Source of the DNA: Pyrinomonadales bacterium
GTDB taxonomy: Bacteria > Acidobacteriota > Blastocatellia > Pyrinomonadales > Pyrinomonadaceae
Length of the DNA: 64,000 nucleotides
Direction: 5' to 3'
Assembly: GCA_038200355.1 (NCBI GenBank)
Contig: JBBPXZ010000006.1
Coordinates: 9,954 to 73,953, forward strand
The translations under genes were made by a program, and so were the position numbers. Below are positions 1-64,000 of the stretch, in pieces; positions within the stretch are counted from its first letter, which is position 1, and the number at the start of each line of letters is the position of its first letter. The notes under the pieces are model-generated. The model worked only from the letters and a program-made list of their open reading frames with translations, made no database searches and was not told the DNA's origin.

Positions 1-788
1 CGAGCGGCAACCACGGAACGCCGGATTTGCCGAGCGCCATTACTCATTCGTGCGACGGTTATTATTATCGCCTGGCGCTGAAGATGAAGCTCGAAGGCTT
101 GATTCAGATGGCTGAAATGTTTGAATACGACAAGACGACCGGCGTCGATTTGCCGAATGAAAAAATCAGCCACACGCCGAAATATTTCGAGCCGTATATA
201 AAAAAACGCGACAACGGAAAATGGAACGACATCGAAACCGTGTTCGCTTCAATCGGGCAGGTTACGGTTGACGTTACGCCGATTTCGATGCTCCGCGCCG
301 TTGCGAGCGTCGGTGTGCAGGGCAGAATGTATGTTCCGCATCTGCTTAAAGAATTTAAGGCAATCGGCGCAATCGGCGAGGAAGGAGATAAAAGCTACGT
401 TCCGGCGCGGGCGGCTTTCGGCTTTAATCACACAGACCCGAAAATCATCGAAATGACGCCCGAACAAAACGCTTTTGTTTTAAAAGGAATGTGGGGCGTC
501 GTCAACAACGGCGGAACTGCCGGGCGCTTAAAGATGGCAAATTGGGAAATAGCGGGCAAAACCGGCACGGCGCAAAACTCGTCAATCGGTTCAGGCGGCG
601 CAAAAGACCACGCGTGGTTTGTGTCCTTTGCGCCGGCTTACAAACCGGAAATCGCCGTCATCGCGCTGATTGAAAATTCGGGTTTCGGCTCGTCCAACGC
701 CGCGCCCGTCGTCAAAGGTGTCTACGACGCGTATCTTTTGAAAACTCATCCCGAAATTTTGAGCGGGCAACAAGTGGCGGTGAAATAG
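1..788 (+). CDS. mrdA: penicillin-binding protein 2 (peptidoglycan D,D-transpeptidase), C-terminal part; 5' end lies outside the window
   Basis: The reading frame is open from the window edge to TAG at 786-788. It has the KTGTAQ and DHAWFVSFAP transpeptidase motifs, and rodA follows. Confidence 0.9.
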   Translation, partial: SGNHGTPDLPSAITHSCDGYYYRLALKMKLEGLIQMAEMFEYDKTTGVDLPNEKISHTPKYFEPYIKKRDNGKWNDIETVFASIGQVTVDVTPISMLRAVASVGVQGRMYVPHLLKEFKAIGAIGEEGDKSYVPARAAFGFNHTDPKIIEMTPEQNAFVLKGMWGVVNNGGTAGRLKMANWEIAGKTGTAQNSSIGSGGAKDHAWFVSFAPAYKPEIAVIALIENSGFGSSNAAPVVKGVYDAYLLKTHPEILSGQQVAVK

Positions 789-880
789 TTTGTAGAGTTT
801 TTAGGGTTCATAGAGTAAAAACATTTTCCTCCGCTCCAAAAACTCCAAAAACTCCAAAAACTCTATAAACTCTACAAACT
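788..880. repeat. 9-nt-periodic word hairpin in the mrdA-rodA spacer
   Basis: The left arm is TTTGTAGAG TTTTTAGGG TTCATAGAG. The right arm is CTCCAAAAA x3, CTCTATAAA, CTCTACAAA. The outermost words are perfect reverse complements. Confidence 0.8.
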
Positions 881-884
881 CAAT

Positions 885-2003
885 ATGTCAGCCATAATAG
901 AAAAACGTAATTTCAGAGATTTTGACTGGCTGGTCGCTGTGCTGGCGGTAGCCATCGTCTGTTTCGGCATCTGGCAAATTTACAATGCGCAGCCGACAGA
1001 AACTTACTGGCAGAAACAGATTGTCGGCTTGGGCATCTCGCTCGTCGCGCTGGTTGTTATCGCGACGATGGATTACCGCCGCGTTATCGACGCCGCGCCG
1101 CTGTTTTACGTGTTCGGTCTGCTACTGCTGGTGCTGGTTTTAACGCCGCTCGGCGTTAAGGTCAATGGTCAGCAAGCGTGGCTGAAAATTCCGCTTATCG
1201 GACAGTTTCAGCCGTCGGAGTTTGTCAAGATTCCCGTCGTTCTGATGCTCGCCAAATACTTCGGCGCGCGCAAATCGGGGTTTCTGACGGTGAAGGAAAT
1301 TCTCGTCGGCGCGGCGATTTTAGCCGTGCCTTTAGCCTTGATTATGCTTGAACCGGACGCCGGACAAGCCATTACGTATTTTCCGATTCTCGCCGTAATT
1401 TTCTTTCTCTCGGCAGTTAAAATCAGGTGGGTTGTCTTAACAATCGTCGCGGGCGTGATTTTCGTTCCCATCGCGTTTTGGGCTGGTGTGCAGACGGGGA
1501 AAATTAAACCGTATCAGGTCGAGCGCGTCAACGTTATTCTCGACCCGGAAAACGCCGACCCGAAAGGTTACGGCTATCACACGGTGCAGTCGATGATTAC
1601 GGTCGGAAAGGGAAGCATTTCCGGCATCAAAGGCGACACGGAAAGCTCGCAGAGCGCGCTGAAGTTTCTGCCCGAACCGCACACGGATTTTATTTTCGCG
1701 GTAACGGCTGAGAATACGGGATTTATCGGCTGTGTCTCGCTTCTGCTGGCTTACGCGATGCTTTTATCGCGTCTGATTGCGGGCGCGAGACAAGCGCCCG
1801 ACCGCGCCGGAATGCTGGTAATTATGGCGATTGTCGGCGAGCTGACGTTTCAGATTTTTATGAACGTCGGTATGGTTTTAGGCTTTCTGCCGGTCATCGG
1901 CGTTCCGCTGCCTTTGATGAGCGCCGGACTTTCGGCTGTTCTGGCGACCTTTATCGCCATCGGTTTCGTTATCAGCGTTAAAATGCGCCGGTTCGTCAAC
2001 TAG
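885..2003 (+). CDS. rodA: rod-shape-determining SEDS peptidoglycan glycosyltransferase RodA
   Basis: 372 aa polytopic membrane protein with FtsW/RodA/SpoVE signatures (LPEPHTDFIFAV, GVPLPLMSAGLS). It lies downstream of mrdA. Confidence 0.93.
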   Translation: MSAIIEKRNFRDFDWLVAVLAVAIVCFGIWQIYNAQPTETYWQKQIVGLGISLVALVVIATMDYRRVIDAAPLFYVFGLLLLVLVLTPLGVKVNGQQAWLKIPLIGQFQPSEFVKIPVVLMLAKYFGARKSGFLTVKEILVGAAILAVPLALIMLEPDAGQAITYFPILAVIFFLSAVKIRWVVLTIVAGVIFVPIAFWAGVQTGKIKPYQVERVNVILDPENADPKGYGYHTVQSMITVGKGSISGIKGDTESSQSALKFLPEPHTDFIFAVTAENTGFIGCVSLLLAYAMLLSRLIAGARQAPDRAGMLVIMAIVGELTFQIFMNVGMVLGFLPVIGVPLPLMSAGLSAVLATFIAIGFVISVKMRRFVN

Positions 2004-2017
2004 GAGATTTTTGTAAT

Positions 2018-4612
2018 ATGGCAAGAGAAGCGAGAAGAATCGTAACCAAAGAAGTCGAAACGGTCGATGCGAAAAAAAGCGGTTTCTGGCGTTATATGTG
2101 GCTGCCAGCGGCGCTGCTGCTGGCTTTGTCGGCTGGCGCGCTGACGGGCGTTCTGGCTTCTTATTATCTGAATAATTCGCGCTACGCGACGGAAGTTTCT
2201 GCACTCGCAACGTATCGACCGCCGCAGGTTACGACGATTTACGCCGACGACGGCGAAACGATTCTGGCGGAATTCGCGCTCGAAAAACGTATTCCGATTA
2301 AAGAGCAGGACATTCCGAAAGTTGTCGAAAACGCTTTGCTCGATATTGAAGACAACAGATTTTACAGCCACGTCGGAATCGACCCGTATCGCATCGCGGG
2401 CGTCGTGGTTAAAAAGCTGACGACCGGCAAAACCGAAGGCGGCTCGACCATCACGCAGCAGCTCGTCAAAAATCTTTTTCTATCGCGCGAGCAGACCATC
2501 ACGCGCAAAGTTTCCGAATGGATGATGGCGCTTGAAATCGAGCGTTTATACACGAAGCGTCAGATTCTCGAAATGTATATGAATTATATGTTTCTCGGCG
2601 CGGGTTCATACGGCTTTGAAGCGGGCGCGCGCACCTATTTCGGCAAATCGCTGAAGGATGTCAATCTCGAAGAAGCGGCGCTGCTGGCGGCGATTATGAA
2701 ATCGCCCGAATATTCGCCGACGCGCAACCTGGAAAAAGCAAAAGAGCGGCGCGATTTGGTTATTACCCAAATGGCGAAAAACGAACATATCACCGAAGCT
2801 GAAGCCGCCGCCGCCAGAGCGCGCCCGATTAAACTAGCCGACACCGCTTATTATCAATCGCTGCCGAAATCGACCGCGTGGGATTATCCGGTCGAAGAAG
2901 TCCGCAAATATCTCGAAGAAAAATACACGACGCGCGTCGCGCAGGGCGGTTTGAAGGTCTACACGACGATAAACGTGGACGCGCAGAAAATCGCTACCAA
3001 AGCAATCCGCGAAGGCTTGCGCCAGTATGACCGCGGGCGTTCGTGGCGCTCGGACTATCAAAGTATTCTGCTCGACGAAAGCAATCAACCGATTACCGAC
3101 AGAAAGGAAATCGACGAAAAGCTCAAGACGTTCAAGCACGCCGATTGGTATGGCGACGATTATGCCAAAGGCGAATATATAAAAGGTCTGGTCGTGAATG
3201 TCGATTCGGCAAAAGATGAAGCGACGATTCGATTCGGCAGACAGACCGTCAGCGTAACCGCCAAAGAGATGGGCAAAAGCGGCAAAAAACCGAAAGACGA
3301 ATTAAAGGTCGGATTTTTGCCCGAATTTGAAATCAAGGAAGTCAGCGAAGACGGCGACATCACGCAGGTTCAGCTCTCGCAAGTGCCGGAAGTGCAGGCG
3401 TCGATTGTCTCGCTCAACGCTCACACGGGCGAAGTGGCGGCAATGGTCGGCGGTTACGATTACCACACGAACCGTTTTAACAACGCGACGCAGGGTTTGC
3501 GTCAGACCGGCTCGGCTTATAAACCGTTTATCTACACGGCGGCGATTGAATGGGGAATGACGCCGGAGTCGATGGTTTCCGGCGCGCCGATTAATCGCGG
3601 CGGCTGGATGCCGCACAACTACGACGGTTCTCTCAGCCACGCGAATGTTCCGATGAGTGTCGCGTTGGCGAAATCCTACAATCTGGCGGCGGTGCATCTG
3701 CTCGACCAGGTGGGCGTTCAGACCGGCGCGCAGATGGTTCGGCGGTTCGGGATTACAAATCCGATGGCGCCGAGTCTGGCGTCGGCGCTGGGTGCGAGCG
3801 AAGCCTCGCTGATTGAAATGGTTTCGGCTTATTCCGCCTTTCCGAATAAAGGCTTGCGCATTACGCCGCATTTGATTCGCAAGGTCTACAACCGCGACGG
3901 AAGCCTGCTCGAAGAATGGAAGGAAACCACTTCGAGAGTTACGAGCGAATATGTTGCTTTAACGATGGTCGATTTGATGCGCGGCGTCGTCAACCTGCCG
4001 TTCGGAACGGCAAAGGGCGCGAGCGCCGCCGGACAGCCGCTCGCGGGCAAAACCGGCACGGTTAACGACCACACGGACGTTTGGTTTATCGGCTACACGC
4101 CGACGTATGTTACAGGCGTCTGGATGGGAAACCCGGAAAAGAAAGACAATCTCGGCAACAATATGACGGGCGGACACGGCGCGCTGCCTTATTTTAACGC
4201 GTTTATGAACGTGTATATGAAGGACAAGCCAAAGGAAACCTTCCCGGAAGCGCCGCCGATACCGTCGGAAATCAAGGCTCTTTCCGAACAGCGCAAACGC
4301 GAGGAGCAGGAAAAACTTGAAAAAGCCGAACAGGAAGGCGAAAAGCTCGGAATCAGTCTAAGCACCGGCACGAAAGCCAGACGCAGCGGCAAAGTGCAAT
4401 CGACGGGCGGAGGAGCGGAAACCGAAATACCGACGACGATAGACCCGACCGAAACGCCGAAAACTGATAGTCCGCCGGTTGTAAAACCCGACGACGCGCC
4501 GAAACCGCCCGCGCCCGCCGCGCCGGTTAAAAAAGCCGAACCGCCCGCCGAAAAACCGCCGAACCCGGAAGGCGCGAAGCGAAAGGGTAAAAAGGGCGAA
4601 GGCGATAATTAG
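2018..4612 (+). CDS. mrcA: class A penicillin-binding protein (PBP1A-type bifunctional transglycosylase/transpeptidase) with a Pro/Lys-rich disordered C-tail
   Basis: GT51 motifs EDNRFYSHVGIDP and GGSTITQQLVKN are present. Transpeptidase motifs SAYKPF and KTGT are present. An AGGAGA RBS lies ~10 nt upstream. Confidence 0.93.
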   Translation: MAREARRIVTKEVETVDAKKSGFWRYMWLPAALLLALSAGALTGVLASYYLNNSRYATEVSALATYRPPQVTTIYADDGETILAEFALEKRIPIKEQDIPKVVENALLDIEDNRFYSHVGIDPYRIAGVVVKKLTTGKTEGGSTITQQLVKNLFLSREQTITRKVSEWMMALEIERLYTKRQILEMYMNYMFLGAGSYGFEAGARTYFGKSLKDVNLEEAALLAAIMKSPEYSPTRNLEKAKERRDLVITQMAKNEHITEAEAAAARARPIKLADTAYYQSLPKSTAWDYPVEEVRKYLEEKYTTRVAQGGLKVYTTINVDAQKIATKAIREGLRQYDRGRSWRSDYQSILLDESNQPITDRKEIDEKLKTFKHADWYGDDYAKGEYIKGLVVNVDSAKDEATIRFGRQTVSVTAKEMGKSGKKPKDELKVGFLPEFEIKEVSEDGDITQVQLSQVPEVQASIVSLNAHTGEVAAMVGGYDYHTNRFNNATQGLRQTGSAYKPFIYTAAIEWGMTPESMVSGAPINRGGWMPHNYDGSLSHANVPMSVALAKSYNLAAVHLLDQVGVQTGAQMVRRFGITNPMAPSLASALGASEASLIEMVSAYSAFPNKGLRITPHLIRKVYNRDGSLLEEWKETTSRVTSEYVALTMVDLMRGVVNLPFGTAKGASAAGQPLAGKTGTVNDHTDVWFIGYTPTYVTGVWMGNPEKKDNLGNNMTGGHGALPYFNAFMNVYMKDKPKETFPEAPPIPSEIKALSEQRKREEQEKLEKAEQEGEKLGISLSTGTKARRSGKVQSTGGGAETEIPTTIDPTETPKTDSPPVVKPDDAPKPPAPAAPVKKAEPPAEKPPNPEGAKRKGKKGEGDN

Positions 4613-4617
4613 AAGCC

Positions 4618-4720
4618 GTCTCAAAAACAGCAATCCGCTCTTTGCGTAATGCTGCGCGATACGAAAATCGGGAACGCAAAGCAGTACAGAGGCTTACGCG
4701 AAAGCAGTTTTTGAAATGAC
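4618..4720. repeat. imperfect long hairpin of the GTCTCAAAAA...TTTTTGA(A/G)A family
   Basis: The termini GTCTCAAAAACAGC / GCAGTTTTTGAAATGAC are inverted. The inner CTTTGCG / CGCAAAG words match the architecture at 17035-17126 and 48425-48562. Confidence 0.6.
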
Positions 4721-4727
4721 CTGCGGT

Positions 4728-4779
4728 AAAAAGCGAAAGGCGGACAGTTTAGAAATAAACTGTCCGCCTTTCGCTTTTC
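4728..4779. terminator. bidirectional intrinsic terminator between convergent mrcA and the receiver gene
   Basis: AAAAGCGAAAGGCGGACAGTTT-agaaat-AAACTGTCCGCCTTTCGCTTTT forms a ~22-bp perfect stem flanked by A- and T-runs. Confidence 0.85.
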
Positions 4780-4786
4780 GCCCCAT

Positions 4787-5161
4787 TTAATTTCCCAGCA
4801 ATGTTTCGATTGTCGGGACGACGTTTTCGAGGTCGTTCGGTTTTACCAGATATATGCTCGCGCCTGCCGCCATCGCCGCGTCCCGGTCGCGCTGTTGAGA
4901 CGTAGCGGTATAAAAAATAATCGGCGTCGTCGGGTCGGCGGCGCGAATACGGCGGCACAGCTCGACGCCGCTCATCTGCGGCAGATTGTAATCGAATATA
5001 AAAAGGTCAAACGATTTCCGGGTCAATAAATCGAGCGCTTCGTGCGGCGTCGCCACCGAAGTTAATTGATAATCCGTATCCGCGTAGTGCAGCATAGCCG
5101 CTATCAATTCACAGAAGTCGTCGTCGTCATCTACACATAATATATTGGAGGGTTTATGCAT
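4787..5161 (-). CDS. stand-alone response-regulator receiver domain protein
   Basis: 124 aa CheY-like protein with an acidic pocket (VDDDDDF), a phospho-acceptor context (FDLFIFDYNLP), and FYTA and LVKP motifs. It has no output domain. Confidence 0.88.
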   Translation of the reverse strand: MHKPSNILCVDDDDDFCELIAAMLHYADTDYQLTSVATPHEALDLLTRKSFDLFIFDYNLPQMSGVELCRRIRAADPTTPIIFYTATSQQRDRDAAMAAGASIYLVKPNDLENVVPTIETLLGN

Positions 5162-5501
5162 ATTTTGGGCTTCCGGTGTAAATTTTGCCGGTCGAAAAAG
5201 GAAACTGTAAATACTTATGAGTATTAGCTTCTAAGATGTTTAAGAAAACGCGCGCGATTACGAACGGAAACATTAAGATAGCAAACAGTAGCATTTCAAG
5301 CGGAAAAAATATGTCGCATAGACGACATATCGGCATTTAATTAAGTGAATTAAATGCCGCCGCCGGTCAGAAATTTTTCACCTCGGAGACGCCGGGCTTT
5401 CGCTGAGAGGAGATAAAAATCCGCGTCATTCTCCGCGCCTGCCGAGCGTCCCGGCGGTGAAATATGCTGCATAATCTCAATCGTCGGCGTGTTCGAGCCG
5501 A

Positions 5502-6236
5502 TTAGCTTAAAAACTTTTCCAGATAAAAAGGCAGCATCCTGCGCCACCATTCCCAATCGTGTTTTACATCGTGTCCCCAAACGTCGAGAAGGTGCGGAAT
5601 GCCTTTTTCGTCGAGAATGCCGGAAAAATCGCGGCTTCTTTCTGGCGCTTCAAACGCGCCTTGTCCGGTAACTATTACGATTGAATCGGCTTTTCGGAGA
5701 ATCGGCAGGTAATAATCGTCGTTCAGGTTTTTAACGTATTGAATCGGATTATTGAAATAAACATTGTCGTCCGTGTAATTTTTCAGATAAGAACGAATAT
5801 CGTAACTGCCGCTCATCGCAATCGTGCCGCGAAAGTTATCGGGATGCTTAAAGTAGCAGTTGGCGGCGAGAAATGCGCCCAGGCTCGCGCCCGTAGTCAG
5901 CGGACGCGCCGCCGCGCCGCATTCATCACGAATAAGCGGCAGAACTTCTTCCTGAATATAACGGTCGTAGCGCGTTTGCAGTTCGGCTTTCCATTTCGGC
6001 GACGCCTGTTCATTTAAAAGGCTGTAGCGATTAACCGAATTTACCGAATAAGCGCGAAGCCGACCGGATTCGATAAGCGGTTTTATCGCGTCGAGCAGCA
6101 GAAAACGCTCGTATTCGAGATAATCGGCGGCGGCGGTCGGAAACATCAAAAGCGGATAACCGCTCGTTCCGTAAGCAACCAGCGGCATATCCATTCCGAG
6201 ATTGTGGCTGAACCAGGAAGTCGTATCGCGTCTCAT
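5502..6236 (-). CDS. alpha/beta-fold esterase family protein
   Basis: 244 aa with a nucleophile elbow GASLG and overall resemblance to the 'putative esterase' (esterase D/enterochelin-esterase-like) fold. Confidence 0.7.
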   Translation of the reverse strand: MRRDTTSWFSHNLGMDMPLVAYGTSGYPLLMFPTAAADYLEYERFLLLDAIKPLIESGRLRAYSVNSVNRYSLLNEQASPKWKAELQTRYDRYIQEEVLPLIRDECGAAARPLTTGASLGAFLAANCYFKHPDNFRGTIAMSGSYDIRSYLKNYTDDNVYFNNPIQYVKNLNDDYYLPILRKADSIVIVTGQGAFEAPERSRDFSGILDEKGIPHLLDVWGHDVKHDWEWWRRMLPFYLEKFLS

Positions 6237-6331
6237 TCAAAAGTTTCTCCAAAGTGTTTTTAATATAATTTACTGAGGTTAAAAGAAATCGATTTCAAGT
6301 TCAAGTTAGGCTTGTCGCGTAAGTATCGAGA

Positions 6332-7324
6332 CTACTTCGCGACGGTGATTTCGCGCGTCGTCGAATTATAGCCGCCGTTATCGACGAGATTTCCGTCCTT
6401 ATCGACTAATTCGAGCTTGACGACGTGCCTGCCGTTCGTCCAGCCGGTCAGCCAAATCGGTTTCCAACTGTCGATAAATTTCGCTTCGCCGCCGTCAACC
6501 GAATAACGCACCCGATAACGCTCTCCAATATATTTCTTATCTGGAAAATCATCATTGAGCAATACGGCATTAGACAACCAGAAATCAATCATAATCGCAT
6601 CGGCGTCCGCGCCTTTGTATTCGCCTTTCGGACGGCTGTATGTGAGAAGCGGTTTCTTCGGGTCAACCGCGCCCGCCGTCGAATTTGCCATATCTTTTCC
6701 TTCGGGCGTCGCCGCTGCATTGACGTTTGCGGCGTTCGCCATCGTGTTTCCCGCGTTGGTCGTCGTCGGCTGAGCGGCGTTTGCCGCGCCGTTCCTAACC
6801 GTAAATTTCACCATCTGAAACGCGCCTTCGTTTTTGTAGCTTTCGTGCCACGGACGCGACGGGAAAAAGCGCAAAGTGTGTTCGCCGTCGGCGACGTTTC
6901 TCAATTCAAATTCGCTGTCGAGATTATAAAAGGCTTCATACGGCTGATTGTCTAAAATAACGTGAATGTGATTGCCCATTCCGGTCGCCGTATCCTTCAT
7001 CGGTTTGTAGCCTTTGAGGTCGCCGGATAATTCCAGTTTCACTTTGACGATTGAACTGTTGACGGTCGCGCCGTCTTTCGGCTCGACAACTTTAAGCGTC
7101 GGCGCTGCGCTATCCTGTTCGCCGCGCTCGTTCATCATATCGGCAATTCGCTGCGGGCGCGGCGCTTCCGTTAAATTCTGGACGGCAGGCGCGGCGTTTG
7201 CATTCGTCGCATTTGCCCCGTTTGCCGTGCTTGAAGTCGTGTTCGCCGTATTTGTCCGCGGAGATTCGCAAGCCGAAAAAGCGGCAACAGCTAAGGCGAG
7301 TATAAAAACTTTCGTCAATTTCAT
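6332..7324 (-). CDS. lipoprotein of unknown function with two Ig-like modules and Asn/Ala/Thr-rich linkers
   Basis: A lipobox LAVAAFSA|C follows MKLTKVFI, and an AAGGAGA RBS lies 9 nt before ATG 7324. The longer ORF to 7399 has no RBS. Confidence 0.7.
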   Translation of the reverse strand: MKLTKVFILALAVAAFSACESPRTNTANTTSSTANGANATNANAAPAVQNLTEAPRPQRIADMMNERGEQDSAAPTLKVVEPKDGATVNSSIVKVKLELSGDLKGYKPMKDTATGMGNHIHVILDNQPYEAFYNLDSEFELRNVADGEHTLRFFPSRPWHESYKNEGAFQMVKFTVRNGAANAAQPTTTNAGNTMANAANVNAAATPEGKDMANSTAGAVDPKKPLLTYSRPKGEYKGADADAIMIDFWLSNAVLLNDDFPDKKYIGERYRVRYSVDGGEAKFIDSWKPIWLTGWTNGRHVVKLELVDKDGNLVDNGGYNSTTREITVAK

Positions 7325-7468
7325 AAACATTCTCCTTTTTGATTGAACATAGAACTGAAACCACGTTTCAGACGCGTTTCCCGAATAATCTGATTTCAAC
7401 TCGAACTGTATCTTAGCGGAGTTTTCGTAATTGAAAAAGTTTCACCGCTTTTTCGATGAATAATAATA

Positions 7469-7498
7469 GAAAAAGGCATCTCGAAAGACACCTTTTTT
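7469..7498 (-). terminator. probable intrinsic terminator after tRNA-Ala
   Basis: The minus-strand RNA AAAGGUGUC-uuucga-GAUGCCUUUUUC forms a stem with two G.U pairs followed by a U-run. Confidence 0.45.
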
Positions 7499-7515
7499 AC
7501 AATTAAAATTAAGAA

Positions 7516-7588
<73 letters not shown>

Positions 7589-7593
7589 GAAAA

Positions 7594-7692
7594 CCAATTA
7601 CGAATTATAAATTACGAATGACGAATGAGCAAATCGGAAAGCCAATTGCGAATTACGAATCGCCGGAAGTTTTCCCGTAATCGTAATTCGTA
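7594..7692. repeat. AATTACGAAT word array (7-nt period) with one inverted copy
   Basis: Direct copies are CCAATTACGAATTATAAATTACGAATGACGAATG and CCAATTGCGAATTACGAATCG. The inverted copy is CGTAATCGTAATTCGTAG. The same word recurs at 17141-17189, 33900-33979 and 52689-52718. Confidence 0.8.
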
Positions 7693-7694
7693 GT

Positions 7695-8477
7695 TTATTT
7701 TCCTTTAAAGACCGGCTTGCGCTTTTCCAGAAACGCGGCGACGCCTTCTTCCTTGTCTTCGGTCGAAAAACAAATTGCGAAAAGGTCGATTTCGCGGCGC
7801 AAGCCTTCGTCCAAAGTCGAGCGCGACGCCAGTTTTACGGCTTCTTTAGCCATCTGCAAGGCAATCGGCGATTTCTCGGCGATTTTATTTGCCAGCGCGA
7901 AAGTTTTTTCTTCCAATTGTTCCGCCGGAAAAACATCGTTGACCAAACCGAGCCTCAGAGCGGTCGGCGCGTCAATCATATCGCCGGTCAAAATCATTTC
8001 CATCGCCTTGCCTTCGCCGATTAAACGGGTTAAGCGCTGCGTTCCGCCGCCGCCGGGAATAATTCCCAAATTTATTTCCGGCTGTCCGAAACGCGCCTTT
8101 TCGCCCGCAAATCTCAAATCGCAGGCGAGCGCGAGTTCGCAGCCGCCGCCGAGACAAAAGCCGTTTATCATTGCAATCACGGGCTTCGGAAATGCGTCGA
8201 GCGAATTAAAAAGCGAGCGACCCTGAAAAACGGCGCGCTGTTCGGCGGCAGATTTTCCGGCAAATTCGCCGATGTCCGCGCCCGCGACAAAAGATTTTTC
8301 GCCCGCGCCGGTAATAACTAAAACACGAACCGAATCGTCGGCGCGCAATTCGTCCAGCGCCGCGACGCTTTCAAGATGAACCTGCGCATTTAAGGAATTG
8401 AGCTTATCGGGACGATTTATTGTTAATACTGCAACGCTTCCGCGTTTTTCAATCAAAATAGTTTCGTAATCAGACAT
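7695..8477 (-). CDS. enoyl-CoA hydratase/isomerase (crotonase) family protein
   Basis: 260 aa with the crotonase oxyanion-hole motifs FVAGADI and GGGCELALACD. Confidence 0.9.
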   Translation of the reverse strand: MSDYETILIEKRGSVAVLTINRPDKLNSLNAQVHLESVAALDELRADDSVRVLVITGAGEKSFVAGADIGEFAGKSAAEQRAVFQGRSLFNSLDAFPKPVIAMINGFCLGGGCELALACDLRFAGEKARFGQPEINLGIIPGGGGTQRLTRLIGEGKAMEMILTGDMIDAPTALRLGLVNDVFPAEQLEEKTFALANKIAEKSPIALQMAKEAVKLASRSTLDEGLRREIDLFAICFSTEDKEEGVAAFLEKRKPVFKGK

Positions 8478-8483
8478 AATTTT

Positions 8484-8592
8484 AAAAGGACAAAGGATAT
8501 TCTAAAAGGATAAAGGATAAAGGATAAGTTTAAGAAATATAATTGTAATTTTTACTACATCTCTACTTAATTTTTATCCCTTATCCTTTTTT
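8484..8592. repeat. 7-nt-periodic word hairpin (AAAGGAT / ATCCTTT words)
   Basis: The left arm is AAAAGGACAAAGGAT..AAAAGGATAAAGGATAAAGGATAAG. The right arm is TTTTTATCCCTTATCCTTTTTT, with a ~45-nt loop. Confidence 0.75.
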
Positions 8593-8965
8593 AGTCTTCT
8601 TCCTCGTCCTTCTGGTCGTCGGCAATCCAGGAGACGAAAAAACGCAGCCAGTTTTCCTTCCCGTCAACAACCGTAACGCCGACGCGAATTGTGCCGTAAG
8701 CGGCAGGCGCGACGCGCACGACCTGGGCTTTTACTTCGACCGGCACGCCGTCGGGACGATGCGAGCGCAGATAAAGATTTTCGCCGGGCGCAATGGTTTG
8801 ATTCAGATGAAAAAGCGTTCCGGTCGTTGAAATATCGTCGGTTTCGGTCGGTTCAGACCACGCCGCGCCGTCGTCGGCTCGCCCGGAGACGACAACCGGC
8901 AGACGAAGCGCCATCCGAAGCGCAAAGCGTTTTTCTTCAAATTGCGTCATTGTATCGGTTGACAT
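8591..8965 (-). CDS. single-domain PilZ (c-di-GMP-binding) protein
   Basis: It has RxxxR (KRFALR) and DxSxxG (DISTTG) motifs at PilZ spacing, followed by a beta-barrel-like remainder. Confidence 0.75.
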   Translation of the reverse strand: MSTDTMTQFEEKRFALRMALRLPVVVSGRADDGAAWSEPTETDDISTTGTLFHLNQTIAPGENLYLRSHRPDGVPVEVKAQVVRVAPAAYGTIRVGVTVVDGKENWLRFFVSWIADDQKDEEED

Positions 8966-9228
8966 TGATTAAAGTCTTTGGATTCGAGCGAAATTTTTAT
9001 ATGTGTAGAAACGATAAACAGTTTAACACGAATAGTTTTCAATAAATATAACCAATCGAAAAACTTTTGTAAATGAAAATCTAATTTCCCGCCGGCGAAA
9101 CCGCCTGGCGGACAGGCTTTCGACCGCTTGTTCGACTATTTTATTATTTGACGGTTATACTGTAAGCATCATCTAAAACGCTGTTTGACTAAAACGACTT
9201 TTCAGATGCGGGAGACGAGAAAATATTT

Positions 9229-10236
9229 ATGGCGCAGACGGAAATTAATAAAAAAGTAGTTATTTTGGGTTCGGGTCCGGCAGGTTTAACGGCGGCGATT
9301 TACGCGTCCCGTGCGCAGCTCGCTCCCATAGTTATCGACGGACCGCAGCCGGGCGGACAGTTGACGATTACGACCGACGTTGAAAATTATCCCGGCTTTG
9401 CCGAAGGAATTATGGGACCGGAGTTGATGAATCAATTCCGGGCGCAGGCGACCAGATTCGGCACGGAAATCTTGAACATCTGGATTGATAAAGTCGATTT
9501 ATCGAGCAGACCGTTCACGCTTTACGGCAAGGAAAGCGCCGACGCCGACGAGATTACAACCTTAATAAAAGCCGAAACTTTAATTATCTCGACCGGCGCG
9601 TCCGCCAAATGGCTCGGCGTTCCGGGCGAAGAACCCGCGCCCGTCGGTTTGGGCGGCAACGGCGTTTCGGCGTGCGCGACGTGCGACGGATTTTTCTTTC
9701 GCGGAAAGCCGGTCGTTATTGTCGGCGGCGGCGACACGGCGATGGAAGAAGCGATGTTTTTGACGCGTTTCGCTTCAAAAGTAACCTTAATGCATCGCCG
9801 CGATTCGTTTCGCGCTTCAAAGATTATGCAGGAGCGCGTTTTCGCCAGCGACAAAATCGACATTATGTGGAATACCGGAATCCGCGAAATTGTCGGCACG
9901 AAGGAAGCGGGCGTTACGGGCGTGAAAATCTTCGATACGCAGTCGAATGAAGAAAGCGATTTCCCGACCGAAGGAGTTTTTATCGCCATCGGACACAAAC
10001 CGAACACCGACCTTTTCAAAAAGGTTCTCGATATGGACGAAACCGGCTACCTGATAACTGAAGGACGCACGATGAAAACCAACATTCCCGGTGTTTTCGC
10101 GTGCGGCGACGCGCAGGATTCGTATTATCGACAAGCGATTACGGCAGCGGGTTCGGGTTGTATGGCGGCAATCGACGCCGAGAGATTTCTGGTCGAACAC
10201 GGCGAAGCCGAAAAAGTTACGCAGACAAACTGGTAG
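9229..10236 (+). CDS. trxB: thioredoxin-disulfide reductase
   Basis: It has the GSGPAG FAD motif, the redox-active CATC (SACATCDG) and the GGGDTAMEEA NADPH motif. Confidence 0.95.
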   Translation: MAQTEINKKVVILGSGPAGLTAAIYASRAQLAPIVIDGPQPGGQLTITTDVENYPGFAEGIMGPELMNQFRAQATRFGTEILNIWIDKVDLSSRPFTLYGKESADADEITTLIKAETLIISTGASAKWLGVPGEEPAPVGLGGNGVSACATCDGFFFRGKPVVIVGGGDTAMEEAMFLTRFASKVTLMHRRDSFRASKIMQERVFASDKIDIMWNTGIREIVGTKEAGVTGVKIFDTQSNEESDFPTEGVFIAIGHKPNTDLFKKVLDMDETGYLITEGRTMKTNIPGVFACGDAQDSYYRQAITAAGSGCMAAIDAERFLVEHGEAEKVTQTNW

Positions 10237-10263
10237 AAAATCAAAATCGATTTTACGAAGAAT

Positions 10264-10308
10264 CGCCGGTTAAACTTTGAAGAAAGTTTAACCGGCGATT
10301 CTTTTTTG
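10264..10308 (+). terminator. intrinsic terminator of trxB
   Basis: CGCCGGTTAAACTTT-gaaga-AAGTTTAACCGGCG is followed by ATTCTTTTTTG. Confidence 0.85.
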
Positions 10309-10311
10309 ATT

Positions 10312-10377
10312 TCAAGAGATTTTTATCTCTTGATTTCCACAATCTTTAAAAGTTTTCCACAGGTGGAAATCTCTTGA
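10312..10377. repeat. nested or alternative inverted repeats in the trxB/ttcA convergent spacer
   Basis: TCAAGAGAT (10312) can pair with ATCTCTTGA at 10325 or at 10369. A 16-nt palindrome TTTCCACAGGTGGAAA lies at 10354-10369. Confidence 0.6.
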
Positions 10378-10429
10378 AATTTCTAACGCGTTAAGAATTG
10401 ATTGAAAAATAAAAATCAAAAAAACTGCT

Positions 10430-11329
10430 TTAAAGCGACAAAATCGATTCTTTAGATTCTCCCGACACAAGCGCACCGGTTAAACTTTCTTCCGAATGGT
10501 CGAAAACGGCGTCGAGTTCGTGTTCGACGTTGCCGTGCAGCGGGCGCGCCTGTTTAAGCAGCGGCGCGAAATTTTTAAAGTCATAAAGGTCTGCGTCGAG
10601 CAGATGCGAGCCGGTTACGTTCGTCAAAGCCGTCATCATCGACGAGCGGATGTGCGGAATTTCTTTTTCCAATTCGGCGACGAGGCGTTTTATTCGGGCG
10701 CGTTTCAAATTCGGCTGCGAGCCGCAGAGATTGCAGGGAATTATCGGAAATTGTTTTTCCGCCGTGAATTTTAAGATGTCTTTTTCGCGGCAGTAAGCGA
10801 GCGGGCGAATGACGGTATTTTTTCCGTCGTCCGAACGAAGCGCGGGCGGCATCGCTTTTAATTGTCCGACGTAGAAAAGATTAAGCAGAAACGTGGCGAT
10901 AATGTCGTCGGCGTGATGACCGAGCGCAATCTTCGTGCAGCCTTCTTCGATTGCCGTCGTGTATAAAATTCCGCGCCGCAGCCGCGAGCAAACCGAGCAG
11001 AAAGTTTTGCCTTCCGGCACAAGGCGCGTAACGACCGAATAAGTATCTTCTTCGACAATTCGATAATCGACGCCGACGCTTTCCAGATATTCGGGCAAAA
11101 CGTGTTCAGGAAAATCGGGCTGTTTCTGGTCGAGATTAACGGCGAGAATTTCAAAATTAACGGGCGCGCGGCGTCGCACGTCGAGCAGTAATTCAAGCAT
11201 CGTGTAGCTGTCTTTTCCGCCCGAAAGACACACCATTACTTTATCGCCGTCCTCAACCATCGAGAAATCGCGAATCGCTTCGCCCATTTTTTTGAGCAGT
11301 TTCGTTTTCGTTTTACTTTCTACAAACAC
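10430..11329 (-). CDS. ttcA: tRNA 2-thiocytidine(32) synthetase TtcA
   Basis: It has the PP-loop CLSGGKDS and the Cys motifs [10 protein letters not shown] and CNLCGS. The start is ambiguous: GTG 11329 has GAGG 8 nt upstream, and the alternatives are GTG 11338 and TTG 11395. Confidence 0.85.
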
Positions 11330-11478
11330 GTTTTTCACCTCGCTTCCGAACTTAAAATTTTGACACGCCGACGCCGAATTGACAAACAGAAGCAAAAATC
11401 ACTGGACACGGTTCGGAAAAGTCTTTTATCATTAGGTTTTCAAATTCAAATTAACTTTTCAGCTTTTATAATAAAATT

Positions 11479-12105
11479 ATGATTAGAATGGGCAGAAGTT
11501 CGAGAGCCGAACAGCCGACCGAGCCGACTAATGTGCAGACGCCGAACACGCTTTATCCGGCGGCGACAACCGCAAATCAAGCGTCAACGCGCGCCACGTC
11601 CGAGAGCGAATCGATGGCGCGCGACATTAAAGAAGGACGCTTGAGCGGTTTTGTCGGTTACGGCACGACGCTGACCGGCGAGACGAGTTTTCAGGCGATG
11701 CTTCGCGTTGACGGGCATTTGACGGGGCGCGTCGTCTCCGAAAGCGGCACGCTGATTGTCGGTTCGAGCGGGCGCGTCGATGCCAACGTGCTGGTTTCGG
11801 CGGCGGTTATCAACGGCATCGTCAACGGCGATATTGTTGCAACCGAACGTCTGGAACTCGGACGAACCGCGCACGTCGTCGGCAATATTCAGGCGCCGCG
11901 TCTCGTAATGGAAGACGGCGCGCTGCTCGAAGGAAGCTGCAATATGATAAAAGCGCGTGAAAATTTAGAAAAAATGCGCGCCGAAGCAAACGCGCCTGTC
12001 GTTGCCGCAAGCGTTGAATCTTCAACTTATGAAACAGACGACACGAGCGAAGCAATGGGCTACGGCGGACAGGACGAAGAAACTTTTGAAGTGTCGGCAC
12101 GTTAG
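11479..12105 (+). CDS. bactofilin (DUF583 polymer-forming cytoskeletal protein)
   Basis: The central beta-helical repeats (GRVVSESGTLIVGSSGRVDANV...GDIVATERLELGRTAHVVGNIQAPRLVMEDGALLEG) are flanked by disordered termini. Confidence 0.85.
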   Translation: MIRMGRSSRAEQPTEPTNVQTPNTLYPAATTANQASTRATSESESMARDIKEGRLSGFVGYGTTLTGETSFQAMLRVDGHLTGRVVSESGTLIVGSSGRVDANVLVSAAVINGIVNGDIVATERLELGRTAHVVGNIQAPRLVMEDGALLEGSCNMIKARENLEKMRAEANAPVVAASVESSTYETDDTSEAMGYGGQDEETFEVSAR

Positions 12106-12259
12106 TTCGGCTGAACAATTGAAAAACGGCTGAGCAGCTTAAAATGAAAAGATTCATCCTTGCTGTTTGCCGTTTTTATTTTTGCGTCGGCATTTGGAGC
12201 AGTTTCGATTTCGTATATTTTTTCGGCTGGCTTGGTTTGACATTTATTCCGTTTAATCG

Positions 12260-12931
12260 ATGCTCGAGAATGATTTTTCCTTTATTAACGACGAATTCCA
12301 CGCTTCCCGCGTTTCGCCGCGCCAGTTGGATTTGCTGCTCGAAAACGGCTGGCGACATTTCGGCGCGTATTTTTTTCGCTACAATCTCGGCTTTTATGAA
12401 AACGAAATTCGCCTCGTTCAGCCGCTTCGCGTCCGGCTTTCGGAGTTCAGCGTTTCAAAAAGTCAGCGTCGAATTTTGAAACGAAATAATGACCTGCAAA
12501 TCGTCGCGCGCCCGATTAAAATCACTGCGGAAACAGAAGTTTTATTTCAACGGCATAAACAGCGATTCAAAAACAGCGCGCCCGATTCGATTTACGATTT
12601 TCTCGATGAAAACGCGGCAGACACGCCTTGCGAAGCGCTGGAAATCTGTGTCTACGACGGTAAAAAACTACTTGCCGCGAGTTTTTTCGATGTCGCCGAC
12701 GCGTCGGTTTCCGGCATCTACGCGATTTTCGCGCCTGAAGAAGCAGCCAGAAGTCTCGGCATTTTTACGATGCTGCTTGAAATCGATTTTGCCGTAAAGT
12801 CGGGCAGGAATTTTTATTATTCCGGTTACGCTTACGCCGGGAAATCTTTTTACGATTACAAAAAAAGATTTCGGGCGCTGGAGCGATTCGACTGGCAGCA
12901 AAATTGGGAAAACTTCAAAGACGACGAATGA
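12260..12931 (+). CDS. bpt: arginyl/leucyl-tRNA--protein transferase (Ate/Bpt family)
   Basis: It shows the ATE_N/ATE_C pattern: LLENGWRHFG, SKSQRRILKRN, YYSGYAYAGKSFYDYKKRF. Confidence 0.8.
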   Translation: MLENDFSFINDEFHASRVSPRQLDLLLENGWRHFGAYFFRYNLGFYENEIRLVQPLRVRLSEFSVSKSQRRILKRNNDLQIVARPIKITAETEVLFQRHKQRFKNSAPDSIYDFLDENAADTPCEALEICVYDGKKLLAASFFDVADASVSGIYAIFAPEEAARSLGIFTMLLEIDFAVKSGRNFYYSGYAYAGKSFYDYKKRFRALERFDWQQNWENFKDDE

Positions 12932-13005
12932 GACGACAGAATTTTCCGGTTTGTGTATATTTAAATTTGCGCGGTAAAAATCAAAAAAAGGAGAAATTTA
13001 TAACT

Positions 13006-13197
13006 ATGAGCGAAGTTAATCAGCGAGACGACGAAAAAGATACGGAAAATAAACGGGACGACGCGGCGAAAAACGAAACGAAAAACAACACGCCGACGAT
13101 GAGCGGCGACCCGGGAAGAACGCCGGGCAGCGCCGAAGGCGACGAGGAAACCGTTGACGAAGACATTCGCCAAAAGGAAGCCGAAGGCAAACTTTAA
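13006..13197 (+). CDS. small hydrophilic acidic protein of unknown function (63 aa)
   Basis: ATG has an AAAGGAGAAA RBS 8-9 nt upstream and a terminator hairpin downstream. The composition is low-complexity D/E/K-rich. Confidence 0.5.
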   Translation: MSEVNQRDDEKDTENKRDDAAKNETKNNTPTMSGDPGRTPGSAEGDEETVDEDIRQKEAEGKL

Positions 13198-13264
13198 TTC
13201 AAATTAAAATTTTTCGGGTTGGAATATCGATTCAGATTTTCAATGTTCCAGCCTGAAAATCCGG

Positions 13265-13306
13265 CGAGCCGGTTCGGTTATTTTATAATCGAACCGGCTC
13301 GTTTAT
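13265..13306 (+). terminator. intrinsic-terminator-like hairpin
   Basis: CGAGCCGGTTCG-13 nt-CGAACCGGCTCG is followed by TTTAT. Confidence 0.6.
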
Positions 13307-13345
13307 CAGTTCGGGCAATCGCACAAAACAGGTTTTATCTTTTAT

Positions 13346-13447
13346 AGGACTTTCTCATTTTTGCAGAAGCCCGCACGATAGTTCGGCGCAACAGTGAAGC
13401 AACACACTTACTGACGTGCGTGTTTCCGCATTTTGAGAAAGTCCTGA
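13346..13447 (+). mobile_element. MITE-like / structured ~102-nt element, copy 1 (overlaps the 3' end of the histidine phosphatase gene)
   Basis: It has 12-bp terminal inverted repeats AGGACTTTCTCA / TGAGAAAGTCCT and inner stems TGCAGAAG/TTTCCGCA and CGCACG/CGTGCG. Outside a 16-17-nt core it is near-identical to 18041-18143. Confidence 0.75.
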
Positions 13448-13975
13448 CGTAATAACTTTTTCGTTAACCTTAGACGGCTTCCTTTTATATCTTCTGATTT
13501 CAACAACCCAGATTTTATCGTATTCGTTTTCGCCCAAGTCTTTATATTTATCGGTTTTCGTCAAAAGATTCGCCAATTCCGGCGTCGTGTTATTGTGTCC
13601 GACGACAACGATTGTCCGCGCGTTCGATTTCAACAATTCACCCGCAAATTCTTCGAGATTATCGAAATCGTAAGTCCGAATCGGAATCCGGTAACGCGCA
13701 TCGACGGTTTCAGCCAGCGGCAAAACGGTTGCTCTCGTCCGTTTATAATATGTCGAATAAATCAAATCCGGCTTGTATCTCCCGACGGTTTCAATCAACT
13801 TTTCCGCCCGCGCCTTTCCCGCTGCCGATAATTCGGGATTAGATTTATTTCTATCGGTCAAATCCTTTTCCGCATGGCGCAGTAAGATAATCGTCAATTT
13901 TCGGCTTTGAGCAAAAACGCCGCTGCCGGAGCCGATAAAACATAACCCGAATAAAAGAAAAAAGAGAATTTTCAT
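13355..13975 (-). CDS. exported histidine phosphatase superfamily (branch 1, SixA/PGAM-like) protein; last ~31 codons read from the inserted element
   Basis: It has a signal peptide (MKILFFLLFGLCFIGSGSGVFAQ), the RHG motif LLRHAEKD and VVGHNNT. The C-terminal ..ITSGLSQNAETRTSVSVLLHCCAELSCGLLQK is encoded by 13447-13355. Confidence 0.8.
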   Translation of the reverse strand: MKILFFLLFGLCFIGSGSGVFAQSRKLTIILLRHAEKDLTDRNKSNPELSAAGKARAEKLIETVGRYKPDLIYSTYYKRTRATVLPLAETVDARYRIPIRTYDFDNLEEFAGELLKSNARTIVVVGHNNTTPELANLLTKTDKYKDLGENEYDKIWVVEIRRYKRKPSKVNEKVITSGLSQNAETRTSVSVLLHCCAELSCGLLQK

Positions 13976-14178
13976 AGCCTCAAATCAAGCCGCGTTTAAT
14001 TTATTTCTCTTTCTTCATCGGACACATCAAGCGTGATGACGACGTGTGCGACGGAGTTTTCGTAATCCGCGAATTCTTTCGGCAAATTTATTACGCCGTG
14101 TTCGATTTTTGTCGTAAATTCTACTGAATTCATATTTTCAAAATAACTCAAAAGATGCTTTTGTTCAATGATTTTAGA

Positions 14179-15603
14179 TTAAACGAACATTTTGCCCGGA
14201 TTCAAAATGCCGTTCGGGTCGAAAACGCGTTTGATTGCTTTCATCACTTCGAGTGTCGGTTTATCAATCGCCATATCCAAATACTGCGCTTTGACGTAGC
14301 CGATGCCGTGTTCGCCGGAAATCGAACCGCCGAGAGCAATGGAAAGCGCGAAGGTTTCTTTGACGCATTGCCGGGCGCGCGCGATTGATTCGGGATTATC
14401 TTTGTCGCACATAAAATTGACGTGGATGTTGCCGTCGCCGGCGTGTCCGAAATTGGCGACGAAAGTATTATGTCTGCGTCCGATGTCTTCGATTTTTGAA
14501 ATCAGTTCGGGAACTCGTGAGCGCGGAACGACGACATCTTCGTTTAATTTGAGAGTGCCGTATTTCATTAAACTCGGAGAAATGGCGCGGCGCACGTCCC
14601 AGAGTTTGTCTTCTTCTTCCTTGGATTTTGAGCGCAAAGTGTCGAAACCGCCGTTGTCTTTCAATATTCGTTCAATCGTTTGCGCGTTACGCTCGACTTC
14701 TTCCCGAAAGCCGTCAACCGCGACGATTAAAATCGCGTTTGCGTCCGTCGATAAACCGAACGCGAAGTTTTCTTCAATCGCGCCGATGCAGTTTCTATCG
14801 ACGACTTCCATCGCCATCGGCAGCAAGCCTTCGGGCGTGAATTTGGTGAGAACTTTGCAGGCTTCTTCCATCGTTTTAAAGCTCGCGCGCACGGTCGCGG
14901 TCGCTTCGGGCATCGGCAAAAGTTTTAAAGTCGCTTCGGTGATAATTCCCAAAAGACCTTCCGAGCCGCACATCAAGCCGGTCAAATCGAAACCGACGAC
15001 GTTTTTAACCGTTTTGCCGCCGGTTCTGATAACTTCGCCCGTCGCCGTTACGACTTCCAAGCCCAGAACCGAATGTTTCGTTACGCCGTATTTCGGTGTG
15101 CGCATTCCGCCCGCATTCTCGGCGATGTTGCCGCCGATAAACGAATCTTTATAGCTCGCCGGGTCGGGCGGAAATAATAATCCGTGTTTTTCGACCGCTT
15201 GCTGCAATGCGAAAGTTGTCAATCCGGGTTGGCAGATAACATATAAATCATCGGGATTTATCTCGATAATGCGATTCATTCTGTCCGTTCCGACGACGAT
15301 GCCGCCGTCAACCGGCACAGCGCCGCCCGTGTAGCCGACGCCGCCGCCGCGAGCGGTTACGGGAAATTTGTATTCGTTGGCGAGCTTTAGAATCTGCGCC
15401 ATTTGTTCGGTCGTTTCGGGAAAGACGACGGCTTCGGGCGGAAACTTTTCCTTAACCGCGTCCGCGCCGTATGGCTCGACCTTTTCCGGCTCGACCAAAA
15501 CATTCGCCGCGCCGATGATTTGCCGCAGCTTTTCGACAACTTCAGGTTTTGAAGCGTTTGTTGCGCGGCGCGGTTCAGCATTGAAATGGATTGATTGATA
15601 CAT
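14179..15603 (-). CDS. glcD: FAD-linked oxidase (glycolate oxidase subunit GlcD-like)
   Basis: It has an FAD-binding PCMH domain plus a C-terminal FAD-oxidase domain (..SGEHGIGYVKAQYL..). I moved the start to ATG 15603 because the longer ORF runs into tRNA-Thr. Confidence 0.88.
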   Translation of the reverse strand: MYQSIHFNAEPRRATNASKPEVVEKLRQIIGAANVLVEPEKVEPYGADAVKEKFPPEAVVFPETTEQMAQILKLANEYKFPVTARGGGVGYTGGAVPVDGGIVVGTDRMNRIIEINPDDLYVICQPGLTTFALQQAVEKHGLLFPPDPASYKDSFIGGNIAENAGGMRTPKYGVTKHSVLGLEVVTATGEVIRTGGKTVKNVVGFDLTGLMCGSEGLLGIITEATLKLLPMPEATATVRASFKTMEEACKVLTKFTPEGLLPMAMEVVDRNCIGAIEENFAFGLSTDANAILIVAVDGFREEVERNAQTIERILKDNGGFDTLRSKSKEEEDKLWDVRRAISPSLMKYGTLKLNEDVVVPRSRVPELISKIEDIGRRHNTFVANFGHAGDGNIHVNFMCDKDNPESIARARQCVKETFALSIALGGSISGEHGIGYVKAQYLDMAIDKPTLEVMKAIKRVFDPNGILNPGKMFV

Positions 15604-15708
15604 AAATATTTTTATTCTAAACCGGCGCATCTCGAAGATAAAGTTTCCGGGCGGATAATGGACAAAAGAAAAGCGACTCGTTAAGAATCGCTTTTCTATA
15701 TAAAAAGT

Positions 15709-15784
15709 TGGAGCCGGCAAACAGACTCGAACTGATGACCTACGGTTTACAAAACCGTTGCTCTACCAACTGAGCTATGCCGGC
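15709..15784 (-). tRNA. tRNA-Thr (anticodon TGT), CCA encoded
   Basis: The reverse complement is GCCGGCATAGCTCAGTTGGTAGAGCAACGGTTTTGTAAACCGTAGGTCATCAGTTCGAGTCTGTTTGCCGGCTCCA. It forms a cloverleaf with one U.U mismatch in the T-stem. Confidence 0.88.
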
Positions 15785-16036
15785 TCGCCATTTGCGGCGG
15801 AATTTAACGCCGCAATCGAAAATACTACAAAATGATTCGGCTTTCTGCAAGTCTTCAGATAAAACAGGGAAAACTTACCGATTAAACAACAAAAATAATT
15901 GTTGACGATTGTTTAATCAAAAGGTTACGATATGAAATGCCCGAATCGAACGGGCGCGATTTTCTTTTCAATCCTCTTTCTTTTCTTCGAGAGAAAAAAC
16001 ATTTTTAATAACAATCAGGTAAATAAGGAGAACAAC

Positions 16037-17020
16037 GTGAGTTTTCAGAAGTTTTTCAAAACAGGTTTCGCGGGACTTTTTTTAGTCTCAGGTTTATTGG
16101 CGTCGGGCGGTTTCGCGCAGCGACCGACACCGAATCCGACACTTATAATTAATCGGGACAACCGGGAAGTTCCCGTCGTCAGCGGCGCTGATTTGTATTG
16201 CGCCGGATTTATTCAAAACGCTTCGATTGATACGAGTTATGAAATCGTCGGCGCATCCGATGAACGGGACAAGCAGATTTTCGCGCAGGGCGATGAGCTT
16301 TACGTCAGCGCGGGCGCTAATCGCAGCGTCAAGGTCGGCGATAGGTTTTCGGTGGTTCGCCCGCGCGGGCAGGTTGAATCGCGCTGGACGAAGAAAAGAA
16401 ACGTCGGTTTTTACGTTCAGGAAGTCGGCATCGTCGAAGTCGTAAAAGTAAAACCGGACGTTTCGGTCGTGCGCGTTAAAACGTCGTGCAGCAATCTGCT
16501 GCTCGGCGATTTGCTCCAGCCGGTTCCGCAGCGCGTCAGTCCCGTTTTTACGCAGCGACCGTCGCTCGATTTATTCGGTGAGTCGTCGGGCAAAGCGTCG
16601 GGCAGGATTTTGCTGGCGCGCGACGGCGTGGAACTAATCGGGAGCGAGCAGATTGTTTATATCGATTTGGGCGCGGAAGACAATGCCAGAGTCGGCGATT
16701 ATCTAACGGTTTTTCGTCCGCTCGGCACGGGAAATCTTTTTACCAAAGAGATAAAAGAATCGGTCAGCGCGCGTGAAAGCGGTTTTCAGGGCGAACGTTA
16801 CCGGGGCGGGAAATTTTCCAATCAAGCGCCGCGTAAGGTAGGCGAGCAGGCGACGGGCAAAATCGTTACCAGCGAGCAGGCAAAAAGCCGCCGCCCGCAG
16901 AATCTGCGCGAAGTGGTCGGTGAAATGGTTATCTTAAATGTTAAGGAAAAAACCGCGACGGCGATTATCACGCGCGCGGCGACGGAAATTCACACGGGCG
17001 ACAACGTGGAGATTCAATAA
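16037..17020 (+). CDS. exported protein of unknown function with two copies of a ~70-aa beta-barrel-like module
   Basis: A GTG start has AAGGAG 7 nt upstream, followed by a signal peptide (..GLLASGGFAQ). The pattern G(A)x..VxVGDxxxVxRP...GDxV is repeated. Confidence 0.65.
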   Translation: MSFQKFFKTGFAGLFLVSGLLASGGFAQRPTPNPTLIINRDNREVPVVSGADLYCAGFIQNASIDTSYEIVGASDERDKQIFAQGDELYVSAGANRSVKVGDRFSVVRPRGQVESRWTKKRNVGFYVQEVGIVEVVKVKPDVSVVRVKTSCSNLLLGDLLQPVPQRVSPVFTQRPSLDLFGESSGKASGRILLARDGVELIGSEQIVYIDLGAEDNARVGDYLTVFRPLGTGNLFTKEIKESVSARESGFQGERYRGGKFSNQAPRKVGEQATGKIVTSEQAKSRRPQNLREVVGEMVILNVKEKTATAIITRAATEIHTGDNVEIQ

Positions 17021-17034
17021 AATCGATTACAGGT

Positions 17035-17126
17035 CGTTTCAAAAAACTGCTTCGGTTTTCTTTGCAGCTTTGCGCCTTTGCGGGAAAATATACCGCAAAG
17101 GCGCAAAGCATTTTTGAGACAGCCTC
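17035..17126. repeat. dispersed hairpin element (TTTGCGCCTTTGCGGG core, GTCTCAAAAA/TTTTTGAGAC termini), copy A
   Basis: The core is GCTTTGCGCCTTTGCGGgaaaatataCCGCAAAGGCGCAAAGC. It shares four blocks with 48425-48562, including GCATTTTTGAGACAGCCTC. Confidence 0.8.
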
Positions 17127-17140
17127 CCGGAATCGACAGG

Positions 17141-17189
17141 GAAGCGAATCACGAATTAAAGCGCGGCTTAATCGATTCGTAATTCGCTC
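17141..17189. repeat. ACGAAT-word hairpin after pgsA
   Basis: GAAGCGAATCACGAATTAAAGCG pairs with CGGCTTAATCGATTCGTAATTCGCTC as an imperfect palindrome. Confidence 0.6.
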
Positions 17190-17190
17190 G

Positions 17191-17925
17191 TTACTTATTT
17201 GAAGCGGCTTCGGCGGTTTTCGATTCGTTAAAAGCGGCGTCCTTTACGGATTGTCGTTTTTTGTTTTCGATAAGAAAGTATTTGAAATAATCATACATCG
17301 ACCAGATTGCCGTCAGAACGGCGACCCATAGTCCGGCGCGCCCGACCAGATAGCCGAAGACTTTCCAGTCGTTTGAAGCGAGCGAAAGATTTGCGAGATT
17401 AGCGAAAGCCGTCCGCACTTCGGCGACTTCCCAGAAACGAAACGTCGGCAATTCCCATCCGAAATTCGAGACCGGCGGATTTCCGTTCGCGCCGGCGATG
17501 AGCAGCGCGACAATGGCTATGCACTGCGCCCACATTTTTACCTTACCGACCTTCTGCGCAGAAATAATAATGCCTTCGGCGGCGGCGGCGGAACGCAACC
17601 CGGTTATGATAAACTCTCTGCCGATAATAATTACGACCGTCCAGGCGGGCGCGAGATGTTTTTCGACAAGGACGATAAGCGCGGCGGAAACCAGAAGTTT
17701 ATCGGCAATCGGGTCGAGCAGGGCGCCGAATCTTGAAACCTGATTGCGGCGGCGGGCGATGTGTCCGTCCAAAATGTCGGTAAAGGAAGCGGCGAGAAAA
17801 ATAGCGATGGCGAGCGCGTAGCTGCTGACACCGAACCAGTTTTCGGCAACCGGCGTCAAAAGCACGACCACCAGAAGCGGAACGATGACGATACGCGCCA
17901 ATGTCAGATAATTCGGTAAATTCAA
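17191..17925 (-). CDS. pgsA: CDP-diacylglycerol--glycerol-3-phosphate 3-phosphatidyltransferase with an extended C-terminus
   Basis: It has the CDP-alcohol phosphatidyltransferase motif DILDGHIARRRNQVSRFGALLDPIADK and multiple TM helices. Confidence 0.88.
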   Translation of the reverse strand: MNLPNYLTLARIVIVPLLVVVLLTPVAENWFGVSSYALAIAIFLAASFTDILDGHIARRRNQVSRFGALLDPIADKLLVSAALIVLVEKHLAPAWTVVIIIGREFIITGLRSAAAAEGIIISAQKVGKVKMWAQCIAIVALLIAGANGNPPVSNFGWELPTFRFWEVAEVRTAFANLANLSLASNDWKVFGYLVGRAGLWVAVLTAIWSMYDYFKYFLIENKKRQSVKDAAFNESKTAEAASNK

Positions 17926-18040
17926 TTTTTTGCAAACCGCCTTTTATTGTTTTAAGTGTAGGTTTCACCCGTAAAACCTGTCAAGAATTGAATAGTTTTT
18001 GTCAGGCGCGCTGTTCTGTCGATTAAAATTTTATAATGTT

Positions 18041-18143
18041 AGGACTTTCTCATTTTTGCAGAAGTCCGCACGATAGTTCGGCGCGATGATGATGAACAGA
18101 CACTTACTGACGTGCGTGTTTCCGCATTTTGAGAAAGTCCTGA
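18041..18143 (+). mobile_element. MITE-like / structured ~103-nt element, copy 2 (intergenic)
   Basis: It has the same termini and stems as 13346-13447. The flanks total 86 nt with 1 mismatch, and the core GATGATGATGAACAGAC contrasts with AACAGTGAAGCAACAC in copy 1. Confidence 0.75.
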
Positions 18144-18195
18144 GTGTATGTATGCGATAAAACGAGAATTGATTTTTCAACAATAGATTAACAGA

Positions 18196-18235
18196 GAAAA
18201 AGCGCAATTGACTAAAAATTCAATCGCGCTTTTTC
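18196..18235. terminator. intrinsic terminator after DUF1501 gene
   Basis: GAAAAAGCGCAATTGA-8 nt-TCAATCGCGCTTTTTC, with A/T runs on both sides. Confidence 0.75.
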
Positions 18236-18271
18236 CTGATTCAATTGTTTCCGGCGTCTCCGCAAACCGTT

Positions 18272-19750
18272 TTAAGGCTGCATAAAGCCGAGGTTACTGC
18301 TCGAAAAGTTTCCGAGGTTCGGGAAAACGAGCGGCATATCGGCTTCGGCGAGTCCATACCAGCGCGCCAGTGTCGCGGCGTATTGTTCGGCTGATGTGGT
18401 TGGAATCCAGCGCCCGCGCGCGTTTGCGCCGCTGTCGGCGTCGTCCGGTCCGTTCATCGCGAGAGTCGGAAAAGGCGTTCCGTTCGACGTGTTCGCGCCG
18501 TAGAAATCGCTGCCGGCAACCGCGCCGCCGATGACGAAAAGATGATTTGCCCACCCGTGGTCTGTGCCGACGCCCGCGCCCGAACCGGCGGGATTTAACG
18601 TGCGCGAGAAATCGGAAAGCGTAAAAGTCGTTACGTTATTGGAAACCCCCTGCGCGAGCATTTCGTCGTAAAAGGCGCGAACCGCCTGGCTGTATTGGGC
18701 GAGCAGCGTTCCCTGCCCGCTAATCTGGTTGTTGTGCGTGTCGAAACTGCCGACCTGCACATAAAAAATCTGACGGCTGACGCTCAAATCGGCGCGTTTT
18801 TTTATCAGCCTGGCAACCTGTTTTAATTGACTGCCGATGCTCGTCGTCGGAAAGGCGACGGTTACTTCCTGAAACGTCGCCAATGCCTGATTTGCCTGAA
18901 TCGCCTGGTCGGTGATATGGCTTGCCGCCTTGATGTAATCGGCGTTTAAATCCTGTGCGCGAAGTTCGTCGAAAGCCGCGAGACGGGCGCGTGAAGCGGT
19001 TGTCGTGTTAAATCCGGCGGGATTTAACACGTTGGTTAAAGATGTTCCGGCATTAGCGATTGCCAGCGGCAAAGTCGTCTGTCCGGCGGTAAAAAGCTGC
19101 GCGCCGTTTATCGACGTAATCATCGGAATCAGCCCGCCCGGATTATCGGAAAGCGTGCGCCGGTCGGAGATTCTGCCGCCCCAGCCGGTGAACGAAGGCG
19201 TGTCCGAACGTCCTGACTGATACTGCGCAACCTGGTCGGAATGCGAGAAAAGCTGAAACGGTTTGCGAATCGAATTGTTTTGATACTGCGCTCTGGTCAT
19301 CGGCGCGACGAGCGTTCCCGTGTTGGCGACGATTGCCATTTTGCCCTGCGCCCAAAGTTCGTGGATGCCGTTGTTCGTTCCGCCGGTTACAGCGCCGAAA
19401 TTCGGGTTCAGACCGTAAGTTAAATTGTTCATTCGCGGAACGGAAATCGGCAAAAGGGAATTTTGCGTGATTGCCAAGCCCTGCGAAGCGCGCGCGTTTG
19501 CGTAAGCTGTGTAGTTGCTGACGTTCACGTCCGCGTGATTCGGAATAACGGTATTGTTGCCGTCGTTTCCGCCCTGCATAAAAATACAAACCAGAGCGCG
19601 GTAATCGCCGGACGCATCGGGCGCGCTCGCGTCTTCGACTTTCTGCGCCATCGCGCTCATTAAACCGAAATGTTCAAACTGCGTGGCGAGCGCCGCCATT
19701 CCAAGCGCGCAAGTCGATTTGGTTAAAAATTCACGTCTCGATGTTGTCAT
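18272..19750 (-). CDS. Tat-exported DUF1501 family protein (sulfatase/alkaline-phosphatase-like fold)
   Basis: It has the twin-arginine signal MTTSRREFLTKS, typical DUF1501 blocks (CIFMQGGNDGNN, SFDTHNNQ, GTDHGW) and an AAGGAG RBS. Confidence 0.85.
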   Translation of the reverse strand: MTTSRREFLTKSTCALGMAALATQFEHFGLMSAMAQKVEDASAPDASGDYRALVCIFMQGGNDGNNTVIPNHADVNVSNYTAYANARASQGLAITQNSLLPISVPRMNNLTYGLNPNFGAVTGGTNNGIHELWAQGKMAIVANTGTLVAPMTRAQYQNNSIRKPFQLFSHSDQVAQYQSGRSDTPSFTGWGGRISDRRTLSDNPGGLIPMITSINGAQLFTAGQTTLPLAIANAGTSLTNVLNPAGFNTTTASRARLAAFDELRAQDLNADYIKAASHITDQAIQANQALATFQEVTVAFPTTSIGSQLKQVARLIKKRADLSVSRQIFYVQVGSFDTHNNQISGQGTLLAQYSQAVRAFYDEMLAQGVSNNVTTFTLSDFSRTLNPAGSGAGVGTDHGWANHLFVIGGAVAGSDFYGANTSNGTPFPTLAMNGPDDADSGANARGRWIPTTSAEQYAATLARWYGLAEADMPLVFPNLGNFSSSNLGFMQP

Positions 19751-19760
19751 ATCTCTCCTT

Positions 19761-19863
19761 AAGAGTTCTCAGAGTTCGTAGAGTTTGTAGAGTAAAGGAA
19801 TTCTTTCGACTCTACGAACTCTACGAACTTCACGAACTCCATAAACTCTATAAACTCTTAGAA
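19761..19863. repeat. 9-nt-periodic word hairpin inside the DUF1800-DUF1501 operon
   Basis: The left arm is AAGAGTTCT CAGAGTTCG TAGAGTTTG TAGAGTAAA. The right arm is ACTCTACGA x2, ACTTCACGA, ACTCCATAA, ACTCTATAA, ACTCTTAGA. It belongs to the same word family as 788-880. Confidence 0.8.
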
Positions 19864-22035
19864 CTATCTTTGCACTTGATACTGCGAAGAACTCGCCGTC
19901 AGATAAATTGCCGTCTTCGCGCGCGTTAAAGGGTCGGTTGCCGGAGTTGCCAGAACCGCCGTCAGAATCGTGTTTTTCATCTGCGCGGACATTGTGCCGT
20001 GCATCATTTTCGCGTTTAAGAAATCGAGCAGCTGATTGCCGGAAGCGTCGAGCGACGAGAGCGCCTGCGTTTCCGTAAAATCAATCGAAGTGCCGAACGG
20101 CGCGTTGGTCGAATTGCCGTTGACGCGGCTGAAGACGAACGTGTTTATAAAATTGGCGCGGGCGATTGCCGTTCCGGTTGTCATAATGCCGAATTCGGGA
20201 CCGTTTAACGCCGTTCCGGGAACTGTGTAATCGGGCGAATAATAATTGAAAACCGTCGGCGAGTTAAACGCGTTTTGTCCCATCGTCGCGACCTGCGGAT
20301 TGACGTAGCCGTCGCTGTCCGCCGCGCCGTCGGCTGAACGCACGTTGAATTGACGGAAAAGATTCGTCGCCAATTGAACCGGCTCGCGGAGCTTGCCGTA
20401 ATTCGGGTCGGTTTTAACGCTGCCGCGCGCTTCCGGGTCGAGCAGAATCGCCCGGACGACGGCTTTCAAATCGCCGCGCGCGTTTGAACCGTTGTTGTTG
20501 AAAACCGCGGCGACGCGTCCGACAAACGCGGGCGTCGGGTCGCTCGCAACCATCTGCTGAATCAAATAGCGGCTGACGAACGGCGCGACGTTCGGATGAT
20601 TGAAAATATTGTCGAGCGCCTGATTCATCTCGGTCGCGCCGCTTGTGTTCGCCGCGATTGTCGGGTTGACGGCGTTCGGATACGCGAGCAGAGTTTTAGC
20701 CGTAACGTCGTGATTGTTTTGGTTCAAAATCATCGGGTCTTTGTAATTCGGCGCGCCCAAAGTCGAATTCGGGCAGCCGGTGTTGCACAAAGTCCAGCCG
20801 GTAAAAACCTTCGTAAAATTATTAACCGTCGTCTGGTCGTAAGTCGGAATTGGGCTGCCGTTTTGGTCGCGCTGCAAAGTTCCATCTTGATTGAGCATAA
20901 AAAGTCCGACCGAAAAAAGCTGCAAAATCTCGCGCGCGTAGTTTTCGTTCGGGTTGTTTTTCGTGCTGCGAACCATATCGAGATAATTGCCCATCGCCGG
21001 ATTGAGCGTGATGTCAGTCATCAAGTTGCGGTAATTGCCGAACGCGTTCTGCGACAATTTCCGGTGATAGGCAACCATATAACTCGACTGCTGCGTATCG
21101 ACGCCGGAGACGACCCACAATTGGCTCAGCGCCCACGCGACGCGGTGTTTTAACTGCGCGTCGCCGTAAAACGCTTCCTTGTAAAACCAGTTCTGCATTC
21201 CATACATCGTGTAATGGTCGCGCTGGCAGTTGACGGGAATATTGTTTTGACAATCGGTGGAAACGTTCGACGGCATCAGCGGCAGATTCGGGTAAGGATA
21301 AGTCGGATACGCGGCTTCAAATTGTTCGTCGAGCCAGCCGCGCAAACCAGAGCGCCGGATTTTCAATTCCAGTTTCCGACTCGGACCGAAAGTCGCCTGT
21401 TCCATAAATCGAACGCGGTCGCCCGCGTGCGTATACTCTGCAAAATTCCGCTCCGGCGCGTTTGCGGCTTTTTTGGCGTCTGTGTTTGCCGAAGCCGCGA
21501 GCATCGTCTCGGCGTCGTCTTTGATATTTCCGCCGATTTTGCCGATTCCCAGTCTTAAACGTTTGCTCGTCATTCCGCGCCAGGCGACACTGACCAAAAC
21601 GTCGCCGTCGAAAATCGTGTTTTCCCAGAATCCGGTTTCGTCGGTCAACCGGACAATCAGCGCGTAGACGCCCGTTTGATTTTGCAGCGGTTCGATTTTC
21701 AGAACCGGAAAGCGATACCGCCTGCCCGTTTCGTCTTCGGCGGAGACACGAAAAGCGCTTGCGTCTTCACCGGGCATCAGCGAAACGCCGGTTACGAAAA
21801 GCAAAATTTTTGAACCGGCGGGAAACGCGCGATTTCTGATTTTTGTCAGCCTGACGCGTTCCGGGTTATTTGCCGAAACAGCCAGAGCGCGGGTCGGATT
21901 CGGCTGGCTTAATAAAACCGGCGACGGTGAGTCGGTGTCTGAATCATCCTGCGCCGAAACCGAAAACGCGAGCAGAAAAAACACGAATCCGATGCTTAAA
22001 ATGTGCCGTAAGAAGCGCTCTCTCTGGCTTTTCAT
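19864..22035 (-). CDS. DUF1800 family protein with signal peptide and extra ~190-aa N-terminal Ig-like region
   Basis: 723 aa with the C-terminal ~500 aa colinear with DUF1800. It is followed by DUF1501, which is the canonical pairing. Confidence 0.8.
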   Translation of the reverse strand: MKSQRERFLRHILSIGFVFFLLAFSVSAQDDSDTDSPSPVLLSQPNPTRALAVSANNPERVRLTKIRNRAFPAGSKILLFVTGVSLMPGEDASAFRVSAEDETGRRYRFPVLKIEPLQNQTGVYALIVRLTDETGFWENTIFDGDVLVSVAWRGMTSKRLRLGIGKIGGNIKDDAETMLAASANTDAKKAANAPERNFAEYTHAGDRVRFMEQATFGPSRKLELKIRRSGLRGWLDEQFEAAYPTYPYPNLPLMPSNVSTDCQNNIPVNCQRDHYTMYGMQNWFYKEAFYGDAQLKHRVAWALSQLWVVSGVDTQQSSYMVAYHRKLSQNAFGNYRNLMTDITLNPAMGNYLDMVRSTKNNPNENYAREILQLFSVGLFMLNQDGTLQRDQNGSPIPTYDQTTVNNFTKVFTGWTLCNTGCPNSTLGAPNYKDPMILNQNNHDVTAKTLLAYPNAVNPTIAANTSGATEMNQALDNIFNHPNVAPFVSRYLIQQMVASDPTPAFVGRVAAVFNNNGSNARGDLKAVVRAILLDPEARGSVKTDPNYGKLREPVQLATNLFRQFNVRSADGAADSDGYVNPQVATMGQNAFNSPTVFNYYSPDYTVPGTALNGPEFGIMTTGTAIARANFINTFVFSRVNGNSTNAPFGTSIDFTETQALSSLDASGNQLLDFLNAKMMHGTMSAQMKNTILTAVLATPATDPLTRAKTAIYLTASSSQYQVQR

Positions 22036-22088
22036 ACGCTTATCTCCTGATTATTGCCTGATTAAAATTCGTTTGTCGGAAAGGAATG

Positions 22089-22120
22089 TGATTAACGGAA
22101 GTTTTAAAAACCGTTAATCA
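22089..22120. promoter_or_regulatory. 10-bp perfect inverted repeat (possible operator or 5'-UTR hairpin) upstream of the DUF1800 operon
   Basis: TGATTAACGG-12 nt-CCGTTAATCA lies 54-85 nt upstream of the DUF1800 start, in an AT-rich spacer. Confidence 0.3.
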
Positions 22121-22330
22121 TTGTTATCTTTTTATTTTACAGATTGTTACACGGAATATACAACCTGTTCACCGAAATAAAATACGAATTATGTTTTCGT
22201 CGATGAAAAATGATAAAAATTCAGCAGGCTTTCCGAGTTAGACGCGGGCAGGTGATATTTAGACGAAAAAATGTCAGGATTTATAAATTTAATTTTCAAA
22301 ACCAGTGAAATTTATAAAAATTAAACCGTT

Positions 22331-23221
22331 ATGCCGAAATCGTTATTTCTGGAAACTTCGCCGGGCTTCAGCTTTCGCCGCACGATTTTCAGTCACGGCT
22401 GGTGCGAGCTTTTGCCGTTTGAATTAGACCGCGAAAACTGGCGGCTGAGCTGTGTTTTCAGCGGCGCGGGCGTTGAAAGTCCGGCTGCGGCGACGATGAG
22501 CGACGCGGGCGGACAGGTAGAAATTCAAATCGACGGCGGCAAAATAAACCAGGAAACCGGAGAAAAAATTCTGCGCGACGCGCGGCACGTTCTGCGGCTC
22601 GACGACGATTTAAACGAATTTTACGAATTAACCCGAACCGAAAATCGTCTCGAATGGATTGCAGAGACGAACGCGGGCAGAATGCTGCGTTCGCCGAACG
22701 TTTTTGAAGATTTGGTCAAAACCATCTGCACGACTAATTGTTCGTGGGCTTTGACGAAAAAGATGACGGCGAATCTGGTCGAAAAACTCGGCGCGATTAG
22801 CGAAAACGGCAGGCGCGCCTTTCCGACAAGCGAAGCGATGGCGAGCGTTCCAATCGAATTTTACAGGGACGAGATGCGCGCCGGTTATCGCGCCGCTTTT
22901 TTTGCGGAATTAGCCGAAAAAGTCGCGGGCGGCGAAATAAATCCCGAATCGTGGCTTGCGTCCGATTTGCCGACAGGAGAACTGAAACGGGAAATGAAGC
23001 AAATAAAAGGCGTCGGCGAATACGCGGCGGACAATCTTTTAAAGCTCGTCGGGCGCTACGACGGTCTGGCGCTCGATTCGTGGCTGCGCTCGCAGTTTTA
23101 CAAAAGACACAACGGCGGAAGCGTCTGCCCGGACAGGGAAATCGAACGATTCTACGAGCCGTTCGGCGCGTGGCGCGGGCTTGTGATGTGGTGCGATATG
23201 ACTGAGAAATGGTTTGTTTAA
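22331..23221 (+). CDS. HhH-GPD DNA glycosylase (AlkA / 3-methyladenine glycosylase II-like)
   Basis: It has an AlkA_N-like N-terminus, the helix-hairpin-helix IKGVGEYAADNLL and a catalytic Asp context LALDSW. Confidence 0.75.
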   Translation: MPKSLFLETSPGFSFRRTIFSHGWCELLPFELDRENWRLSCVFSGAGVESPAAATMSDAGGQVEIQIDGGKINQETGEKILRDARHVLRLDDDLNEFYELTRTENRLEWIAETNAGRMLRSPNVFEDLVKTICTTNCSWALTKKMTANLVEKLGAISENGRRAFPTSEAMASVPIEFYRDEMRAGYRAAFFAELAEKVAGGEINPESWLASDLPTGELKREMKQIKGVGEYAADNLLKLVGRYDGLALDSWLRSQFYKRHNGGSVCPDREIERFYEPFGAWRGLVMWCDMTEKWFV

Positions 23222-23296
23222 TCGGCGGCGAACGGTGAATGGTAAAAGTTATTTTCATCTTTGCCGTCTGCCGTTATTCGAGGTTTTTCAAAACTC

Positions 23297-23312
23297 TGGC
23301 ACGTTTCTTGCA
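23297..23312 (+). promoter_or_regulatory. sigma54 (-24/-12) promoter
   Basis: TGGCACGTTTCTTGCA matches the TGGCACG-N4-TTGCW consensus exactly. It lies 73 nt upstream of ATG 23385. Confidence 0.65.
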
Positions 23313-23384
23313 ACCTGAAAAATCGGCGAATTCACGCCGACAAACTGATATTTATAATTCTTAAAAGAGGAGAACAAAGTAAAA

Positions 23385-23846
23385 ATGAGAAATAGTTTAT
23401 TGAAAACATTTGCCGGTTTTATGGCGCTGTTTATTGTTTTGGCGTTTGTCGAAAGCGCCAGCGCACAGAACCGCCGCGTGCGTTACGTTTCAAAACAACA
23501 GGTGGAAAATCTGCTCGAAAGAATCGAAGAGCGGAGCGACCATTTTTCAAACCAGCTGAATAAATCTCTGGACAGAAGCCGTATTAACGGCAGCCGAGCC
23601 GAAGATAATATTACGGTTCGCGCCCGTGATTTGGAAAACGCGACCGACGAGCTGCGCCGCGAATACGACCACCGCGATTCGCACGCGGAAAATTCGCCGG
23701 AAGTCCGACGAGTCTTCACTACTGCCCGCGCCGTCAATCGTATAATGGTCAGACGAAAATTCAGTCGTCAAGCCGAACAGTCGTGGGTCAGGCTGCGCGG
23801 CGAGATAAACGCTTTAGCCAGACTTTTCAGAGCCGGCGCGATTTAA
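23385..23846 (+). CDS. small secreted helical protein of unknown function
   Basis: It has a GAGGAG RBS and a signal peptide (..FVESASAQ). It is charged and helical, and a strong terminator follows. Confidence 0.7.
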   Translation: MRNSLLKTFAGFMALFIVLAFVESASAQNRRVRYVSKQQVENLLERIEERSDHFSNQLNKSLDRSRINGSRAEDNITVRARDLENATDELRREYDHRDSHAENSPEVRRVFTTARAVNRIMVRRKFSRQAEQSWVRLRGEINALARLFRAGAI

Positions 23847-23872
23847 TCCGCTTCGGTTAGTTAATGAAAAAA

Positions 23873-23906
23873 GGGACGGAAAAAATTCCGTCCCTTTTTC
23901 TTTTTT
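23873..23906 (+). terminator. intrinsic terminator
   Basis: GGGACGGA-aaaaat-TCCGTCCC is followed by TTTTTCTTTTTT. Confidence 0.9.
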
Positions 23907-23981
23907 AAATTTTCTAATTGTCAGTCTCGGCTTATTAAATCGGTCTTTGCCCTTTTTGGTGTTTTTACCTAACATATTGGT

Positions 23982-26420
23982 ATGGATGAAATTGAAGATT
24001 TTTCCGGGAAATTGGGCGAAGCCGAATTCGGCGACACTCAAATGCAGATTCCGCACGAACTGCCCGTTCTGCCTCTGCGCGACATCGTGATTTACCCGTT
24101 TATGATTGTGCCGCTCTTTGTTTCGCGCGACCGCTCGATAAAAGCGGTTGACGAAGCATTGAGCCAGAATCGAATGATTCTGCTCGTCTCGCAGAAAGAT
24201 GTCGATAAGGAAGAACCGACCAAAGAAGACTTATATAAAGTTGGAACGGTCGCCGTCATTATGCGGATGCTGAAACTGCCCGACGGACGAATTCGCATTT
24301 TGATTCAGGGACTTTCGCGCGCCGCCGTCGAATCGGTCGCCTCCGGCAGCGATTACGTCAAAGCGACGATTACGCCAGTTACCGAACCGGACGCGCCCGC
24401 CAGTTCCCTCGAAGTCGAAGCGCTTATCCGCAATGTCCGCGCCCTTATGGAACGCGCCGCGAATTTGGGGAAAAACATCTCGCCGGAAGTTTTGGCGATT
24501 ATCGCCAATCTGGACGACGCCGGCAGATTGGCTGATTTGTCCGCTTCAAATCTGGAATTAAAAGTCGAAGACGGGCAATCGGTTCTCGATATTTTCGACC
24601 CCGTTCAGCGTCTGCGCCGCGTCAACGACCTTTTGAGCAAAGAAATCGACGTTCTGACGGTTCAGCAGGAAATCAACACGCAGGCGCGCGGCGAAATCGA
24701 CCGCTCGCAGCGCGAATATTTTCTGCGCCAGCAGCTCAAAGCCATTCAGGGCGAACTCGGCGAAGGCAACGAGCTTTTCGAGGAAATCGAACAATACCGC
24801 GATAAAATTCTGAAAGCGAAAATGCCGCAGACGGCGGAAGAAGAATCTTTGCGGCAGCTGAAAAAGCTCGAAAGAATGCACCCCGACACGGCGGAAACCG
24901 CGACTTTGAGAAACTGGCTCGACATAATGACTGAGCTGCCGTGGTCGAACGCTTCAAAAGATAATCTCGTCCTGAAAAAAGCCGAAAAGATTTTAGACGA
25001 AGACCATTACGGCTTGGAGCGCGTTAAAGAAAGAATTATCGAAGCGCTCGCCGTCCGCAAATTAAAGGAAAAACCGAAAGGCTCGATTTTATGTCTCGTC
25101 GGACCGCCGGGAGTCGGTAAAACTTCGCTCGGTCGTTCGATTGCGCGGGCGTTAAATCGAAAATTCATTCGTCTTTCTCTCGGCGGTCTGCACGACGAAG
25201 CCGAAATTCGCGGTCATCGCCGCACATACGTCGGCGCGATGCCCGGCAGAATTATTCAGGCTGTTCAGCAGGCGGCGACCAATAATCCGCTGATTATGCT
25301 CGACGAAATCGATAAAGTCGGCGCGGATTTTCGCGGCGACCCGTCGTCGGCTCTATTGGAAGTTTTAGACCCGGAACAAAATTCGACTTTCCGCGACAAC
25401 TATCTCGGCGTTACGTTCGATTTATCGAATGTAATGTTTATGACGACGGCGAATGTTCTGGACACGATTCAACCGGCGCTGCGCGACCGTATGGAAATTA
25501 TTTTTCTGTCCGGCTACACCGAAGAAGAAAAAATGGAAATCGCACGCCGTCATCTTGTTCCGAAACAAGTTGAAGAAAACGGACTCGATAAGAACGATAT
25601 AAAGTTTGAACGCGCCGCTATCAAAAGCATCGTCGGGCAATACACGCAGGAAGCCGGACTGCGCCAGTTAGAGCGGGAAATCGGCAAAGTCTGCCGCAAG
25701 GTTGCGCGCCGAAAAGCCGAAGCCGAAAGCCAATTCGAGCCGGTTAAAGTTACCGCGCAAAACGTCAAAGATTTCCTGCGCGCGCCGAAGATTTTCCCGG
25801 AAGAAGCGCTCAAAAAAGACGAAATCGGAACGGTTACGGGTTTGGCGTGGACGGCGGTCGGCGGCGATATTTTATTTATCGAAGCCTTGAAAACAAAGGG
25901 AAAAGGCAAGTTATTATTGACCGGACAGCTCGGCGAAGTGATGCAGGAATCGGCGCAGGCGGCGTTTTCCTACGCCAAATCGAAAGCGTCGGAACTCGGC
26001 ATCGACGAAGAAGATTTCGAGAAATACGACATTCACATTCATCTGCCCGAAGGCGCGATTCCGAAAGACGGACCGTCGGCGGGCATTACGATGGCGACGG
26101 CGATGGTTTCTGTTTTATCGCGCCGCCCGGTTCGCAAAGACGTGGCGATGACCGGCGAAATCACTTTAAGAGGCAACGTCCTTCCAATCGGCGGAGTCAA
26201 AGAAAAGATGCTGGCGGCACGTCGGGCGCATATAAAAACAGTAATTCTGCCCGCGCCGAATGAACGTGATTTAGAAGACCTTCCTCAGGAAGTTCGGGAC
26301 GATTTGACATTTATATTTGTAGAGAACGTGCGCGAGGTTTTCCGCGAAGCGCTCCTGGAGAAAACAGCGCCGGAAAAAGCGAAAAAAGATTTGCCTGAAA
26401 ACGTCGCCGCAGTCAGTTGA
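23982..26420 (+). CDS. lon: ATP-dependent Lon protease (LonA)
   Basis: It has a LON N-domain, Walker A GPPGVGKTS, Walker B IMLDEIDK and the protease Ser context PKDGPSAGITMATA. Confidence 0.96.
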   Translation: MDEIEDFSGKLGEAEFGDTQMQIPHELPVLPLRDIVIYPFMIVPLFVSRDRSIKAVDEALSQNRMILLVSQKDVDKEEPTKEDLYKVGTVAVIMRMLKLPDGRIRILIQGLSRAAVESVASGSDYVKATITPVTEPDAPASSLEVEALIRNVRALMERAANLGKNISPEVLAIIANLDDAGRLADLSASNLELKVEDGQSVLDIFDPVQRLRRVNDLLSKEIDVLTVQQEINTQARGEIDRSQREYFLRQQLKAIQGELGEGNELFEEIEQYRDKILKAKMPQTAEEESLRQLKKLERMHPDTAETATLRNWLDIMTELPWSNASKDNLVLKKAEKILDEDHYGLERVKERIIEALAVRKLKEKPKGSILCLVGPPGVGKTSLGRSIARALNRKFIRLSLGGLHDEAEIRGHRRTYVGAMPGRIIQAVQQAATNNPLIMLDEIDKVGADFRGDPSSALLEVLDPEQNSTFRDNYLGVTFDLSNVMFMTTANVLDTIQPALRDRMEIIFLSGYTEEEKMEIARRHLVPKQVEENGLDKNDIKFERAAIKSIVGQYTQEAGLRQLEREIGKVCRKVARRKAEAESQFEPVKVTAQNVKDFLRAPKIFPEEALKKDEIGTVTGLAWTAVGGDILFIEALKTKGKGKLLLTGQLGEVMQESAQAAFSYAKSKASELGIDEEDFEKYDIHIHLPEGAIPKDGPSAGITMATAMVSVLSRRPVRKDVAMTGEITLRGNVLPIGGVKEKMLAARRAHIKTVILPAPNERDLEDLPQEVRDDLTFIFVENVREVFREALLEKTAPEKAKKDLPENVAAVS

Positions 26421-26671
26421 TAAAGTCGGCAAATTCGTTTCCGATGCATAAGGAAAACACGATTGTATCAGTATTTTTGATGCGTTGACAGCGTGTTTGG
26501 CGTGTGATAACTTTGGGAAGTTCAAAAACAGTCCTTAAATATAACAAGCGACAATTAAAGAAACTTTTCCGCTATCCTCGGCGTTGAATTAACAACATCG
26601 AACGCGAATTTCGGGTCGTTTCACTGATTCGCCCTAACCCCGAAAAAACTATAGGAGTATAGACGAGCCTG

Positions 26672-28453
26672 ATGAAAACATTCCTTTTTAAGGTTTTCAG
26701 TTTAACCGCAATTTTAATTTTTATATCCGTTTCTTTTACGGGCGCGCAAACACCTGAAGCACGGCAGGCAGAAGCGCGCGTCAATCAAATCACAACCGAC
26801 GCGGGCAGATACTTTAAACAAGGTCTGCTCAGCGTTCAGGATAATCGCCGCCCGCAGGCTGGCGAAGATTTCGATAAAGCGGTCGAAGTTTTTCTGATGT
26901 CGTCGGTCAACGTGGGTTCAAACCAGAAATTAAACGGCTGCTACAGCCAGTTGATTGAAACGATTTATCTGATGGAATTTCCGTCGGCACAAAAGCCGCC
27001 GCAAATTAAGAATCTCGCGGCGACGTGCGGCTGGAGCGTTGATAATCAATTAGCCGATGGCGTAATTGCAAAACTCGTCCAAAAACCGATTCAAACCGAT
27101 GCCGCTAAAACAAACAACGGCGCTTTGATTTCTTCGGCGGCGAGCGGCACGGCTAATACGTCCGACATCGCGCAGGGCTTTAACGAGCAGAAATTCGAGC
27201 CGGCAATCGGCGACGAACTGGCGCGTGTCGAACTGACGCCCGAAGAACAAAACGTCATCAACACGCCCGAAGGTCAACAGCAGTATCAATTAATACAACT
27301 TGCCATCGCCAATAAATCATTCGGATTTAATTTCCAGATGCACCCGATGGTTCAGCAGTTTGTCGGTTATTATCAGGGACGGGGGCGGGCGACAATGACC
27401 ACCGGACTTTATCGTTCGGGAATGTTTATGCGAATGGCGCGCCGTATTTTCCGCGAGGAAGGCGTTCCCGAAAACGTTGCGTGGCTCGGACAGGTCGAAA
27501 GCGCGTGGAAACCGCAGGCAATGTCGTGGGCGTCGGCGTCGGGTTTGTGGCAGTTCATTCCCGGAACGGCGGCGCGTTTCGGTCTGCGCCGCACGGCTCA
27601 TATCGACGAGCGAAACAGTTTTGAAGCCGCGACGCGCGCCTCGGCAAAGTATTTGAAGTTTCTGGCGAACCGTTACGGCGGCAACTGGGAGCTGGCGATG
27701 GGCGCGTATAACTGCGGCGAAGGCAACGTCGACCGCGCCGTCCGCCGCGCCGGAGCGCTGAATTTCTGGGCGGCTTATCCGTATCTGCCGCAGGAGACGC
27801 GCAATTACGTGCCGAACATTTTGGCGACGATTTTGATTGCCAACAGCCCGCAGCAATACGGCTTCGGACACGTTCGACCGGCGGCGCAGCTGACTTACGA
27901 CCAGGTGCGTGTTCCGTCTTCGACGAATTTGAGTCTTCTGGCGCAGGCTTCGGACACGACGGTCGATTATCTGCGTTACCTGAACCCCGAACTTCGCACG
28001 AATATGTCGCCGCCCGAACCGTATATCATTCGTGTTCCGCCCGGAAAGGCGAACGGAGTAGTCGCCGTATTCCGCAAACTTCCTGCCGGAAACCGCAACA
28101 CGGCGGCAATAGCTAAAACAGCGGCGGGTGAAACGTGGCAGAATATTTCCAATCGCACGGGCATTCCGGTCGAACAACTGATAGCGGCGAACGGCGGCTC
28201 GAATGTGCCGAAGGGAAAAATTATCGTGCCGCAGACCGGAATGGTTAAAAGTATCGCTTATGTTCGCCCGACGACGACAGCGACTGCGCCGCAGACGAGC
28301 GGCATAACGATAGTCAAAGCCCAAGCCGGCGATACGGTTACGAAACTCGCGCAGCGCCATAACGCTTCGCCGGTTGACGTTGCCAAATTTAACGGCTTGT
28401 TTCCGAATTCGATTTTACCGGCAGGACGCGAAGTTAAAATTCCGAGCAGGTAA
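26672..28453 (+). CDS. exported lytic transglycosylase (SLT domain) with three LysM repeats (MltD-like)
   Basis: It has a signal peptide and the catalytic Glu context LGQVESAWKP..SGLWQFIPGTA. LysM modules lie near aa 400-590. Confidence 0.85.
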   Translation: MKTFLFKVFSLTAILIFISVSFTGAQTPEARQAEARVNQITTDAGRYFKQGLLSVQDNRRPQAGEDFDKAVEVFLMSSVNVGSNQKLNGCYSQLIETIYLMEFPSAQKPPQIKNLAATCGWSVDNQLADGVIAKLVQKPIQTDAAKTNNGALISSAASGTANTSDIAQGFNEQKFEPAIGDELARVELTPEEQNVINTPEGQQQYQLIQLAIANKSFGFNFQMHPMVQQFVGYYQGRGRATMTTGLYRSGMFMRMARRIFREEGVPENVAWLGQVESAWKPQAMSWASASGLWQFIPGTAARFGLRRTAHIDERNSFEAATRASAKYLKFLANRYGGNWELAMGAYNCGEGNVDRAVRRAGALNFWAAYPYLPQETRNYVPNILATILIANSPQQYGFGHVRPAAQLTYDQVRVPSSTNLSLLAQASDTTVDYLRYLNPELRTNMSPPEPYIIRVPPGKANGVVAVFRKLPAGNRNTAAIAKTAAGETWQNISNRTGIPVEQLIAANGGSNVPKGKIIVPQTGMVKSIAYVRPTTTATAPQTSGITIVKAQAGDTVTKLAQRHNASPVDVAKFNGLFPNSILPAGREVKIPSR

Positions 28454-28474
28454 AATCGCCGGTTACGGCAAACG

Positions 28475-28516
28475 AAAAAAGATGATTGAGTTACAAAACT
28501 CAATCATCTTTTTTTA
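28475..28516. terminator. bidirectional intrinsic terminator
   Basis: AAAAAAGATGATTGAGTT-acaa-AACTCAATCATCTTTTTTT. Confidence 0.88.
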
Positions 28517-28550
28517 TTGAAAATAAGGTTGATTTTAATTTTATTCTCGG

Positions 28551-31352
28551 TTATCTGTCCGGCTTTGGAGCGAAAGCCGTTTTCGCGACCGAACCGACAA
28601 CCACTGCCCAGACTGCCGCGCCGACAACTGTTTCGAGATTTATTTTACTTAATAATCCCGCCTTTGCAGCGCCCGGAAGCGCTTCGGCGTGTCGTGTGTC
28701 CGCGCAGCCGTCAGCGTAATCGTAATCGAATCTGCCAACTGTTTCCGAATCGCCCGTCTGTGATTTGTGCGGCGCAACGGTGATGCGGACAAATTTTGAA
28801 ACCGGTTGGTTGCTGCGGTCGGCAGTCGTATCGATTGGCACAAGCACATTTGTTTCCGGGTAATACGCAGCGGTGCAGCCGGTCGGAATGTCATACGGCA
28901 CGACGATAAAACGGCTGGCGCGGCGTTCCGCGCCGTCTTCGGAATGACTGGTTAAATCGACGACCTGACCCGTTTTCAAATCGCGCTCGCGCATATTTTC
29001 GGGGTTCATCAGGATAACGCGCCGCTCGTTGTGTATGCCGCGATAGCGGTCGTCGAGTCCGTAAATCGTCGTGTTAAACTGGTCGTGCGTCCGAATCGTC
29101 ATCATAATCAATTCGTTCGGCACAAAATTATGGATGGGAAGTTCGTGAACTGTGAAATTGGCTTTTCCGGTCGCGGTCGGAAATTTGCCGCGGCGCGGCT
29201 CGTTCGGCAGGTAGAATCCGCCGCCTTTGCGGACGCGCTCGTTGTAGTTTTCAAAACCGGGAATCGTGCGCTCGATTTTGTCGCGGATATTGTCGTAATC
29301 GACAACGAGGTTTTCCCAATCGACGTTTGTTTTATCGCCCGAAACGGTTTTCGCAAGGTTTGCGACAATCCACGACTCGCTTCGCAAATGATTGGAAATC
29401 GGTTTTAGAATGCCCCGCGACATCTGGACGACGCCCATCGTATTTTCGCACGACACAAACTGCTCGCCGCCCGCCTGCAAATCTTTTTCCGAACGCCCCA
29501 GACACGGCAGAATCAACGCCTGCTCGCCCGTAATCAAAGCCGTTCTGTTAAGTTTAGTGATAATCTGCGCGGTTAGTTTGCAGCGCCGCAAAGCCTTCGC
29601 CGTGTATTCGGTGTCGGGCGCGGCGGACAGAAAATTGCCGCCGAGCGCAAAGAAAATCCTGGCGCGTCCGACATACATCGCCTTGATTGATTCGACCGTA
29701 TCGTAACCGTGTTTGCGCGGCGCGGTGAAATTATATTCCTTGTCGAGCGCCTTTAGAAATTCTTCGCGCGGGCGCTCCCAGATGCCGACCGTGCGATCGC
29801 CCTGCACGTTTGAATGACCGCGCACCGGACACAAACCCGCGCCTTCTTTGCCGATTTGCCCGCGAAGCAGATGCAGGTTGACGATTTCCTGAATCGTCCC
29901 GACGCCGTTTTTCTGCTGCGTCAAACCCATCGCCCAACAGGTTATAACGCGCTCCGATTTCATATAAAGGCGGGCGAATTGCTCAATCGACTCACGACTG
30001 ACACCGCTTTGTTCGACAATATCGCTCCAAACGGCTTTTTCTAAATTCGCTCTGAATTCATCAAAACCGGCGGTGTCGCGTTCGATAAAATCTTTGTCGA
30101 TAACAGTTCCGGGATTCGTCCGTTCTGCCTCGAACATAAATTTCATCACGCCTTTGAGAATCGCCATATCGCCGTTGATGCGAACCGGCAAATGAAGGTC
30201 GGACAGCGGCGCGCCGCGATTTCCGAGTAAATCGACGGGAAATTTCAGGATATTTTTATATTCCTGCGGATTCGGGTTGACGACGTTCATCAAACCGGCT
30301 TCGGGCAGCGGATTTATCGAAATAATGCGCGCGCCGTTCTTCTTGGCGTGTTCGAGGCTGGTGAGCATTCGCGGGTGATTCGTTCCCGGATTCTGCCCGA
30401 TGATGACAATCAAATCGCATTTCTCGAAATCTTCGAGCGTAACCGTTCCCTTGCCGATGCCGATGCTTTCAGTCAGCGCCGTGCCGCTCGATTCGTGGCA
30501 CATATTCGAGCAGTCGGGCAAATTATTCGTGCCGTATTGCCGTACGAAAAGCTGGTAAAGATACGCCGCCTCGTTTGAGGCGCGACCGGACGTGTAAAAA
30601 ATTGCTTCGTCGGGCGAGTCGAGCGCGTTTAGTTCTCCGGCTAAAAGCATAAAAGCGTCGTCCCACGAAATCGTCTCGTAGTGCGCCGCGCCTTTGCGCA
30701 AAACCATCGGATTAGTAATTCGCCCCTGTCTGTTGAGCCAGTAATCGGATTTGCGCGAAAGCTCGGCAACCGTGTATTTCTTAAAAAATTCCGGCGTAAC
30801 CGTGTCGGTCATCGCTTCGTCGGCGACGGCTTTCGCGCCGTTTTCGCAAAACTCGAAAAAATGACGCTCGCCGTCCGGGTCAGCCCACGCGCACGATTGG
30901 CAATCGAAACCGTCTTTTTGATTCATCGTGCTAAGCGTCCTCAAGGTGCGAATGGCGCCCATTTTGCCGAGCGTGTGCCGCATCGTCGCAAAGATGGCGG
31001 GCAGCCCGGCGGCGGTATCTTCGATTTCCGAGACGCGCAAGCCCGTAAATTCTTCGTGCGTTTCAAAACGCGAGCCGCTCGTTCCTTCTAATTCGGCGGC
31101 AGCCGGCTGCGCGCCGTGCGAGTTTCGCCGCTCCGCCGTTTCCGCTCTTTTCATTTGTTCAATCTTGCCGCCCGCGCCGCCCGGCGCGGCGACGGCTTCG
31201 CGGATAATATCGTCTTCCGAGCGCAGATTTTCCTTGCCCGCCGTCCAATGACTCGGATTAAAGTTGTCGGCGCGGTTCGCCGCTTCGCCCGCGCCTTCGA
31301 TTTGCGTTCCTTCACGCGGCTCGCCAATTTGATTGTTTTCCTTATTGACCAT
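28551..31352 (-). CDS. molybdopterin oxidoreductase of the FdhF/YdeP family with N- and C-terminal extensions
   Basis: It has the Cys motif FDCQSCAWADP, molybdopterin-binding blocks (IIGQNPGTNHPRM, CWAMGLTQ) and a dinucleotide-binding C-domain. There are ~100 extra aa at the N-terminus and ~70 at the C-terminus. Confidence 0.82.
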   Translation of the reverse strand: MVNKENNQIGEPREGTQIEGAGEAANRADNFNPSHWTAGKENLRSEDDIIREAVAAPGGAGGKIEQMKRAETAERRNSHGAQPAAAELEGTSGSRFETHEEFTGLRVSEIEDTAAGLPAIFATMRHTLGKMGAIRTLRTLSTMNQKDGFDCQSCAWADPDGERHFFEFCENGAKAVADEAMTDTVTPEFFKKYTVAELSRKSDYWLNRQGRITNPMVLRKGAAHYETISWDDAFMLLAGELNALDSPDEAIFYTSGRASNEAAYLYQLFVRQYGTNNLPDCSNMCHESSGTALTESIGIGKGTVTLEDFEKCDLIVIIGQNPGTNHPRMLTSLEHAKKNGARIISINPLPEAGLMNVVNPNPQEYKNILKFPVDLLGNRGAPLSDLHLPVRINGDMAILKGVMKFMFEAERTNPGTVIDKDFIERDTAGFDEFRANLEKAVWSDIVEQSGVSRESIEQFARLYMKSERVITCWAMGLTQQKNGVGTIQEIVNLHLLRGQIGKEGAGLCPVRGHSNVQGDRTVGIWERPREEFLKALDKEYNFTAPRKHGYDTVESIKAMYVGRARIFFALGGNFLSAAPDTEYTAKALRRCKLTAQIITKLNRTALITGEQALILPCLGRSEKDLQAGGEQFVSCENTMGVVQMSRGILKPISNHLRSESWIVANLAKTVSGDKTNVDWENLVVDYDNIRDKIERTIPGFENYNERVRKGGGFYLPNEPRRGKFPTATGKANFTVHELPIHNFVPNELIMMTIRTHDQFNTTIYGLDDRYRGIHNERRVILMNPENMRERDLKTGQVVDLTSHSEDGAERRASRFIVVPYDIPTGCTAAYYPETNVLVPIDTTADRSNQPVSKFVRITVAPHKSQTGDSETVGRFDYDYADGCADTRHAEALPGAAKAGLLSKINLETVVGAAVWAVVVGSVAKTAFAPKPDR

Positions 31353-31445
31353 TTCCAGATTTTGCCGAATCGAATTCTACGCCTTAACCTGATAAATTCA
31401 AATGCTTTATCAAAATCAAAGAGACGGTTAAAAGAATGATTTTTT

Positions 31446-31534
31446 GCCCGCGAAACACACGAAACACACGAAAGAAAAATATATCGAGTTTATTTTCATT
31501 CCTTTTTCGTGTTCTTTCGCGTTCTTTCGCGGGC
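31446..31534. repeat. 9/10-nt-periodic word hairpin (CGAAACACA / TTCTTTCGCG words)
   Basis: The left arm is GCCCGCGAAACACACGAAACACACGAAAGAAAAA. The right arm is CCTTTTTCGTGTTCTTTCGCGTTCTTTCGCGGGC. Confidence 0.75.
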
Positions 31535-31573
31535 AGTATCGACAAAGATTCGATAACAGACAAAATCAATTTG

Positions 31574-32413
31574 TTATCTCGTCCCGAAGGTGTTGCAGCG
31601 CCTGATGTCGCCGCTTTGAAAGCCCTGATTAAACCAGCTCATTCTGTCGCTTGCCGAACCGTGCGTGAACGATTCGGGAACGACGTAGCCCTGCGCCTGT
31701 TTCTGAATCGAATCGTCGCCGACTGCTGACGCTGCTTTGAGCGCTTCTTCGGCGTCGCCCGCTTCGAGCAAGCCTTTTTTCTGGGCGTAGAAACCCCAGA
31801 CACCGGCGTAGCAGTCGGCTTGCAGTTCAAGTCGAACCGACATTTCATTGCTGTTTCCGGCTGCCTGCACCTTGTCCATCGTGCCTAGAAGGTCTTGAAC
31901 GTGATGCCCGACTTCGTGCGCCACGACGTATGCCTGCGCGAAATCGCCCGGCGCGCCGAACTGGCTTTTCAATTCATCGAAAAAGGCGAAATCCAGATAC
32001 AATTTGCCGTCACCCGGACAATAAAACGGTCCGGTCGATGAACTCGCCTGACCGCAGGCTGAGGGATATTGTCCGCTAAAAAGCACGAGCTTCGGTTCGG
32101 TGTAGCGAACGCGCGCCTGCTGCGGCAAAATCTGATTCCAGGTGTCTTCCGTGCTTTTTAGAACCGACGAAATAAACCGCTTCTGCGCGTCGGTCTGCGC
32201 CTGGCTCGGCTGCTGTCTCTGCGATTGCTGCTGCTGAACGCCGCCCGGCGCGTCTGCTCCGCCCAATTGATTGAGCGCGCTCGAATCGCCGCTGAAAAAA
32301 TATATCGCAATCGCCAGCACAATCGTTCCCAAACCGCCGCCGCCGAGCGCCAAACCTTTGCCGCCCATTCCGCGCCGGTCTTCTACATTACTGCTTTGTC
32401 CGTCTTCCAACAT
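31574..32413 (-). CDS. ypfJ: neutral zinc metallopeptidase (YpfJ family)
   Basis: It has an N-terminal TM helix and the HExxH motif in VVAHEVGHHVQD, colinear with the YpfJ family. Confidence 0.85.
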   Translation of the reverse strand: MLEDGQSSNVEDRRGMGGKGLALGGGGLGTIVLAIAIYFFSGDSSALNQLGGADAPGGVQQQQSQRQQPSQAQTDAQKRFISSVLKSTEDTWNQILPQQARVRYTEPKLVLFSGQYPSACGQASSSTGPFYCPGDGKLYLDFAFFDELKSQFGAPGDFAQAYVVAHEVGHHVQDLLGTMDKVQAAGNSNEMSVRLELQADCYAGVWGFYAQKKGLLEAGDAEEALKAASAVGDDSIQKQAQGYVVPESFTHGSASDRMSWFNQGFQSGDIRRCNTFGTR

Positions 32414-32517
32414 TTACGTTCACCTCTGATTTTTCCGCTTTGTCGCGCAAATTTTTTACCAAGTTTTCAAATATTAACATTTTTGCCGAAATCGCATAAA
32501 ACTTTTATTCTAAAAAA

Positions 32518-33387
32518 ATGAATTTAAGCGAATGGCGAGCGGCGGGCGAATTTTTCGATTATAAAAGTTTTCCGATTTTCTACCGCCGAAGCGCGAACCG
32601 CAGCGAAACTTTGCTTCTGCTGCACGGTTTTCCGACTTCCTCGCGCGATTATCATAAAATCTGGGACACCTTGAGCGAGAATTTTTCCGTCGTCGCTTTC
32701 GATATGATTGGCTACGGTTTTTCCGACAAGCCTTTTGATTTCGATTACACGACGTTTAATCAAACGGACATTTTAGAAGCGTTAATCAAATATTCAGAAA
32801 TCGAAAAAATTCACATTCTCGCGCACGATTACGGCAATACGATTACGCTCGAACTGCTCGCCCGCGCCGCGGAAAATCGTCTTAATTTCTCGATTGAAAC
32901 CGTTTGCTTCCTCAACGGCGCGCTGTTTCCCGAAACGAATCGCCCGGTTTTGGCGCAGAAACTTCTCTTAAGCCCGCTCGGTTTTCTGTTCGGCAGATTG
33001 ATTTCCGACCGGCTCTTTAAAAAGAATTTAGCTTCGATTTTCGGCAGAAATACACAGCCGACAAACGAAGAGTTAAACGAATTCCTGCGCGTTTTCAAAT
33101 TTAACGACGGACGACGAATCGCTCATAAACTCGTCCGTTATATGACCGAACGCGAAACGAACCGGGCGCGCTGGCTCTCCGTCCTGCAAAATATGACGCA
33201 GCCGTTCCGCTTTATAAACGGTTTGGAAGATAAAGTTTCCGGCGCGCATCTGGTCGGGAGATTCCGCGAGCTTGTGCCGCGTCAAACTGACATTATCGAA
33301 CTTGAGGAAATCGGACATTATCCGCATTTTGAAGCGCCCGAAAAGGTCTTGCGCCATTTTTTCGATTTTCACGAAAAGGTTTTGTAA
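32518..33387 (+). CDS. alpha/beta hydrolase (epoxide-hydrolase/dehalogenase-like, Asp nucleophile)
   Basis: It has the HGFPTSS oxyanion motif, the nucleophile elbow AHDYG and a C-terminal His in IGHYPHFE. Confidence 0.8.
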   Translation: MNLSEWRAAGEFFDYKSFPIFYRRSANRSETLLLLHGFPTSSRDYHKIWDTLSENFSVVAFDMIGYGFSDKPFDFDYTTFNQTDILEALIKYSEIEKIHILAHDYGNTITLELLARAAENRLNFSIETVCFLNGALFPETNRPVLAQKLLLSPLGFLFGRLISDRLFKKNLASIFGRNTQPTNEELNEFLRVFKFNDGRRIAHKLVRYMTERETNRARWLSVLQNMTQPFRFINGLEDKVSGAHLVGRFRELVPRQTDIIELEEIGHYPHFEAPEKVLRHFFDFHEKVL

Positions 33388-33390
33388 AAA

Positions 33391-33444
33391 GGAGCGCGGA
33401 CTTTAGTCCGCTTCTTATGCGATGCCAACTAAAGTCCGCGCTCC
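33391..33444 (+). terminator. long hairpin after the hydrolase gene
   Basis: GGAGCGCGGACTTTAGT-20 nt-ACTAAAGTCCGCGCTCC. The left arm itself contains the palindrome GCGGACTTTAGTCCGC. Confidence 0.65.
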
Positions 33445-33614
33445 TTTGCGGCGGCAGCTTTTAACTTGAAAAGTGTTTTCCGCCTGCGAAGTTCTAACGC
33501 AAAACCTTGACAGATGTAGAGTTAGGTCATTATCATTGCTGTTGCGGGCAAACGGAAAAAGTTTTTGTTTCAACATTTTCTATATTTTCTATAATTCTGT
33601 AAAAGGACGTAAAT

Positions 33615-33896
33615 ATGATTAAACTCGATATTGTAAATCGCGTGGCGGACAAAACCGGCGTGCCGAAACAAAAAGCCGAACAGGTGGTTGACGCGCTTTT
33701 TAACGCGATGAAGGACGCGCTGGCGCAGGGCAAACGCATCGAGCTGCGCGGCTTCGGCGTTTTCGTCGTCAAAGCCAGAAAGCGCGGCATCGGGCGCAAC
33801 CCGCGCACCGGAGCGGAAGTGCCGATTCCGGCTGGAAAAACCATTCGCTTCAAACCGGGAAAAGAGCTTCAGGCGAAAACGGTCGGGAAGAAATAG
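33615..33896 (+). CDS. HU/IHF family DNA-binding protein
   Basis: 93 aa with the beta-arm motif GFGVFVVKARKRGIGRNPRTGAEVPIPAGKTIRFKPGKEL. Confidence 0.92.
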   Translation: MIKLDIVNRVADKTGVPKQKAEQVVDALFNAMKDALAQGKRIELRGFGVFVVKARKRGIGRNPRTGAEVPIPAGKTIRFKPGKELQAKTVGKK

Positions 33897-33899
33897 CAT

Positions 33900-33979
33900 A
33901 AATTACGAATTGCGAATTACCAATTACGAATGTCGAAATTGTTTTTAACTTGTAATTCGTAATTGATTATCCGTAATTT
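33900..33979. repeat. AATTACG word hairpin (7-nt period) between the HU/IHF and M50 genes
   Basis: The left arm is AAATTACGAATTGCGAATTACCAATTACGAATG. The right arm is CTTGTAATTCGTAATTGATTATCCGTAATTT. Confidence 0.78.
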
Positions 33980-33985
33980 TTTTTT

Positions 33986-35014
33986 GTGTCTAACTTAAAT
34001 TCACTTGCCAATCAGCTTTTCGACCGCCGCGAAGCGATGCGCCCGACCGCTCGAACGTGGGCGAAACACATCGCTTTACTGCTCGCCGCGCTCGTTACCG
34101 TGACCATCGCGGGCGTTCTCGAACCGTTCGGATTTATACCGATTTTCCCCGACGCCGACCCGCAGACTTCGGCGGAAATTCTGGAATTTCTCGCCTTTTT
34201 CCCGATACATTATCTTCAGCTCATTTTTACGACAATCGTAAAGCTGGCAACCGATTTTGAAACATTAAAATACGGCTTGAGCTTTTCGCTTTCCCTGCTG
34301 TCGATTTTAACGGCGCACGAAGCCGGACATTACGTCGCCTGCCGGCTCTACAAAGTTGACGCGACCTTGCCGTATTTTATACCGCTGCCGCCGCTGCTCG
34401 GTCCTGCCGGAACTTTTGGCGCGTTCATCAAAATAGTTTCGCCGCTGCCGTCGCGCCGCGCCACGTTCGACATCGGCGTCGCCGGTCCGATTGCCGGTTT
34501 TATAACTTTAATTCCGGTTGCCGTCATCGGTCTGCTGACGATGGAGCAAATCGCGCCCGATAAAATTACTCAATTGCAGAGCGGTCTGCATTTTGCCGAC
34601 CCGTTATTTATTCAGCTTTTAGGCAAAGTTCTGGGCGTCGATTCGAGTTCGGGATTTTTCAATCCGTTTCTGGCGGCGGCGTGGATTGGGCTTTTGGTTA
34701 CGAGCTTAAACCTGATTCCGTCGGGGCAACTCGATGGCGGACACGCCGTCTACGCCGCTTTCGGCGCGGCGGTTCACCGCTGGACGGGCAGAATCGCGTT
34801 TGCCGCAATGGTGATTCTGTCAATTTGCGGCTGGATTTTCTACACCAGTCCGAGCGGAATTTTATTCACGATTCTGCTCGCCGTAATGCTCAAAGTCCGC
34901 CACCCTGAACCGCTCGACGACGCGCCGCTCAACTTTCCGCGCATACTAATCGCCATTCTAACGCTCCTGATTTTCGTTTTGTGCTTCGTACCGTTTCCGA
35001 TTCAGGTTAGGTGA
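33986..35014 (+). CDS. site-2 protease family (M50) membrane metalloprotease
   Basis: It has the HExxH motif (HEAGHYVA) in a TM helix and the second motif NLIPSGQLDGGH. The start is GTG. Confidence 0.85.
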   Translation: MSNLNSLANQLFDRREAMRPTARTWAKHIALLLAALVTVTIAGVLEPFGFIPIFPDADPQTSAEILEFLAFFPIHYLQLIFTTIVKLATDFETLKYGLSFSLSLLSILTAHEAGHYVACRLYKVDATLPYFIPLPPLLGPAGTFGAFIKIVSPLPSRRATFDIGVAGPIAGFITLIPVAVIGLLTMEQIAPDKITQLQSGLHFADPLFIQLLGKVLGVDSSSGFFNPFLAAAWIGLLVTSLNLIPSGQLDGGHAVYAAFGAAVHRWTGRIAFAAMVILSICGWIFYTSPSGILFTILLAVMLKVRHPEPLDDAPLNFPRILIAILTLLIFVLCFVPFPIQVR

Positions 35015-35068
35015 AAAGTTTCATTTCCGTACAAAGTGTTTTACTCTTTATTGCTTACAAAATTAAAT

Positions 35069-35824
35069 ATGAAACCAATCTTTTTAGCTGTAATATTTGC
35101 TCTGTTCATAACTTCTGTTTTTGCTCAAGAAGATACTGTTGAACAGATTATTCCGTCACATACAGCTTATTTATTCGACCAATATAATCCCAGCGAAATC
35201 TCTGTCGAGTCCGAGAAGCAAAAGATTGAATTGTTTGTGTTGCAAATTAAAAATAGTAAAACTTATGCACAAGGATATATTTATGTTTATAGAGGTATTT
35301 CCGATTATAAATTTAACGCTGAAGAACGAAGTAATTCTATCAATAAAGTTTTAACCTTAAATTTAGAAAATAATTCACTCGAATCATATCGGGCTTTTAC
35401 TAGATTTGGTGGCTTTCGTGAAGAATCAGTGATTGAATTAATAATTAAACCGTCAATTTCTGAAAGTGTTTCAGCATCACCTACAGCATCGCTTTTTGAT
35501 GTGAAGTATTATGACGACGCAACATTACCAAAAGGAACAATTCAAAAAACCGGCAAGCAGTTGTCAGATATAGTAACCAAAAAAGTTGAGCCGTTGCGAC
35601 CTGCGGCAGCTAAAGCAGTCCGCGCTTTTGGTGAAGTCGGTGTATTGATTAAAATTGACGAAAAGGGAAATGTCATTGATTCCAAAACAATTCTGGGACA
35701 TCCTTTGCTCCGCAACGCCTGTTCGGTTGCTACAACACATTGGCAGTTTAAACCACAAAAACAAAATAATGTTCCCGTTAAGGTAACAGGAATTGTCGTT
35801 TGTGATTTCAAACTTGATGAATGA
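35069..35824 (+). CDS. exported TonB C-terminal-domain protein encoded in a low-GC islet
   Basis: It has a signal peptide (MKPIFLAVIFALFITSVFAQ) and a C-terminal TonB_C-like block (KKVEPLRPAAAKAVRAFGEVGVLIKIDEKGNV...). The gene is visibly AT-rich. Confidence 0.72.
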   Translation: MKPIFLAVIFALFITSVFAQEDTVEQIIPSHTAYLFDQYNPSEISVESEKQKIELFVLQIKNSKTYAQGYIYVYRGISDYKFNAEERSNSINKVLTLNLENNSLESYRAFTRFGGFREESVIELIIKPSISESVSASPTASLFDVKYYDDATLPKGTIQKTGKQLSDIVTKKVEPLRPAAAKAVRAFGEVGVLIKIDEKGNVIDSKTILGHPLLRNACSVATTHWQFKPQKQNNVPVKVTGIVVCDFKLDE

Positions 35825-35855
35825 AAATTCTAAACTACTTCCCATAAAAATCGTT

Positions 35856-37385
35856 TCATTCGACAATTAACGTGCAGTTGTAAGCGGCTTCAAACAAATC
35901 TTTTTTCAATTCGATGGCTTCGCGCTCGACGGTGCAGTCTTTGTCGCTTATGAGTTTGAGCGATAGATTTTGCTTGTCGAGCTTGAATTTCATTCCGGTT
36001 ACGTGGCTTTCGTGTCCTCTATCCAGGGCTTCGGCGAGCCGGAGAAGCGCGCCCATTTGCGCGACAATCAAGCGGTCTTTTTCGCTCAACTGCATATAAT
36101 CGAGATGTTTTTCTTTGGGCATCGCGCCGCGATGATAGCGGGCGATGTTGGCGATGAGGTTTTTTTCGGTTTCGCTGAATCCGGTCATTTCCGAATGTTT
36201 TATCAGATATTGCGAGTGTTTGTGGTGCGCTTCGTGCGAGATGTGATAGCCGACATCGTGCAGAAGCGCGGCGGCGGACAAAAGCGTTCGGTTGTGGCGT
36301 TTGAGGTTGTAGACGGGCGCGAGCGCGTCGAAAATCGTTTCGGCTAAATCGGCGACTTGCAGGGCGTGCGATTCTTCATAGTGGAAACGCCTGCCGATGG
36401 CGAAAACGTCGCGCAGCTGTTTGTCTTCTACGTCGGGAACGGGCGGCAGCGATTCGGATTCAATCCGCCGCAGATAGTCGATAATAACGCCTTCGCGCAG
36501 AGCATACGCGCAGATTTGCAGCGTTTCGATTTCCAGCGCGCGCATCACGCATTCTAAAATCTGCCCGCCGGCAACGATGACTTCGGCGCGCTGCGGGCTG
36601 ATAACGGGAAGCTGGACGCGTTTTTCAATCGGCAAACTCGCCGTCATTTTATTCAAAGCGGCGAGTTTTTTTAATCCAATCTGCATCTGCGTACCCGAAT
36701 TCATATTCGATTGAAAATTAAGCATTCCGGCGAGATTAAGCGCCGTTCCCGAAGTCGCGCTGGAAATATTCCATCTCTCGCTTCCTATCTTTCGCAAGGG
36801 ATGTTCGAGCGCGAACGCAATTTCGGTTTGCAGATTTTTTATCTCTCTGTTTTTCGGCGGATTCGAGAGCAGAAATCTTTCTGTCAAGCCGACAGCGCCG
36901 AGCTTCATCGAGAAAAGTTTGTGCGGCTCGCCGTTTTTTATAAACGATAATTCAGTCGAGCCGCCGCCGATGTCGATATTTAAAAGCGACGAATTTTCAG
37001 CCGCGAAAAACTGCGACGCCGCGACGCCGATGAGCCGCGCTTCTTCGATTGAAGATAAAACGTCGATATGAACGCCGGTTCGATTTTCGATTTCGCGCAC
37101 GAATTCCGCGGCGTTCTGGGCTTCGCGCACCGACGCCGTTGCGACGGCGATAATCGAATCGACGCCGCGGCTCTCGGCAATCGAGCGAAACTTGGCGATT
37201 GCCGCCGCCGAAAGATTTATCGCTTCGGCTGATAAAAATTTGCTGCGGAGCGTTTCGTGTCCGAGCCGGACGCGCTCGCGCTCCTGCAAAATGACGGTGA
37301 ACGAATCGCTGGCGGCGGCTTCGACGATAACGAGTTTGAGCGAATTTGAGCCGATGTCGATGGCGGCGAGCTTTTGTGTTTTCAT
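35856..37385 (-). CDS. ppx: exopolyphosphatase / guanosine pentaphosphate phosphohydrolase (Ppx/GppA)
   Basis: It has the ASKHA N-domain (AAIDIGSNSLKLV, DIGGGSTE) and a C-terminal HD domain (LLHDVGY). I moved the start to ATG 37385 (MKTQKLAAIDIG). Confidence 0.9.
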   Translation of the reverse strand: MKTQKLAAIDIGSNSLKLVIVEAAASDSFTVILQERERVRLGHETLRSKFLSAEAINLSAAAIAKFRSIAESRGVDSIIAVATASVREAQNAAEFVREIENRTGVHIDVLSSIEEARLIGVAASQFFAAENSSLLNIDIGGGSTELSFIKNGEPHKLFSMKLGAVGLTERFLLSNPPKNREIKNLQTEIAFALEHPLRKIGSERWNISSATSGTALNLAGMLNFQSNMNSGTQMQIGLKKLAALNKMTASLPIEKRVQLPVISPQRAEVIVAGGQILECVMRALEIETLQICAYALREGVIIDYLRRIESESLPPVPDVEDKQLRDVFAIGRRFHYEESHALQVADLAETIFDALAPVYNLKRHNRTLLSAAALLHDVGYHISHEAHHKHSQYLIKHSEMTGFSETEKNLIANIARYHRGAMPKEKHLDYMQLSEKDRLIVAQMGALLRLAEALDRGHESHVTGMKFKLDKQNLSLKLISDKDCTVEREAIELKKDLFEAAYNCTLIVE

Positions 37386-37461
37386 CTTTTTATATATTAA
37401 GACGTATAATCGAAATCGTAAATTTGAAATTTTCGGTTTTTCAAAGACTTCAAGCGATTTT

Positions 37462-37950
37462 ATGAAAGTGAAAAAAGTGATGACGAGCGATGTCGGAGTG
37501 TGCCGTCTGGAAGACGATTTGACGAAAATCTTCGATGTAATGCGGCAGAAAGACTGCGGCGTCGTGCCGGTTGTAAATGGCGAAAATGTTCTTGCCGGCA
37601 TAATCACCGACCGCGACGTTTGCCTTTTTCTCGCCGCCCGCGACAAGAAAATCGCTGGTGTTAAAGCCGGAGAAATAATCGGCGGCGAAACGATTTGCTG
37701 CGAGCCGGACGATAAAATCGAAACGGCTTTGAAAAAAATGCGGAAACACCAATTAAAACGCCTTCCGGTTATCGGGAAATCGGGCGAAATCGTCGGTATA
37801 TTATCGGTGAGCGACGTTTTGCGGAAAGTTAAAAAAGACAGGAATCTGAAGAAGCGAGCGTATAAAACGCTTGAAGGTATTTTCGAGCCGCGCCCGATTG
37901 TTCTGCACGAAATCGGCGCTCAGACCATTGAGACGAGCGACGGCGAATAA
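37462..37950 (+). CDS. CBS-domain pair protein
   Basis: 162 aa from MKVKKVMTSDV, with two CBS motifs. The longer ORF from 37192 overlaps ppx on the opposite strand. Confidence 0.8.
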   Translation: MKVKKVMTSDVGVCRLEDDLTKIFDVMRQKDCGVVPVVNGENVLAGIITDRDVCLFLAARDKKIAGVKAGEIIGGETICCEPDDKIETALKKMRKHQLKRLPVIGKSGEIVGILSVSDVLRKVKKDRNLKKRAYKTLEGIFEPRPIVLHEIGAQTIETSDGE

Positions 37951-37959
37951 TTCACAAAT

Positions 37960-38460
37960 ATGAAAACGATTTTTCTTCTGCGCCACGCCAAATCGAGCTG
38001 GGAAGACGATAATCTGGCTGATTTCGACCGACCGCTCAACAGGCGCGGGCTTGAAATTATTCCGCTCGTCGGCGAAAAAATCTACGGCGACAAGTTTCAA
38101 ATCGACCTGATTCTGTCGTCGCCCGCAAAGCGCGCCGAACAAACCTCGATTTTAATAAAGGAAGCGGCGCGGCTCGATGCCGAAATTCATTATGACGAGC
38201 GAATTTACGAAGCCAGCCCGCGCCGTCTTCTCGAAGTCGTTTCCGGGACGACCGAAAACGCCGATTCGATTATGCTCGTCGGACACAATCCGGGACTCGA
38301 AGGGTTTATAAAAACTTTAACCGGCGAAACTCAATCAATGGAAACGGCAGCTTTAGCCGTCGTCGATTTGCGAATCGAGCTTTGGAACGAGACCGACGCC
38401 GGCTGCGGTTTCGTCCGCCGAATGATTAGCCCGAAAAGTGATTTGCAGGCGTGGGAATAG
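37960..38460 (+). CDS. sixA: phosphohistidine phosphatase SixA
   Basis: 166 aa with the RHG motif LLRHAKS and GHNPGLE. Confidence 0.85.
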   Translation: MKTIFLLRHAKSSWEDDNLADFDRPLNRRGLEIIPLVGEKIYGDKFQIDLILSSPAKRAEQTSILIKEAARLDAEIHYDERIYEASPRRLLEVVSGTTENADSIMLVGHNPGLEGFIKTLTGETQSMETAALAVVDLRIELWNETDAGCGFVRRMISPKSDLQAWE

Positions 38461-38554
38461 GTTTTAGGTTTTAGGTTTTAGGTAAAATAAATTCTTGCCT
38501 AAAACCTAACCCCTGAAACCTAAAACCTGTTCCCTGAAACCTAAAACCTAACCC
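38461..38554. repeat. 7-nt-periodic word hairpin (GTTTTAG x3 versus a CCTAAAA/CCTGAAA/CCTAACC array x8)
   Basis: It starts immediately after the sixA stop, and its right end overlaps the rluD stop codon. Confidence 0.85.
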
Positions 38555-39492
38555 TTTATCAATTGGAGAAAATCCATTAATTCCGGCGGCAGCGGCGCGT
38601 AGAACTCCAATCTTTCAGCGGTTTTCGGGTGCGTGAAACTTAAACGTTCGGCGTGCAGGAAAAATCTTCCCAACTCTTTAATCGCCTGACGAATCGTTTC
38701 GTCTTTCATATTGTTGTCGCGCCCGCCGTTGTAGGTTTCGTCGCCGACGACCGGATGATTTATATGCGCTAAATGCACGCGGATTTGATGCGTTCTGCCG
38801 GTTTTTATCTCGACGTTGAGCGACGTGAAACGCTCGTATCTTTTGCGAACCTGCCACAAACTCAAAGCTGCGCGCCCGTGTCCGCGTATCGCCATCTTCG
38901 TCCGGTTGTGTTTTTCGCGCGCAATCGGCTGGTCGATTTTTCCGCTTTTTTCCTGGATTTCGCCGTGAACCAGAGCGACATACGATTTGAAAACTTCGCG
39001 ATTTCTAAATTGTTCGCTCATCTGTTCGTGAATTTCTTCATTTTTTGCAATGACAATCAAGCCCGAAGTATCTTTATCGAGCCGATGAACGATGCCGACG
39101 CGATTTTCAAACTTTGAATCTTCGACCTGTAATTTGAAATGAAACGCGACGGCGTTGGCAAGCGTTCCGCCGTGGACGCCCGCGCCGGGATGAACGACCA
39201 TTCCCGCCGGTTTATCGATAACGGCGAGATATTCGTCTTCAAAAACGACGGCGAGCGGAATGTTTTCCGGCTCGAAAGTTTCGACGACGGGCGCGGGCAA
39301 TTCGATTTCGATATGGTCTCCGGTGCGAACTTTGTGAGAAGATTTCGCCGCGGTTTCGTTAACCGTAACATCGCCGTCGGCGACGACCTTTTGCAGACGA
39401 ACGCGACTCCAATCGGCGATATTTTCGGCAAGGAAAGCGTCGAGGCGTTTGCCCGCGTCGGTTTCGGACGCCTGAAAAGTTAGATATTCCAT
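38548..39492 (-). CDS. rluD: 23S rRNA pseudouridine synthase (RluA family, RluD-like)
   Basis: It has an N-terminal S4 domain, the catalytic motif HRLDKDTSG and the GRTHQIRVH motif. Confidence 0.92.
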   Translation of the reverse strand: MEYLTFQASETDAGKRLDAFLAENIADWSRVRLQKVVADGDVTVNETAAKSSHKVRTGDHIEIELPAPVVETFEPENIPLAVVFEDEYLAVIDKPAGMVVHPGAGVHGGTLANAVAFHFKLQVEDSKFENRVGIVHRLDKDTSGLIVIAKNEEIHEQMSEQFRNREVFKSYVALVHGEIQEKSGKIDQPIAREKHNRTKMAIRGHGRAALSLWQVRKRYERFTSLNVEIKTGRTHQIRVHLAHINHPVVGDETYNGGRDNNMKDETIRQAIKELGRFFLHAERLSFTHPKTAERLEFYAPLPPELMDFLQLIKG

Positions 39493-39496
39493 TTAA

Positions 39497-40303
39497 TTAA
39501 CGCCGGTTTATTGCCGGTTTCGCCGTTTTTAAGCGGTAAATCATAAAACAAACCGCGGCGAGCGCGACGAGCAGGCTAATCAACTGCGAAGTCGAAAGTC
39601 CGGTCAAATCGGTCAAGCCGAACAGATTGCCGCGCGGGTCGTCGCGAAAAAATTCGATTGTGAAACGAATGATGCCGTAAAGAATGCCGTAAGCGATTAA
39701 AACCTGACCGTCAAAGCGTTTATGTCGATGCAGATAATACAAGACGCCGAAGACGGCGAGCATCGCAAACGATTCGTAAAGCTGCGTCGGGTGCAAATCG
39801 AGCGGCAAACCGTTTTCAGTATAAATCGGAACGCCCGTAAATTCGTGCGCCTGTTCGGTAAAATGGACGCCCCAGAATAAATCGGTCGGTTTTCCCCAAC
39901 AGCATCCGGCGGAAAAACAACCCTGCCGCCCGAAAAATTGTCCGAGCGCGACGCCGGGCGCGAACGCGTCCGCAGCCTTCCAGAAGTTCAGCTTGTAATA
40001 ACGAACAAGAAAAACAAGCGTGAAAAATCCGCCGAGAAATCCGCCGTAATAAACGCCGCCTGAACGCAGGAAATCGAGCGAGAAAATATTGACGTTATCT
40101 TCGGTCAGATACATCAAAATCTTCGACCCTAAAAGCCCGCCGATAATCGTCCACAAACCCAAATCGTAAATCCGCTCTTTCGGCAAACCGTCTTTTGAAC
40201 CGAGCCGAGCCGCGACTACGAGTGCTAAAACCAAGCCGATTGCCAGCAGCAAACCGTATGTGTTGACGGGAAAATTACCGATGCGGAAAAGTTCTGGATA
40301 CAT
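39497..40303 (-). CDS. lgt: prolipoprotein diacylglyceryl transferase
   Basis: 268 aa polytopic protein with Lgt blocks (YGLLLAIG, GGFLGG, GRQGCF..GCCWG, HPTQLYES, RFTIEFFR). Confidence 0.92.
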   Translation of the reverse strand: MYPELFRIGNFPVNTYGLLLAIGLVLALVVAARLGSKDGLPKERIYDLGLWTIIGGLLGSKILMYLTEDNVNIFSLDFLRSGGVYYGGFLGGFFTLVFLVRYYKLNFWKAADAFAPGVALGQFFGRQGCFSAGCCWGKPTDLFWGVHFTEQAHEFTGVPIYTENGLPLDLHPTQLYESFAMLAVFGVLYYLHRHKRFDGQVLIAYGILYGIIRFTIEFFRDDPRGNLFGLTDLTGLSTSQLISLLVALAAVCFMIYRLKTAKPAINRR

Positions 40304-40372
40304 TTGTTTTGTTAGTTGTCGGCGAGCAATTATTTGTTGTCAAATAAAATTTTTATTTACACACGCGGCGCG

Positions 40373-40981
40373 TTATAACTCTTCGGGTTCGGGCAAAATT
40401 TCAAATTCAACGCGGTCGTAGATTTCGCGCAAACTCAATTCGCATTCGATTGTTTCGATTTTCAAAACGTCGTTTGCTTCGCCGCAGCTTCTGTAAATCC
40501 ATTCGCCGCTTTGATGTTTGCTGAAATGCTCGACGAATAATTTGTCCTGCGAAACTAAAACGTAATCGGTCAAAGTTTCGTTGCCCATTCGATATTTTTG
40601 AAATTTCGTCGTGCGGTCGTAAATTTCGGTCGAAGGCGAGAGAACTTCAAAAATCACTCGCGGATTAACGAGAACGTCTTTTTTTCGGTCGTGAAACTGC
40701 GGCTCGCCGCACACAATCGTTAAATCGGGATAAGAAAAAAGGCTCGCCGTCGTCGTGCGCACTTTCATATTCGGCGATAACGCTTCGCACGGTTTGCCTT
40801 TTAATTTATTACGAACTTCGCCCGAAAGATTTACGCAGACGCGGCTGTGCGAAAGGCTTTCGCCCGCCATCTGATAAATTGCGCCGTCGAGAAATTCGTG
40901 GCGCGCGTCTGCTTCGCGCTCGAAGTTCAGATAATCTTCGGGCGTGAGATTCGTCGCGGTTTTTATTTCGGCGAGCGCCAT
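40373..40981 (-). CDS. Uma2 (DUF820) family restriction-endonuclease-fold protein
   Basis: 202 aa with the typical N-terminus (T.EDYL..E....HEF.DG) and the PD-(D/E)xK-like core PDLTIV...VIFEVLSPST. Confidence 0.8.
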   Translation of the reverse strand: MALAEIKTATNLTPEDYLNFEREADARHEFLDGAIYQMAGESLSHSRVCVNLSGEVRNKLKGKPCEALSPNMKVRTTTASLFSYPDLTIVCGEPQFHDRKKDVLVNPRVIFEVLSPSTEIYDRTTKFQKYRMGNETLTDYVLVSQDKLFVEHFSKHQSGEWIYRSCGEANDVLKIETIECELSLREIYDRVEFEILPEPEEL

Positions 40982-40986
40982 AAGAT

Positions 40987-41685
40987 TTACTCGGCGGCAG
41001 ATTTCGCTCCGGCTTTGCCGACCTGAACACGCGCCGGACGCAGAAGCTGATTGCCGAATTTATAGCCGCGCGAATATTCCGCTGTAACGAGTCCGTCCTT
41101 GTCGGGCGAAACTTCAACGGCGTCAATCGCTTCGTGCAGTTCCGGGTCAAATTCCGCGCCGACCGCCGCAATCGGCTCGACGCCGACGCTAGTTAATGCC
41201 TGTTCAAAAGAACGCGCCGTGCCTTTGACGCCGCCGAGCAGATTCTCGAACGAAGTATTTTGCTCGGACGCGTTTATCGCCAGATTTAAATTGTCTGAAA
41301 TCGGCAGAAGCGTCGTCAGGAAATTAAATTGACTCTGACGCGCGCGGTCTTCGAGAGTTTTCATCAGGCGCTGACGCATCTCAGCCGTTTCGCGCTCTAT
41401 TTGCGTTTTAACTTCTTCAAACTTCGCCTGCACGCCAACGAGCTTGCCTTCGGCACCTTCGCGGCGCTCAGTTTCGGCTTTGAGACGCGTTTCCAGTTCG
41501 ATTTCACGCGCCGATTTGACAGCTTCTTTCGATTTTTCATCTTTTGCGTCCATATCGATTCTGCCGCCTTCGTTATTAAAACGCCGTTTGTCGTTCGCCG
41601 GAATGTCTTCTGCCTGTCCTTCTAAAATTTCTTCTTCATTAAAATCTTGTTCACTCATTTTTTTACTTTTAAACCAGTTGTTCAT
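40987..41685 (-). CDS. grpE: nucleotide exchange factor GrpE
   Basis: It has a coiled-coil N-half and the GrpE beta-domain (..EAIDAVEV..GLVTAEYSRGYKFGNQLLRPARVQV). The start could instead be ATG 41658. Confidence 0.9.
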   Translation of the reverse strand: MNNWFKSKKMSEQDFNEEEILEGQAEDIPANDKRRFNNEGGRIDMDAKDEKSKEAVKSAREIELETRLKAETERREGAEGKLVGVQAKFEEVKTQIERETAEMRQRLMKTLEDRARQSQFNFLTTLLPISDNLNLAINASEQNTSFENLLGGVKGTARSFEQALTSVGVEPIAAVGAEFDPELHEAIDAVEVSPDKDGLVTAEYSRGYKFGNQLLRPARVQVGKAGAKSAAE

Positions 41686-41761
41686 AAATTCGGATAAGTT
41701 TTATAACTTGCTGAGAAACTTAGTCTAGCAAACCATTTATCTTTTGGGAAAATTGTTAAAA

Positions 41762-41860
41762 GCAGCCAATAGTGAATAGTGAACATTGAAAGCGGGAAGC
41801 AAATACAATTAGTTGGACGAATTCTTCACTTTTAGTTTTTCACTATTCACTATTGACTGC
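41762..41860. repeat. 7-nt-periodic word hairpin (AGTGAAT words) between clpB and grpE
   Basis: GCAGCCAATAGTGAATAGTGAA pairs with TTCACTATTCACTATTGACTGC as a ~22-bp stem with one mismatch and a ~50-nt loop. Confidence 0.8.
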
Positions 41861-41862
41861 CT

Positions 41863-44460
41863 TTAAGCCGCCGTCGCCGTCGCTTCGGGCGTAAATTTCA
41901 GCTTGCCGTCGCCGCTCGCGGAAACGCGCAGAATGCTTCCGTTTGAAATCTCGCCGTTAAGGAGTTTGACCGCCAGCGGATTTTGAATCAGCGTTTGAAT
42001 TGCCCGCTTTAAAGGGCGCGCGCCGAACGTCGGGTCGTAGCCTTCTTCGACGAGCAGCTCTTTCGCCGAATCGTCTAAAACGATTTGAATTCCGCGTTCG
42101 CCGAGCGTTCCGCGCAGGCGTTCAAGCTGAACTTCAATAATGGCTGCAATCTGCTCACGCGCCAATTGTTTGAAGACGACAATATCATCTATTCGGTTCA
42201 AAAACTCCGGTTTGAAATAATCGCGCAGCACTTGCGTAACGGCTTCGCGCATCTGTTTATCGTCGCTGCCGATTGATTGAATTTCACGCGAACCCAGATT
42301 CGATGTCATAATCAAAACCGTGTTTTTGAAATCCACGACGCGCCCTTTAGAATCCGTAAGTCGCCCGTCGTCAAGTATTTGCAGCAGAATATTGAACACG
42401 TCCGAATGCGCTTTTTCGATTTCGTCAAACAGCACGACGGAATACGGACGCCGCCGCACGGCTTCCGTAAGCTGCCCGCCTTCTTCATAACCGACGTATC
42501 CCGGCGGCGCGCCAACCATTCTGGCAACTGCGTGTTTTTCCATATATTCCGACATATCGAGCCGGATGAGCGCCCGTTCGTCGTCGAACAGAAATTCGGC
42601 TAAAGCCTTTGCCGTCTCGGTTTTACCGACGCCCGTCGGACCTAAAAAGATAAACGAGCCGACCGGACGATTCGGGTCTTGAAGTCCGGCGCGGGCGCGG
42701 CGAACCGCATTGGCAACCGCTTCGAGCGCTTCGTCCTGACCGATAACCCGTGAGCGCAGTTTGTCTTCCATCGTAACGAGCTTCTGCATCTCGCCTTCGA
42801 GCATTTTGGAAACCGGAACGCCCGTCCATTTGGCGACGACTTCCGCCACGTCTTCCTCATCAACTTCTTCTTTGAGGAAAACGCCGTCGGTTTGCAGTTC
42901 CGACAAATGATGCTGCTCGCCTTCGATTTGTTTTTCGAGCGTCGGAATCGTGCCGTATTGCAGTTCGGCGGCTTTATTTAAATCACCGGCGTTTCGCGCC
43001 TGCTCCAATTCCAGCCTGGCTTGTTCGAGCTTTTCCTTGCCGCCGCGCATCTTCTCGATTTCGTCTTTTTCCGACTGCCATTGCGCCTTCATTCCGCCGG
43101 ATTGCTCCTGCAAATCGGCAATTCGTTTTTCGATGTCTTCGAGCCGCGATTTAGATTTTTCGTCCGTTTCGCGCTGTAAAGCCTGGCGCTCGATTTCAAG
43201 CTGCAAAATTTCGCGCTCCAATTCGTCAATCTCCTGCGGCAGAGAATCGATTTCGATTCGGATTTTCGACGCCGCTTCGTCAATCAAATCAATCGCCTTG
43301 TCGGGCAGAAACCTATCGGTAATATAACGATTTGAAAGCGTCGCGGCGGCGACAATCGCCGAATCTTTGATGCGAACGCCGTGATGAACTTCGTAGCGTT
43401 CTTTCAAACCTCTGAGAATCGCAATCGTATCTTCGACATTCGGCTCGCCGACAAAAACGTTTTGAAAACGCCGTTCGAGCGCTTTGTCTTTTTCGATATA
43501 TTTCTGGTATTCGTTCAAAGTCGTCGCGCCGACGCAGCGCAGCATTCCGCGGGCAAGCGCCGGTTTGAGCATATTCGACGCGTCAATCGCGCCTTCGGAC
43601 GCGCCCGCGCCGACTAATGTGTGCAGTTCGTCGATAAACAAAATTATGTTTCCGTTGGCTGCTTCGATTTCCTTCAAAACGGCTTTTAAGCGGTCTTCAA
43701 ACTCGCCGCGATATTTCGCGCCCGCCAGCATCGAACCCAAATCCAAGCCGACAAGTCGTTTGCCTTTAAGAGTTTCCGGCACGTCGCCCGAAATGATTCT
43801 TTGCGCCAAACCTTCGACAATCGCCGTTTTACCGACGCCCGGCTCGCCGATTAAAACCGGATTATTTTTCGTTCTGCGGGATAAAACCTGAATCGTTCTT
43901 CTGATTTCGTCGTCGCGCCCGATTACCGGGTCGAGCTTTCCTTTTCTGGCTCGTTCAGTCAAATCCAGCGCGTATTTTTCGAGCGCCTGAAAGTTTTCTT
44001 CGGCGTTCTGGTCGGTGATTCGGCTGCCGCCGCGCATATCGGTTACAACTTTTTCAACGTCTTCTTTTGTAACGCCGTTCGAGCGCAAAATGCGTCCGGC
44101 ATCGCCTTCTTTCTCGTCGGCAATCGCCATCAAAATATGCTCGGTCGAAGTATATTCATCGCGCATTCGCTCGGCTTCTTTTTGGACAGCCTGAAAAATC
44201 GTGTTTGTCCGTGAGCTGAAATACTGCTGACCGCCGGAAACTTTCGGAAATTTAGCGATTGCCGCTTCGATTTCACTCTCTACGGTCGGAACGTTCGCGC
44301 CAATTTTTCCGAGAATCGGACGAACGACGCTTTCCTTTTGTTCGAGCATCGCGGCGAGCAGGTGTTCCGGCTCGACCTGTTGGTTCTGATTTTTTTCGGC
44401 AACGCCGATTGCCGCCTGAATCGCTTCCTGCCCGCGAATGGTAAATCTGTCGAATCTCAT
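41863..44460 (-). CDS. clpB: ATP-dependent disaggregase ClpB
   Basis: 865 aa with a Clp_N domain, D1 Walker [10 protein letters not shown], a long M-domain coiled coil and D2 Walker [10 protein letters not shown]. Confidence 0.97.
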
Positions 44461-44717
44461 AAGTTCTTATAAACTCCGTAAAAATATTGCTTAGTGTTAT
44501 TCAATAATAAAACCTGAGTGTCTTTCTGTCAAATATTTTCGTTGAAATATTGCTCCGTCAAATTAAAGATACGACTTTTCAGATGACACTTTTCGATTTG
44601 AAAGGTATATTTACAAAGCAGATTTATTTAATCCGAAAAAGAATTTCCACAAATTGACAACGCGAGGCTGCCGAAAAGTCATTGTAAATTTGCGGCTGCG
44701 TCTCTGTTCAAATAAAA

Positions 44718-45809
44718 ATGAAAATTTTACGAGAAATCTTATCGCCCCTCGCCGCGATTTTTGCCGCGTTTGTCGTCGGCGGAATTTTAGTTTTATTAAT
44801 CGGCGACAATCCTTTTAATACGTTTCGCTTGCTGCTCGGCAACTCGTTCGGCTCGGCGAAAGACATCGGCTACACGCTCTTTCTGGCGACGCCGCTGATA
44901 TTTACGGGCTTGGCGGTAATGGTCGCTTTTCGGTGCGGGCTTTTGAACATCGGCGCGGAAGGTCAGCTTTATGTCGCGTCGTTTGCAACCGCTTGGGTCG
45001 GAATCGTTTTCGGCGGAACGGTCGTCAATGTTTTCGGCGCGGACGTAAATTATTCGTGGATGTCGCTTCCGGCGATTCTGCTTGTTCCGCTCTGCATTTT
45101 AACGGCGATGGTCGTCGGCGGAATCTGGGGCGCGATTCCGGGCGTTTTGAAAGCGAAATTCGGCTCGCACGAAGTAATCAACACGATTATGCTGAACTTT
45201 ATCGCAATCGCGTTAGTCAGTTATTTTACGCAATACCATTACAAAGTCGCGGGCGACCCGATTCTGCAAACCGCGCCGATTGGCAAAGCCGCATACATTC
45301 CGCAATTAAATCAATTTCTGCCTTTCATTCCGGCTGACGTGCCTTTAAGCGTCGCGTTTCTGCTGGCGATTCTGATGTGTTTTCTGGTTTATATATTTTT
45401 ATGGAAAACCAAATGGGGCTACGAATTGCGCGCCGTCGGCGAAAACGCTTCGGCGGCTGAATACGGCGGAATTTCGCCGCAAAAACAAATCGTCATTGCG
45501 ATGACGCTTTCCGGCGCGCTTGCCGGAATGGTTGCAATCGGCGAAGTCCTCGGTTATCGCCACCGATATTACGACGCGTTTTCGGGCGAAGTCGGTTTTC
45601 TCGGAATCGCCGTCGCGCTTCTCGGCAGAAATCATCCGCTCGGCGTTTTCGTCGCCGCGTTATTCTTCGCGGTTTTACAGCGCGGCGAAATTTTCGTTGA
45701 CGCTTTTACGCCGCACGTTTCCAAAGACATCGGCTGGGTTTTGCAGGCGATTATTATTTTATTCGTCGCGTGTTTTCAAATTTACTCGAAAAAACGAGGT
45801 AAAATATGA
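44718..45809 (+). CDS. ABC transporter permease, BMP/nucleoside (YufP/NupB-like) family
   Basis: 363 aa polytopic protein. It overlaps the next permease by ATGA. Confidence 0.82.
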   Translation: MKILREILSPLAAIFAAFVVGGILVLLIGDNPFNTFRLLLGNSFGSAKDIGYTLFLATPLIFTGLAVMVAFRCGLLNIGAEGQLYVASFATAWVGIVFGGTVVNVFGADVNYSWMSLPAILLVPLCILTAMVVGGIWGAIPGVLKAKFGSHEVINTIMLNFIAIALVSYFTQYHYKVAGDPILQTAPIGKAAYIPQLNQFLPFIPADVPLSVAFLLAILMCFLVYIFLWKTKWGYELRAVGENASAAEYGGISPQKQIVIAMTLSGALAGMVAIGEVLGYRHRYYDAFSGEVGFLGIAVALLGRNHPLGVFVAALFFAVLQRGEIFVDAFTPHVSKDIGWVLQAIIILFVACFQIYSKKRGKI

Positions 45810-46714
45810 ACGAAATTTTTACCGCCGCACTACTTTTTTCGGCGATTCGCCTTGCGACGCCGTTGATTTTCGCGGCGCTCGGCGGAATGTTTTCCGAGCG
45901 TTCGGGCGTTATCAACATCGCGCTCGAAGGCTTGATGCTGGCGGGCGCGTTCACGGGCGCGGTTGTAACTTATGAAGCGGGAAATCCGTATCTCGGCTTG
46001 CTTGCCGGAATGCTGGCGGGCGCGCTTTTGGCGTATGTTCACGCGGCTGCGTGTATTAAATTTGAAGCCGACCAGGTTGTTTCGGGAATGGCGATAAACT
46101 TTCTGATGATTGGAATTCCGTCGGTTATCAGCGGCGCGATTTACGATTCTTCGGGTTCGACGCCGCAAATCGCCAAGGAACATCTGCTGCCCGAATTTTT
46201 CAATCGCCTGTCGCTGGCGTCGATTCTGGCTTTCGCGCTCGTTCCGGTCTGCTGGTATGTTTTGTATAAAACGCCGTTCGGCTTGCGTCTTCGCGCTACG
46301 GGTGAAAATCCGGCGGCGGCGGACGCGGCGGGCATCAGCGTTTCGCGTATTCGTTATACCGGCGTCGTTTTATCGGGAATCTTAGCAGCGGCGGGCGGCG
46401 CGTATCTGTCAATCGGGCAAAGCTCTTTGTTCACAAGAAATATGACCGCCGGACGCGGATATATCGCGCTGGCGGCGCTGATTTTAGCAAAATGGCGTCC
46501 GGTTCAAACGCTTCTCGCGTGTCTGTTTTTCGGTTTGATGGAAGCGCTGACAATCCAGATACAAGGCGTTTATAAACTGCCGTCGGGCGAAGATATTCCG
46601 ATTCAGTTTATCCAAATCATTCCGTATGTTCTGACGATAATCGTTCTCGCCGGTTTCATCGGCTTGTCGCGCGCGCCGAAATCGCTCGGCGTTCCATACA
46701 GAAAAGAGAAATAA
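45806..46714 (+). CDS. ABC transporter permease, BMP/nucleoside (YufQ/NupC-like) family
   Basis: 302 aa polytopic protein, translationally coupled to the previous gene. Confidence 0.82.
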   Translation: MNEIFTAALLFSAIRLATPLIFAALGGMFSERSGVINIALEGLMLAGAFTGAVVTYEAGNPYLGLLAGMLAGALLAYVHAAACIKFEADQVVSGMAINFLMIGIPSVISGAIYDSSGSTPQIAKEHLLPEFFNRLSLASILAFALVPVCWYVLYKTPFGLRLRATGENPAAADAAGISVSRIRYTGVVLSGILAAAGGAYLSIGQSSLFTRNMTAGRGYIALAALILAKWRPVQTLLACLFFGLMEALTIQIQGVYKLPSGEDIPIQFIQIIPYVLTIIVLAGFIGLSRAPKSLGVPYRKEK

Positions 46715-46799
46715 TTCAAAGTTCAAAGTTGGAAAATTTCAACATAATTTTGAATCTCGAATTCTGAATCTCGAACCTTAAACTTTGAATTTTGAACTT
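46713..46799. repeat. 7-nt-periodic word hairpin (TTCAAAG / CTTTGAA, CTCGAAT words)
   Basis: The left arm is AATTCAAAGTTCAAAGTTGGAAAATTTCAA. The right arm is TTTTGAATCTCGAATTCTGAATCTCGAACCTTAAACTTTGAATTTTGAACTT. Confidence 0.78.
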
Positions 46800-46803
46800 A
46801 TTT

Positions 46804-47676
46804 ATGACTTACGAAAACGCATTTGAAGCGGCTGAATTTATCCGCTCGAAATACGATAAGGAAATAAAAGTCGCGCTTGTTTTGGGCAGCGGTTTGGGCG
46901 CATTCGGCGAGGAAGTCGAAAACGCGGTGCGTATTCCTTATGAGCAGATTCCGCATTTTGCGCTCTCGACCGTCGAAGGACACGCCGGACAGTTGGTTTT
47001 GGGCGAAGTCGCGGGCGTGTCCGTCGCGGTTCAGCAGGGACGCTTTCATTATTACGAAGGCTATGAGATGAGCGAGGTAATTTTTCCGGTGCGTGTTTTC
47101 GGGCTTCTCGGCGTGAAAAGTTTGATTTTAACGAACGCGGCGGGCAGCGTCGATACGGATTTTAAGCAGGGAACTTTGATGCTGATTCGAGACCATCTGA
47201 ATTTGATGGGCGTCAATCCGCTGCGCGGCAGAAACGACGAGCGTTTCGGCGCGCGCTTCCCGGATATGACGGAAGTCTACGCGCTCGATTATCAGGAAAT
47301 CGCGCTCGCCGCCGCCCGCGCGATGGCTGATGAAAAAAACAAAGCCGACGAAGAAAGAACCGGAAAAAAACAGCTGAAACCGAGAATTCTGCGGCGCGGC
47401 GTCTATTGCGGATTGTCGGGACCGACGTATGAAACGCCGTCGGAAATTCGTATGCTGCGAATGCTCGGCGCGGACGCCGTTGGAATGTCAACCGTCCCCG
47501 AAGCGATAACGGCGCGGCAGATGGGCATCAAGGTTCTGGGAATCTCCTGCATCACGAATATGGCGGCGGGAATCTCGGACGAGCCGATTCATCACGAAGA
47601 AGTTATAGAAACCGGCGCGCGCGTCGCGGCGACGTTTAAGGAATTATTGAAAGGAATAATTCCGAAATTGGACTAG
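46804..47676 (+). CDS. purine nucleoside phosphorylase (trimeric PNP-I type)
   Basis: It has VLGSGLG, STVEGHAG and GLSGPTYETPSEIRMLRMLGADAVGMSTVPE motifs. I placed the start at MTYENAF. Confidence 0.9.
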   Translation: MTYENAFEAAEFIRSKYDKEIKVALVLGSGLGAFGEEVENAVRIPYEQIPHFALSTVEGHAGQLVLGEVAGVSVAVQQGRFHYYEGYEMSEVIFPVRVFGLLGVKSLILTNAAGSVDTDFKQGTLMLIRDHLNLMGVNPLRGRNDERFGARFPDMTEVYALDYQEIALAAARAMADEKNKADEERTGKKQLKPRILRRGVYCGLSGPTYETPSEIRMLRMLGADAVGMSTVPEAITARQMGIKVLGISCITNMAAGISDEPIHHEEVIETGARVAATFKELLKGIIPKLD

Positions 47677-47777
47677 CCACAGAGGACACAGAGTTCACAA
47701 AGGCTGCAGAAGAATTTTTATAATACTTTAGAAAATTCTTTGCCTTTTCTCTCTGTGAACTCTGTGAACTCTGTGGC
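47676..47777. repeat. 9-nt-periodic composite hairpin (CACAGAGTT / AACTCTGTG words)
   Basis: GCCACAGAGGACACAGAGTTCACAAAGG pairs with CCTTTTCTCTCTGTGAACTCTGTGAACTCTGTGGC. There is an inner stem AGAAGAATTTT / AAAATTCTTT. Confidence 0.8.
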
Positions 47778-47788
47778 AAAAAATATTT

Positions 47789-48418
47789 ATGATAATCGGA
47801 ATATGCGGCGGAACGGGTTCGGGGAAAACGACGATAGCCAGAAAAATCGTGCAGACGGTCGGCGCGGAGAATGTCGTGCTGATTGAGCAGGATTCTTATT
47901 ATCGAAACCTTGCCGATATGCCGCTCGACGAACGGCGGCAGGCGAATTTCGACCACCCGGACGCCATCGACAGCGATATGCTGATGAATCACATAAAGCG
48001 TCTGAAAGGCGGGCAGTCAATCGAAATGCCGGTTTATGATTTTAAATCTCACACCAGAAGCGCGGAAAATAATCACATCGAGCCGAAACAGGTCGTCATC
48101 GTCGAAGGAATTTTAATTTTCGCTGAGCCGCGCATTTTAGACTTGCTCGACGTGCGCGTTTTTGTCGATACGCCCGACGATATTCGTTTTATACGGCGCT
48201 TAAAACGCGACGTATCGGAACGCGGGCGCACCGTCGAATCGGTTATCGAACAGTATTTTGCGACCGTCCGTCCGATGCACCACGAATTTGTCGAGCTTTC
48301 AAAACGCTACGCCGATATTATTATTCCCGAAGGCGGCGAAACGAATATCAGCATCGGAATGCTGTGCGGTCTGGTGCGCGAAAAACTGCGCGAGGAAATG
48401 AAGGAAGTGAAAATTTAA
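47789..48418 (+). CDS. udk: uridine kinase
   Basis: It has the P-loop GICGGTGSGKTT and is colinear with Udk (..DHPDAID..VEGIL..). Confidence 0.93.
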   Translation: MIIGICGGTGSGKTTIARKIVQTVGAENVVLIEQDSYYRNLADMPLDERRQANFDHPDAIDSDMLMNHIKRLKGGQSIEMPVYDFKSHTRSAENNHIEPKQVVIVEGILIFAEPRILDLLDVRVFVDTPDDIRFIRRLKRDVSERGRTVESVIEQYFATVRPMHHEFVELSKRYADIIIPEGGETNISIGMLCGLVREKLREEMKEVKI

Positions 48419-48424
48419 TACGAT

Positions 48425-48562
48425 GCGTCTCAAAAATAGTGATTCAACAAAAATGCTTCGGTTTTTCTTTGCCGCTTTTGCGCCTTTGCGGGAAAGTTTA
48501 TTGTTTCCCGCAAAGGCGCAAAGCTCGCAAAGTTTAAGGCAGAGCATTTTTGAGACAGCCTC
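48425..48562. repeat. dispersed hairpin element (TTTGCGCCTTTGCGGG core), copy B
   Basis: GTCTCAAAAA...TGCTTCGGTTTTTCTTTGCCGCTTTTGCGCCTTTGCGGGAAA...CCGCAAAGGCGCAAAGC...GCATTTTTGAGACAGCCTC. It ends 9 nt before the cdd ATG. Confidence 0.8.
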
Positions 48563-48571
48563 TAATTTATT

Positions 48572-48970
48572 ATGAAAGAAGATTTGCAGAAACTTGTCGA
48601 ATTGGCGAAAAAAGCCCGCGAAAATGCCAGCGCGCCGTTCTCGAATTTCAAAGTCGGCGCGGCACTTTTAACAAACGGCGGCGACATTTTCACCGGCTGC
48701 AACATCGAAAACGCGTCTTACGGTTTAACGATGTGCGCCGAGCGCGTGGCGATTTTCAAAGCGATTTCCGAAGGCAGACGCGACTTTCAAAAAATCGTCG
48801 TCGTCGCCGACACCGAAGATGTAACGCCGCCGTGCGGCGCGTGCTGCCAGATAATCTGGGAATTCTGCGGCGATGTCGAAATCATTTTAACGAATCTCGA
48901 CGGGAAAACCGAAACGATGCGGATGAGCGAACTTTTCCCGCGAGCGTTTGATTCAAAGTTTTTGAAGTAA
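48572..48970 (+). CDS. cdd: cytidine deaminase
   Basis: 132 aa with the zinc motifs CAERVA and PCGACCQ. Confidence 0.93.
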   Translation: MKEDLQKLVELAKKARENASAPFSNFKVGAALLTNGGDIFTGCNIENASYGLTMCAERVAIFKAISEGRRDFQKIVVVADTEDVTPPCGACCQIIWEFCGDVEIILTNLDGKTETMRMSELFPRAFDSKFLK

Positions 48971-49022
48971 TCGTCGCTTTAATTTTCTTTAATAAAATCC
49001 ACGGAATCCAAAAAATCCAAAT

Positions 49023-50420
49023 ATGAAAAATCTAAAGATTTTACTGCTTATCTCGCTTCTTTTAATCGTTCCGCAAGCGATTTTCGGACAAAGGAAAGCG
49101 GTCGATTTAATAGTTTCGGGCGGCACAATCGTAACGATGGATGCGGCGAAACGCGTTATCGAAAACGGCGCGGTCGCCGTCGAAAACGATAAAATCGTCG
49201 GCGTCGGGACGATTGCGGAAATTAACCGGAAATTTTCTTCGAGACAAACGATTGCGGCAAACGGAAAAGTCGTTATTCCCGGTTTAATCAACGCGCACAC
49301 GCACATTCCGATGTCGCTTTTTCGCGGTATTTCCGACGATTTGGATTTGCAGGAATGGCTGACGAAATTTATTTTCCCGGCTGAGGCGAAAAATGTAACC
49401 GAAGATTTCGTGCGCGCCGGAACGCGTCTCGGACTGGCGGAAATGATTCGCGGCGGGACGACGACTTACTGCGATATGTATTATTTTGAAGACGCCGTGG
49501 CGGACGAAACCGCGAAAGCGGGCGTGCGCGGCGTTCTGGGCGAGACGATTATCAGGTTTCCGGTCAGCGATAATAAAACGCCGGAAGACGCGATTCGCTA
49601 CACGGAAAATTTCGTCAGTAAGTGGAAAAATCACGCGCTCATCGTTCCGGCATTCGCGCCGCACGCGCCTTATACGCTGACGACCGAACAGCTGAACGCC
49701 GTCAAAAAATCCGCCGACAAGTTAAACGCCGCCGTCGTCATTCACGTCGCCGAAACGAAAACCGAAGCTGAAGACATTTTAAAGCAATACGGCGCGCGTC
49801 CGGTCGAATATCTGGCGAAAATCGGATTTTTAAATAATCGCGTCATCGCCGCGCACGTCGTCTGGGCGAACGATTACGAGCTTGATTTACTGAAAAGATT
49901 CGGCGTCGGCGTCGCGCATAACCCGCAGTCGAATATGAAACTGGCGTCGGGCGTCGCGCCCGTTCCGCAGATGCTTGCTAAAAATCTGGCAGTCGGCTTG
50001 GGAACGGACGGCGCGGCGTCGAATAATGATTTGGATATGTGGGAAGAAATGGACACGGCGGCGAAGCTGCACAAGGTTTCGAGCGGCGACCCGACAGTCG
50101 TAACGGCGCAGCAGGCGTTTGAAATGGCGACAATCGGCGGCGCGCGCGCGCTTCATCTTGAAAAAATCACCGGCTCGCTCGAAGCCGGAAAACGCGCCGA
50201 CATCGTGATTGTCGATTTCGACGCGCTTCATCAGACGCCTTTTTATAACGTCTATTCGGCGCTCGTTTATACGACTAAAGCAAGCGATGTTCGCACGGTT
50301 ATTATCAACGGGCGCGTCGTGATGCGCGACCGCCGTTTGCTCTACCTTGACGAAAATGCTATAAAAAGAACTGCAAACGCATATCGCCGAAAAATCATCA
50401 ATAGTTTATCAATCAAGTAA
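49023..50420 (+). CDS. exported amidohydrolase-superfamily deaminase (MtaD / SAH-MTA deaminase-like)
   Basis: It has a signal peptide (MKNLKILLLISLLLIVPQAIFGQ), the metal motif NAHTHIP, HVAE and GTDG blocks. Confidence 0.78.
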   Translation: MKNLKILLLISLLLIVPQAIFGQRKAVDLIVSGGTIVTMDAAKRVIENGAVAVENDKIVGVGTIAEINRKFSSRQTIAANGKVVIPGLINAHTHIPMSLFRGISDDLDLQEWLTKFIFPAEAKNVTEDFVRAGTRLGLAEMIRGGTTTYCDMYYFEDAVADETAKAGVRGVLGETIIRFPVSDNKTPEDAIRYTENFVSKWKNHALIVPAFAPHAPYTLTTEQLNAVKKSADKLNAAVVIHVAETKTEAEDILKQYGARPVEYLAKIGFLNNRVIAAHVVWANDYELDLLKRFGVGVAHNPQSNMKLASGVAPVPQMLAKNLAVGLGTDGAASNNDLDMWEEMDTAAKLHKVSSGDPTVVTAQQAFEMATIGGARALHLEKITGSLEAGKRADIVIVDFDALHQTPFYNVYSALVYTTKASDVRTVIINGRVVMRDRRLLYLDENAIKRTANAYRRKIINSLSIK

Positions 50421-50575
50421 GACAGGTTAATCGATAACTTGTTTTTTACCGTTTTGAAAAACTTATAACCAGACGGATTATTTGTTCAGGTCGTAGAAAG
50501 TGAGGCTTTGCAAAGTTTGTCGCTTTGACCTCTGCGGAAAATTTAAGTCCGAAAGAGAGTAGGGAGAAGACTCGA

Positions 50576-51889
50576 ATGCCGCTAAATGTCAGAAGATTCT
50601 GCGCTTCTATTTTATCAGTTTTTATTTTCAGCCTTTTTATTTCCGCACAGACCGCGCCGTCCTCAGCCGATATAATGCGCGAACGGGTGGCGAAGGCGAA
50701 GGCGTTTATTGTAGTCAGAAACTACAACGCCGCTATTTACGAGCTTGAAAATATTCGCCGCGAATCATCAGACCCAACCGTTCACAATGTCGTCAGCGTT
50801 CTGCTGATGAACAGCTATCTCGAACAGGGCGATTACAAACGCGCGCAGGACTTTTTGAAAGAAGCGTCCAGCCCTAAGAAAATCACCGGACAAAACGGCG
50901 CTGCGGGTTATTTTGCGGTTGCCGGTCAGGTTGTAAAAGGCGCGAGAAACCAGTTGGAACGGTATAAATCGCTCGGCTTGAGCGTTTCCGACCGCAATCT
51001 GCCGCCCGAAGCCGCCGCTGACGTGCAGAAAATGCGCGAAACTTTAGAGATTGTCGTAGAGCAGTCGAAGGTTTTGGGCGCGGATAAAAAACAAACCTCC
51101 GACGCGATGGCGCTGGTCGAAGAAGCGACGGGCGCGCGGAGCAGCCTGGCAAAAGACGATTACGACGCCAAGCGCTGGAAGAACGAAGTCGGCGATGCCC
51201 GCGAACAGCTCGCCAATTCGAGAAGCGTTATAGTCAACGCCGCCGGTGAACCGACGACCGAGCTTCCGAAAACCGTCGTCGCGGCAAACGTTCCCGCCGC
51301 TAATCAAAATACGAATTCGCCGTCGCCGCAGAATGTTCCGGTTTTCCAACCTATTCCGAATTCGGTTAATAATTCGTCAAATCAAACTCCAGTTGCCGGT
51401 ATTTCACAGCCCGCAACGATTAAGACGCAGAACGAGGCGGAGAAAAAAGCCGCAGAACCTGCAAAAACAATCGCCGAAAACGCCGAAACCGCAAATCCGC
51501 AATCCAGAAACCGGCGCGCTGAAAATGCAAACACCGAAGCGTCAGCCAGTCAGACGGGAAAAGCCGCGCCGCCGGCAAACACGGCGAGCGCCGACGCGCC
51601 GAAAAATGACGCGCCTTTAATCGTCGGCTCGCTTGTCGATTACGCCACTCAGAAATCCAATCCGGTTTATCCGCCGGCAGCCAGAAGTATGCGAACGAGC
51701 GGCGTCGTGCGGGTTGAGCTGATAGTCGATGAAAGCGGTCAGGTAGCCGAAGTGCAGAAAACGAGCGGTCCGTCTCTATTGCAGAGAGCTGCCGCCGATG
51801 CCGTTAGAAAATGGAAATTCAAACCTTTCGTCCGCGACGGCGAGCCGGTAAAAGCAACCGGATTCGTGAGTTTTAATTTTAGTCTGTAA
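50576..51889 (+). CDS. TonB-family protein (helical N-domain, low-complexity spacer, TonB_C)
   Basis: An AGGGAGAAG RBS precedes the ATG, and there is a signal/anchor segment. The C-terminal block is YPPAARSMRTSGVVRVELIVDESGQV..KWKFKPF. Confidence 0.8.
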   Translation: MPLNVRRFCASILSVFIFSLFISAQTAPSSADIMRERVAKAKAFIVVRNYNAAIYELENIRRESSDPTVHNVVSVLLMNSYLEQGDYKRAQDFLKEASSPKKITGQNGAAGYFAVAGQVVKGARNQLERYKSLGLSVSDRNLPPEAAADVQKMRETLEIVVEQSKVLGADKKQTSDAMALVEEATGARSSLAKDDYDAKRWKNEVGDAREQLANSRSVIVNAAGEPTTELPKTVVAANVPAANQNTNSPSPQNVPVFQPIPNSVNNSSNQTPVAGISQPATIKTQNEAEKKAAEPAKTIAENAETANPQSRNRRAENANTEASASQTGKAAPPANTASADAPKNDAPLIVGSLVDYATQKSNPVYPPAARSMRTSGVVRVELIVDESGQVAEVQKTSGPSLLQRAAADAVRKWKFKPFVRDGEPVKATGFVSFNFSL

Positions 51890-51918
51890 AAGTTTTGAGA
51901 AGATAAATCAGATGTTTC

Positions 51919-51955
51919 GGGCTGAGGCTTTTTCAAAAAAGCTTCAGCCTTTTTT
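51919..51955. terminator. bidirectional intrinsic terminator
   Basis: GGGCTGAGGCTTTTT-ca-AAAAAGCTTCAGCC is followed by TTTTTT. Confidence 0.85.
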
Positions 51956-51957
51956 CG

Positions 51958-52725
51958 TTAAGGCTGGTCGATGCTTCGGTTAGCGCCTCTTCTGCCTTTG
52001 GTGTCGCGCGTTCTCGACGCGGCGCTGCCGCCGAACCCGCGAAAAAGCGGCGTGAAAATCCATTTGCTGTGATTTTCGATGCCGTAATAAGACAGAACCG
52101 ATTTACTGCGGCTCTGGCTGGCGACGCCGATAAACGGCGTATCTTCGGTCGTTATCTCGATTTCCGATTCGTCGGCTTCTTCGGTGTCGCTTTCGCTTTT
52201 CGTATTGATAATATTCGTCAGAGAAACGGCGTAGCGGTCGAAATACTGTCGCGGGTCGGACGACGGCAGCAAGCCGTTATTGTATGTCTGCACGCGTTTG
52301 CCGAAACTTATAAATGCTTGACTGTCCGGTTTTATCAAGCGCCATTTGCCGTCTTCCGACAGCGGGTCAACCGCCGCCGAAGGTCTCAGAATCTGACGTT
52401 TTTTCGTTCCGTAAGGCACGCCTTCGAGCAGGTCGTCCATCGAGCGGGGAAGTTTCGCGCCGCGATAAGCGATAACGTATTGTTTGATGGCTTCGGCGAC
52501 TTCCTCGCCGCGCCTGATTGATTCGAGTTCGCGCTCGCGCTGAACGCCCTGCTGAACGGTCGGCGCGACCGCCAGAAGCCCGATAGCGAAAATAGTCATC
52601 ACCGCCAGAACCGCCAGCAGAGACATACCGCTTTCGCCTCGCGGAGCGCTCGCCGCTTTAAGAAGCGCGGTTTGCGGCTTTTGCAGCTCGTAATTCGTAA
52701 TTCGCAGTTCGTAATTCATTTTCAT
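51958..52725 (-). CDS. prepilin-like / type II secretion pseudopilin-like protein (start uncertain)
   Basis: It has the leader-like ..APRGESG|MSLLAVLAVMTIFAIGLLAV but no Glu at +5. The following ..RERELESIRRGEEVAEAIKQY.. block resembles GspG/GspK-type minor pseudopilins. Confidence 0.6.
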   Translation of the reverse strand: MKMNYELRITNYELQKPQTALLKAASAPRGESGMSLLAVLAVMTIFAIGLLAVAPTVQQGVQRERELESIRRGEEVAEAIKQYVIAYRGAKLPRSMDDLLEGVPYGTKKRQILRPSAAVDPLSEDGKWRLIKPDSQAFISFGKRVQTYNNGLLPSSDPRQYFDRYAVSLTNIINTKSESDTEEADESEIEITTEDTPFIGVASQSRSKSVLSYYGIENHSKWIFTPLFRGFGGSAASRTRDTKGRRGANRSIDQP

Positions 52726-52750
52726 AACCGATTAAACACCGAATGTCCGT

Positions 52751-53803
52751 TTAATTGTCTCCGTCGTCATCATCGGCGGGCGGCTGCGGCGTCGGAAGGT
52801 AGCGCGGAATATTGCTCGGTATGCCGGGAATTTCTCCCTGCGGATTCGGATAACTCGGAATACCTTGATTATACGGGCTGTAATTGTTATTCGGGTTGGG
52901 GTTATTCGTCGCGCTTTGTCCCGGCGCGGGGCGATAAAGCGCGAGCTTATGGCGAAATCCTAAATTTACGTCTTCAAAAACGACTTCGCTCGGCGAAATA
53001 CTGGTGATGCGAAAACGTCCGACGACGACATCGTTCAGGCGCGCTCCGAACGGCGCAGGTTTTCCCGGCTCCTGAAAATATGCCGTGTCGTTGTTGGCGA
53101 GCTTGCGTCCAATCATCCCGATATACTGGAACTGCGGGCGCGGCGGCGCCTGGACGGCGAGCGAAAATTGATTTGAATAAAGTTTTCCGTCCGGCGTGGC
53201 GACCGTAATCGTCGCGCTGCCTTCGCCGGAAATGAAATTCGACGGCACGTTGGCGACAAGCTGCTGCGGGCTGACGAAAGTCGTCGGCAATTGATTGCCG
53301 TTAAATAAAATCACCGAATCGGGCGTGAATTTATCGCCGTTCACTTCCAGTCTGAAAGTTTTTGAACCGGCGAAAACGCTCTGCGGCGAGACGAAAGAAA
53401 TAAGAATTGGCGGCGGCGGAACGGGCGCGGGCGGCGGCGCGGGCGGCGGCGTTTTAAAGACGGGCGAAGGCGTAACATACGGCGTCGGCGCGGGCGGTTC
53501 GTAAAAAGCGAAAATGTTTCTGCCCGCGTCCGGCGCGTAGGAAGCGCCCGGATTATAAACGACCGGCATCGTCGTATATGCCAAATCCATTTCCGTCTGA
53601 TTCGGCATCGCGGCGACTTCCGCGCCGGCTCGCGGCGAAGCGGTCGGCGTCGGCGAAACGCTGACCGTAATTGTTTTTTTGCGGCTCGGATAAAGCCCGA
53701 CAATGTTGTAGAGAATGGCAAGCACAGCCATCGCGCCGAGAACGAGCGCGGCGATTGTCTTGTTTCTTTCAGCCGGAGTTTTTCCTTCAAAAATCTTTAT
53801 CAT
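52751..53803 (-). CDS. PilP-like pilus assembly protein with Pro-rich linker and inserted IPT/TIG-like domain
   Basis: It has a TM anchor, a GRNIFAF motif, an IPT/TIG-like segment (ISFVSPQSVFAGSKTFRLEVNGDKF...ATITVATPDG) and a C-terminal PilP-like barrel (GARLNDVVVGRFRITSISPSEVVFED). I placed the start at ATG 53803. Confidence 0.6.
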   Translation of the reverse strand: MIKIFEGKTPAERNKTIAALVLGAMAVLAILYNIVGLYPSRKKTITVSVSPTPTASPRAGAEVAAMPNQTEMDLAYTTMPVVYNPGASYAPDAGRNIFAFYEPPAPTPYVTPSPVFKTPPPAPPPAPVPPPPILISFVSPQSVFAGSKTFRLEVNGDKFTPDSVILFNGNQLPTTFVSPQQLVANVPSNFISGEGSATITVATPDGKLYSNQFSLAVQAPPRPQFQYIGMIGRKLANNDTAYFQEPGKPAPFGARLNDVVVGRFRITSISPSEVVFEDVNLGFRHKLALYRPAPGQSATNNPNPNNNYSPYNQGIPSYPNPQGEIPGIPSNIPRYLPTPQPPADDDDGDN

Positions 53804-53822
53804 TGCTGTTTTGCTGCTGTTG

Positions 53823-54887
53823 CTATTGGACGCCAGCCGAAATTTGCAGAGCGTTCGGACGCCGGAAATACGCCGCCATTTCAAGCCGCAGGCTAACCGT
53901 TTCGCCGCGCGTTTTGCCGCGCGGAGCTTTTGCAGTTCTCGTCGTTATAATTTGCGCGGACGGCGGCTGAACGCCGGTTTGATTCGGAATTCCGTTGACC
54001 GGCGAAATGCCGTTGACATCCGGGAAACCGGAATTGGGCGCGCCGTAATTCGACTGATTCTGAACCGGCGGAGTCGTTCCGGCGTTATTGACGGATGCCT
54101 GCGTCGCGCCGCCCGCCGGATTATTTTTGTCCTGATTTTCCGCCGGTGCAAGCTCGATGGCGCTGATAACGACGAACTGCCCGCCGGTTTCGATGTCTCT
54201 GATAAACCGCCGCAGATTCTGATACGAGCCTTCGACCGTCGTCGTTACGTAGACGCCGGGAAACAGACTTTGAAATTTTTCTCTGCCGCGGTCGGATTCG
54301 GTTTCCTGCCCGCGCCGGTCGGCGGAAACTTCGAGCGGCGCGTAATCCGGTCCGGTCGAATTGACCAAACCGTAAGCGGAAATCAAACCGTTGATGCGCT
54401 GGTAAAGAGCGGTTTTTCCGTTTGTCGGAGAAAGGAGAAATCTGTTTTCAAAATCGACAGCGCTCGTCGTCAATTGCGCGACGCGTTCTTCGGTCGTCGT
54501 GATGCTGCCGTATTTGTTCTGCGCCGACATAAATTCCGCGTCGAGCCGCGCGCGTTCGGCGCGGTTTCGTTCGAGTTCTTTCTGCGCGGGCAAAACTACC
54601 AAAACAACAAGAAGAACGACCGACAAAATCGCCAGCAGTCCGAGCGCGACGGTTGCGACTTCGGCTTTGCCCCACATTCCGGCATAAACCTTGCGCGGAC
54701 GGTTCTTCGGAACGATGTCGATTTTCGGTTCTTTTTCGATAATGATGGTTTCATTATCGGTCAGCAGAACGGTGCGCGTTTCTTCTTCGACGACGACGGT
54801 CGAATCTCTCGTTCCGTAATCGTTGACGAGAATTTCCGAATCGTTTTTAGATTTTTCGGCTTCGTTCGGGTCGAGATCTTCCGCCAT
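53823..54887 (-). CDS. pilO: type IV pilus assembly protein PilO-like, with long N- and C-terminal extensions
   Basis: A GGAGG RBS lies 9 nt before ATG 54887, directly after the pilN stop (TAAAATG). It has a TM helix, then a coiled coil plus ferredoxin-like PilO core (..YVTTTVEGSYQNLRRFIRDIETGGQFVVISAIEL). Confidence 0.72.
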   Translation of the reverse strand: MAEDLDPNEAEKSKNDSEILVNDYGTRDSTVVVEEETRTVLLTDNETIIIEKEPKIDIVPKNRPRKVYAGMWGKAEVATVALGLLAILSVVLLVVLVVLPAQKELERNRAERARLDAEFMSAQNKYGSITTTEERVAQLTTSAVDFENRFLLSPTNGKTALYQRINGLISAYGLVNSTGPDYAPLEVSADRRGQETESDRGREKFQSLFPGVYVTTTVEGSYQNLRRFIRDIETGGQFVVISAIELAPAENQDKNNPAGGATQASVNNAGTTPPVQNQSNYGAPNSGFPDVNGISPVNGIPNQTGVQPPSAQIITTRTAKAPRGKTRGETVSLRLEMAAYFRRPNALQISAGVQ

Positions 54888-54888
54888 T

Positions 54889-55512
54889 TTAACGATTTCC
54901 TCCTTCTTCTTCCTGCGTCTGCGCGACATCCGGCGCGGGCGCGTAACTGCCGGGCGCGTTATAGATTAGGCGCAGCGTGTATTCCGAATAAGTCATTCGT
55001 TCGGTCTGCTGGCGGTCTTGCCCGCGAAGCTCAGCCTGGAAAAGCCCGGAGCCGTTCATATTGTCAATCATCGACATCACGCCTTGATAATCGCGGCTCA
55101 AAACGCCGAATTCAAGCTCGGCTTTCGTCCGGTCGCCGTCCTTAAAAATGTTTTGAACGCTGATGCGCGAGACGCTGACGCCGCCCGGCAGAACCTGTTC
55201 CAAATCGGCGAAAAGACGCGACCAGCCGAAGGTTTTATTAGCGACGAGCTTATGCGCGGCGATTAAAAGCGCCGTTTGTTCGGGCGACAATTCCTGCTGG
55301 ACAAGCTCGCCTTTGCCTTTTAAGTTTTTAACTTCGAGCGTCATCTGCTCGATGTCGCTTTTGGCAAGCTCATTGTCGGCGGTAATCTGCCGCAGTCTGG
55401 CAAAAGCGAAAATCGCGCCGGCGACCGCGCACGTCAAAAGAAGGAGCGCCGCCAGATACGGCAGCGTTCGGTTGCGAAACGGCTGTGTGGCAAGATTGAG
55501 TTTAGTAATCAC
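54889..55512 (-). CDS. pilN: type IV pilus assembly protein PilN (fimbrial assembly family)
   Basis: It has the N-terminal motif ITKLNLATQPFRNR, a single TM helix, a coiled coil and a periplasmic ferredoxin-like domain. Confidence 0.75.
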   Translation of the reverse strand: MITKLNLATQPFRNRTLPYLAALLLLTCAVAGAIFAFARLRQITADNELAKSDIEQMTLEVKNLKGKGELVQQELSPEQTALLIAAHKLVANKTFGWSRLFADLEQVLPGGVSVSRISVQNIFKDGDRTKAELEFGVLSRDYQGVMSMIDNMNGSGLFQAELRGQDRQQTERMTYSEYTLRLIYNAPGSYAPAPDVAQTQEEEGGNR

Positions 55513-55725
55513 GAGTTAAATACGGTTTCGGAAGTTTGAGTTTCGGACTTTGAAATTGGTTGTTTCCGTTTATAATAATGTGTTTCAAAACTGCTGAAAG
55601 TTTATCACGCGAAACGCGCTCTGTCCCTGTGCCGGCGGGCGGCGTTCGTCAATTTTAATGCTGCCGCGCTCCGGCGCTTTATTCGTTCGTCTTTCACGTT
55701 AAACTTCGGGCAAAAGTTGCAAAAC

Positions 55726-56658
55726 TTACGGCGAGCGCGGCGGCAGCGGCTCGCCCGATTTTTCGGAACTCGCGTCCTTATAAGCGCACACGCGGTTTCT
55801 GCCTTCGCGTTTGGCGCGGTAAAGCGCCGAATCGGACATCTCGACCAGCTCAATCGGGTCGCTCGAATCGTCGGGGAAAACCGCGACGCCGATTGAGATA
55901 GTTACGCGGTGCGTCTGCTGCGGTTTGCTCTGTCGAACGATTGTAAATTCTTTCTTTTCGATTTCCGAGCGGATTCTCTCCGCCGCCACCAAGCCCTGCG
56001 CTAACTCGGCGTCGAGCAGAAACGCGGCAAATTCTTCGCCGCCGAATCGCGCCGCGACATCGCCGGTGCGCAGGATGTGCGTGATGCACAAACCGATTTC
56101 TTCTAAAGTTTTGCTGCCCGTCAAATGTCCGTAAGTGTCGTTGACGAGCTTGAAATAATCGACATCCATCATCAGGACGCAGAACGGGCGATTTTCCTGC
56201 GCGGCGCGGGCGGATTCGCGGCGCAGCTCCGAGAAAAAAGAACGGCTCGAAAGCAGTCCGGTCAAATCGTCGTGCGAAATCAGGCGGCGAATCTGGCGCT
56301 GGTATTCGCGGTCTATCTCGTCGAGCAGTTCAAACCGCAGAATATGTTCGCCGACGGTTATCTTATCGCCGTTCTGCAAAACTTCGCGCGTGATTTTCTG
56401 TCCGTTGAGAAGCGTTCCGTTTCTTGAAAACAAATCGCTTATAATATAATCCGTTTCATTTTTTTCGGCGTCGAAAACGGTAGTTATGCTGGCGTGCTGA
56501 CGCGAAACTTTCGTGTCGTTGATGCGAACGTCGGCTTCGAGCGCTCGTCCCAGAATAACTTCGGCGCGTTCGAGCGGAATCGGCACAGCCATTAAATCTC
56601 CGGTGAGAAAAACAACGGCGGGACGCAAATCACGCTTTGGTCGCTTCGATTCATTCAT
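55726..56658 (-). CDS. FHA-domain diguanylate cyclase (FHA-GGDEF)
   Basis: It has an FHA domain (ILGRALEADVRINDTKVSRQHASI..SRNGTLLNG) and a GGDEF domain with an intact GGEEF site (ARFGGEEFAAF). I placed the start at ATG 56658. Confidence 0.88.
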   Translation of the reverse strand: MNESKRPKRDLRPAVVFLTGDLMAVPIPLERAEVILGRALEADVRINDTKVSRQHASITTVFDAEKNETDYIISDLFSRNGTLLNGQKITREVLQNGDKITVGEHILRFELLDEIDREYQRQIRRLISHDDLTGLLSSRSFFSELRRESARAAQENRPFCVLMMDVDYFKLVNDTYGHLTGSKTLEEIGLCITHILRTGDVAARFGGEEFAAFLLDAELAQGLVAAERIRSEIEKKEFTIVRQSKPQQTHRVTISIGVAVFPDDSSDPIELVEMSDSALYRAKREGRNRVCAYKDASSEKSGEPLPPRSP

Positions 56659-56840
56659 AAAAATAAAAATTTTCCGGGCTTCGGGAAATGCCGTAATTGA
56701 CAGGATAAAGCATTTTAACCGAAATTGCATCGAGGTTTTAACCGTCGCGGCGCATCATAATCCAAAAAGCCGACGGCGGACGATTCCCGCAAAAGACGTT
56801 TCGCTTTCTCCGGCTCGACAAATTATATTTATCAGGGTAA

Positions 56841-57890
56841 ATGAAAATTCTCATCGTAAAACTCAGCAGCATCGGCGACATCGTTCACACGCTTCCGGCT
56901 CTGGCGGCGATAAAACGAGCTTTGCCGGACGCGGAAATTTCCTGGGCGGTCGAGCGCGGCGCGGCGGAGATTCTGCGCGGCAATTCGCTGCTTCACAAAC
57001 TCATCGAAGTCGATACGAAGGCGCTCAGACGAAGAAACCCAATCGGCGAAACGCTTCTTTCGGCGCGGCGGCAGCTGAGCGAGCTGCGCGCTTCGGTTTT
57101 CGATGTCGCACTCGATTTTCAGGGACTTTTAAAATCGGCTTCGATTGCCAGGCTCGCTCGCGCGAAACGGCTTTTCGGTTTCTCCAAAACAAACCTGCGC
57201 GAACCGGCAAGCCGTTTTCTGCTGACCGATTCGTTTGAAACCGGGCGGCAAATTCATATTATCGACAAAAATCTGACGCTTGCCGAAAAAGCTCTCGGCA
57301 TCGAGGTTTCCCGCGGCGCGCCGGAATTCCCGATTTTTACCGGCGCGGAACACAAACTTGAAGCCGAAAAAATCATCGAGCAGGCGGGCGAAAATTTTGC
57401 GATTCTCAATCCGGCGGGCGGCTGGGCGACAAAGCTCTGGCACGCTCCGAAATTCGGCGCGCTTGCCGACAGGCTTTGGGAAGAATCGGGGTTGATTTCC
57501 GTCGTTACGACCGCGCCGAATGAAACGGATTTAGCGCGAAAGGTTCTGCAAAACTCGAAATCGAACCGCGTATTTGCGGCGCAGCCGAGCTTGAAAGGCT
57601 TTTACGAGCTGGCGAAACGGGCGAAAATTTACGTCGGCGGCGACACCGCGCCGACTCATTTAGCGGCGGCGGCGAAAGCGCCGATTGTCGGAATTTTCGG
57701 CGCGACCGAATGGTGGCGCAACGGAAGTCCGAACCGGAACGACATCTGCGTCGAGCGCTTAGACATCGATTGCCGCGCCGACTGCCATCGCCGCGCCTGC
57801 AACAACTGGATTTGTATGGACATCGAAGTCGAAACGGTTTTCCGCGCCGTAGAAAAAAGATTGGATTTAACCGCAGAAAACGCGGATTAA
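56841..57890 (+). CDS. glycosyltransferase family 9 (LPS heptosyltransferase-like)
   Basis: It has the N-terminus MKILIVKLSSIGDIVHTLPAL and the C-terminal GGDTAPTHLAAA block. Confidence 0.88.
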   Translation: MKILIVKLSSIGDIVHTLPALAAIKRALPDAEISWAVERGAAEILRGNSLLHKLIEVDTKALRRRNPIGETLLSARRQLSELRASVFDVALDFQGLLKSASIARLARAKRLFGFSKTNLREPASRFLLTDSFETGRQIHIIDKNLTLAEKALGIEVSRGAPEFPIFTGAEHKLEAEKIIEQAGENFAILNPAGGWATKLWHAPKFGALADRLWEESGLISVVTTAPNETDLARKVLQNSKSNRVFAAQPSLKGFYELAKRAKIYVGGDTAPTHLAAAAKAPIVGIFGATEWWRNGSPNRNDICVERLDIDCRADCHRRACNNWICMDIEVETVFRAVEKRLDLTAENAD

Positions 57891-57971
57891 CACAGATAAT
57901 TTCTTAAAATTTCAGGATTTTCAATATTATCTTTCTCTGTTTAATTTGTTTTTGATGTAGAATTTTCTCCG

Positions 57972-58520
57972 ATGAGTTTGAAAAACAAAAGACTTTTACA
58001 GCGAATGCGCGTGCCGCTCGGATTTCTTTTCGGCATCGTGTTTTTGATTTTCGCCCGTCCCGAATTCGTAACTTTAACGGTCGGCGGCGCAATCGGCGCA
58101 GTCGGCATTTTAATCAGGGCTTGGGCTTCCGGGCATATTCGCAAAAATCAAAATCTGGCGGTCTCCGGTCCTTACGCTTACACGCGCAATCCGCTCTACT
58201 TGGGCAGCTTCATTTTGGGTCTGGGTTTTACGATTGCTTCCGGCGTCTGGTGGCTCGGCTTGATTTTCGCCGTTTTATTTCTGGGCATATATCTGCCGGT
58301 GATGCGCGTCGAAGCCGGAGATTTAATTGACATTTTCGGCGAAGATTATAAAGAATACGCACGGCGCGTTCCGCTCTTTTTTCCGCGCCTGACGCGTTAT
58401 AAAACGTCCGACGTTAAATTCGATATGGATTTATATTTGCGTTACCGTGAATATCGCGCCGCGCTCGGTTTGGTTTTCGCGCTCTCGATTCTGGCGCTCA
58501 AGGCGTTTTTCAAAATATAA
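57972..58520 (+). CDS. isoprenylcysteine carboxyl / phospholipid methyltransferase family membrane protein
   Basis: 182 aa with 4-5 TM helices, plus the GPYAYTRNPLYLG and E..L...FG..Y..Y motifs. Confidence 0.8.
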   Translation: MSLKNKRLLQRMRVPLGFLFGIVFLIFARPEFVTLTVGGAIGAVGILIRAWASGHIRKNQNLAVSGPYAYTRNPLYLGSFILGLGFTIASGVWWLGLIFAVLFLGIYLPVMRVEAGDLIDIFGEDYKEYARRVPLFFPRLTRYKTSDVKFDMDLYLRYREYRAALGLVFALSILALKAFFKI

Positions 58521-58524
58521 AATT

Positions 58525-59313
58525 ATGAAGACGAAAAAATCTTTCCTTGCGGTTTTACTGCTTTGCGGCTTGTTCTGCTTTTCGGCGGCGGCGCAGATTC
58601 AGCCGAAAATCGAATCTTACAAAACGGGCGAAAGTCTCGTCTATGAAGCAAAATTCAACCGCGCCGTGCTGCGCGGAATCGAAATCGCCGCTGTAAGTTT
58701 CGCGGTCGAAAAATCGCCGGATAACCGGAACTTTCTCGTCAAAACCAAAGCCGAATCAAAAGGCACGTTAAGCGGACTCGTTCTGCCGGATTTTCTGCAA
58801 AGCTACGAATCGACCGTTGACGGCAAAAATTTTTCGATTCTCAGAACCGTCAAATACGACCGGCAAGGCGAGCGCGTGCGCCGGAGTCGCGCAGATTTCG
58901 ATTATAAAGCCGGAAAAGTCGTTTATACGGAAACAGACCCGAACAACGCCGCCCGCCCGCCGCTTCTGGCTGCCTCCGGGATTGAACCCGGAATGCAGGA
59001 TTTAGTCTCAGCCATATACGCGCTCAGGCGTCTGCCGCTTGCCGTCGGAAAAAGCTTCGAGATAAAAGTCAGCGATTCCGGTTTGGTTTATACGATTCCC
59101 GTGCGTGTAACCGCGCGACAGCGGCAAAGAAGCGCCTTCGGAAAAGTTTGGTGTTTTCAGGTCGAGCCGGAAATTTTCGGGAAAAATCGTCTGATTGAAA
59201 AAGACGGAACGATGATTATCTGGATAACCGACGACGCCCGCCGCCTGCCGGTTCGCTCGCAAATCAACAGCAATATCGGGCGAATCGAGGTTAAGCTCAA
59301 ACGTAATAAGTGA
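58525..59313 (+). CDS. DUF3108 domain protein (exported)
   Basis: It has a signal peptide (MKTKKSFLAVLLLCGLFCFSAAAQ) and a DUF3108-like beta-barrel pattern. I placed the start at ATG 58525, 2 nt after the previous stop. Confidence 0.78.
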   Translation: MKTKKSFLAVLLLCGLFCFSAAAQIQPKIESYKTGESLVYEAKFNRAVLRGIEIAAVSFAVEKSPDNRNFLVKTKAESKGTLSGLVLPDFLQSYESTVDGKNFSILRTVKYDRQGERVRRSRADFDYKAGKVVYTETDPNNAARPPLLAASGIEPGMQDLVSAIYALRRLPLAVGKSFEIKVSDSGLVYTIPVRVTARQRQRSAFGKVWCFQVEPEIFGKNRLIEKDGTMIIWITDDARRLPVRSQINSNIGRIEVKLKRNK

Positions 59314-59388
59314 TAGATGATAACTGATAACTGATAAGTAAAGAATTTGCTTTTACTTATCACCTATCACCTATCACCTATCACCTAC
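59308..59388. repeat. 7-nt-periodic word hairpin (GATAACT / ACCTATC words)
   Basis: The left arm is GTGATAGATGATAACTGATAACTGATAAGTAAAG. The right arm is CTTTTACTTATCACCTATCACCTATCACCTATCACCTAC. The DUF3108 stop codon lies inside the left arm. Confidence 0.8.
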
Positions 59389-59494
59389 TCTCCCCGTTCA
59401 GTTTGACCGATTGATTCATTCAATCTGACGAAACCCGTACTTCCTCAATCTCTCAAAATTTCCATAAGTTCAATTGTTTCATAGTTTAGCTGTC

Positions 59495-59511
59495 TGGCAT
59501 AACAAGTGCCA
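59495..59511 (+). promoter_or_regulatory. sigma54-like -24/-12 element, also a TGGCA-N7-TGCCA palindrome
   Basis: TGGCATAACAAGTGCCA has GG and GC at canonical sigma54 spacing, with -12 GTGC instead of TTGC. It lies ~70 nt upstream of the S8 ATG. Confidence 0.35.
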
Positions 59512-59580
59512 ATACGGTTGCGGCAGAGCAGCGCGAATATCTGCCAATCTTATAAAACAATTTCTCTTTTGGAGAGCAGA

Positions 59581-62142
59581 ATGAATTTCAACAAAAAAAT
59601 TAACCGTCTGGTAAAAACAACCTCTTTTGTATTGCTTTTTTCGCTTGTTTTTACAAACGTGTTTGTTTATCGCGTCTTTGCCGAAACGAAAACAGCGTCT
59701 TTGGTAAAACTTACCACATTAAACAAATTTGCGACGGATTTGACCGAACTGGCGCGCGGCGGCGGCATCAGGCAGACCGCGAATTTCGACCGCGAAGTCG
59801 GCAGCCTCGTTAAACATCTTTCCGGCGGCGGCATCGCGCAGCCGGTTGTTTTAGATGAAACGGGCGAAAATCAGCAGCTGGTTGTCGAACAGCTCGCGCT
59901 TCGCCTCGCGTCGGGCGACGTTCCGGCTTCGTTAAAAGGAAAGCGCCTGCTCGAACTCGAACTCGATTCGGTCTATTCGCAGGACGCCGAACAATCGGCG
60001 CGAACGATTGAAAAAATCTTCGACGAGCTTGCCGCCTCGCGCGGCGACGTGATTTTATTTGTCGATGAGCTGACGAACTTCGTCGGCGGCGCGCGCGTTA
60101 ATAATCCTTTGACCAATCTGCTTCTTCAGGGGAAACTGCAAATCATCGGCGGCAGCTCGCAAGCCGCTTATAAAGAAAAAATCGAAGACAACGACAATAT
60201 TTCCGCTTTGTTCCGCACGATTCTAATCGGCGACGGCGCGAATAACCCGGTTGAAAACAATCGCCGCGCCGCTTTAAATAAAGGTTTTCAGGGCGATAAC
60301 GTTTCCGCCGATTTGCGCGAAATGATGGCGCGGAACGCGGCGGGCGACAAACGCACCGACGTTATCGTTCAGGCGAAAGATGCAAGCAATCCGGCGTTTC
60401 GTTCGCTGCTGGCGGAAAACGAAGCTCGGTTGAGCGAACGAATCGGCGCGAGCGACACGATGGTTGTCAACCTTTCGTTAAAAGCCGTCGAAGTTCTAGC
60501 CAAGAGCGGCGCGGTTAATTTTATGTCGCCCGACCGCGAAACGAAAGGTTTCGGGCATCTCGAAAAAACGACCGGCACGGAAATTATGCGCCAGCAGCCG
60601 GCGACACTGACGCGTCCGGCTTATAATCTGGACGGTTCGGGCGTCGGCATCGCCGTTATGGATTCGGGAATGCTGGTCAATCATAAAACCTTTAACAACA
60701 GCGCCGGCAGAAGCCGCGTCGTTTTCAGCAAAAGTTTTGTCGATACCGATTCAGACCCGGACGACGATTACGGACACGGAACGCACGTCGCCGGTATCGC
60801 CGCCGGAAGCCTCAATAAAAACAGCAACGCTTATCGCGGAATCGCGCCGAACGCCAACATCGTCAACTTAAAGGTTTTAGACAAAGAAGGGCGCGGCAAA
60901 GCGTCGTGGCTGTTGAACGGCTTGGAATGGATTAAGCAAAATCATAAAACCCACAACATCCGCGTCGTCAATTTAAGTCTCGGCGGACCGTCAGTCGATA
61001 CATACACCAACGACCCGGTTTGCCGCAAAGTGCAGGAATTGACCGCGCTCGGAATTCTCGTGGTCGCCGCCGCCGGAAACGAAGGCAAAGACGCCGGCGG
61101 TCAGAAACTTTACGGAAAAATTCACTCGCCCGGCAACGACCCGTCGGTTTTAACCGTCGGCGCGACCAACTCGAAAGACACCGATTCGCGCAGCGACGAT
61201 TTGATGGCGACCTTCAGCTCGCGCGGTCCGACGCGCTCGTTTTACACCGACGATAAAGGCAGAAAAATTTACGACCACGCCATCAAACCGGATTTAGTCG
61301 CGCCGGGCAACAAAATCGTTTCGGCGAAAGCGAAGGGAAGCGCTTATATGGTTACGCATTACCCGAATCTGTCGGACGCGTCGCTCGACTCGACCAGCGA
61401 CGACAGCCTGCTTTATATGAGCGGAACTTCGATGTCCACGCCGGTTGTGGCGGGCGCGGCGGCTCTGCTTTTCCAGCAAAATCCGAATCTGACGCCCGCG
61501 ATGGTCAAAATGATTTTTGAATACACGGCGCAGCCCCTGAGCGGCTACAATATGTTCGAGCAGGGCGCGGGACAGCTTAATATGGAAGGCGCGATTCGGC
61601 TGGCGAAATCCTATAATCCGCTTGTCGATTTCAGAACGCTCGGAGTTTCGGGAATGTCGCTTCTCGCCGTCGGAAACAGCTTTCCGGCTGCTCAAACCAC
61701 TATGAACGGCAATACATTCAGCTGGGCGCAGGGAATTTTGACAAATCACGCGTATCTGAGAGGTCAAACGATTGCCGACACTTTCCACAACGTTTATAAA
61801 AATAATTCGTGGTTTGAAGAAGGCGTTACGACCAGCAACGCGCACAAATTCACGCTGAACGATAATTTTGCAAATCCGGCAAATATCGGTCTGACAGCCA
61901 GAGTCGCCGTCAGCAACGGCTCGACAATCGGCGAAGGCTCGGTTTTCTGCGCCTTCGGAGTTTTAATAAGCGACGGAGTTTTAGTGAGCGACGGCGTTTT
62001 AATAAGTGACGGTGTTCTGGTGAGCGACGGAGTTTTAGTAAGCGACGGCGTTCTGATTAGCGACGGCGTTCTGATTAGCGACGGCGTTCTGATTAGCGAC
62101 AGCGCGCTGGCTGCCGACAACGCGATTTACGGTGATGAGTAA
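59581..62142 (+). CDS. secreted S8 subtilase with N-terminal degenerate Clp D1 AAA+-like module, I9 propeptide and C-terminal GVLxSD repeat tail
   Basis: A GGAGAG RBS precedes the ATG, followed by a signal peptide ..YRVFA|E. Residues 47-219 are colinear with ClpB D1 but the P-loop is lost. The S8 triad contexts are AVMDSG, HGTHVAG and GTSMSTP. Confidence 0.85.
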   Translation: MNFNKKINRLVKTTSFVLLFSLVFTNVFVYRVFAETKTASLVKLTTLNKFATDLTELARGGGIRQTANFDREVGSLVKHLSGGGIAQPVVLDETGENQQLVVEQLALRLASGDVPASLKGKRLLELELDSVYSQDAEQSARTIEKIFDELAASRGDVILFVDELTNFVGGARVNNPLTNLLLQGKLQIIGGSSQAAYKEKIEDNDNISALFRTILIGDGANNPVENNRRAALNKGFQGDNVSADLREMMARNAAGDKRTDVIVQAKDASNPAFRSLLAENEARLSERIGASDTMVVNLSLKAVEVLAKSGAVNFMSPDRETKGFGHLEKTTGTEIMRQQPATLTRPAYNLDGSGVGIAVMDSGMLVNHKTFNNSAGRSRVVFSKSFVDTDSDPDDDYGHGTHVAGIAAGSLNKNSNAYRGIAPNANIVNLKVLDKEGRGKASWLLNGLEWIKQNHKTHNIRVVNLSLGGPSVDTYTNDPVCRKVQELTALGILVVAAAGNEGKDAGGQKLYGKIHSPGNDPSVLTVGATNSKDTDSRSDDLMATFSSRGPTRSFYTDDKGRKIYDHAIKPDLVAPGNKIVSAKAKGSAYMVTHYPNLSDASLDSTSDDSLLYMSGTSMSTPVVAGAAALLFQQNPNLTPAMVKMIFEYTAQPLSGYNMFEQGAGQLNMEGAIRLAKSYNPLVDFRTLGVSGMSLLAVGNSFPAAQTTMNGNTFSWAQGILTNHAYLRGQTIADTFHNVYKNNSWFEEGVTTSNAHKFTLNDNFANPANIGLTARVAVSNGSTIGEGSVFCAFGVLISDGVLVSDGVLISDGVLVSDGVLVSDGVLISDGVLISDGVLISDSALAADNAIYGDE
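61957..62118 (+). repeat. in-frame 18-nt tandem repeat x8 (+1 degenerate) encoding GVL(I/V)SD
   Basis: The units are GGAGTTTTAATAAGCGAC and variants. The last three units (62047-62100) are nucleotide-identical GGCGTTCTGATTAGCGAC. Confidence 0.95.
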
Positions 62143-62178
62143 GACTGAAAAATATCAATATCAGGGAGGAAAATTATT

Positions 62179-63093
62179 GTGAATTTACAACCGGTCGCAA
62201 ACATCATCGGGAATCAGCTTTATAAAAATCCGCAGCAAACGGCGGCTGGTACGAATGCAGTTCCGAATCGCCTCGAACGACTGAACGAAGCGAATAAACG
62301 GGAAGTTTTGGATTTTCTCTCCGTTCGTCCGGTTCACACGGTCGTTATGGCGAGTTTTATTCAGGACAACGGAATCGAAAGTGAAAATAATCGCGGCAGA
62401 TTTTACGGTTATCGATGTGCGAACGGAACGCTCGAAGGCGTCGCGCTCATCGGACACACGACGCTGCTCGAATCGCGCTCCGACAACGCTCTGACGGCTT
62501 TCGCCTTTGCCGCCCGCCAATCGGAAACGGCAATTCATATAATGATGTCGGACGGAAAAACCGTCGAAACCTTCTGGCAAAGTTTCGCCGGAAACTCGCG
62601 CCGGGCGCGTTTAACCTGCACCGAACTGCTGTTTGAACTGAGTTTTCCGTTTTTGACACAAGAATCGAAATGGATTCCGCGCCTCGCAAAACCGGGAGAA
62701 CTCGAACAAATCGCCGCGGCGCACGCCGAGGTCGCCTTTGTCGAAAGCGGCATCGACCCGATGCGAACAGACCGAAGCGGTTTTCTCAAACGCACGCTGC
62801 GAAGAATCGAACAGAAACGCACTTTTGCAGTATTTCAGGACGACAAACTAATCTTTAAAGCCGACATTGCCGCCGAAACCGCCGATACGATTTACCTTGA
62901 GGGAATTTACGTCGCGCCGGAATTTCGCGGGCAGGGAATCGCTTCGAGCTGCCTGTCGAAACTCTGCGCCGAACTGCTCGTTCGCGTGGAACACATCTGC
63001 CTGCTGAGCAACGTCGAAGCCGCAGGCGCGCACCGCAGCTTTTTAAAAGCCGGATTTAAAAATACCGATTCCGCAACGACAATTTTTGTTTAA
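62179..63093 (+). CDS. GNAT family N-acetyltransferase with N-terminal DUF4081-like domain
   Basis: A GTG start has GGGAGG 9 nt upstream. The acetyl-CoA motif is IYVAPEFRGQGIASSCLSKL. It lies 36 nt after the S8 stop. Confidence 0.78.
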   Translation: MNLQPVANIIGNQLYKNPQQTAAGTNAVPNRLERLNEANKREVLDFLSVRPVHTVVMASFIQDNGIESENNRGRFYGYRCANGTLEGVALIGHTTLLESRSDNALTAFAFAARQSETAIHIMMSDGKTVETFWQSFAGNSRRARLTCTELLFELSFPFLTQESKWIPRLAKPGELEQIAAAHAEVAFVESGIDPMRTDRSGFLKRTLRRIEQKRTFAVFQDDKLIFKADIAAETADTIYLEGIYVAPEFRGQGIASSCLSKLCAELLVRVEHICLLSNVEAAGAHRSFLKAGFKNTDSATTIFV

Positions 63094-63135
63094 CAAAAAA
63101 AACAATAGACAATGTTGTTGTCATTAGTTCATAAT

Positions 63136-63169
63136 GGGGAACAGGTTTAACCTTTCCCCTTATTTTTTA
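63136..63169 (+). terminator. probable intrinsic terminator after the GNAT gene
   Basis: GGGGAA-12 nt-TTCCCC is followed by TTATTTTTT. Confidence 0.55.
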
Positions 63170-63280
63170 CGGATTATCCGGCGGAAAGCCGAAAACATTT
63201 CTTAACCGCCGCCTCAAAAAAGCAGCCGAAAAATTTCCGCCCTTTTTTCCCGGTTCGTTCCGGCAGTTATTACCAGATTT

Positions 63281-64000
63281 ATGAGTAAGGCACTGCAAAA
63301 CAAAAGCTATATGCCGGCGATTCTGGCAGCCGGTTTTGTGTGTCTGCTCGGCGCGATTGTCAATTTTCCAACCGAAAGGCTCGATTTCAAATTTTTAATT
63401 CTTTTCTGTTTTACGCTCGGTCTCGGCTCGCGGATAACGCTTCAGATTCCGCGCTTCAAATCGCACATCGCTGTTTCCGACACGTTTATTTTTCTCGCGC
63501 TGCTGATGTACGGCGGCGAATTCGCAATCGTTCTCTCGGCGGTCGAAGCGTTTTTCTCGTCGTGGCGCTTCTGCAACAAAAAAATAACCGTATTTTTCAA
63601 CTCGGCGGTAATGGCTTTATCGACAACCGTTGTCGTTCTCACGCTTAAATTATTCGGCTTTTACGGCGAAAGCCGTCTGCGCGGACACGACGGCGATTTC
63701 GGCAATTTCGTTATTGTGCTGTCGATAATGGCATTAACGCAGTTTGCCGCAAATACTACGTTCTGCTCGATTTACGCGGCGCTCAAGAGTGAAAAGCCGT
63801 TTTGGGAAACGTGGAAAAGCCAGTATGTCTGGACGTATATTACATACATCGTCGGCGCGGGAAGCGCCGGATTTTTATTGCAGCTCAACGAGCGGCTCGG
63901 TTTCGGCGTCGTCCTCGCGTCATTTCCTATCATCTATTTCGTTTATCTGACTTACCGGATGTATATGAAAAACGTCGAAATCTCGCTCGCTCAGGTCGAG
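63281..64000 (+). CDS. polytopic membrane protein, N-terminal part (probable membrane sensor module of a signalling protein); 3' end lies outside the window
   Basis: This frame is not in the supplied ORF track. It is open from ATG 63281 to the window end (240 codons, translated by hand: MSKALQNKSYMPAILAAGFVCLLGAIV...) and has 6-7 hydrophobic helices. Confidence 0.6.
   Translation, partial: MSKALQNKSYMPAILAAGFVCLLGAIVNFPTERLDFKFLILFCFTLGLGSRITLQIPRFKSHIAVSDTFIFLALLMYGGEFAIVLSAVEAFFSSWRFCNKKITVFFNSAVMALSTTVVVLTLKLFGFYGESRLRGHDGDFGNFVIVLSIMALTQFAANTTFCSIYAALKSEKPFWETWKSQYVWTYITYIVGAGSAGFLLQLNERLGFGVVLASFPIIYFVYLTYRMYMKNVEISLAQVE

Follow-up and report, generated by a model that had tools for sequence, protein, structure and literature searches.

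Bacterial MITEs such as Correia/NEMIS of Neisseria are non-coding elements of ∼100-150 nt that carry terminal inverted repeats, are flanked by target duplications and occur as dispersed intergenic copies. They form hairpins, fall into subfamilies separated by internal indels and are able to alter neighbouring genes. IS110 bridge RNA, IS1111 seekRNA and IS200/605 omega RNA are encoded beside a recombinase or nuclease, and their variable segments match target and donor DNA. Among bacterial MITEs, MITEAba12 of Acinetobacter has been described (PMC6382973), and a 5-bp repeat is characteristic of ISAba11 (PMC7885321).

The stretch of DNA analysed here, 64,000 nt from a Pyrinomonadales bacterium and referred to as the window, carries two copies of a repeat of ∼100 nt. 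A sequence-only reading had compared this repeat to a structured RNA whose loop would be programmable and serve as guide or seed, or else to a cassette exchanged by recombination. In size, inverted repeats, duplications and hairpin the repeat is similar to Correia/NEMIS and MITEAba12, but its termini, the length of its duplication (TA in Correia) and its presumed transposase family are different. Unlike in other bacterial MITEs, variation is focused on an apical spacer of 5-16 nt, and the inner arms are mosaic. With the IS110, IS1111 and IS200/605 RNAs the repeat shares a conserved structured scaffold combined with a variable segment, whereas it has no adjacent cognate gene, no complementarity within the window and target duplications of the classical DDE type.

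We hold with good confidence that both window repeats represent a MITE whose ends are of the IS701/ISAba11 type, and that the core is a poorly constrained apical spacer, prone to indels and exchange, and not a guide. On this reading, a well-defined MITE family tied to the widespread ISAba11 branch of IS701 is added to the Pyrinomonadaceae (Acidobacteriota). For annotation purposes the repeats would be mobile DNA, not sRNA, and repeats of this kind are able to break assemblies.

Two copies with a common scaffold

Alignment of copy 1 (13346-13447) with copy 2 (18041-18143) bore out the block comparison made from the letters alone. The first 24 nt (13346-13369 and 18041-18064) are identical, the following 20 nt contain a single mismatch (C13370 against T18065) and the final 42 nt (13406-13447 and 18102-18143) are again identical, with 1 of 86 scaffold positions mismatched overall. 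Between these blocks lies a differing central segment, AACAGTGAAGCAACAC in copy 1 (13390-13405, 16 nt) and GATGATGATGAACAGAC in copy 2 (18085-18101, 17 nt). With one difference in 86 nt, the two copies descend from a very recent common ancestor. A third copy is absent from the 64-kb window, and shuffled sequence gave 0 matches to the flanks. The boundaries of the element (TAGGAC...GTCCTG) sit 1 base further to the left than those aligned above, and the features of both copies are as follows.

13345-13446, plus strand: copy 1 of the probable MITE, 102 nt, from TAGGACTTTCTCA to TGAGAAAGTCCTG, aligned family member
13345-13357, plus strand: left terminal inverted repeat of copy 1, TAGGACTTTCTCA, 11/13 against the ISAba11-group IS701 end TAGGACTTACGCA
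13390-13405, plus strand: variable core of copy 1, consisting of AACAG, TGAAGCAAC (proposed 9-nt insertion, 13395-13403) and AC
13434-13446, plus strand: right terminal inverted repeat of copy 1, TGAGAAAGTCCTG, with TG and not TA as its final dinucleotide
18035-18039, no strand: left half, AATGT, of the probable target-site duplication of copy 2, 4/5 against AGTGT
18040-18142, plus strand: copy 2 of the probable MITE, 103 nt
18040-18052, plus strand: left terminal inverted repeat of copy 2
18085-18101, plus strand: variable core of copy 2, consisting of GATGATGATG (proposed 10-nt insertion or triplet slippage, 18085-18094), AACAG and AC
18130-18142, plus strand: right terminal inverted repeat of copy 2, with TG end
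18143-18147, no strand: right half, AGTGT, of the probable target-site duplication of copy 2, 4/5 against AATGT

Copy 1 has no recognisable target duplication (TTTTA against ACGTA), and the orthologous empty site gave no reconstruction of one. Both window copies have TG at the right end; family copies L026 and L081 carry the same TA..TG variant together with perfect target duplications.

A long hairpin is predicted on both strands of both copies, with z-scores of -4.7 to -7.5 relative to shuffled sequences, the minus-strand hairpin being slightly more stable than its plus-strand counterpart. The long stem proposed in the sequence-only reading is thus upheld for the conserved parts, which do form a hairpin, but not for the inner part, which is poorly paired in the window copies: when the 3' arm is reverse-complemented to ACGTCAGTAAGT and compared with the 5' arm ACGATAGTTCGG, the score is just 2/12.

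Family members, ends and candidate transposase

Genomes, one per species, were scanned with the pattern GGACTTTCTCA-N(65-95)-TGAGAAAGTCC, yielding 33 loci. At least 17 copies reside in a single Pyrinomonadaceae MAG, TH_ant_mag_244, and the remaining loci include further Pyrinomonadaceae or Acidobacteria MAGs. MAGs of Trueperaceae, Cytophagales, Saccharibacteria and Patescibacteria were also retrieved, in which the same termini enclose wholly unrelated interiors. The single match in a Gemmataceae MAG (L003), which is without TA termini or a matching duplication, may be due to chance. A second scan, of metagenomes and with the family left end as the pattern, contributed ∼25 further copies. Overall, 32 distinct family sequences were obtained. 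The window-type inner scaffold (GATAGTTCGGCGC...ACTTACTGAC) gave no match when metagenomes were scanned for it, and hence no sister copies of the window subtype.

Nearly all scan copies are bounded by TA...TA, which defines a 13-bp terminal inverted repeat, TAGGACTTTCTCA; ends of the form TAGGACTTTCTCA / TGAGAAAGTCCT(A/G) are present in both window copies and in every two-ended family copy. Flanking DNA is directly repeated over 5 bp just outside the copies, without a mismatch for 19 of the 33 in the genome-scan loci. Among the two-ended family copies the duplication is perfect in 23 of 32 and matches at 4 of 5 positions in 6 more, and A/T accounts for 87% of the duplicated target sequence. 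One MAG has seven insertions that occupy different sites but share 100% identity, even in the core. The elements measure ∼88-102 nt, and the sole ORF overlapping one is the read-through of the host phosphatase gene described below.

It is because of the 13-bp terminal inverted repeats, the 5-bp target duplications, the many dispersed copies and the empty orthologous site of copy 1 that we identify the element as a MITE. A palindrome maintained by the host, comparable to REP or BIME sequences, or a site resembling the attC of integrons, would likewise be palindromic, mostly intergenic and present in multiple copies, without being mobilized by a transposase. However, neither REP nor attC makes the perfect 5-bp target duplications that surround most copies, and the termini match IS701/ISAba11 ends. 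Inspection of both window copies moreover found ends without RYYYAAC/GTTRRRY core sites; no cassette array is present, and the neighbours are housekeeping genes. On the grounds of ends, target duplications and genomic context we rejected attC, REP and CRISPR-like readings, and we regard a host-maintained palindrome as scarcely credible. No prior description of the element was found in a literature search limited in reach, and the terminal sequence, used as a query, returned eukaryotic primer matches only.

A candidate family for the mobilizing transposase emerged from locus L002, where a MITE copy has, at a distance of 150 bp, an IS701-family element of 1,049 bp (5916-6964) bounded by TAGGACTTACGCAGTTG. 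The transposase gene of this element matches NCBIfam NF049921 (IS701 family). This gene is degenerate, with one in-frame stop and two frameshifts; the inverted repeats (TAGGACTTACGCAGTTG) are 17 bp long, and no matching 5-bp duplication is visible in the flanks of the element. A reconstruction of the frameshifted transposase served as query in the search for a partner. Plasmid matches (PLSDB) are transposases of the ISMesi2, ISPna6 and ISAba11 families, and several of these plasmid relatives have readable ends of the form TAGGA(C/G)TTACGCA. Duplications of 5 bp were read as CATAT, AATTA, ATTTA and ATGCT (ISAba11, Chondrinema, Nostoc and Gloeocapsa elements). In the protein database there are hundreds of intact 332-aa relatives, 75-81% identical, several of which are labelled Pyrinomonadaceae. 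Ends of the form TAGGA(C/G)TTACGCAGTTGA were present at all six Pyrinomonadaceae 332-aa transposase loci checked, and comparison of the flanks at two of these loci gave duplications of 5 bp (L051) and 6 bp (L052). Relatives on viral contigs comprise three with TAGGACTTACGCA ends and 5-bp duplications, one with a related GAGTTACGCAGTTGA end and one without readable ends.

Of the 13 positions of the MITE end, 11 agree with the ISAba11-group ends, among them the outermost 8. The differences, at positions 9 and 11, amount to TCT against ACG; every IS701 relative with readable TAGGA-type ends has ACG where the MITE has TCT. Elements of the ISAba11 group (ISAba11, ISMesi2, ISPna6 and the 332-aa Pyrinomonadaceae elements) thus share with the MITE the terminal TAGGACTT.C.CA and a 5-bp duplication, as well as AT-rich targets, as judged from the MITE copies and the few IS duplications examined. 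They are also abundant in the bacterial family of the MITE hosts, the Pyrinomonadaceae, and in L002 one lies on the same contig as a MITE copy. On the other hand, the window element is only ∼100 nt long and encodes no transposase, and its arms are complementary over ∼40 nt, compared with 13-18 bp in ISAba11-group IS. The conserved ∼30 nt per arm, together with the motif ACACACTTAC, likewise exceed the 13-18-bp repeats of the related IS, an observation we count against the MITE reading.

An autonomous element with exact TAGGACTTTCTCA ends was found neither by tblastn over the collected loci nor among PLSDB plasmids, the protein database and its contigs, viral contigs or the matches of the metagenome family pattern, and tblastn detected no IS701 transposase relative within the window. 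As no element with exactly the MITE's ends was recovered from these sources, we infer the partner from the related ends, and it would be a transposase of the IS701/ISAba11 type. Metagenome matches with a left end only were rejected as partner candidates: L057 and L073 are remnants, L060 is a copy with a nested insertion, and L062, L076 and L084 are chance matches within coding sequence.

The 13-bp end itself is not confined to this family. MITE-like elements of 87-115 nt with identical 11-13-bp termini ((T/C)AGGACTTTCTCA) and mostly perfect 5-bp duplications have interiors that are related neither among themselves nor to the window family. They were found in Trueperaceae and an uncultured MAG (L009, L017, L020, L022), Cytophagales (L007, L025, L031), Saccharibacteria/Patescibacteria (L027, L028) and other Pyrinomonadaceae (L005, L012, L015, L016, L019, L006). 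The presence of the same end with unrelated interiors in at least four other bacterial lineages suggests that a widespread, undescribed transposase lineage may recognize this end variant. Neither the MITE family nor the shared 13-bp end changes the current understanding of mobile elements.

Several individual loci have features of their own. In the Patescibacteria MAG of L028, a second MITE of ∼105 nt (1955-2060) lies 90 bp from a MITE of TTTCTCA type. Its ends are the canonical ones of IS701/ISAba11 (TAGGACTTACGCA...TGCGTAAGTCCTA), and the pentamers on its two sides are TGGTT and TGGAT. The core of the copy in L060 (755-∼925) is split by a nested palindromic insertion of ∼85 nt (…CTAGAGCAATTAACGAATCAGTGTAAGACAGACTAACAGTCTGCCTTACA…GAGCTGCTCTAG…), which resembles a second small inverted-repeat element at the hairpin tip. 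L010 (6384-6497) is a family copy with a 14-nt internal duplication of the right end (GTGAGAAAGAAAAAGTGAGAAAGTCC). The solo left-end remnants in L057 (7455-7500) and L073 (1609-1660) are preceded by AAAGTCCG, which is similar to a right terminus, and have common downstream sequence; they represent either a decayed or rearranged copy or two abutting ends.

Diversity of the core and inner arms

Mean entropy, calculated over the 32 distinct copies, is 0.12 bits per column in the outer left arm, 0.93 in the inner 5' arm, 1.61 in the core, 0.46 in the ACACACTTAC motif, 1.02 in the inner 3' arm and 0.16 in the outer right arm, values that include an ascertainment effect, as the search patterns fixed the first ∼24 columns in the metagenome copies and the terminal 11 nt in the genome copies. 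Conservation is nevertheless seen in the right arm and in the CCCGCAC segment, which the search patterns left free. Variation in the additional copies is thus concentrated in the centre and not evenly spread, which agrees with the earlier argument that ordinary neutral decay does not explain the window pair. The pattern is one of graded loss of constraint towards the hairpin tip, combined with exchange between copies, rather than that of a uniquely targeted loop.

Across the family, the core is purine-rich, is flanked by conserved GGCG and ACACAC and ranges in length from ∼5 nt (CAAAG, CAAAT) to 16 nt. Unrelated cores of 13-15 nt sit in an identical scaffold in L055, L056, L061, L069, L075 and L078, and simple indels do not account for these. 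Cores and arms have also been combined in different ways: one core occurs on different arms (L054 and L055; L072 and L079), and the same arms carry different cores (L055, L056, L061, L069 and L075). In TH_ant_mag_244, related cores are found on different arms, the opposite of the window pattern. Moreover, arm variants switch sides, forming the 5' arm in some copies and the complementary 3' arm in others. On the 5' side, variant Y occurs in the window copies and L079, variant Z in L064 and variant W in L074; on the 3' side, variant Y occurs in L054, L058, L065, L066, L074 and L077, variant Z in the window copies, and variant W in L070, L080 and L085. The inner arms are mismatched chimeras in ∼17 of the 32 distinct copies, both window copies among them.

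The two window cores, described earlier as completely different, have sequence in common. Both contain AACAG, and an identical AACAGAC remains once core 1 is stripped of TGAAGCAAC and core 2 of GATGATGATG, one block each. A shared remainder of at least 7 nt was obtained in 0.6% of composition-preserving shuffles (P = 0.006), or in 4% when the terminal AC was kept fixed (P = 0.04). The reduced context, GGCGC-AACAG-ACAC, is 1 base longer than the short core of the family, GGCG-CAAAG-ACAC. Additionally, each core contains an internal direct repeat, GCAACA twice in core 1 (P = 0.02, shuffles) and (GAT)n in core 2 (P < 0.003, shuffles). The simple indel that the sequence-only reading had named as a competing explanation for the core difference is largely borne out by this two-indel alignment. 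Slippage was rejected as the cause of core diversity in the family as a whole, significant internal direct repeats being present in only 5 of the 32 distinct cores, and is claimed for the window copies alone.

Because of the shared AACAGAC remainder and the internal direct repeats in both cores, we favour two independent loop insertions. A short-core ancestor, followed in each window copy by a loop insertion or slippage event of its own of ∼10 nt, appears somewhat likelier than not as the history of the pair. The main alternative, in which at least one window copy took over its core from a family member with another core through recombination or short-patch gene conversion, is less probable but a serious contender. 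Such a replacement might have arisen if an ectopic copy served as the repair template for an excision gap or for a break at the hairpin tip. The mosaic central segments, the occurrence of arm variants Y, Z and W on both sides, and the same core with different arms as well as the same arms with different cores all speak for replacement. A donor copy carrying either window core was, however, not found in any of the collections scanned, the window-type inner scaffold is absent from the metagenome scan, and the two-indel alignment, which needs no donor, does better than chance. The earlier suggestion of a cassette exchanged by recombination therefore keeps its viability, in that the central segments of the family are mosaic.

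Returning to the two loop insertions, the history of the window copies may be outlined as follows. The element is built of two long near-complementary arms, ending in the 13-bp TAGGACTTTCTCA, and a short central spacer. Judging by terminal sequence and by the length of the duplication, these ends would be bound by a DDE transposase supplied in trans and belonging to the IS701 family, ISAba11 group, and insertion into AT-rich DNA would yield a 5-bp target duplication. The outer ∼30 nt of each arm alone are conserved and are presumably required for mobility; the spacer and the adjoining inner arms would be free of that constraint, hence the variable centre. Located at the tip of a DNA hairpin, the spacer may frequently undergo replication slippage, small duplications and exchange between copies. 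The ancestor of the window copies would have had the short core GGCGC-AACAG-ACAC, resembling family members of the CAAAG type. An insertion of (GAT)3G 5' of AACAG would then have given rise to copy 2, and one of TGAAGCAAC 3' of it to copy 1. Given an unconstrained spacer at the tip and independent loop insertions, the core would be a by-product of the architecture of the element and not a guide. The family thus offers the picture of a palindromic MITE whose ends stay fixed while the hairpin tip and inner arms diversify and recombine.

Several observations bear directly on the proposal that the element acts, originally or by co-option, as a structured small RNA in which the apical loop is a programmable seed or guide and the copies are aimed at different targets. 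The hairpin is stable on both strands, the purine-rich core between GGCG and ACACAC is the most variable segment throughout the family, and conservation extends further than the inverted repeats of the related IS do, all of which would suit such an RNA. However, RNAalifold applied to 26 distinct full-length copies found compensatory change at 0 of 21 consensus pairs (covariation term -0.02); the consensus retains the invariant outer helices only, the inner helix, which is disrupted in about half of the copies, being absent from it. Rfam returned two tRNAs only for the whole window at gathering thresholds. Around both copies at E ≤ 10 it gave nothing credible over the element, just chance microRNA and snoRNA matches on neighbouring hairpins, so the suggested Rfam search, Acido motifs included, came back without a family match. 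With respect to the nearest long ORFs the copies are oriented at random (9/7/6/6 over four arrangements, in a rough ORF-based gene model), and neither copy contains a promoter-like or terminator-like site.

The search for complements proposed in the sequence-only reading gave no complement of either core within the 64-kb window at up to 3 mismatches, the longest exact matches, of 8-9 nt, being at chance level. No recombinase, nuclease or effector gene adjoins either copy. Furthermore, since seven independent insertions in one genome carry an identical core, the core is inherited and not set anew in each copy, and its length varies from ∼5 to 16 nt. Together with the MITE hallmarks, these results led us to abandon the programmable guide or seed loop, which we judge highly improbable. 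A related idea, namely that the apical spacer is a cassette position actively exchanged at the hairpin tip, or that the purine-rich loops of transcribed hairpins are diversified regulatory seeds, seems to us very unlikely too; if either were true, the MITE scaffold would serve to spread short sequence modules and to shuffle them.

Insertion sites and nearby repeats

The MITE copies in the window lie among the following genes; the copies' neighbours comprise a histidine phosphatase, an arginyl-transferase, DUF1501 and PgsA.

13355-13975, minus strand: histidine phosphatase gene (SixA-like; Pfam His_Phos_1), its last 30 codons and stop codon derived from copy 1
17191-17925, minus strand: PgsA-like gene (CDP-alcohol phosphatidyltransferase), with copy 2 located 115 nt upstream of its start
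18272-19750, minus strand: DUF1501 gene, upstream of copy 2, with a hairpin (18195-18236) in between

Copy 2 is intergenic, between the DUF1501 gene and the PgsA-like gene. Its distance of 115 nt from the start of the PgsA-like ORF agrees with the ∼115 nt given earlier for pgsA. A match to a sigma-70-like promoter (17984->17955) lies between copy 2 and the PgsA-like gene.

Copy 1 overlaps the end of the phosphatase gene. Homologues of this phosphatase are, among the best 120 listed, nearly all 170-185 aa long (177-178 aa for the closest listed), and they align just to the first ∼176 residues of the window protein. The orthologues have 175-178 aa and end in ...VITY*, compared with 206 aa for the window protein. 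Orthologous genes that are 85-88% identical lack the element and stop exactly at the start of copy 1. In DNA alignments with the two closest orthologous loci, homology extends through ...GTTATTAC, after which the element follows in the window and a stop codon in the orthologues. Because the homology with the orthologues breaks at this point, copy 1 is taken to have inserted at the stop codon of the phosphatase, adding 30 codons and a new stop; its landing there produced the 30-residue tail. The insertion (13355-13446, minus strand) replaced the terminal Tyr codon and the stop codon of the SixA-like phosphatase, and the 30 residues gained are SGLSQNAETRTSVSVLLHCCAELSCGLLQK. The extended ORF terminates at a TGA within the inverted repeat of the element. 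One copy has thus rewritten the C-terminus of a host gene.

GC-rich strong hairpins lie near both copies, at 13263-13309 by copy 1 and at 18195-18236 by copy 2, each with A/T-rich tracts on both sides in the manner of bidirectional terminators. These two hairpins are the source of the spurious microRNA-type Rfam matches, and of the two only that at 13263-13309 was called by the terminator scan.

Elsewhere in the window, two tandem arrays of 9-nt units (∼9-10 units each, with CTCCAAAAA, CTCTACGAA and CTCTATAAA as variants) are located 19 kb apart, at 816-898 and 19801-19883. The latter, ∼50 nt upstream of the DUF1501 start, overlaps the 3' end of an ORF of 723 aa (19864-22035, minus strand). 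A further array, at 61938-62117, consists of ∼10 tandem copies of an 18-nt unit (CGACGGAGTTTTAGTGAG-like), which, if coding, would probably specify a repeat of 6 residues.

Follow-up and report, generated by a model that had tools for sequence, protein, structure and literature searches.

The window analysed here, a 64-kb stretch of the genome of a soil Pyrinomonadales bacterium (Pyrinomonadaceae, Acidobacteriota), carries long hairpins at gene junctions whose arms are built of tandem short words (Table 1). The exemplar takes up the entire spacer between SixA and RluD and extends into the stop codon of rluD. Its left arm (38458-38483) consists of 3.7 copies of TAGGTTT (equivalent to GGTTTTA) with 100% identity (TRF), its loop spans 14 nt (38484-38497), and its right arm (38498-38554) carries 7.7 copies of CCTAAAA-type words. 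The initial annotation had listed this architecture at 11 loci, all of which fold into a single long hairpin with word-periodic arms. Word lengths of 7 or 9 nt, as described there, hold for the listed loci, but two period-8 loci forming one sequence family (17060-17110 and 48467-48532) had been overlooked. A gene call at 33570-33899 (-) was an error, since the true gene there is HU (33615-33896, +); every window copy therefore comes after a stop codon.

Table 1. Tandem-word hairpins of the window, with arm words given as left / right and z-scores of folding energy against dinucleotide shuffles.
Feature	Coordinates	Strand	Period and words	z	Context
Word-periodic hairpin	787..880	.	period 9, AGTTTGTAG / CTCCAAAAA-CTCTATAAA	-7.0	whole mrdA(PBP2)->rodA spacer; overlaps mrdA stop codon
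Word-periodic hairpin	7594..7692	.	period 7, AATTACG		begins 2 nt past enoyl-CoA hydratase (-) stop; end 5 nt ahead of tRNA-Ala (7516-7588, -)
Word-periodic hairpin	8484..8592	.	period 7, AAAGGAT / ATCCTTT		whole PilZ(-)->enoyl-CoA hydratase(-) spacer
Short period-8 hairpin	17060..17110	.	CTTTGCGC x2.9 / GCGCAAAG; GC-rich		convergent junction
Word-periodic hairpin	19761..19863	.	period 9, AGAGTTCGT x3.6 / ACTCTACGA x5.6	-7.5	whole DUF1800(-)->DUF1501(-) spacer; RBS of downstream gene immediately after
Word-periodic hairpin	31446..31534	.	period 9/10, CGAAACACA / TTTCGCGTTC; cross-species GCCCACGAAAYACACGAAA family		40 nt past Zn-peptidase gene (-) stop
Word-periodic hairpin + T9	33900..33979	.	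period 7, AATTACG x4.4 / CGTAATT		adjoins 3' end of HU gene (+); terminator-like
Exemplar hairpin	38453..38554	.		-9.68	convergent SixA/RluD spacer
Word-periodic hairpin	41756..41866	.	period 7, AATAGTG / TTCACTA		immediately past ClpB(-) stop, 77 nt ahead of grpE(-)
Word-periodic hairpin	46713..46799	.	period 7, TTCAAAG x2.3 / AATTTTG-CTTTGAA x7.3		whole permease(+)->PNP(+) spacer
Word-periodic hairpin	47676..47777	.	period 9, CACAGAGTT / CTCTGTGAA x2.8	-10.5	PNP(+)->uridine kinase(+) spacer
Period-8 hairpin	48467..48532	.	CTTTGCGC / CGCAAAGCG		3' of uridine kinase gene
Word-periodic hairpin	59307..59388	.	period 7, TGATAAC x4.6 / TATCACC x4.3		overlaps DUF3108(+) stop codon; 118 nt ahead of subtilase gene

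The initial annotation had proposed that folding energy and periodicity be set against randomised controls, and the architecture came through both comparisons. The exemplar has an MFE of -45.7 kcal/mol against -18.8 +/- 2.8 kcal/mol in 200 dinucleotide shuffles, none of which was as stable. The other spacers of listed loci also lay below their shuffles (z = -2.8 to -10.5), except for 46715-46791 (z = -1.6), where the arms are clipped by the spacer. Stems in the window contain 24-40 base pairs and enclose loops of 9-44 nt. Across the window and 53 related loci (840 kb), period-7 arrays numbered 285, compared to 45 in a Markov-1 control, and 86 versus 0 had an inverted partner; period-9 counts were 39 versus 4 and period-8 counts 22 versus 19. 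Tandem-array arms were found in 73 of 166 strong ungapped inverted repeats in the same 840 kb, with period 7 far more frequent than 9, and 9 more frequent than 8; by a comparable threshold, shuffled arms were as periodic in 1.5% of trials. Median values in this inverted-repeat scan were 30 nt for the arm, 16 nt for the loop and 0.37 for stem GC, for a finder that misses gapped copies such as those at 7594 and 31446. The lag-identity threshold likewise undercounted true copies, and, owing to imperfections in the arms, a strict pairwise array detector recovered only 5 pairs in the window. The excess of tandem-word hairpins across the Pyrinomonadaceae family is far beyond chance. A general bias towards heptamer slippage exists as well, given that about 44% of the heptamer arrays in intergenic DNA lack an inverted partner within 110 nt.

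We also considered gene context and signals at the RNA level. As first described, the copies are mostly intergenic and often lie between co-directional genes (10 of the 11 in the window), and most lack a U-tract, a T run of at least 4 being present in 11 of 36 co-directional copies. They often reach as far as the stop codon upstream or the start codon downstream, with a median distance of 8 nt to the upstream stop. Ten hairpins are at divergent junctions, and one copy is an in-frame hairpin within the rluD coding sequence. A terminator scan found 50 candidates versus 42 expected from shuffles and called none of the four hairpins within positions 1-20000; besides these hairpins, canonical GC-rich terminators are present in the window, most of them at convergent junctions. 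The T-tract of 33900-33979 is conserved past HU. A comparison of the two strands gave no evidence for selection on sense-strand RNA structure: the sense RNA had the lower folding energy in 4 of 10 window copies, and over all co-directional copies the split was 15 to 18 (Wilcoxon p = 0.15). The 3' arm contained more C than G in 25 copies versus 8. This polarity was rejected as transcription-related: the palindromes are purine-first on both strands and so uninformative on gene direction, and the same order is seen in non-periodic hairpins. Among the functions first proposed, a processing site is best supported, by analogy with intervening-sequence (IVS) stems excised by RNase III.

The claim that the words are unrelated from locus to locus, and that the elements share only their architecture, overstated the case. 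Some word families, recognisable by conserved ends, are found repeatedly in one genome and across genomes: AATTACG is found at 7594, 33900, 52688 and 17143, the loci at 788 and 19761 have ~22 nt in common (CTCCAWAAACTCTATAAACTCT), and a period-9 word, CACGAAAYA, with ends of GCCCACG, is shared between species. The window holds at least 8 word families, and 134 canonical heptamers were found, few of which, by inspection, have G3 runs. The copies nonetheless do not collapse into one known family, as the words differ by locus and small families alone recur. A single 20-40-nt consensus common to many copies, the criterion for REP/REPIN elements, was absent, and an Rfam 15 scan of the window at gathering score returned two tRNAs and nothing else, with no rRNA. 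A possible common loop motif (~GAATTCTT), seen in five window loops, was not general across 58 hairpins and mostly reflected small inner palindromes.

Comparison of orthologous spacers, also proposed initially, revealed slippage-type dynamics and concerted change on both arms. At some junctions the word is retained but both arms have changed in the number of copies and, in places, in period (from 7 to 8); at others, unrelated hairpins have been swapped in. Past HU, the window and contig L002 have AATTACG, and L053 has AATTACGA/AATTTCGT on both arms; in these orthologues of 33900-33979 the word is kept and copy number and period have changed. Past rluD, ACGGAAA is found in L014 and L030 and ACGGTAA in L023, in 2 to more than 5 copies. 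A hairpin is present past ClpB in 11 of 11 relatives, with unrelated sequences, and close relatives (L016 and L053 compared to the window) have unrelated hairpins at the same junction. Changes in word-unit copy number and in period strike both arms together. In a search among near-identical strains for copy-number polymorphism, the exact HU protein was not on record, and L001, the sole contig with an identical RluD, has an identical exemplar.

The junction between PNP and uridine kinase (Udk) was seen in four states. In L004 and L015 it holds an ORF between inverted GGTTTTT/AAAAACC arrays, the window (47676-47777) and L031 have different ORF-less 9-mer hairpins there, and L018 has neither spacer nor element. 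One orthologous junction is thus occupied by nothing, by an ORF-less element or by an ORF-bearing element. The L004/L015 ORF belongs to PF05635 (E = 1.4e-29), and its flanks, (GGTTTTT/AGTTTTT)n and (AAAAACC/AAAAACT)n, are built of words one base off the exemplar word GGTTTTA. L047 has a second PF05635 gene, 28% identical, flanked on one side by GCCAGAA-type arrays and on the other by CTTCTGG-type arrays. PF05635 proteins, which include the 23S-rRNA-IVS protein, are four-helix bundles related to the DGR accessory protein Avd, and the family is homopentameric (PMC4990558).

The same bracketing was seen for PF05635 genes across many bacteria. Among metagenomic PF05635 genes, 64 of 76 (84%) have an upstream/downstream inverted repeat and 54 of 76 (71%) have periodic arms, at locus GC contents of 0.29-0.68, compared to 0 of 25 neighbouring genes and 10 of 699 Pyrinomonadaceae genes (1.4%). 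PF05635 genes are co-oriented with both neighbours at 44 of 52 loci and lie a median of 58 nt past the upstream stop. On pANA02 of Anabaena sp. 90, (GGTGACA)n and (TGTCACC)4 surround a gene for a "four helix bundle protein" that has cas6 and cas4 on its two sides, and in Xanthomonas a GGGAATC array runs across the start codon of the PF05635 gene XCC0516 (PDB 2GSC). Related PF05635 proteins tend to have a word in common (e.g. ATTGTTAA), and at three loci (L075, L087 and L134) ORF-less periodic hairpins adjoining PF05635 elements use the identical word. At PF05635 genes of Pseudanabaena and Calothrix plasmids, arrays are absent or one-sided, and exact matches between PF05635-arm heptamers and Pyrinomonadaceae words are weak (2 of 6 versus 0.7 expected). 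A tblastn search of the window, where loops are 9-44 nt, found no PF05635 gene, so the window copies are ORF-less relatives at most. The initial suggestion of a local generative mechanism, if taken as purely host-specific, is argued against by the presence of the same arms around PF05635 genes across bacteria.

Two known systems serve as precedents. In Coxiella, the 23S IVS has a 28-bp terminal inverted-repeat stem that is cut by RNase III, and strains carry 2 or 3 GACAGAT units adjoining the stem (PMC4990558); the same source cites RNase III excision also for Salmonella, Leptospira and Alphaproteobacteria. The IVS carries an S23p/PF05635 ORF in Coxiella and Leptospira, ORF-less IVSs are also known in Salmonella, Yersinia and Campylobacter, and the ORF is decaying in some strains (PMC4990558). 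The window elements resemble these IVSs in their long terminal inverted repeats around a loop, which in the IVS may hold a PF05635 ORF, and in their tandem words, which in the IVS are heptamers adjoining the stem, and in their ORF-less state. The elements described here differ in location, since they separate protein-coding genes or, in one case, interrupt a coding sequence and are not in 23S rRNA helices, and in having overtly tandem-word arms on both sides, with many words; the window copies are without the ORF, and RNase III cleavage is suggested for them by analogy. The second system consists of the 70-75 convergent inverted GGGAATC heptamer pairs per Xanthomonas genome, just past upstream ORFs, described by Rehm et al. 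2015 (PMC4692102). There too a heptamer array is followed by a spacer and a reverse-complement array, about 90% of pairs are intergenic, divergent junctions are rarer, length and sequence vary between sister species, and one array overlaps the XCC0516 start codon. The copies described here likewise combine an array with a nearby reverse complement, in intergenic positions close to the upstream ORF. In contrast to the single G-rich word family of Xanthomonas, studied as a G-quadruplex former, the Acidobacteriota host has no dominant G-rich word, and its many heptamers are joined by 8- and 9-mers, mostly without G-runs. The initial view that no such class had been described hence needs qualification: the hairpin elements are a variant of a kind with precedents in the Xanthomonas GGGAATC pairs and the Coxiella IVS heptamers, and what is new is the link to cargo. 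Among other heptamer repeats, the long SSRs with heptanucleotide excess (Mrazek et al. 2007), cyanobacterial STRR and Beggiatoaceae TAACTGA (PMC4679880) are tandem heptamers concentrated between genes and of sporadic phylogenetic spread, with slippage as a proposed origin, but they are described mainly as direct arrays (169 direct sets and 1 inverted set for TAACTGA), whereas inverted pairing is the defining feature here.

As the same architecture brackets PF05635 genes in many bacteria, the window hairpins are probably cargo-less copies, and we give about an even chance to their being ORF-less members of a widespread, stem-loop, intervening-sequence-like class. Full-length members of this class would consist of a PF05635 gene between inverted arms of tandem 7- or 8-nt words, wedged between genes that are mostly co-directional. 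Transcribed within the host operon, the arms would pair as dsRNA of ~25 bp or more and would be cut by RNase III, a reaction demonstrated experimentally for 23S rRNA IVS stems, and the window hairpins are probable substrates; such cleavage would be tolerated solely between cistrons or in rRNA helices. Tandem words would allow several pairing registers, so that the stem could grow, shrink or drift and unit slippage in one arm would be near neutral, and the window hairpins probably evolve by such slippage. ORF-less copies may have arisen by loss of the ORF or through their own spread, and the elements may be mobile. Where a U-tract is present, as past HU, the hairpin may also act as an intrinsic terminator, and a few of the window's hairpins probably do double in this way. 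The proposed link to PF05635 draws on architecture, a common junction and common word families rather than on direct descent. Several observations count against the class reading. A single protein mobilising the elements by their sequence would hardly account for at least 8 word families in 64 kb, and no target-site duplications were seen at the inspected copies. RNase III cutting would be pointless or harmful at the 10 divergent junctions and in the rluD coding copy. The lack of a sense-strand folding bias and the unpaired heptamer arrays also weigh against it.

The elements could instead be ordinary 3'-end hairpins (terminators, attenuators or mRNA stabilisers) shaped by a lineage-specific 7-nt (and 9-nt) slippage bias, with templated or compensatory change between the arms and with PF05635 genes merely lodging there, otherwise unrelated, an account that we regard as possible though somewhat unlikely. 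The position just past upstream stop codons fits this account, as do the hairpin distal to ClpB in every relative despite unrelated sequences, the conserved T-tract after the HU hairpin, the many unpaired heptamer arrays, and the A-upstream/T-downstream flanks and purine-first polarity shared with non-periodic hairpins; a heptamer SSR excess with proposed polymerase slippage is also known (Mrazek 2007, as summarised in PMC4679880). Rho-independent terminators share the location after stop codons and the purine-first arms, but they have a short GC-rich stem, a loop of 3-8 nt and a U-tract, whereas the copies here have AT-rich stems of 25-40 bp, loops of 9-44 nt and mostly no U-tract; 33900-33979, with its T9, is the exception. 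Only 11 of 36 copies have a T-run, none of the four within 1-20000 was called terminator-like, copies are found inside operon-like pairs (mrdA-rodA and DUF1800-DUF1501) and 5 nt upstream of a tRNA, and 10 are at divergent junctions. Moreover, periodic inverted arms accompany PF05635 genes, and not their neighbours, in hosts with locus GC from 0.29 to 0.68; periodicity therefore tracks the element and not the host mutation spectrum.

It is unlikely that the hairpins are REP/REPIN- or MITE-like mobile families, each with its own word and moved by a RAYT or IS200/IS605 TnpA encoded elsewhere. Like REP, BIME, REPIN and MITE elements, they are repeats that fold into hairpins in intergenic DNA, frequently past stop codons and inside operons, and some families are multi-copy with conserved ends (two copies of TTCGGAATA...TATTCCGAA in L017, two of ATTAACAGGGATGAAG in L018, the 788/19761 pair in the window and the GCCCACGAAA family across species). 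The unrelated hairpins at one junction among close relatives and the empty site in L018 would also suit mobile families. Unlike those elements, however, the copies here have no single consensus, their arms are periodic, and their interiors vary by word units rather than by point divergence from a master copy. The 134 heptamers represent too many word families for family-specific transposases, no transposase was found among ~30 window ORFs scanned against Pfam, no Rfam family matched, and the inspected copies showed no target-site duplication or common target, though periodic arms leave the element boundaries ambiguous. In transposons, subterminal binding-site arrays are tandem identical words in inverted orientation. 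The resemblance to them, the homopentameric state and Avd relation of PF05635, and the shared words of related PF05635 proteins would fit phased DNA or RNA binding arrays for a multimeric protein (pentameric PF05635 or a nucleoid protein), with the hairpin secondary, but this is highly improbable, given that words vary between loci in one genome without matching protein diversity, that periods of 7, 8 and 9 nt co-exist, and that arm complementarity is kept through concerted changes, so that pairing rather than word identity is maintained.

Returning to the intervening-sequence-like reading, we raise a bolder version that we judge rather doubtful, in which tandem-word hairpins and PF05635 genes together form one hitherto unrecognised, cross-phylum selfish class of intercistronic intervening sequences, removed by RNase III instead of spliced. 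Insertion would take place in rRNA helices or at the junctions of co-transcribed genes, words would be the units in which the arms are assembled and renewed, possibly through action of the pentameric PF05635 protein, and ORF-less stems would be left behind. In that case, the class would account for the long-unexplained heptanucleotide SSR excess in Xanthomonas, cyanobacteria (STRR), Beggiatoaceae, Bacteroidota and Acidobacteriota.

The heptanucleotide excess in scattered bacteria and the origin and function of the rRNA IVS and its S23p/PF05635 protein have been two open questions for decades, treated separately in the literature compared here. We propose a testable link between them, an element of the form (word)n - [PF05635 ORF or nothing] - (reverse-complement word)n. 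Under this link, RNase III should cut intercistronic stems, the PF05635 protein should bind the words that flank its own gene, and PF05635 copy number should correlate genome-wide with the load of ORF-less hairpins. The Avd relation makes a role in nucleic-acid handling plausible. In Acidobacteriota, the hairpins will confuse the prediction of terminators, operons and start codons: the arms run into stop and start codons, and rluD even gains in-frame low-complexity loops.

The hairpins reported in the initial annotation are real: all listed loci fold into tandem-word arms. The hairpin that fills the whole SixA-like/RluD gene spacer (the exemplar) runs from GGTTTTA x3.7 through a 14-nt loop to CCTAAAA-type words x7.7, and each of the remaining loci forms a single long hairpin with arms of tandem 7- or 9-nt words. 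The RNA minimum free energy (MFE) of the exemplar was -45.7 kcal/mol versus -18.8 +/- 2.8 for 200 dinucleotide shuffles (z = -9.68); hairpin-bearing spacers gave z from -2.8 to -10.5, with a single weaker spacer at -1.6, for which the coordinates used cut into the arms. Two further, period-8 members were detected, and an Rfam scan of the window matched two tRNAs and no other family. Period-8 CTTTGCGC hairpins sit within an outer inverted repeat (GTCTCAAAAA ... TTTTTGAGAC), which looks like a composite dispersed element. Separately, an 18-nt tandem repeat (x8.3; periods 36 and 54 also scored) in the C-terminal part of a subtilase ORF encodes a repeated hexapeptide, with a weak Pfam match to a left-handed beta-helix.

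Coordinates of hairpins, junction states and other features (L-numbers denote loci compared with the window)
Feature	Locus	Position	Strand
Exemplar	window	38453-38554	
rluD internal hairpin/segment	window	39052-39165	-
rluD internal hairpin	L010	10322-10471	
rluD internal hairpin	L025	10322-10471	
rluD internal hairpin	L048	6857-7009	
rluD internal hairpin	L022	10322-10450	
PNP->Udk state 1, spacer absent	L018		
PNP->Udk state 2, 9-mer hairpin	window	47676-47777	
PNP->Udk state 3, 9-mer hairpin unlike window's	L031		
PNP->Udk state 4, element ~450 nt, ORF in loop	L004, L015		
Additional period-8 hairpins	window	17060-17110; 48467-48532	
CTTTGCGC hairpins in outer repeat	window	4613-4720; 17035-17125; 48425-48549	
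Hairpin beside tRNA-Ala	window	7594-7692	
tRNA-Ala	window	7516-7588	-
HU gene	window	33615-33896	+
AAAGGAGCGCGGACTTTAGTCCGC palindrome	window	33388-33447	
AAAGGAGCGCGGACTTTAGTCCGC palindrome	L053	about 335-400	
Motif upstream of grpE	window	about 41690-41760	-
Direct AATTACG array	window	52688-52717	
Prepilin-like ORF	window	51958-52725	-
18-nt tandem repeat	window	61956-62104	
Subtilase ORF	window	59506-62142	
ATTTATC ATTTAAC hairpin	L012	5089-5162	
ATTTATC ATTTAAC hairpin	L014	2815-2886	
pANA02 PF05635 locus	L136	43095-45812	

The window, assigned to Pyrinomonadaceae (Acidobacteriota, Blastocatellia) by RluD relatives, was pooled with 53 related loci (840 kb), and tandem arrays were compared with a Markov-1 control. 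Observed and control arrays numbered 285 and 45 for period 7, 39 and 4 for period 9, and 22 and 19 for period 8; inverted partners were found for 86, 22 and 8 of the observed arrays, respectively, versus 0 in the control at each period. A Lachnospiraceae outgroup locus had zero such arrays. Among strong inverted repeats identified in the pooled loci with an ungapped finder, 73/166 (44%) had tandem-array arms, with periods of 7 (50), 9 (15), 8 (5) and 10 (3); shuffling the arms gave periodicity above a comparable threshold in 1.5% of trials. The claim that words differ by locus holds in part: there are 134 canonical heptamers, but AATTACG is common to four window loci, the loci starting at 788 and 19761 share ~22 nt, word families with conserved ends recur inside L017 and L018, and a GCCCACGAAAYACACGAAA family, also with conserved ends, recurs between species. 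AATTACG additionally forms a direct x3.4 array without an inverted partner within the 5´ end, as annotated, of an ORF that resembles a prepilin gene (N_methyl motif); the array encodes an NYELRIT repeat in frame, unless the start was mis-called.

Once a spurious ORF was corrected, the true gene at that site being HU, each window copy comes after a stop codon. The initial annotation had noted that many copies lie between co-directional genes and that most lack a U-tract, and both observations were borne out. Co-directional pairs, including the operon-like mrdA-rodA and DUF1800-DUF1501, flank 10/11 window copies; over all loci, periodic hairpins are co-directional in 36 cases, convergent in 15, divergent in 10 (robustly so for several) and genic in 8, with a T-run in only 11 of the 36. 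Median distances are 8 nt to the upstream stop and 22 nt to the next start, and the sense and antisense strands fold with equal stability. The window also has classical terminators (GC-rich, with A and T tracts), mainly at convergent junctions. One window copy stops 5 nt short of tRNA-Ala; by eye, a variant word on the minus strand makes TATAAT, with TTGCTC 17 nt upstream, and the tRNA-Ala promoter may lie inside this hairpin, though a consensus scan did not list the candidate. An orthologous period-7/14 hairpin in L012 and L014 has a canonical terminator on one side and a start codon 2 nt away on the other, leaving no space for a separate ribosome-binding site.

At orthologous spacers, either the word is retained with units altered or the whole hairpin is replaced. 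After HU, AATTACG occurs in the window and L002 with unlike copy numbers, L005 and L017 have AATCGYN words, and in L053, the closest relative, both arms are built of 8-nt units (AATTACGA / AATTTCGT). After rluD, L005 retains the exemplar's word, and ACGGAAA (L014, L030) or ACGGTAA (L023) words range from 2 to more than 5 copies with arms altered in matching fashion. Concerted change, proposed earlier as a check, is thus found on both arms after HU (L053) and after rluD (L014, L030, L023), and unit slippage with pairing maintained is directly supported. After ClpB, 11/11 relatives have a hairpin, with unrelated sequences, even in L016, whose ClpB is 94% identical. Upstream of grpE, between this variable hairpin and the gene, all relatives (L002-L037 spacers) keep a GATAAATGGTTTGCTAGACT-N-CAGCAA...TTATC motif, which may be a heat-shock operator or 5´-UTR structure. 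After rluD in L053, the exemplar's place is taken by a non-periodic perfect palindrome of the REP-like AAAGGAGCGCGGACTTTAGTCCGC... family, which also follows rluD in L022, L024, L026 and L043.

The rluD coding sequence itself contains an in-frame heptamer hairpin (GGATTTC... / ...GAAATCC), with a GTLANA motif on one side and GIVHRLD on the other. The GTLANA-to-HRLD segment is a minimal 93 nt in the window (FKLQVEDSKFEN) and several relatives, and 99-174 nt in others, every length being divisible by 3. Its MFE is as low as -66 kcal/mol, and the hairpin translates to low-complexity loops such as IRNPKSEIRN.

Four states were observed at the PNP->Udk junction. The L004/L015 element has (GGTTTTT/AGTTTTT)n and (AAAAACC/AAAAACT)n arms, and its 133-aa loop ORF matches PF05635, the 23S rRNA-intervening sequence protein family (E = 1.4e-29). 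A second PF05635 gene (28% identical), in the lspA/lgt interval of L047, has inverted heptamers on both sides. We scanned metagenomes with the protein family and searched for inverted repeats between the upstream and downstream 160 nt of 76 testable genes (contig GC 0.29-0.68). An inverted repeat surrounds 64/76 (84%), and 54/76 (71%) have a periodic arm of period 7 or 8 (for example GTCAGTA, TTGGCTG x13, GGTGATT x8 and ATTGTTAA); under a strict both-sides criterion the count is 19/76. Control counts were 0/25 for non-adjacent neighbouring genes and 10/699 for genes of Pyrinomonadaceae loci; four of these ten were periodic, and the three of <=160 aa are probably the three PF05635 genes. In 44/52 loci the PF05635 gene has the same orientation as its two neighbours, and the median distance from the upstream stop to the PF05635 start is 58 nt. 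Arm words can lengthen neighbouring ORFs (L047 lspA, Anabaena cas4). A type I-D CRISPR-Cas operon on Anabaena sp. 90 plasmid pANA02 has a PF05635 "four helix bundle protein" gene, flanked by (GGTGACA)n/(TGTCACC)4, inserted between its cas6 and cas4 genes; of the two arrays, the downstream one falls in the annotated cas4 N-terminus. In metagenome loci L068 and L069, the downstream arm word CCAATGA gives the ATG of the next DHFR (folA-like) gene, so arm words can turn into functional start codons. Metagenome PF05635 loci also contain ORF-less periodic hairpins (7 in 200 kb), and 3/7 (L075, L087, L134) have a word identical to that of the adjoining PF05635 element.

Related repeats are known. Two Xanthomonas genomes contain 186 and 183 GGGAATC arrays, about 90% intergenic and a mean 28 nt behind the upstream ORF, with 70-75 cases of convergent inverted pairs (Rehm et al., 2015, PMC4692102); the window hairpins are likewise inverted array pairs, mainly intergenic and close behind the upstream ORF. 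In the supplement of that study, array #15 covers the XCC0516 start codon; XCC0516 is the PF05635 protein deposited as PDB entry 2GSC, a match to the L004/L015 ORF. The Coxiella 23S intervening sequence (IVS) combines an S23p ORF with terminal inverted repeats that form a 28-bp stem, which RNase III cuts, and has 2-3 GACAGAT units varying by strain (PMC4990558). By analogy, the ORF-less window hairpins may be compared with ORF-less IVS and with Coxiella's decaying S23p ORF. PF05635 also resembles the DGR accessory protein Avd. According to the summary of Mrazek (2007) in PMC4679880, heptanucleotides are the commonest class of long simple-sequence repeat (SSR), with polymerase slippage proposed. 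Full-text searches of incomplete coverage, whose silence is absence of evidence only, returned no paper tying PF05635 genes to tandem-word inverted flanks. The suggestion that the class is undescribed is only partly right, given the inverted pairs and IVS heptamers: the feature is real, family-wide and described before in part only, and is best classed with heptamer-SSR inverted pairs and IVS stems.

Periodic inverted arms occur around PF05635 genes from compositionally diverse hosts but not around neighbouring genes, so arm periodicity belongs to the element and does not reflect the mutation spectrum of a single host. The same distribution tells against 3´-end hairpins grown by slippage without relation to PF05635, a plainer explanation that we consider less likely but still credible, since a hairpin is conserved at, for example, the ClpB and HU junctions, some copies have a U-tract and many heptamer arrays are unpaired. 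With periodicity an element trait, the window hairpins would most economically be read, by analogy, as ORF-less members of the PF05635-element class. Such elements would rely on host read-through transcription and be tolerated where transcript cleavage is harmless, and RNase III would process their stems, as has experimental precedent in IVS. The wedged position, the neighbour co-orientation of the ORF-bearing form and stems of at least 25 bp fit such dependence and tolerance. The divergent-junction and rluD-internal copies are easier to reconcile with a selfish or neutral DNA-level element than with one RNA role of any kind. The tandem-word hairpins bring an unexpected, testable link to PF05635.

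Follow-up and report, generated by a model that had tools for sequence, protein, structure and literature searches.

A ClpB-derived pseudo-ATPase module in the probable pro-region of exported-type subtilases of Pyrinomonadaceae

The window, that is, the whole stretch of 64,000 nucleotides analysed from a Pyrinomonadales bacterium, carries an ORF for an 853-aa protein of the exported-subtilase type, whose coordinates were checked in the sequence and agree with those of the preliminary description. Its ATG begins 4 nt downstream of a Shine-Dalgarno-like sequence read off the DNA, and an Rfam scan of the 5' intergenic region gave sub-threshold hairpin-like matches only. The protein is composed of a signal-peptide-like N-terminus, a ClpB-D1-like module, a disordered linker, an I9-type propeptide, an S8 domain, a beta-rich domain and an acidic hexapeptide tail, in this order. 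A bona fide ClpB encoded elsewhere in the window served as the comparator and represents the donor type of the module. The features are as follows.

41863–44460, minus strand: bona fide ClpB of 865 aa with two intact P-loops
59571–59576, plus strand: Shine-Dalgarno-like GGAGAG
59581–62142, plus strand: ORF of the protease
59581–59682, plus strand: signal-peptide-like N-terminus, aa 1–34 (MNFNKKINRLVKTTSFVLLFSLVFTNVFVYRVFA, followed by E), from hydrophobicity, charge and -3/-1 heuristics
59713–60234, plus strand: pseudo-ATPase module resembling the large subdomain of ClpB NBD1 (D1), aa 45–218, from BLASTP, NCBIfam, PDB and AF2/Foldseek
59854–59877, plus strand: degenerate P-loop DETGENQQ, aa 92–99, from the sequence and family counts
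60052–60075, plus strand: Walker B remnant ILFVDELT, aa 158–165
60235–60291, plus strand: low-confidence linker, aa 219–237
60292–60540, plus strand: ancestral pro-region, aa 238–320, a conserved helix (GDNVSADLREMM) plus the I9-type propeptide, from AF2 and paralogue homology
60634–61572, plus strand: peptidase S8 catalytic domain, aa 352–664
60661–60663, 60775–60777, 61078–61080 and 61429–61431, plus strand: S8 residues D361, H399, N500 (oxyanion) and S617, respectively
61573–61905, plus strand: beta-rich domain, aa 665–775
61906–62142, plus strand: acidic hexapeptide-repeat tail, aa 776–853, and stop codon
62179–63093, plus strand: GNAT-family acetyltransferase gene (Pfam GNAT), downstream of the protease gene

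A misassembled or chimeric ORF was ruled out because the identical architecture recurs in 79 independent assemblies, complete chromosomes among them. The GNAT gene is syntenic and on the same strand in 64 of the 79 loci, at a median distance of 34 nt and with 62–70% identity, and the gap between the two genes contains no terminator-like site. The GNAT gene is probably co-transcribed with the protease gene, and a functional link between them is a candidate only; the GNAT protein had no informative match in NCBIfam or the PDB. Downstream, conservation across the loci extends to the GNAT and PAS-GGDEF-EAL genes; upstream, genes are conserved only in the closest relative. Synteny was rejected as a functional clue, the region resembling conserved core chromosome (mdh ... 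sdhB).

The residues behind the signal peptide had been described as colinear with the D1 domain of the ClpB in the same window. In a pairwise BLASTP comparison aa 47–218 indeed aligned colinearly with ClpB 160–339 (E=5e-23), with 61 of 183 positions identical (33%), and the four matching blocks pointed out before are present in both proteins (aa 47, 87, 158 and 186 versus ClpB 160, 200, 273 and 307), showing 9/13, 23/44, 8/13 and 7/32 identities, respectively; the second had been miscounted as 23 of 48. Pfam barely sees the module (AAA at E=0.055, and a sub-threshold NBD_SMAX1 match of 19.3 bits, cutoff 27, in one homologue), and since it is unsuited to testing the module, NCBIfam, PDB and BLAST were used. 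The NCBIfam ClpB model TIGR03346 matched aa 43–218 over its positions 152–335 (E=7.9e-21), and the PDB sequence search returned the ClpB NBD1 fragments 2p65 (1.2e-20) and 1jbk (8.6e-19). Furthermore, Foldseek with the AlphaFold model of the module (pLDDT ~90) recovered the Clp D1 fold, with 1jbk at TM 0.86 and an rmsd of 1.9 Å over 175 columns; both marks of the Clp D1 large subdomain, a colinear match and an alpha/beta fold of five parallel strands, were thereby found. The captured part is this large alpha/beta subdomain only (ClpB residues ~152–339): profile and PDB matches end at ClpB ~335–340, and neither they nor the AF2 model include a lid subdomain, M-domain or D2. The least-decayed modules of the family score 222 bits on ClpB versus 172 on ClpA, which narrows the ClpB/ClpA origin first proposed to ClpB.

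Residue counts were taken over 84 orthologues of the module-bearing protease. The P-loop GEPGVGKT is replaced by DETGENQQ just where this had been stated; the first Gly of Walker A is Asp in 83/84 orthologues, its Lys is found in none (Gln stands there in 80/84), and its Thr is kept in 3/84. A regular-expression scan for G..G.GK[ST] gave no hit in any of the 216 degenerate modules. Walker B had been called retained, which is right for this protein (ILFVDELT) and only partly right for the family, where the Asp occurs in 57/84, with Asn in its place in 26, and the Glu is kept in 78/84. As for the arginine fingers, ClpB 'ERRFQ' aligns with 'SALFR', and Arg is absent at both positions in all 84; the reported loss of RRF thus stands, while sensor-1, also reported as lost, is conservatively changed from 'ATT' to 'GSS'. 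In addition, neither the Tyr of the pore loop (KYRG), where the window protein has a 2-residue deletion, nor the Arg of the pre-Walker 'GR' occurs in any of the 84 orthologues. Judged by these residues, the module cannot be an ATPase, and what had been concluded from one gene holds across the orthologues.

Behind the module, the linker is predicted with a pLDDT <50 and shows 20% mean pairwise identity. The pro-region that follows is homologous to the stretch directly behind the signal peptide in short paralogues. Its I9-type unit is modelled by AF2 as beta-alpha-beta-beta-alpha-beta (E258-265, H271-279, E283-287, E293-299, H300-309, E312-317) with pLDDT ~82–88, and zymogen structures, which give the best structural matches, align with the protein over 437–480 columns in Foldseek (437–464 for pro-subtilisin E and ProN-Tk-SP), compared with ~325 for mature subtilisins; the sequence match to pro-subtilisin E begins within the propeptide of that protein. 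These results bear out the I9-like propeptide noted earlier; the Pfam model PF05922 (Inhibitor_I9) itself was not hit at E≤1. When the propeptide is included, the Foldseek superpositions show an rmsd of about 21 Å, and therefore the model does not put the I9 unit in the canonical docked position. The S8 domain matches PF00082 with E=2e-53 and 182 bits (cutoff 21.8), and the closest solved structure by sequence is Tk-SP (3afg, E=2.9e-38). The triad D361, H399 and S617, previously described as complete, is intact, and together with the oxyanion N500 it is invariant in 83–84 of 84 homologues. The beta-rich region had been given ~170 aa, and its AF2 strands (pLDDT ~80–90) cover about 110; it is common to the short paralogues. 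The tail, recognised as a hexapeptide repeat from the start, consists of GVL(I/V)SD about nine times and then YGDE, encoded by an 18-nt unit in 8.3 copies (83% match). It has a pI of 4.05 and a pLDDT <35 when modelled as a monomer, and the full-length AF2 model has a pTM of 0.60. LbH_EIF2B and Hexapep reach 19.6–22.6 bits (cutoff 54) and 12.7–17.4 bits (cutoff 27) on it, respectively; by eye, the repeat I/V-S-D-G-V-L fits the hexapeptide pattern.

The N-terminus was assessed with simple rules of hydrophobicity, charge and -3/-1 residues over 84 homologues. A hydrophobic 15-mer with a mean Kyte-Doolittle value >1.6 and at least one small-residue -3/-1 site right after the h-region occur in all 84, and the n-region is net positive in 83; the aligned -3/-1 positions read (A/T/V)-x-A. 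Neither a twin-arginine motif nor a lipobox lies in aa 1–34. By these heuristics the n-, h- and c-region features of the Sec-type signal peptide proposed before recur throughout the homologues, and the best explanation is that the protein is Sec-exported, a prediction that forms part of the joint reading given below. We consider it very improbable that the segment stays uncleaved as an anchor, which would make the protein an inner-membrane-tethered periplasmic protease with the module as a membrane-proximal stalk or spacer. AF2 builds one long helix there (residues 2–37 in the N-terminal model, 9–33 in the full-length model), the h-region is unusually conserved (Asn26 at ≥90%), and the aligned -1 position is Ala in only 49/84, all of which would suit an anchor. 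However, every homologue has a small-residue site just past the h-region, the short paralogues have ordinary signal peptides, and the spacer between the site and the module is unconserved (15% mean pairwise identity), as expected of a mature N-terminus.

The gene is not a singleton and belongs to a large family in the Pyrinomonadaceae (Acidobacteriota), of which 79 species-representative loci were fetched and 216 degenerate modules collected. All of these modules lie directly behind a signal peptide, and S8 is present in every module-bearing sequence long enough to judge. The modules grade continuously from 51% down to 23% identity with ClpB, the best members having 51% to the D1 of the window ClpB. 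When compared with 46 true Clp D1 domains, the degenerate modules formed one clade in 50/50 NJ bootstraps. A profile search with the module in 1.84 billion representative proteins found neither intermediates nor other proteins carrying the degenerate module; profile matches with an odd module position or 2–4 copies were set aside, as they have an intact GxxGxGKT and are genuine Clp-like ATPases or assembly chimeras. Short AprX-like paralogues of 620–690 aa possess the pro-helix, I9, S8, beta-domain and tail and have no module; since they are otherwise alike, the insertion point lies right behind the signal peptide. Distances between modules correlate with those between the corresponding S8 domains (Mantel r=0.67, 0/2000 permutations), the module having a rate of evolution about 1.7 times that of S8. 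Its mean pairwise identity of 48%, against 15–20% in the flanking spacer and linker, together with a constant length (176–183 aa) and the high pLDDT, points to a folded domain under purifying selection. An NJ tree built from the S8 part rejected a single clade of module-bearing proteases (0/100 bootstraps), the long forms interleaving with short ones. Thus, a single capture requires several later losses, or the S8 tree is unreliable.

The core of the preliminary description, namely an exported subtilase with a catalytically dead Clp D1 module, is supported, the homology of the module being confirmed by sequence, profile and predicted fold and lying far outside what chance would give. ATP is absent from the bacterial periplasm and exterior. 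Taking these data together, we consider it somewhat more probable than not that the gene encodes a Sec-exported subtilase zymogen whose pro-region was lengthened by a ClpB-NBD1-derived domain, in one capture and for an ATP-independent role. We assume that a fragment comprising the large alpha/beta subdomain of ClpB NBD1 was captured once in a Pyrinomonadaceae ancestor and lodged between the signal peptide and the existing pro-helix and I9 of an AprX/Tk-SP-like S8 protease, where it would have shed the elements for ATP binding, ATP hydrolysis and hexamer formation and would since have been maintained as a stable, acidic, monomeric pseudo-ATPase fold. The precursor would traverse the inner membrane and lose its signal peptide, the I9 unit would template the folding of the S8 domain, and the enzyme, by analogy, might cut its own chain between I9 and S8. 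In subtilases, the I9 propeptide is cleaved off by the enzyme itself and afterwards serves as a transient inhibitor. The module would depart together with I9 as a single pro-fragment of ~285 aa, and it may adjust how soluble or stable this inhibitory fragment is, or when it is released, as ATP-independent ballast or a latch and not as an unfoldase. Since the comparison with the short paralogues locates the module precisely where signal peptide and pro-region join, its likeliest role would be that of an ATP-independent extension of the pro-region, removed upon activation. Such an extension is favoured over a substrate clamp since the module precedes I9, at a place where the short paralogues have a signal peptide alone. 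Against this reading count the short paralogues, which fold, and presumably mature, without the module, as well as the faster evolution of the module relative to S8, the undocked I9 unit of the model and the S8 tree.

If the module were instead a working part of the mature enzyme, which we regard as unlikely, it would stay attached, covalently or not, and bind a substrate, a ligand or a surface. The site envisaged is the remodelled pocket formed by the acidic D-E-x-G-E-N-Q-E loop and the Walker B Asp/Glu, for Ca2+ or basic peptides, for example. In line with this, the replaced P-loop is conserved in the clade of the window protein (D92 83/84, G95 70/84, Q98 80/84), E163 and S193 rank among the top 21 of the 174 module positions by conservation, the pI has shifted from 9.0 in ClpB D1 to about 4.7–5.0 in the module, and the module is under purifying selection. 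But conservation of the former pocket positions as a set scarcely exceeds that of module positions drawn at random (P about 0.05), so that special conservation of the pocket was dismissed as marginal, and among the more ClpB-like members the replaced loop varies widely (GESGANAK, SETGLSAS, TDSQAVRD and others); moreover, the module precedes the I9 propeptide, a part that is normally removed, and is tethered by a disordered, unconserved linker. A related and rather doubtful possibility is that the ClpB-derived shell has taken on a new extracytoplasmic job at the former nucleotide pocket, where the same acidic loop and Walker B residues could form a cation or peptide site. Through this site the module would act on the I9 inhibitor as a latch gated by a ligand such as Ca2+. 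If this were true, activation of the protease would be triggered outside the cell only, and the module would represent an exported AAA+ pseudoenzyme of bacteria that works without ATP and has a regulatory function.

It is quite improbable, in our opinion, that the module is a functionless passenger, i.e. an accidental ClpB fusion tolerated as a spacer and slowly decaying. The continuous gradation of ClpB identity, the faster evolution relative to S8, and the existence of module-less paralogues, whose interleaving with long forms on the S8 tree suggests repeated loss, would fit such decay. A neutral insert of 180 aa in an exported protein should, however, erode or be deleted, yet the module is intact in 84/84 orthologues and in 216 sequences overall, with its length constant, its core hydrophobic residues kept and its fold confidently predicted, and it is 2–3 times better conserved than the adjacent linkers.

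The architecture is named by no Pfam or NCBIfam model, and source labels for family members are merely 'S8 family peptidase' or 'AprX', which exposes an annotation gap. No description of an S8 protease combined with a Clp D1 module was found in the literature searched, in agreement with the earlier impression that this is not a described family, and a 2008 survey of S8 architectures found AAA paired only with Lon. The module therefore adds an undescribed accessory domain to the repertoire of subtilase pro-regions. The series of decaying ClpB identity would lend itself to studying the maintenance of a P-loop fold after nucleotide binding is lost. AAA+ domains are usually viewed as ATP-driven cytoplasmic machines; this family presents an AAA+ core that appears to have been excised, exported to an ATP-free compartment, catalytically stripped and long kept under selection in a protease precursor. 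The practical significance is moderate, the source being uncultured soil Acidobacteria and the role of the module a candidate.

Among known systems, the module is closest to the NBD1 of ClpB/Hsp104 (1jbk, 2p65, 4hse), with which it is colinear, with 33% identity to the host ClpB and up to 51% within the family; it shares the five-stranded alpha/beta fold (TM 0.82–0.86), part of Walker B, and identical boundaries with the crystallised stand-alone NBD1 fragments. Unlike ClpB/Hsp104, the protein has no N-domain, lid subdomain, M-domain or D2, and the module lacks the Walker A Lys/Thr, both arginine fingers, the pore-loop Tyr and the pre-Walker GR, is acidic where ClpB is basic, follows a signal peptide and forms one chain with a protease zymogen. 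The remainder resembles ProN-Tk-SP (3afg), pro-subtilisin E (3whi) and Pro-Tk-subtilisin (3wiv) in its I9-type propeptide followed by S8 with a complete triad, and Tk-SP also in the C-terminal beta domain, whereas the AAA+-derived domain of ~175 aa ahead of the propeptide and the acidic hexapeptide-repeat tail set it apart from all three. The short Pyrinomonadaceae AprX-like paralogues (e.g. P0069, P0087 and P0093) share the signal peptide, the 'DKVSxDLRE' pro-helix, the I9-type unit, the S8 domain (about 45–50% identity), the beta-rich domain and the tail; unlike this protein, they have no module and their pro-helix follows at most ~20 residues after the signal peptide. The module may also be likened to the luminal domains of LAP1/LULL1, the partners of torsins, which have a nucleotide-free AAA+-type fold and serve as non-cytosolic protein-interaction modules; these are eukaryotic, are not Clp-derived and give an arginine finger to an active AAA+ partner, whereas arginine fingers are absent here and such a partner is not likely. 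Finally, WprA of the Gram-positive Bacillus subtilis, for whose pro-part we know of no AAA+ relationship in sequence or fold, is a subtilase precursor; its large N-terminal pro-part, once released, is the separate wall protein CWBP23. The likeness lies in an unusually large N-terminal pro-region, which may persist as a separate stable protein once processed.

The open reading frame of the S8 subtilase (59581-62142, forward strand) was confirmed. Its ATG start has GGAGAG 4 nt upstream, and the 853-aa product is arranged as listed below.

Layout of the module-bearing protease, with mean pairwise identity in brackets
aa 1-34, signal-peptide-like segment, then a short unconserved spacer (spacer, 15%)
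aa 45-218, ClpB-like module (48%)
aa 219-237, linker (20%)
aa 238-320, conserved helix and I9-type unit (I9-type unit, 62%)
aa 352-664, peptidase S8 domain, PF00082 at E=2e-53 (64%)
aa 665-775, beta-rich domain (44%)
aa 776-853, acidic tail with ~9 GVL(I/V)SD hexapeptides and a YGDE end (65%)

The complete S8 triad and the hexapeptide-repeat tail named in the preliminary description were both recovered. The catalytic residues D361, H399 and S617 are kept, as is the oxyanion N500, in 83-84 of 84 orthologous copies, and judged by these residues the protease part is intact. The tail DNA consists of an 18-nt unit in 8.3 copies, and since the units match at 83%, the repeat is not a product of recent slippage. 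With a pI of 4.05 and a net charge of -12 the tail (61906-62139) is strongly acidic, and as a monomer it is modelled with very low confidence; it may serve in oligomerisation or sorting, or be a C-propeptide. In the alignment with short paralogues, which lack the module, a conserved 'GDxTxxM'-like motif ends the paralogues.

The Clp similarity of the module is real, in sequence and in predicted structure. In BLASTP, aa 47-218 are colinear with residues 160-339 of the ClpB encoded in the same window (41863-44460, reverse strand; 33% identity, E=5e-23), the NCBIfam ClpB model gives a match at 7.9e-21 (model positions 152-335), and the best-scoring PDB sequences are those of two isolated NBD1 fragments, 2p65 (1.2e-20) and 1jbk (8.6e-19). 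The proposed colinearity with ClpB D1 over aa ~47-219 thus holds, and all four matching blocks are present, with the correction that the long one has 23 of 44 identical positions, not 23 of 48. AlphaFold, supplied with the family alignment, predicts five parallel strands at pLDDT ~80-90, and a Foldseek search with this model ranks ClpB NBD1 structures first (1jbk, TM 0.86, rmsd 1.9 Å, 175 columns). Only the large alpha/beta subdomain is represented; by the NCBIfam ClpB match and the AlphaFold models, the protease lacks the lid subdomain, M-domain, N-domain and D2.

This architecture defines a gene family rather than an isolated case. Among GTDB species representatives, a pattern scan gave 175 confirmed stretches, and the 79 loci fetched are all from Pyrinomonadaceae, Pyrinomonadales or Blastocatellia MAGs, complete chromosomes among them. 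Complete ORFs (n=79) encode 767-895 aa (median 858), and conservation extends over their whole length including the tail; tandem same-strand pairs occur in four loci (L043, L047, L048 and L069). The source names are 'S8 family serine peptidase', 'subtilisin family serine protease' and 'AprX', and one truncated fragment is labelled 'ClpA'. P0020 (358 aa) combines the degenerate module and the first part of the I9 unit with a LytTR DNA-binding domain; its contig is short (2,002 bp), and an assembly chimera is the most likely explanation. P0009 (414 aa) has an apparent frameshift after the I9 unit.

The 84 copies, extracted from the 79 loci, were aligned to ClpB. The Walker A Lys is found in none of them (Gln in 80) and the Thr in 3/84, and the first Gly is Asp in 83/84, so that the P-loop described without Lys and Thr is a family-wide condition. 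Likewise, the pre-Walker 'GR' Arg, the pore-loop Tyr and both Arg fingers (the latter including the RRF positions already reported lost) are each at 0/84, and the G..G.GK[ST] pattern fits 0 of 216 degenerate modules pooled from all searches. Walker B, described as retained, is so to a degree (Asp in 57/84 and Asn in 26; Glu in 78/84), and the sensor-1 'ATT', described as lost, reads 'GSS' in the family alignment. The ATPase residues are thus lost, and by this reading of the residues the module is dead as an ATPase.

Among 1.84 billion representative proteins, a module profile found 136 matches at E<=1e-30. All degenerate modules start within ~60 residues of the N-terminus, save three excluded sequences (P0193 and P0203, chimera-like; P0202, a fragment). 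Matches elsewhere in a protein or in multiple copies were rejected as degenerate modules, having intact P-loops and being true Clp-like ATPases. Modules much closer to ClpB occur in a further tier of S8 proteins with signal peptides; one of these is P0212, source-labelled Pyrinomonadaceae, with the P-loop GESGANAK. Also in this tier, P0191 shares 51% identity with the host ClpB D1 (GESGLARN, FIDELH, GATT, ESFFQ), and the modules as a whole span 51% down to 23% identity to ClpB without a break. For the least-decayed members, the Clp type that fits best by sequence score is clearly ClpB (222 bits, with ClpV at 189, ClpK at 178 and ClpA at 172). In the neighbour-joining (NJ) phylogeny, all degenerate modules group in a single clade that excludes 46 true Clp D1 domains (50/50 bootstraps), consistent with one capture. 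Furthermore, module distances correlate with S8 distances (Mantel r=0.67, 0/2000 permutations) to the same degree as I9 distances do, and the module evolves ~1.7 times faster than S8. An NJ tree built from the S8 part does not recover the module-bearing forms as monophyletic (0/100), which reflects either several module losses or the unreliability of a simple NJ tree.

The insertion point is given by the paralogues. With the S8 and C-terminal part as query, many Pyrinomonadaceae proteins were found that share the catalytic domain, beta-domain and hexapeptide tail, some of 620-690 aa and others of 730-755 aa (P0100, the only one scanned of the latter class, carries an fn3 domain at its C-terminus). 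The short forms have 'DKVSxDLRE' and then the I9-type unit at most ~20 residues behind the signal peptide, and this stretch corresponds to aa 238 onward of the window protease; the module and linker (aa 35-237) have therefore been inserted precisely where the signal peptide met an older pro-region. Pfam I9 gives no match on the protease, and the I9-like propeptide of the preliminary description is accepted because the unit is modelled by AlphaFold as beta-alpha-beta-beta-alpha-beta, the pro-subtilisin E sequence match starts within that protein's propeptide, and zymogens (ProN-Tk-SP 3afg, pro-subtilisin E 3whi and Pro-Tk-subtilisin) align over 437-480 columns vs ~325 for mature enzymes.

The genes around the protease are as follows.

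Neighbouring genes in the window
62179-63093, forward strand, GNAT acetyltransferase gene, 36 nt downstream of the protease gene
63281-64000, forward strand, PAS-GGDEF-EAL membrane protein gene, third after protease and GNAT, running off the window end
55726-56730, reverse strand, separate FHA-GGDEF protein gene, upstream

The GNAT protein (304 aa) has a C-terminal GNAT domain and an N-terminal ~200 aa without assigned domain; it has no NCBIfam match, and its only PDB match is a weak one to a diamine acetyltransferase. Its gene is syntenic in 64/79 loci (same strand, median gap 34 nt; no terminator-like site was found in the protease-GNAT gap), and at 62-70% identity across loci the protein is better conserved than the protease. 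The PAS-GGDEF-EAL gene is conserved in 67 loci (~836 aa, e.g. L008:9689-12199), and malate dehydrogenase lies upstream in 51 loci but not in this one. The region looks like conserved core chromosome, and therefore synteny says little about function. Upstream, the DUF3108 ORF (58447-59313, forward strand) has a listed GTG start overlapping the PEMT-like gene (57972-58520, forward strand) by 74 nt; an internal ATG at ~58525 (MKTKKSFLAVLLL...) yields a typical signal peptide and is more likely the true start. Directly past its stop codon lies an imperfect long palindrome (59316-59395) with heptamers GATAACT (x2) and CTATCAC(C) (x4) around a central hairpin (GATAAGTAAAGAATTTGCTTTTACTTATC). Rfam gave only sub-threshold 'miRNA precursor' matches, as for a generic long hairpin, and the palindrome may be a terminator or repeat element.

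Much less certain than the architecture is the specific role of the module. By analogy with I9-bearing subtilases, we consider it reasonably probable that, after Sec export, the I9 unit would template folding, the enzyme would cut itself at the I9/S8 junction (flexible stretch aa 320-324, pLDDT <50), and the module would depart with I9 as a ~285-aa pro-fragment, serving as ATP-independent ballast or a latch that tunes the inhibitor's solubility, stability or release. Export was judged by simple hydrophobicity, charge and -3/-1 rules, and the Sec-type signal peptide first described agrees with them: a strongly hydrophobic 15-mer is present in 84/84 copies, a net positive n-region in 83/84, and the aligned -3/-1 positions are (A/T/V)-x-A. 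The window protein has no twin-arginine motif, and no conserved lipobox was found in the 84 copies. Within the signal-peptide-like segment (59581-59682, aa 1-34), the h-region is unusually conserved family-wide (consensus SFIFTNVFA), with a nearly invariant N26 that is atypical for a Sec signal peptide. Whether the segment is cleaved or an anchor, the positive-inside rule would place the module outside the cytoplasm; that it is the stalk of a membrane-anchored protease with an uncleaved N-terminal segment seems to us improbable.

The module exceeds the linkers in identity, is constant in length (176-183 aa) and is confidently folded in the full-length model (pLDDT ~90), which therefore argues for a maintained folded domain and not a decaying relic; beside this constraint, a neutral passenger is quite doubtful. 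It has turned acidic (pI 4.7-5.0 vs 9.0 in ClpB D1). The former nucleotide pocket is conserved only marginally above the rest of the module (P ~0.05), yet D92, Q98, E163 and S193 are among the 21 most conserved of the module's 174 positions. A retained ligand-binding domain using a remodelled pocket is unlikely, if the least so of these alternatives to the pro-fragment reading.

The preliminary description did not recognise the architecture as a described family, and the same was found here: neither Pfam nor NCBIfam models the module in an S8 or exported context, the full-text literature searched does not describe it, and in a survey of S8 domain architectures AAA appears only in combination with Lon. 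An exported Clp-derived pseudo-ATPase serving as a pro-region domain thus appears to be an undescribed combination of parts that are of known kinds, the subtilase zymogen and the AAA+ pseudoenzyme.
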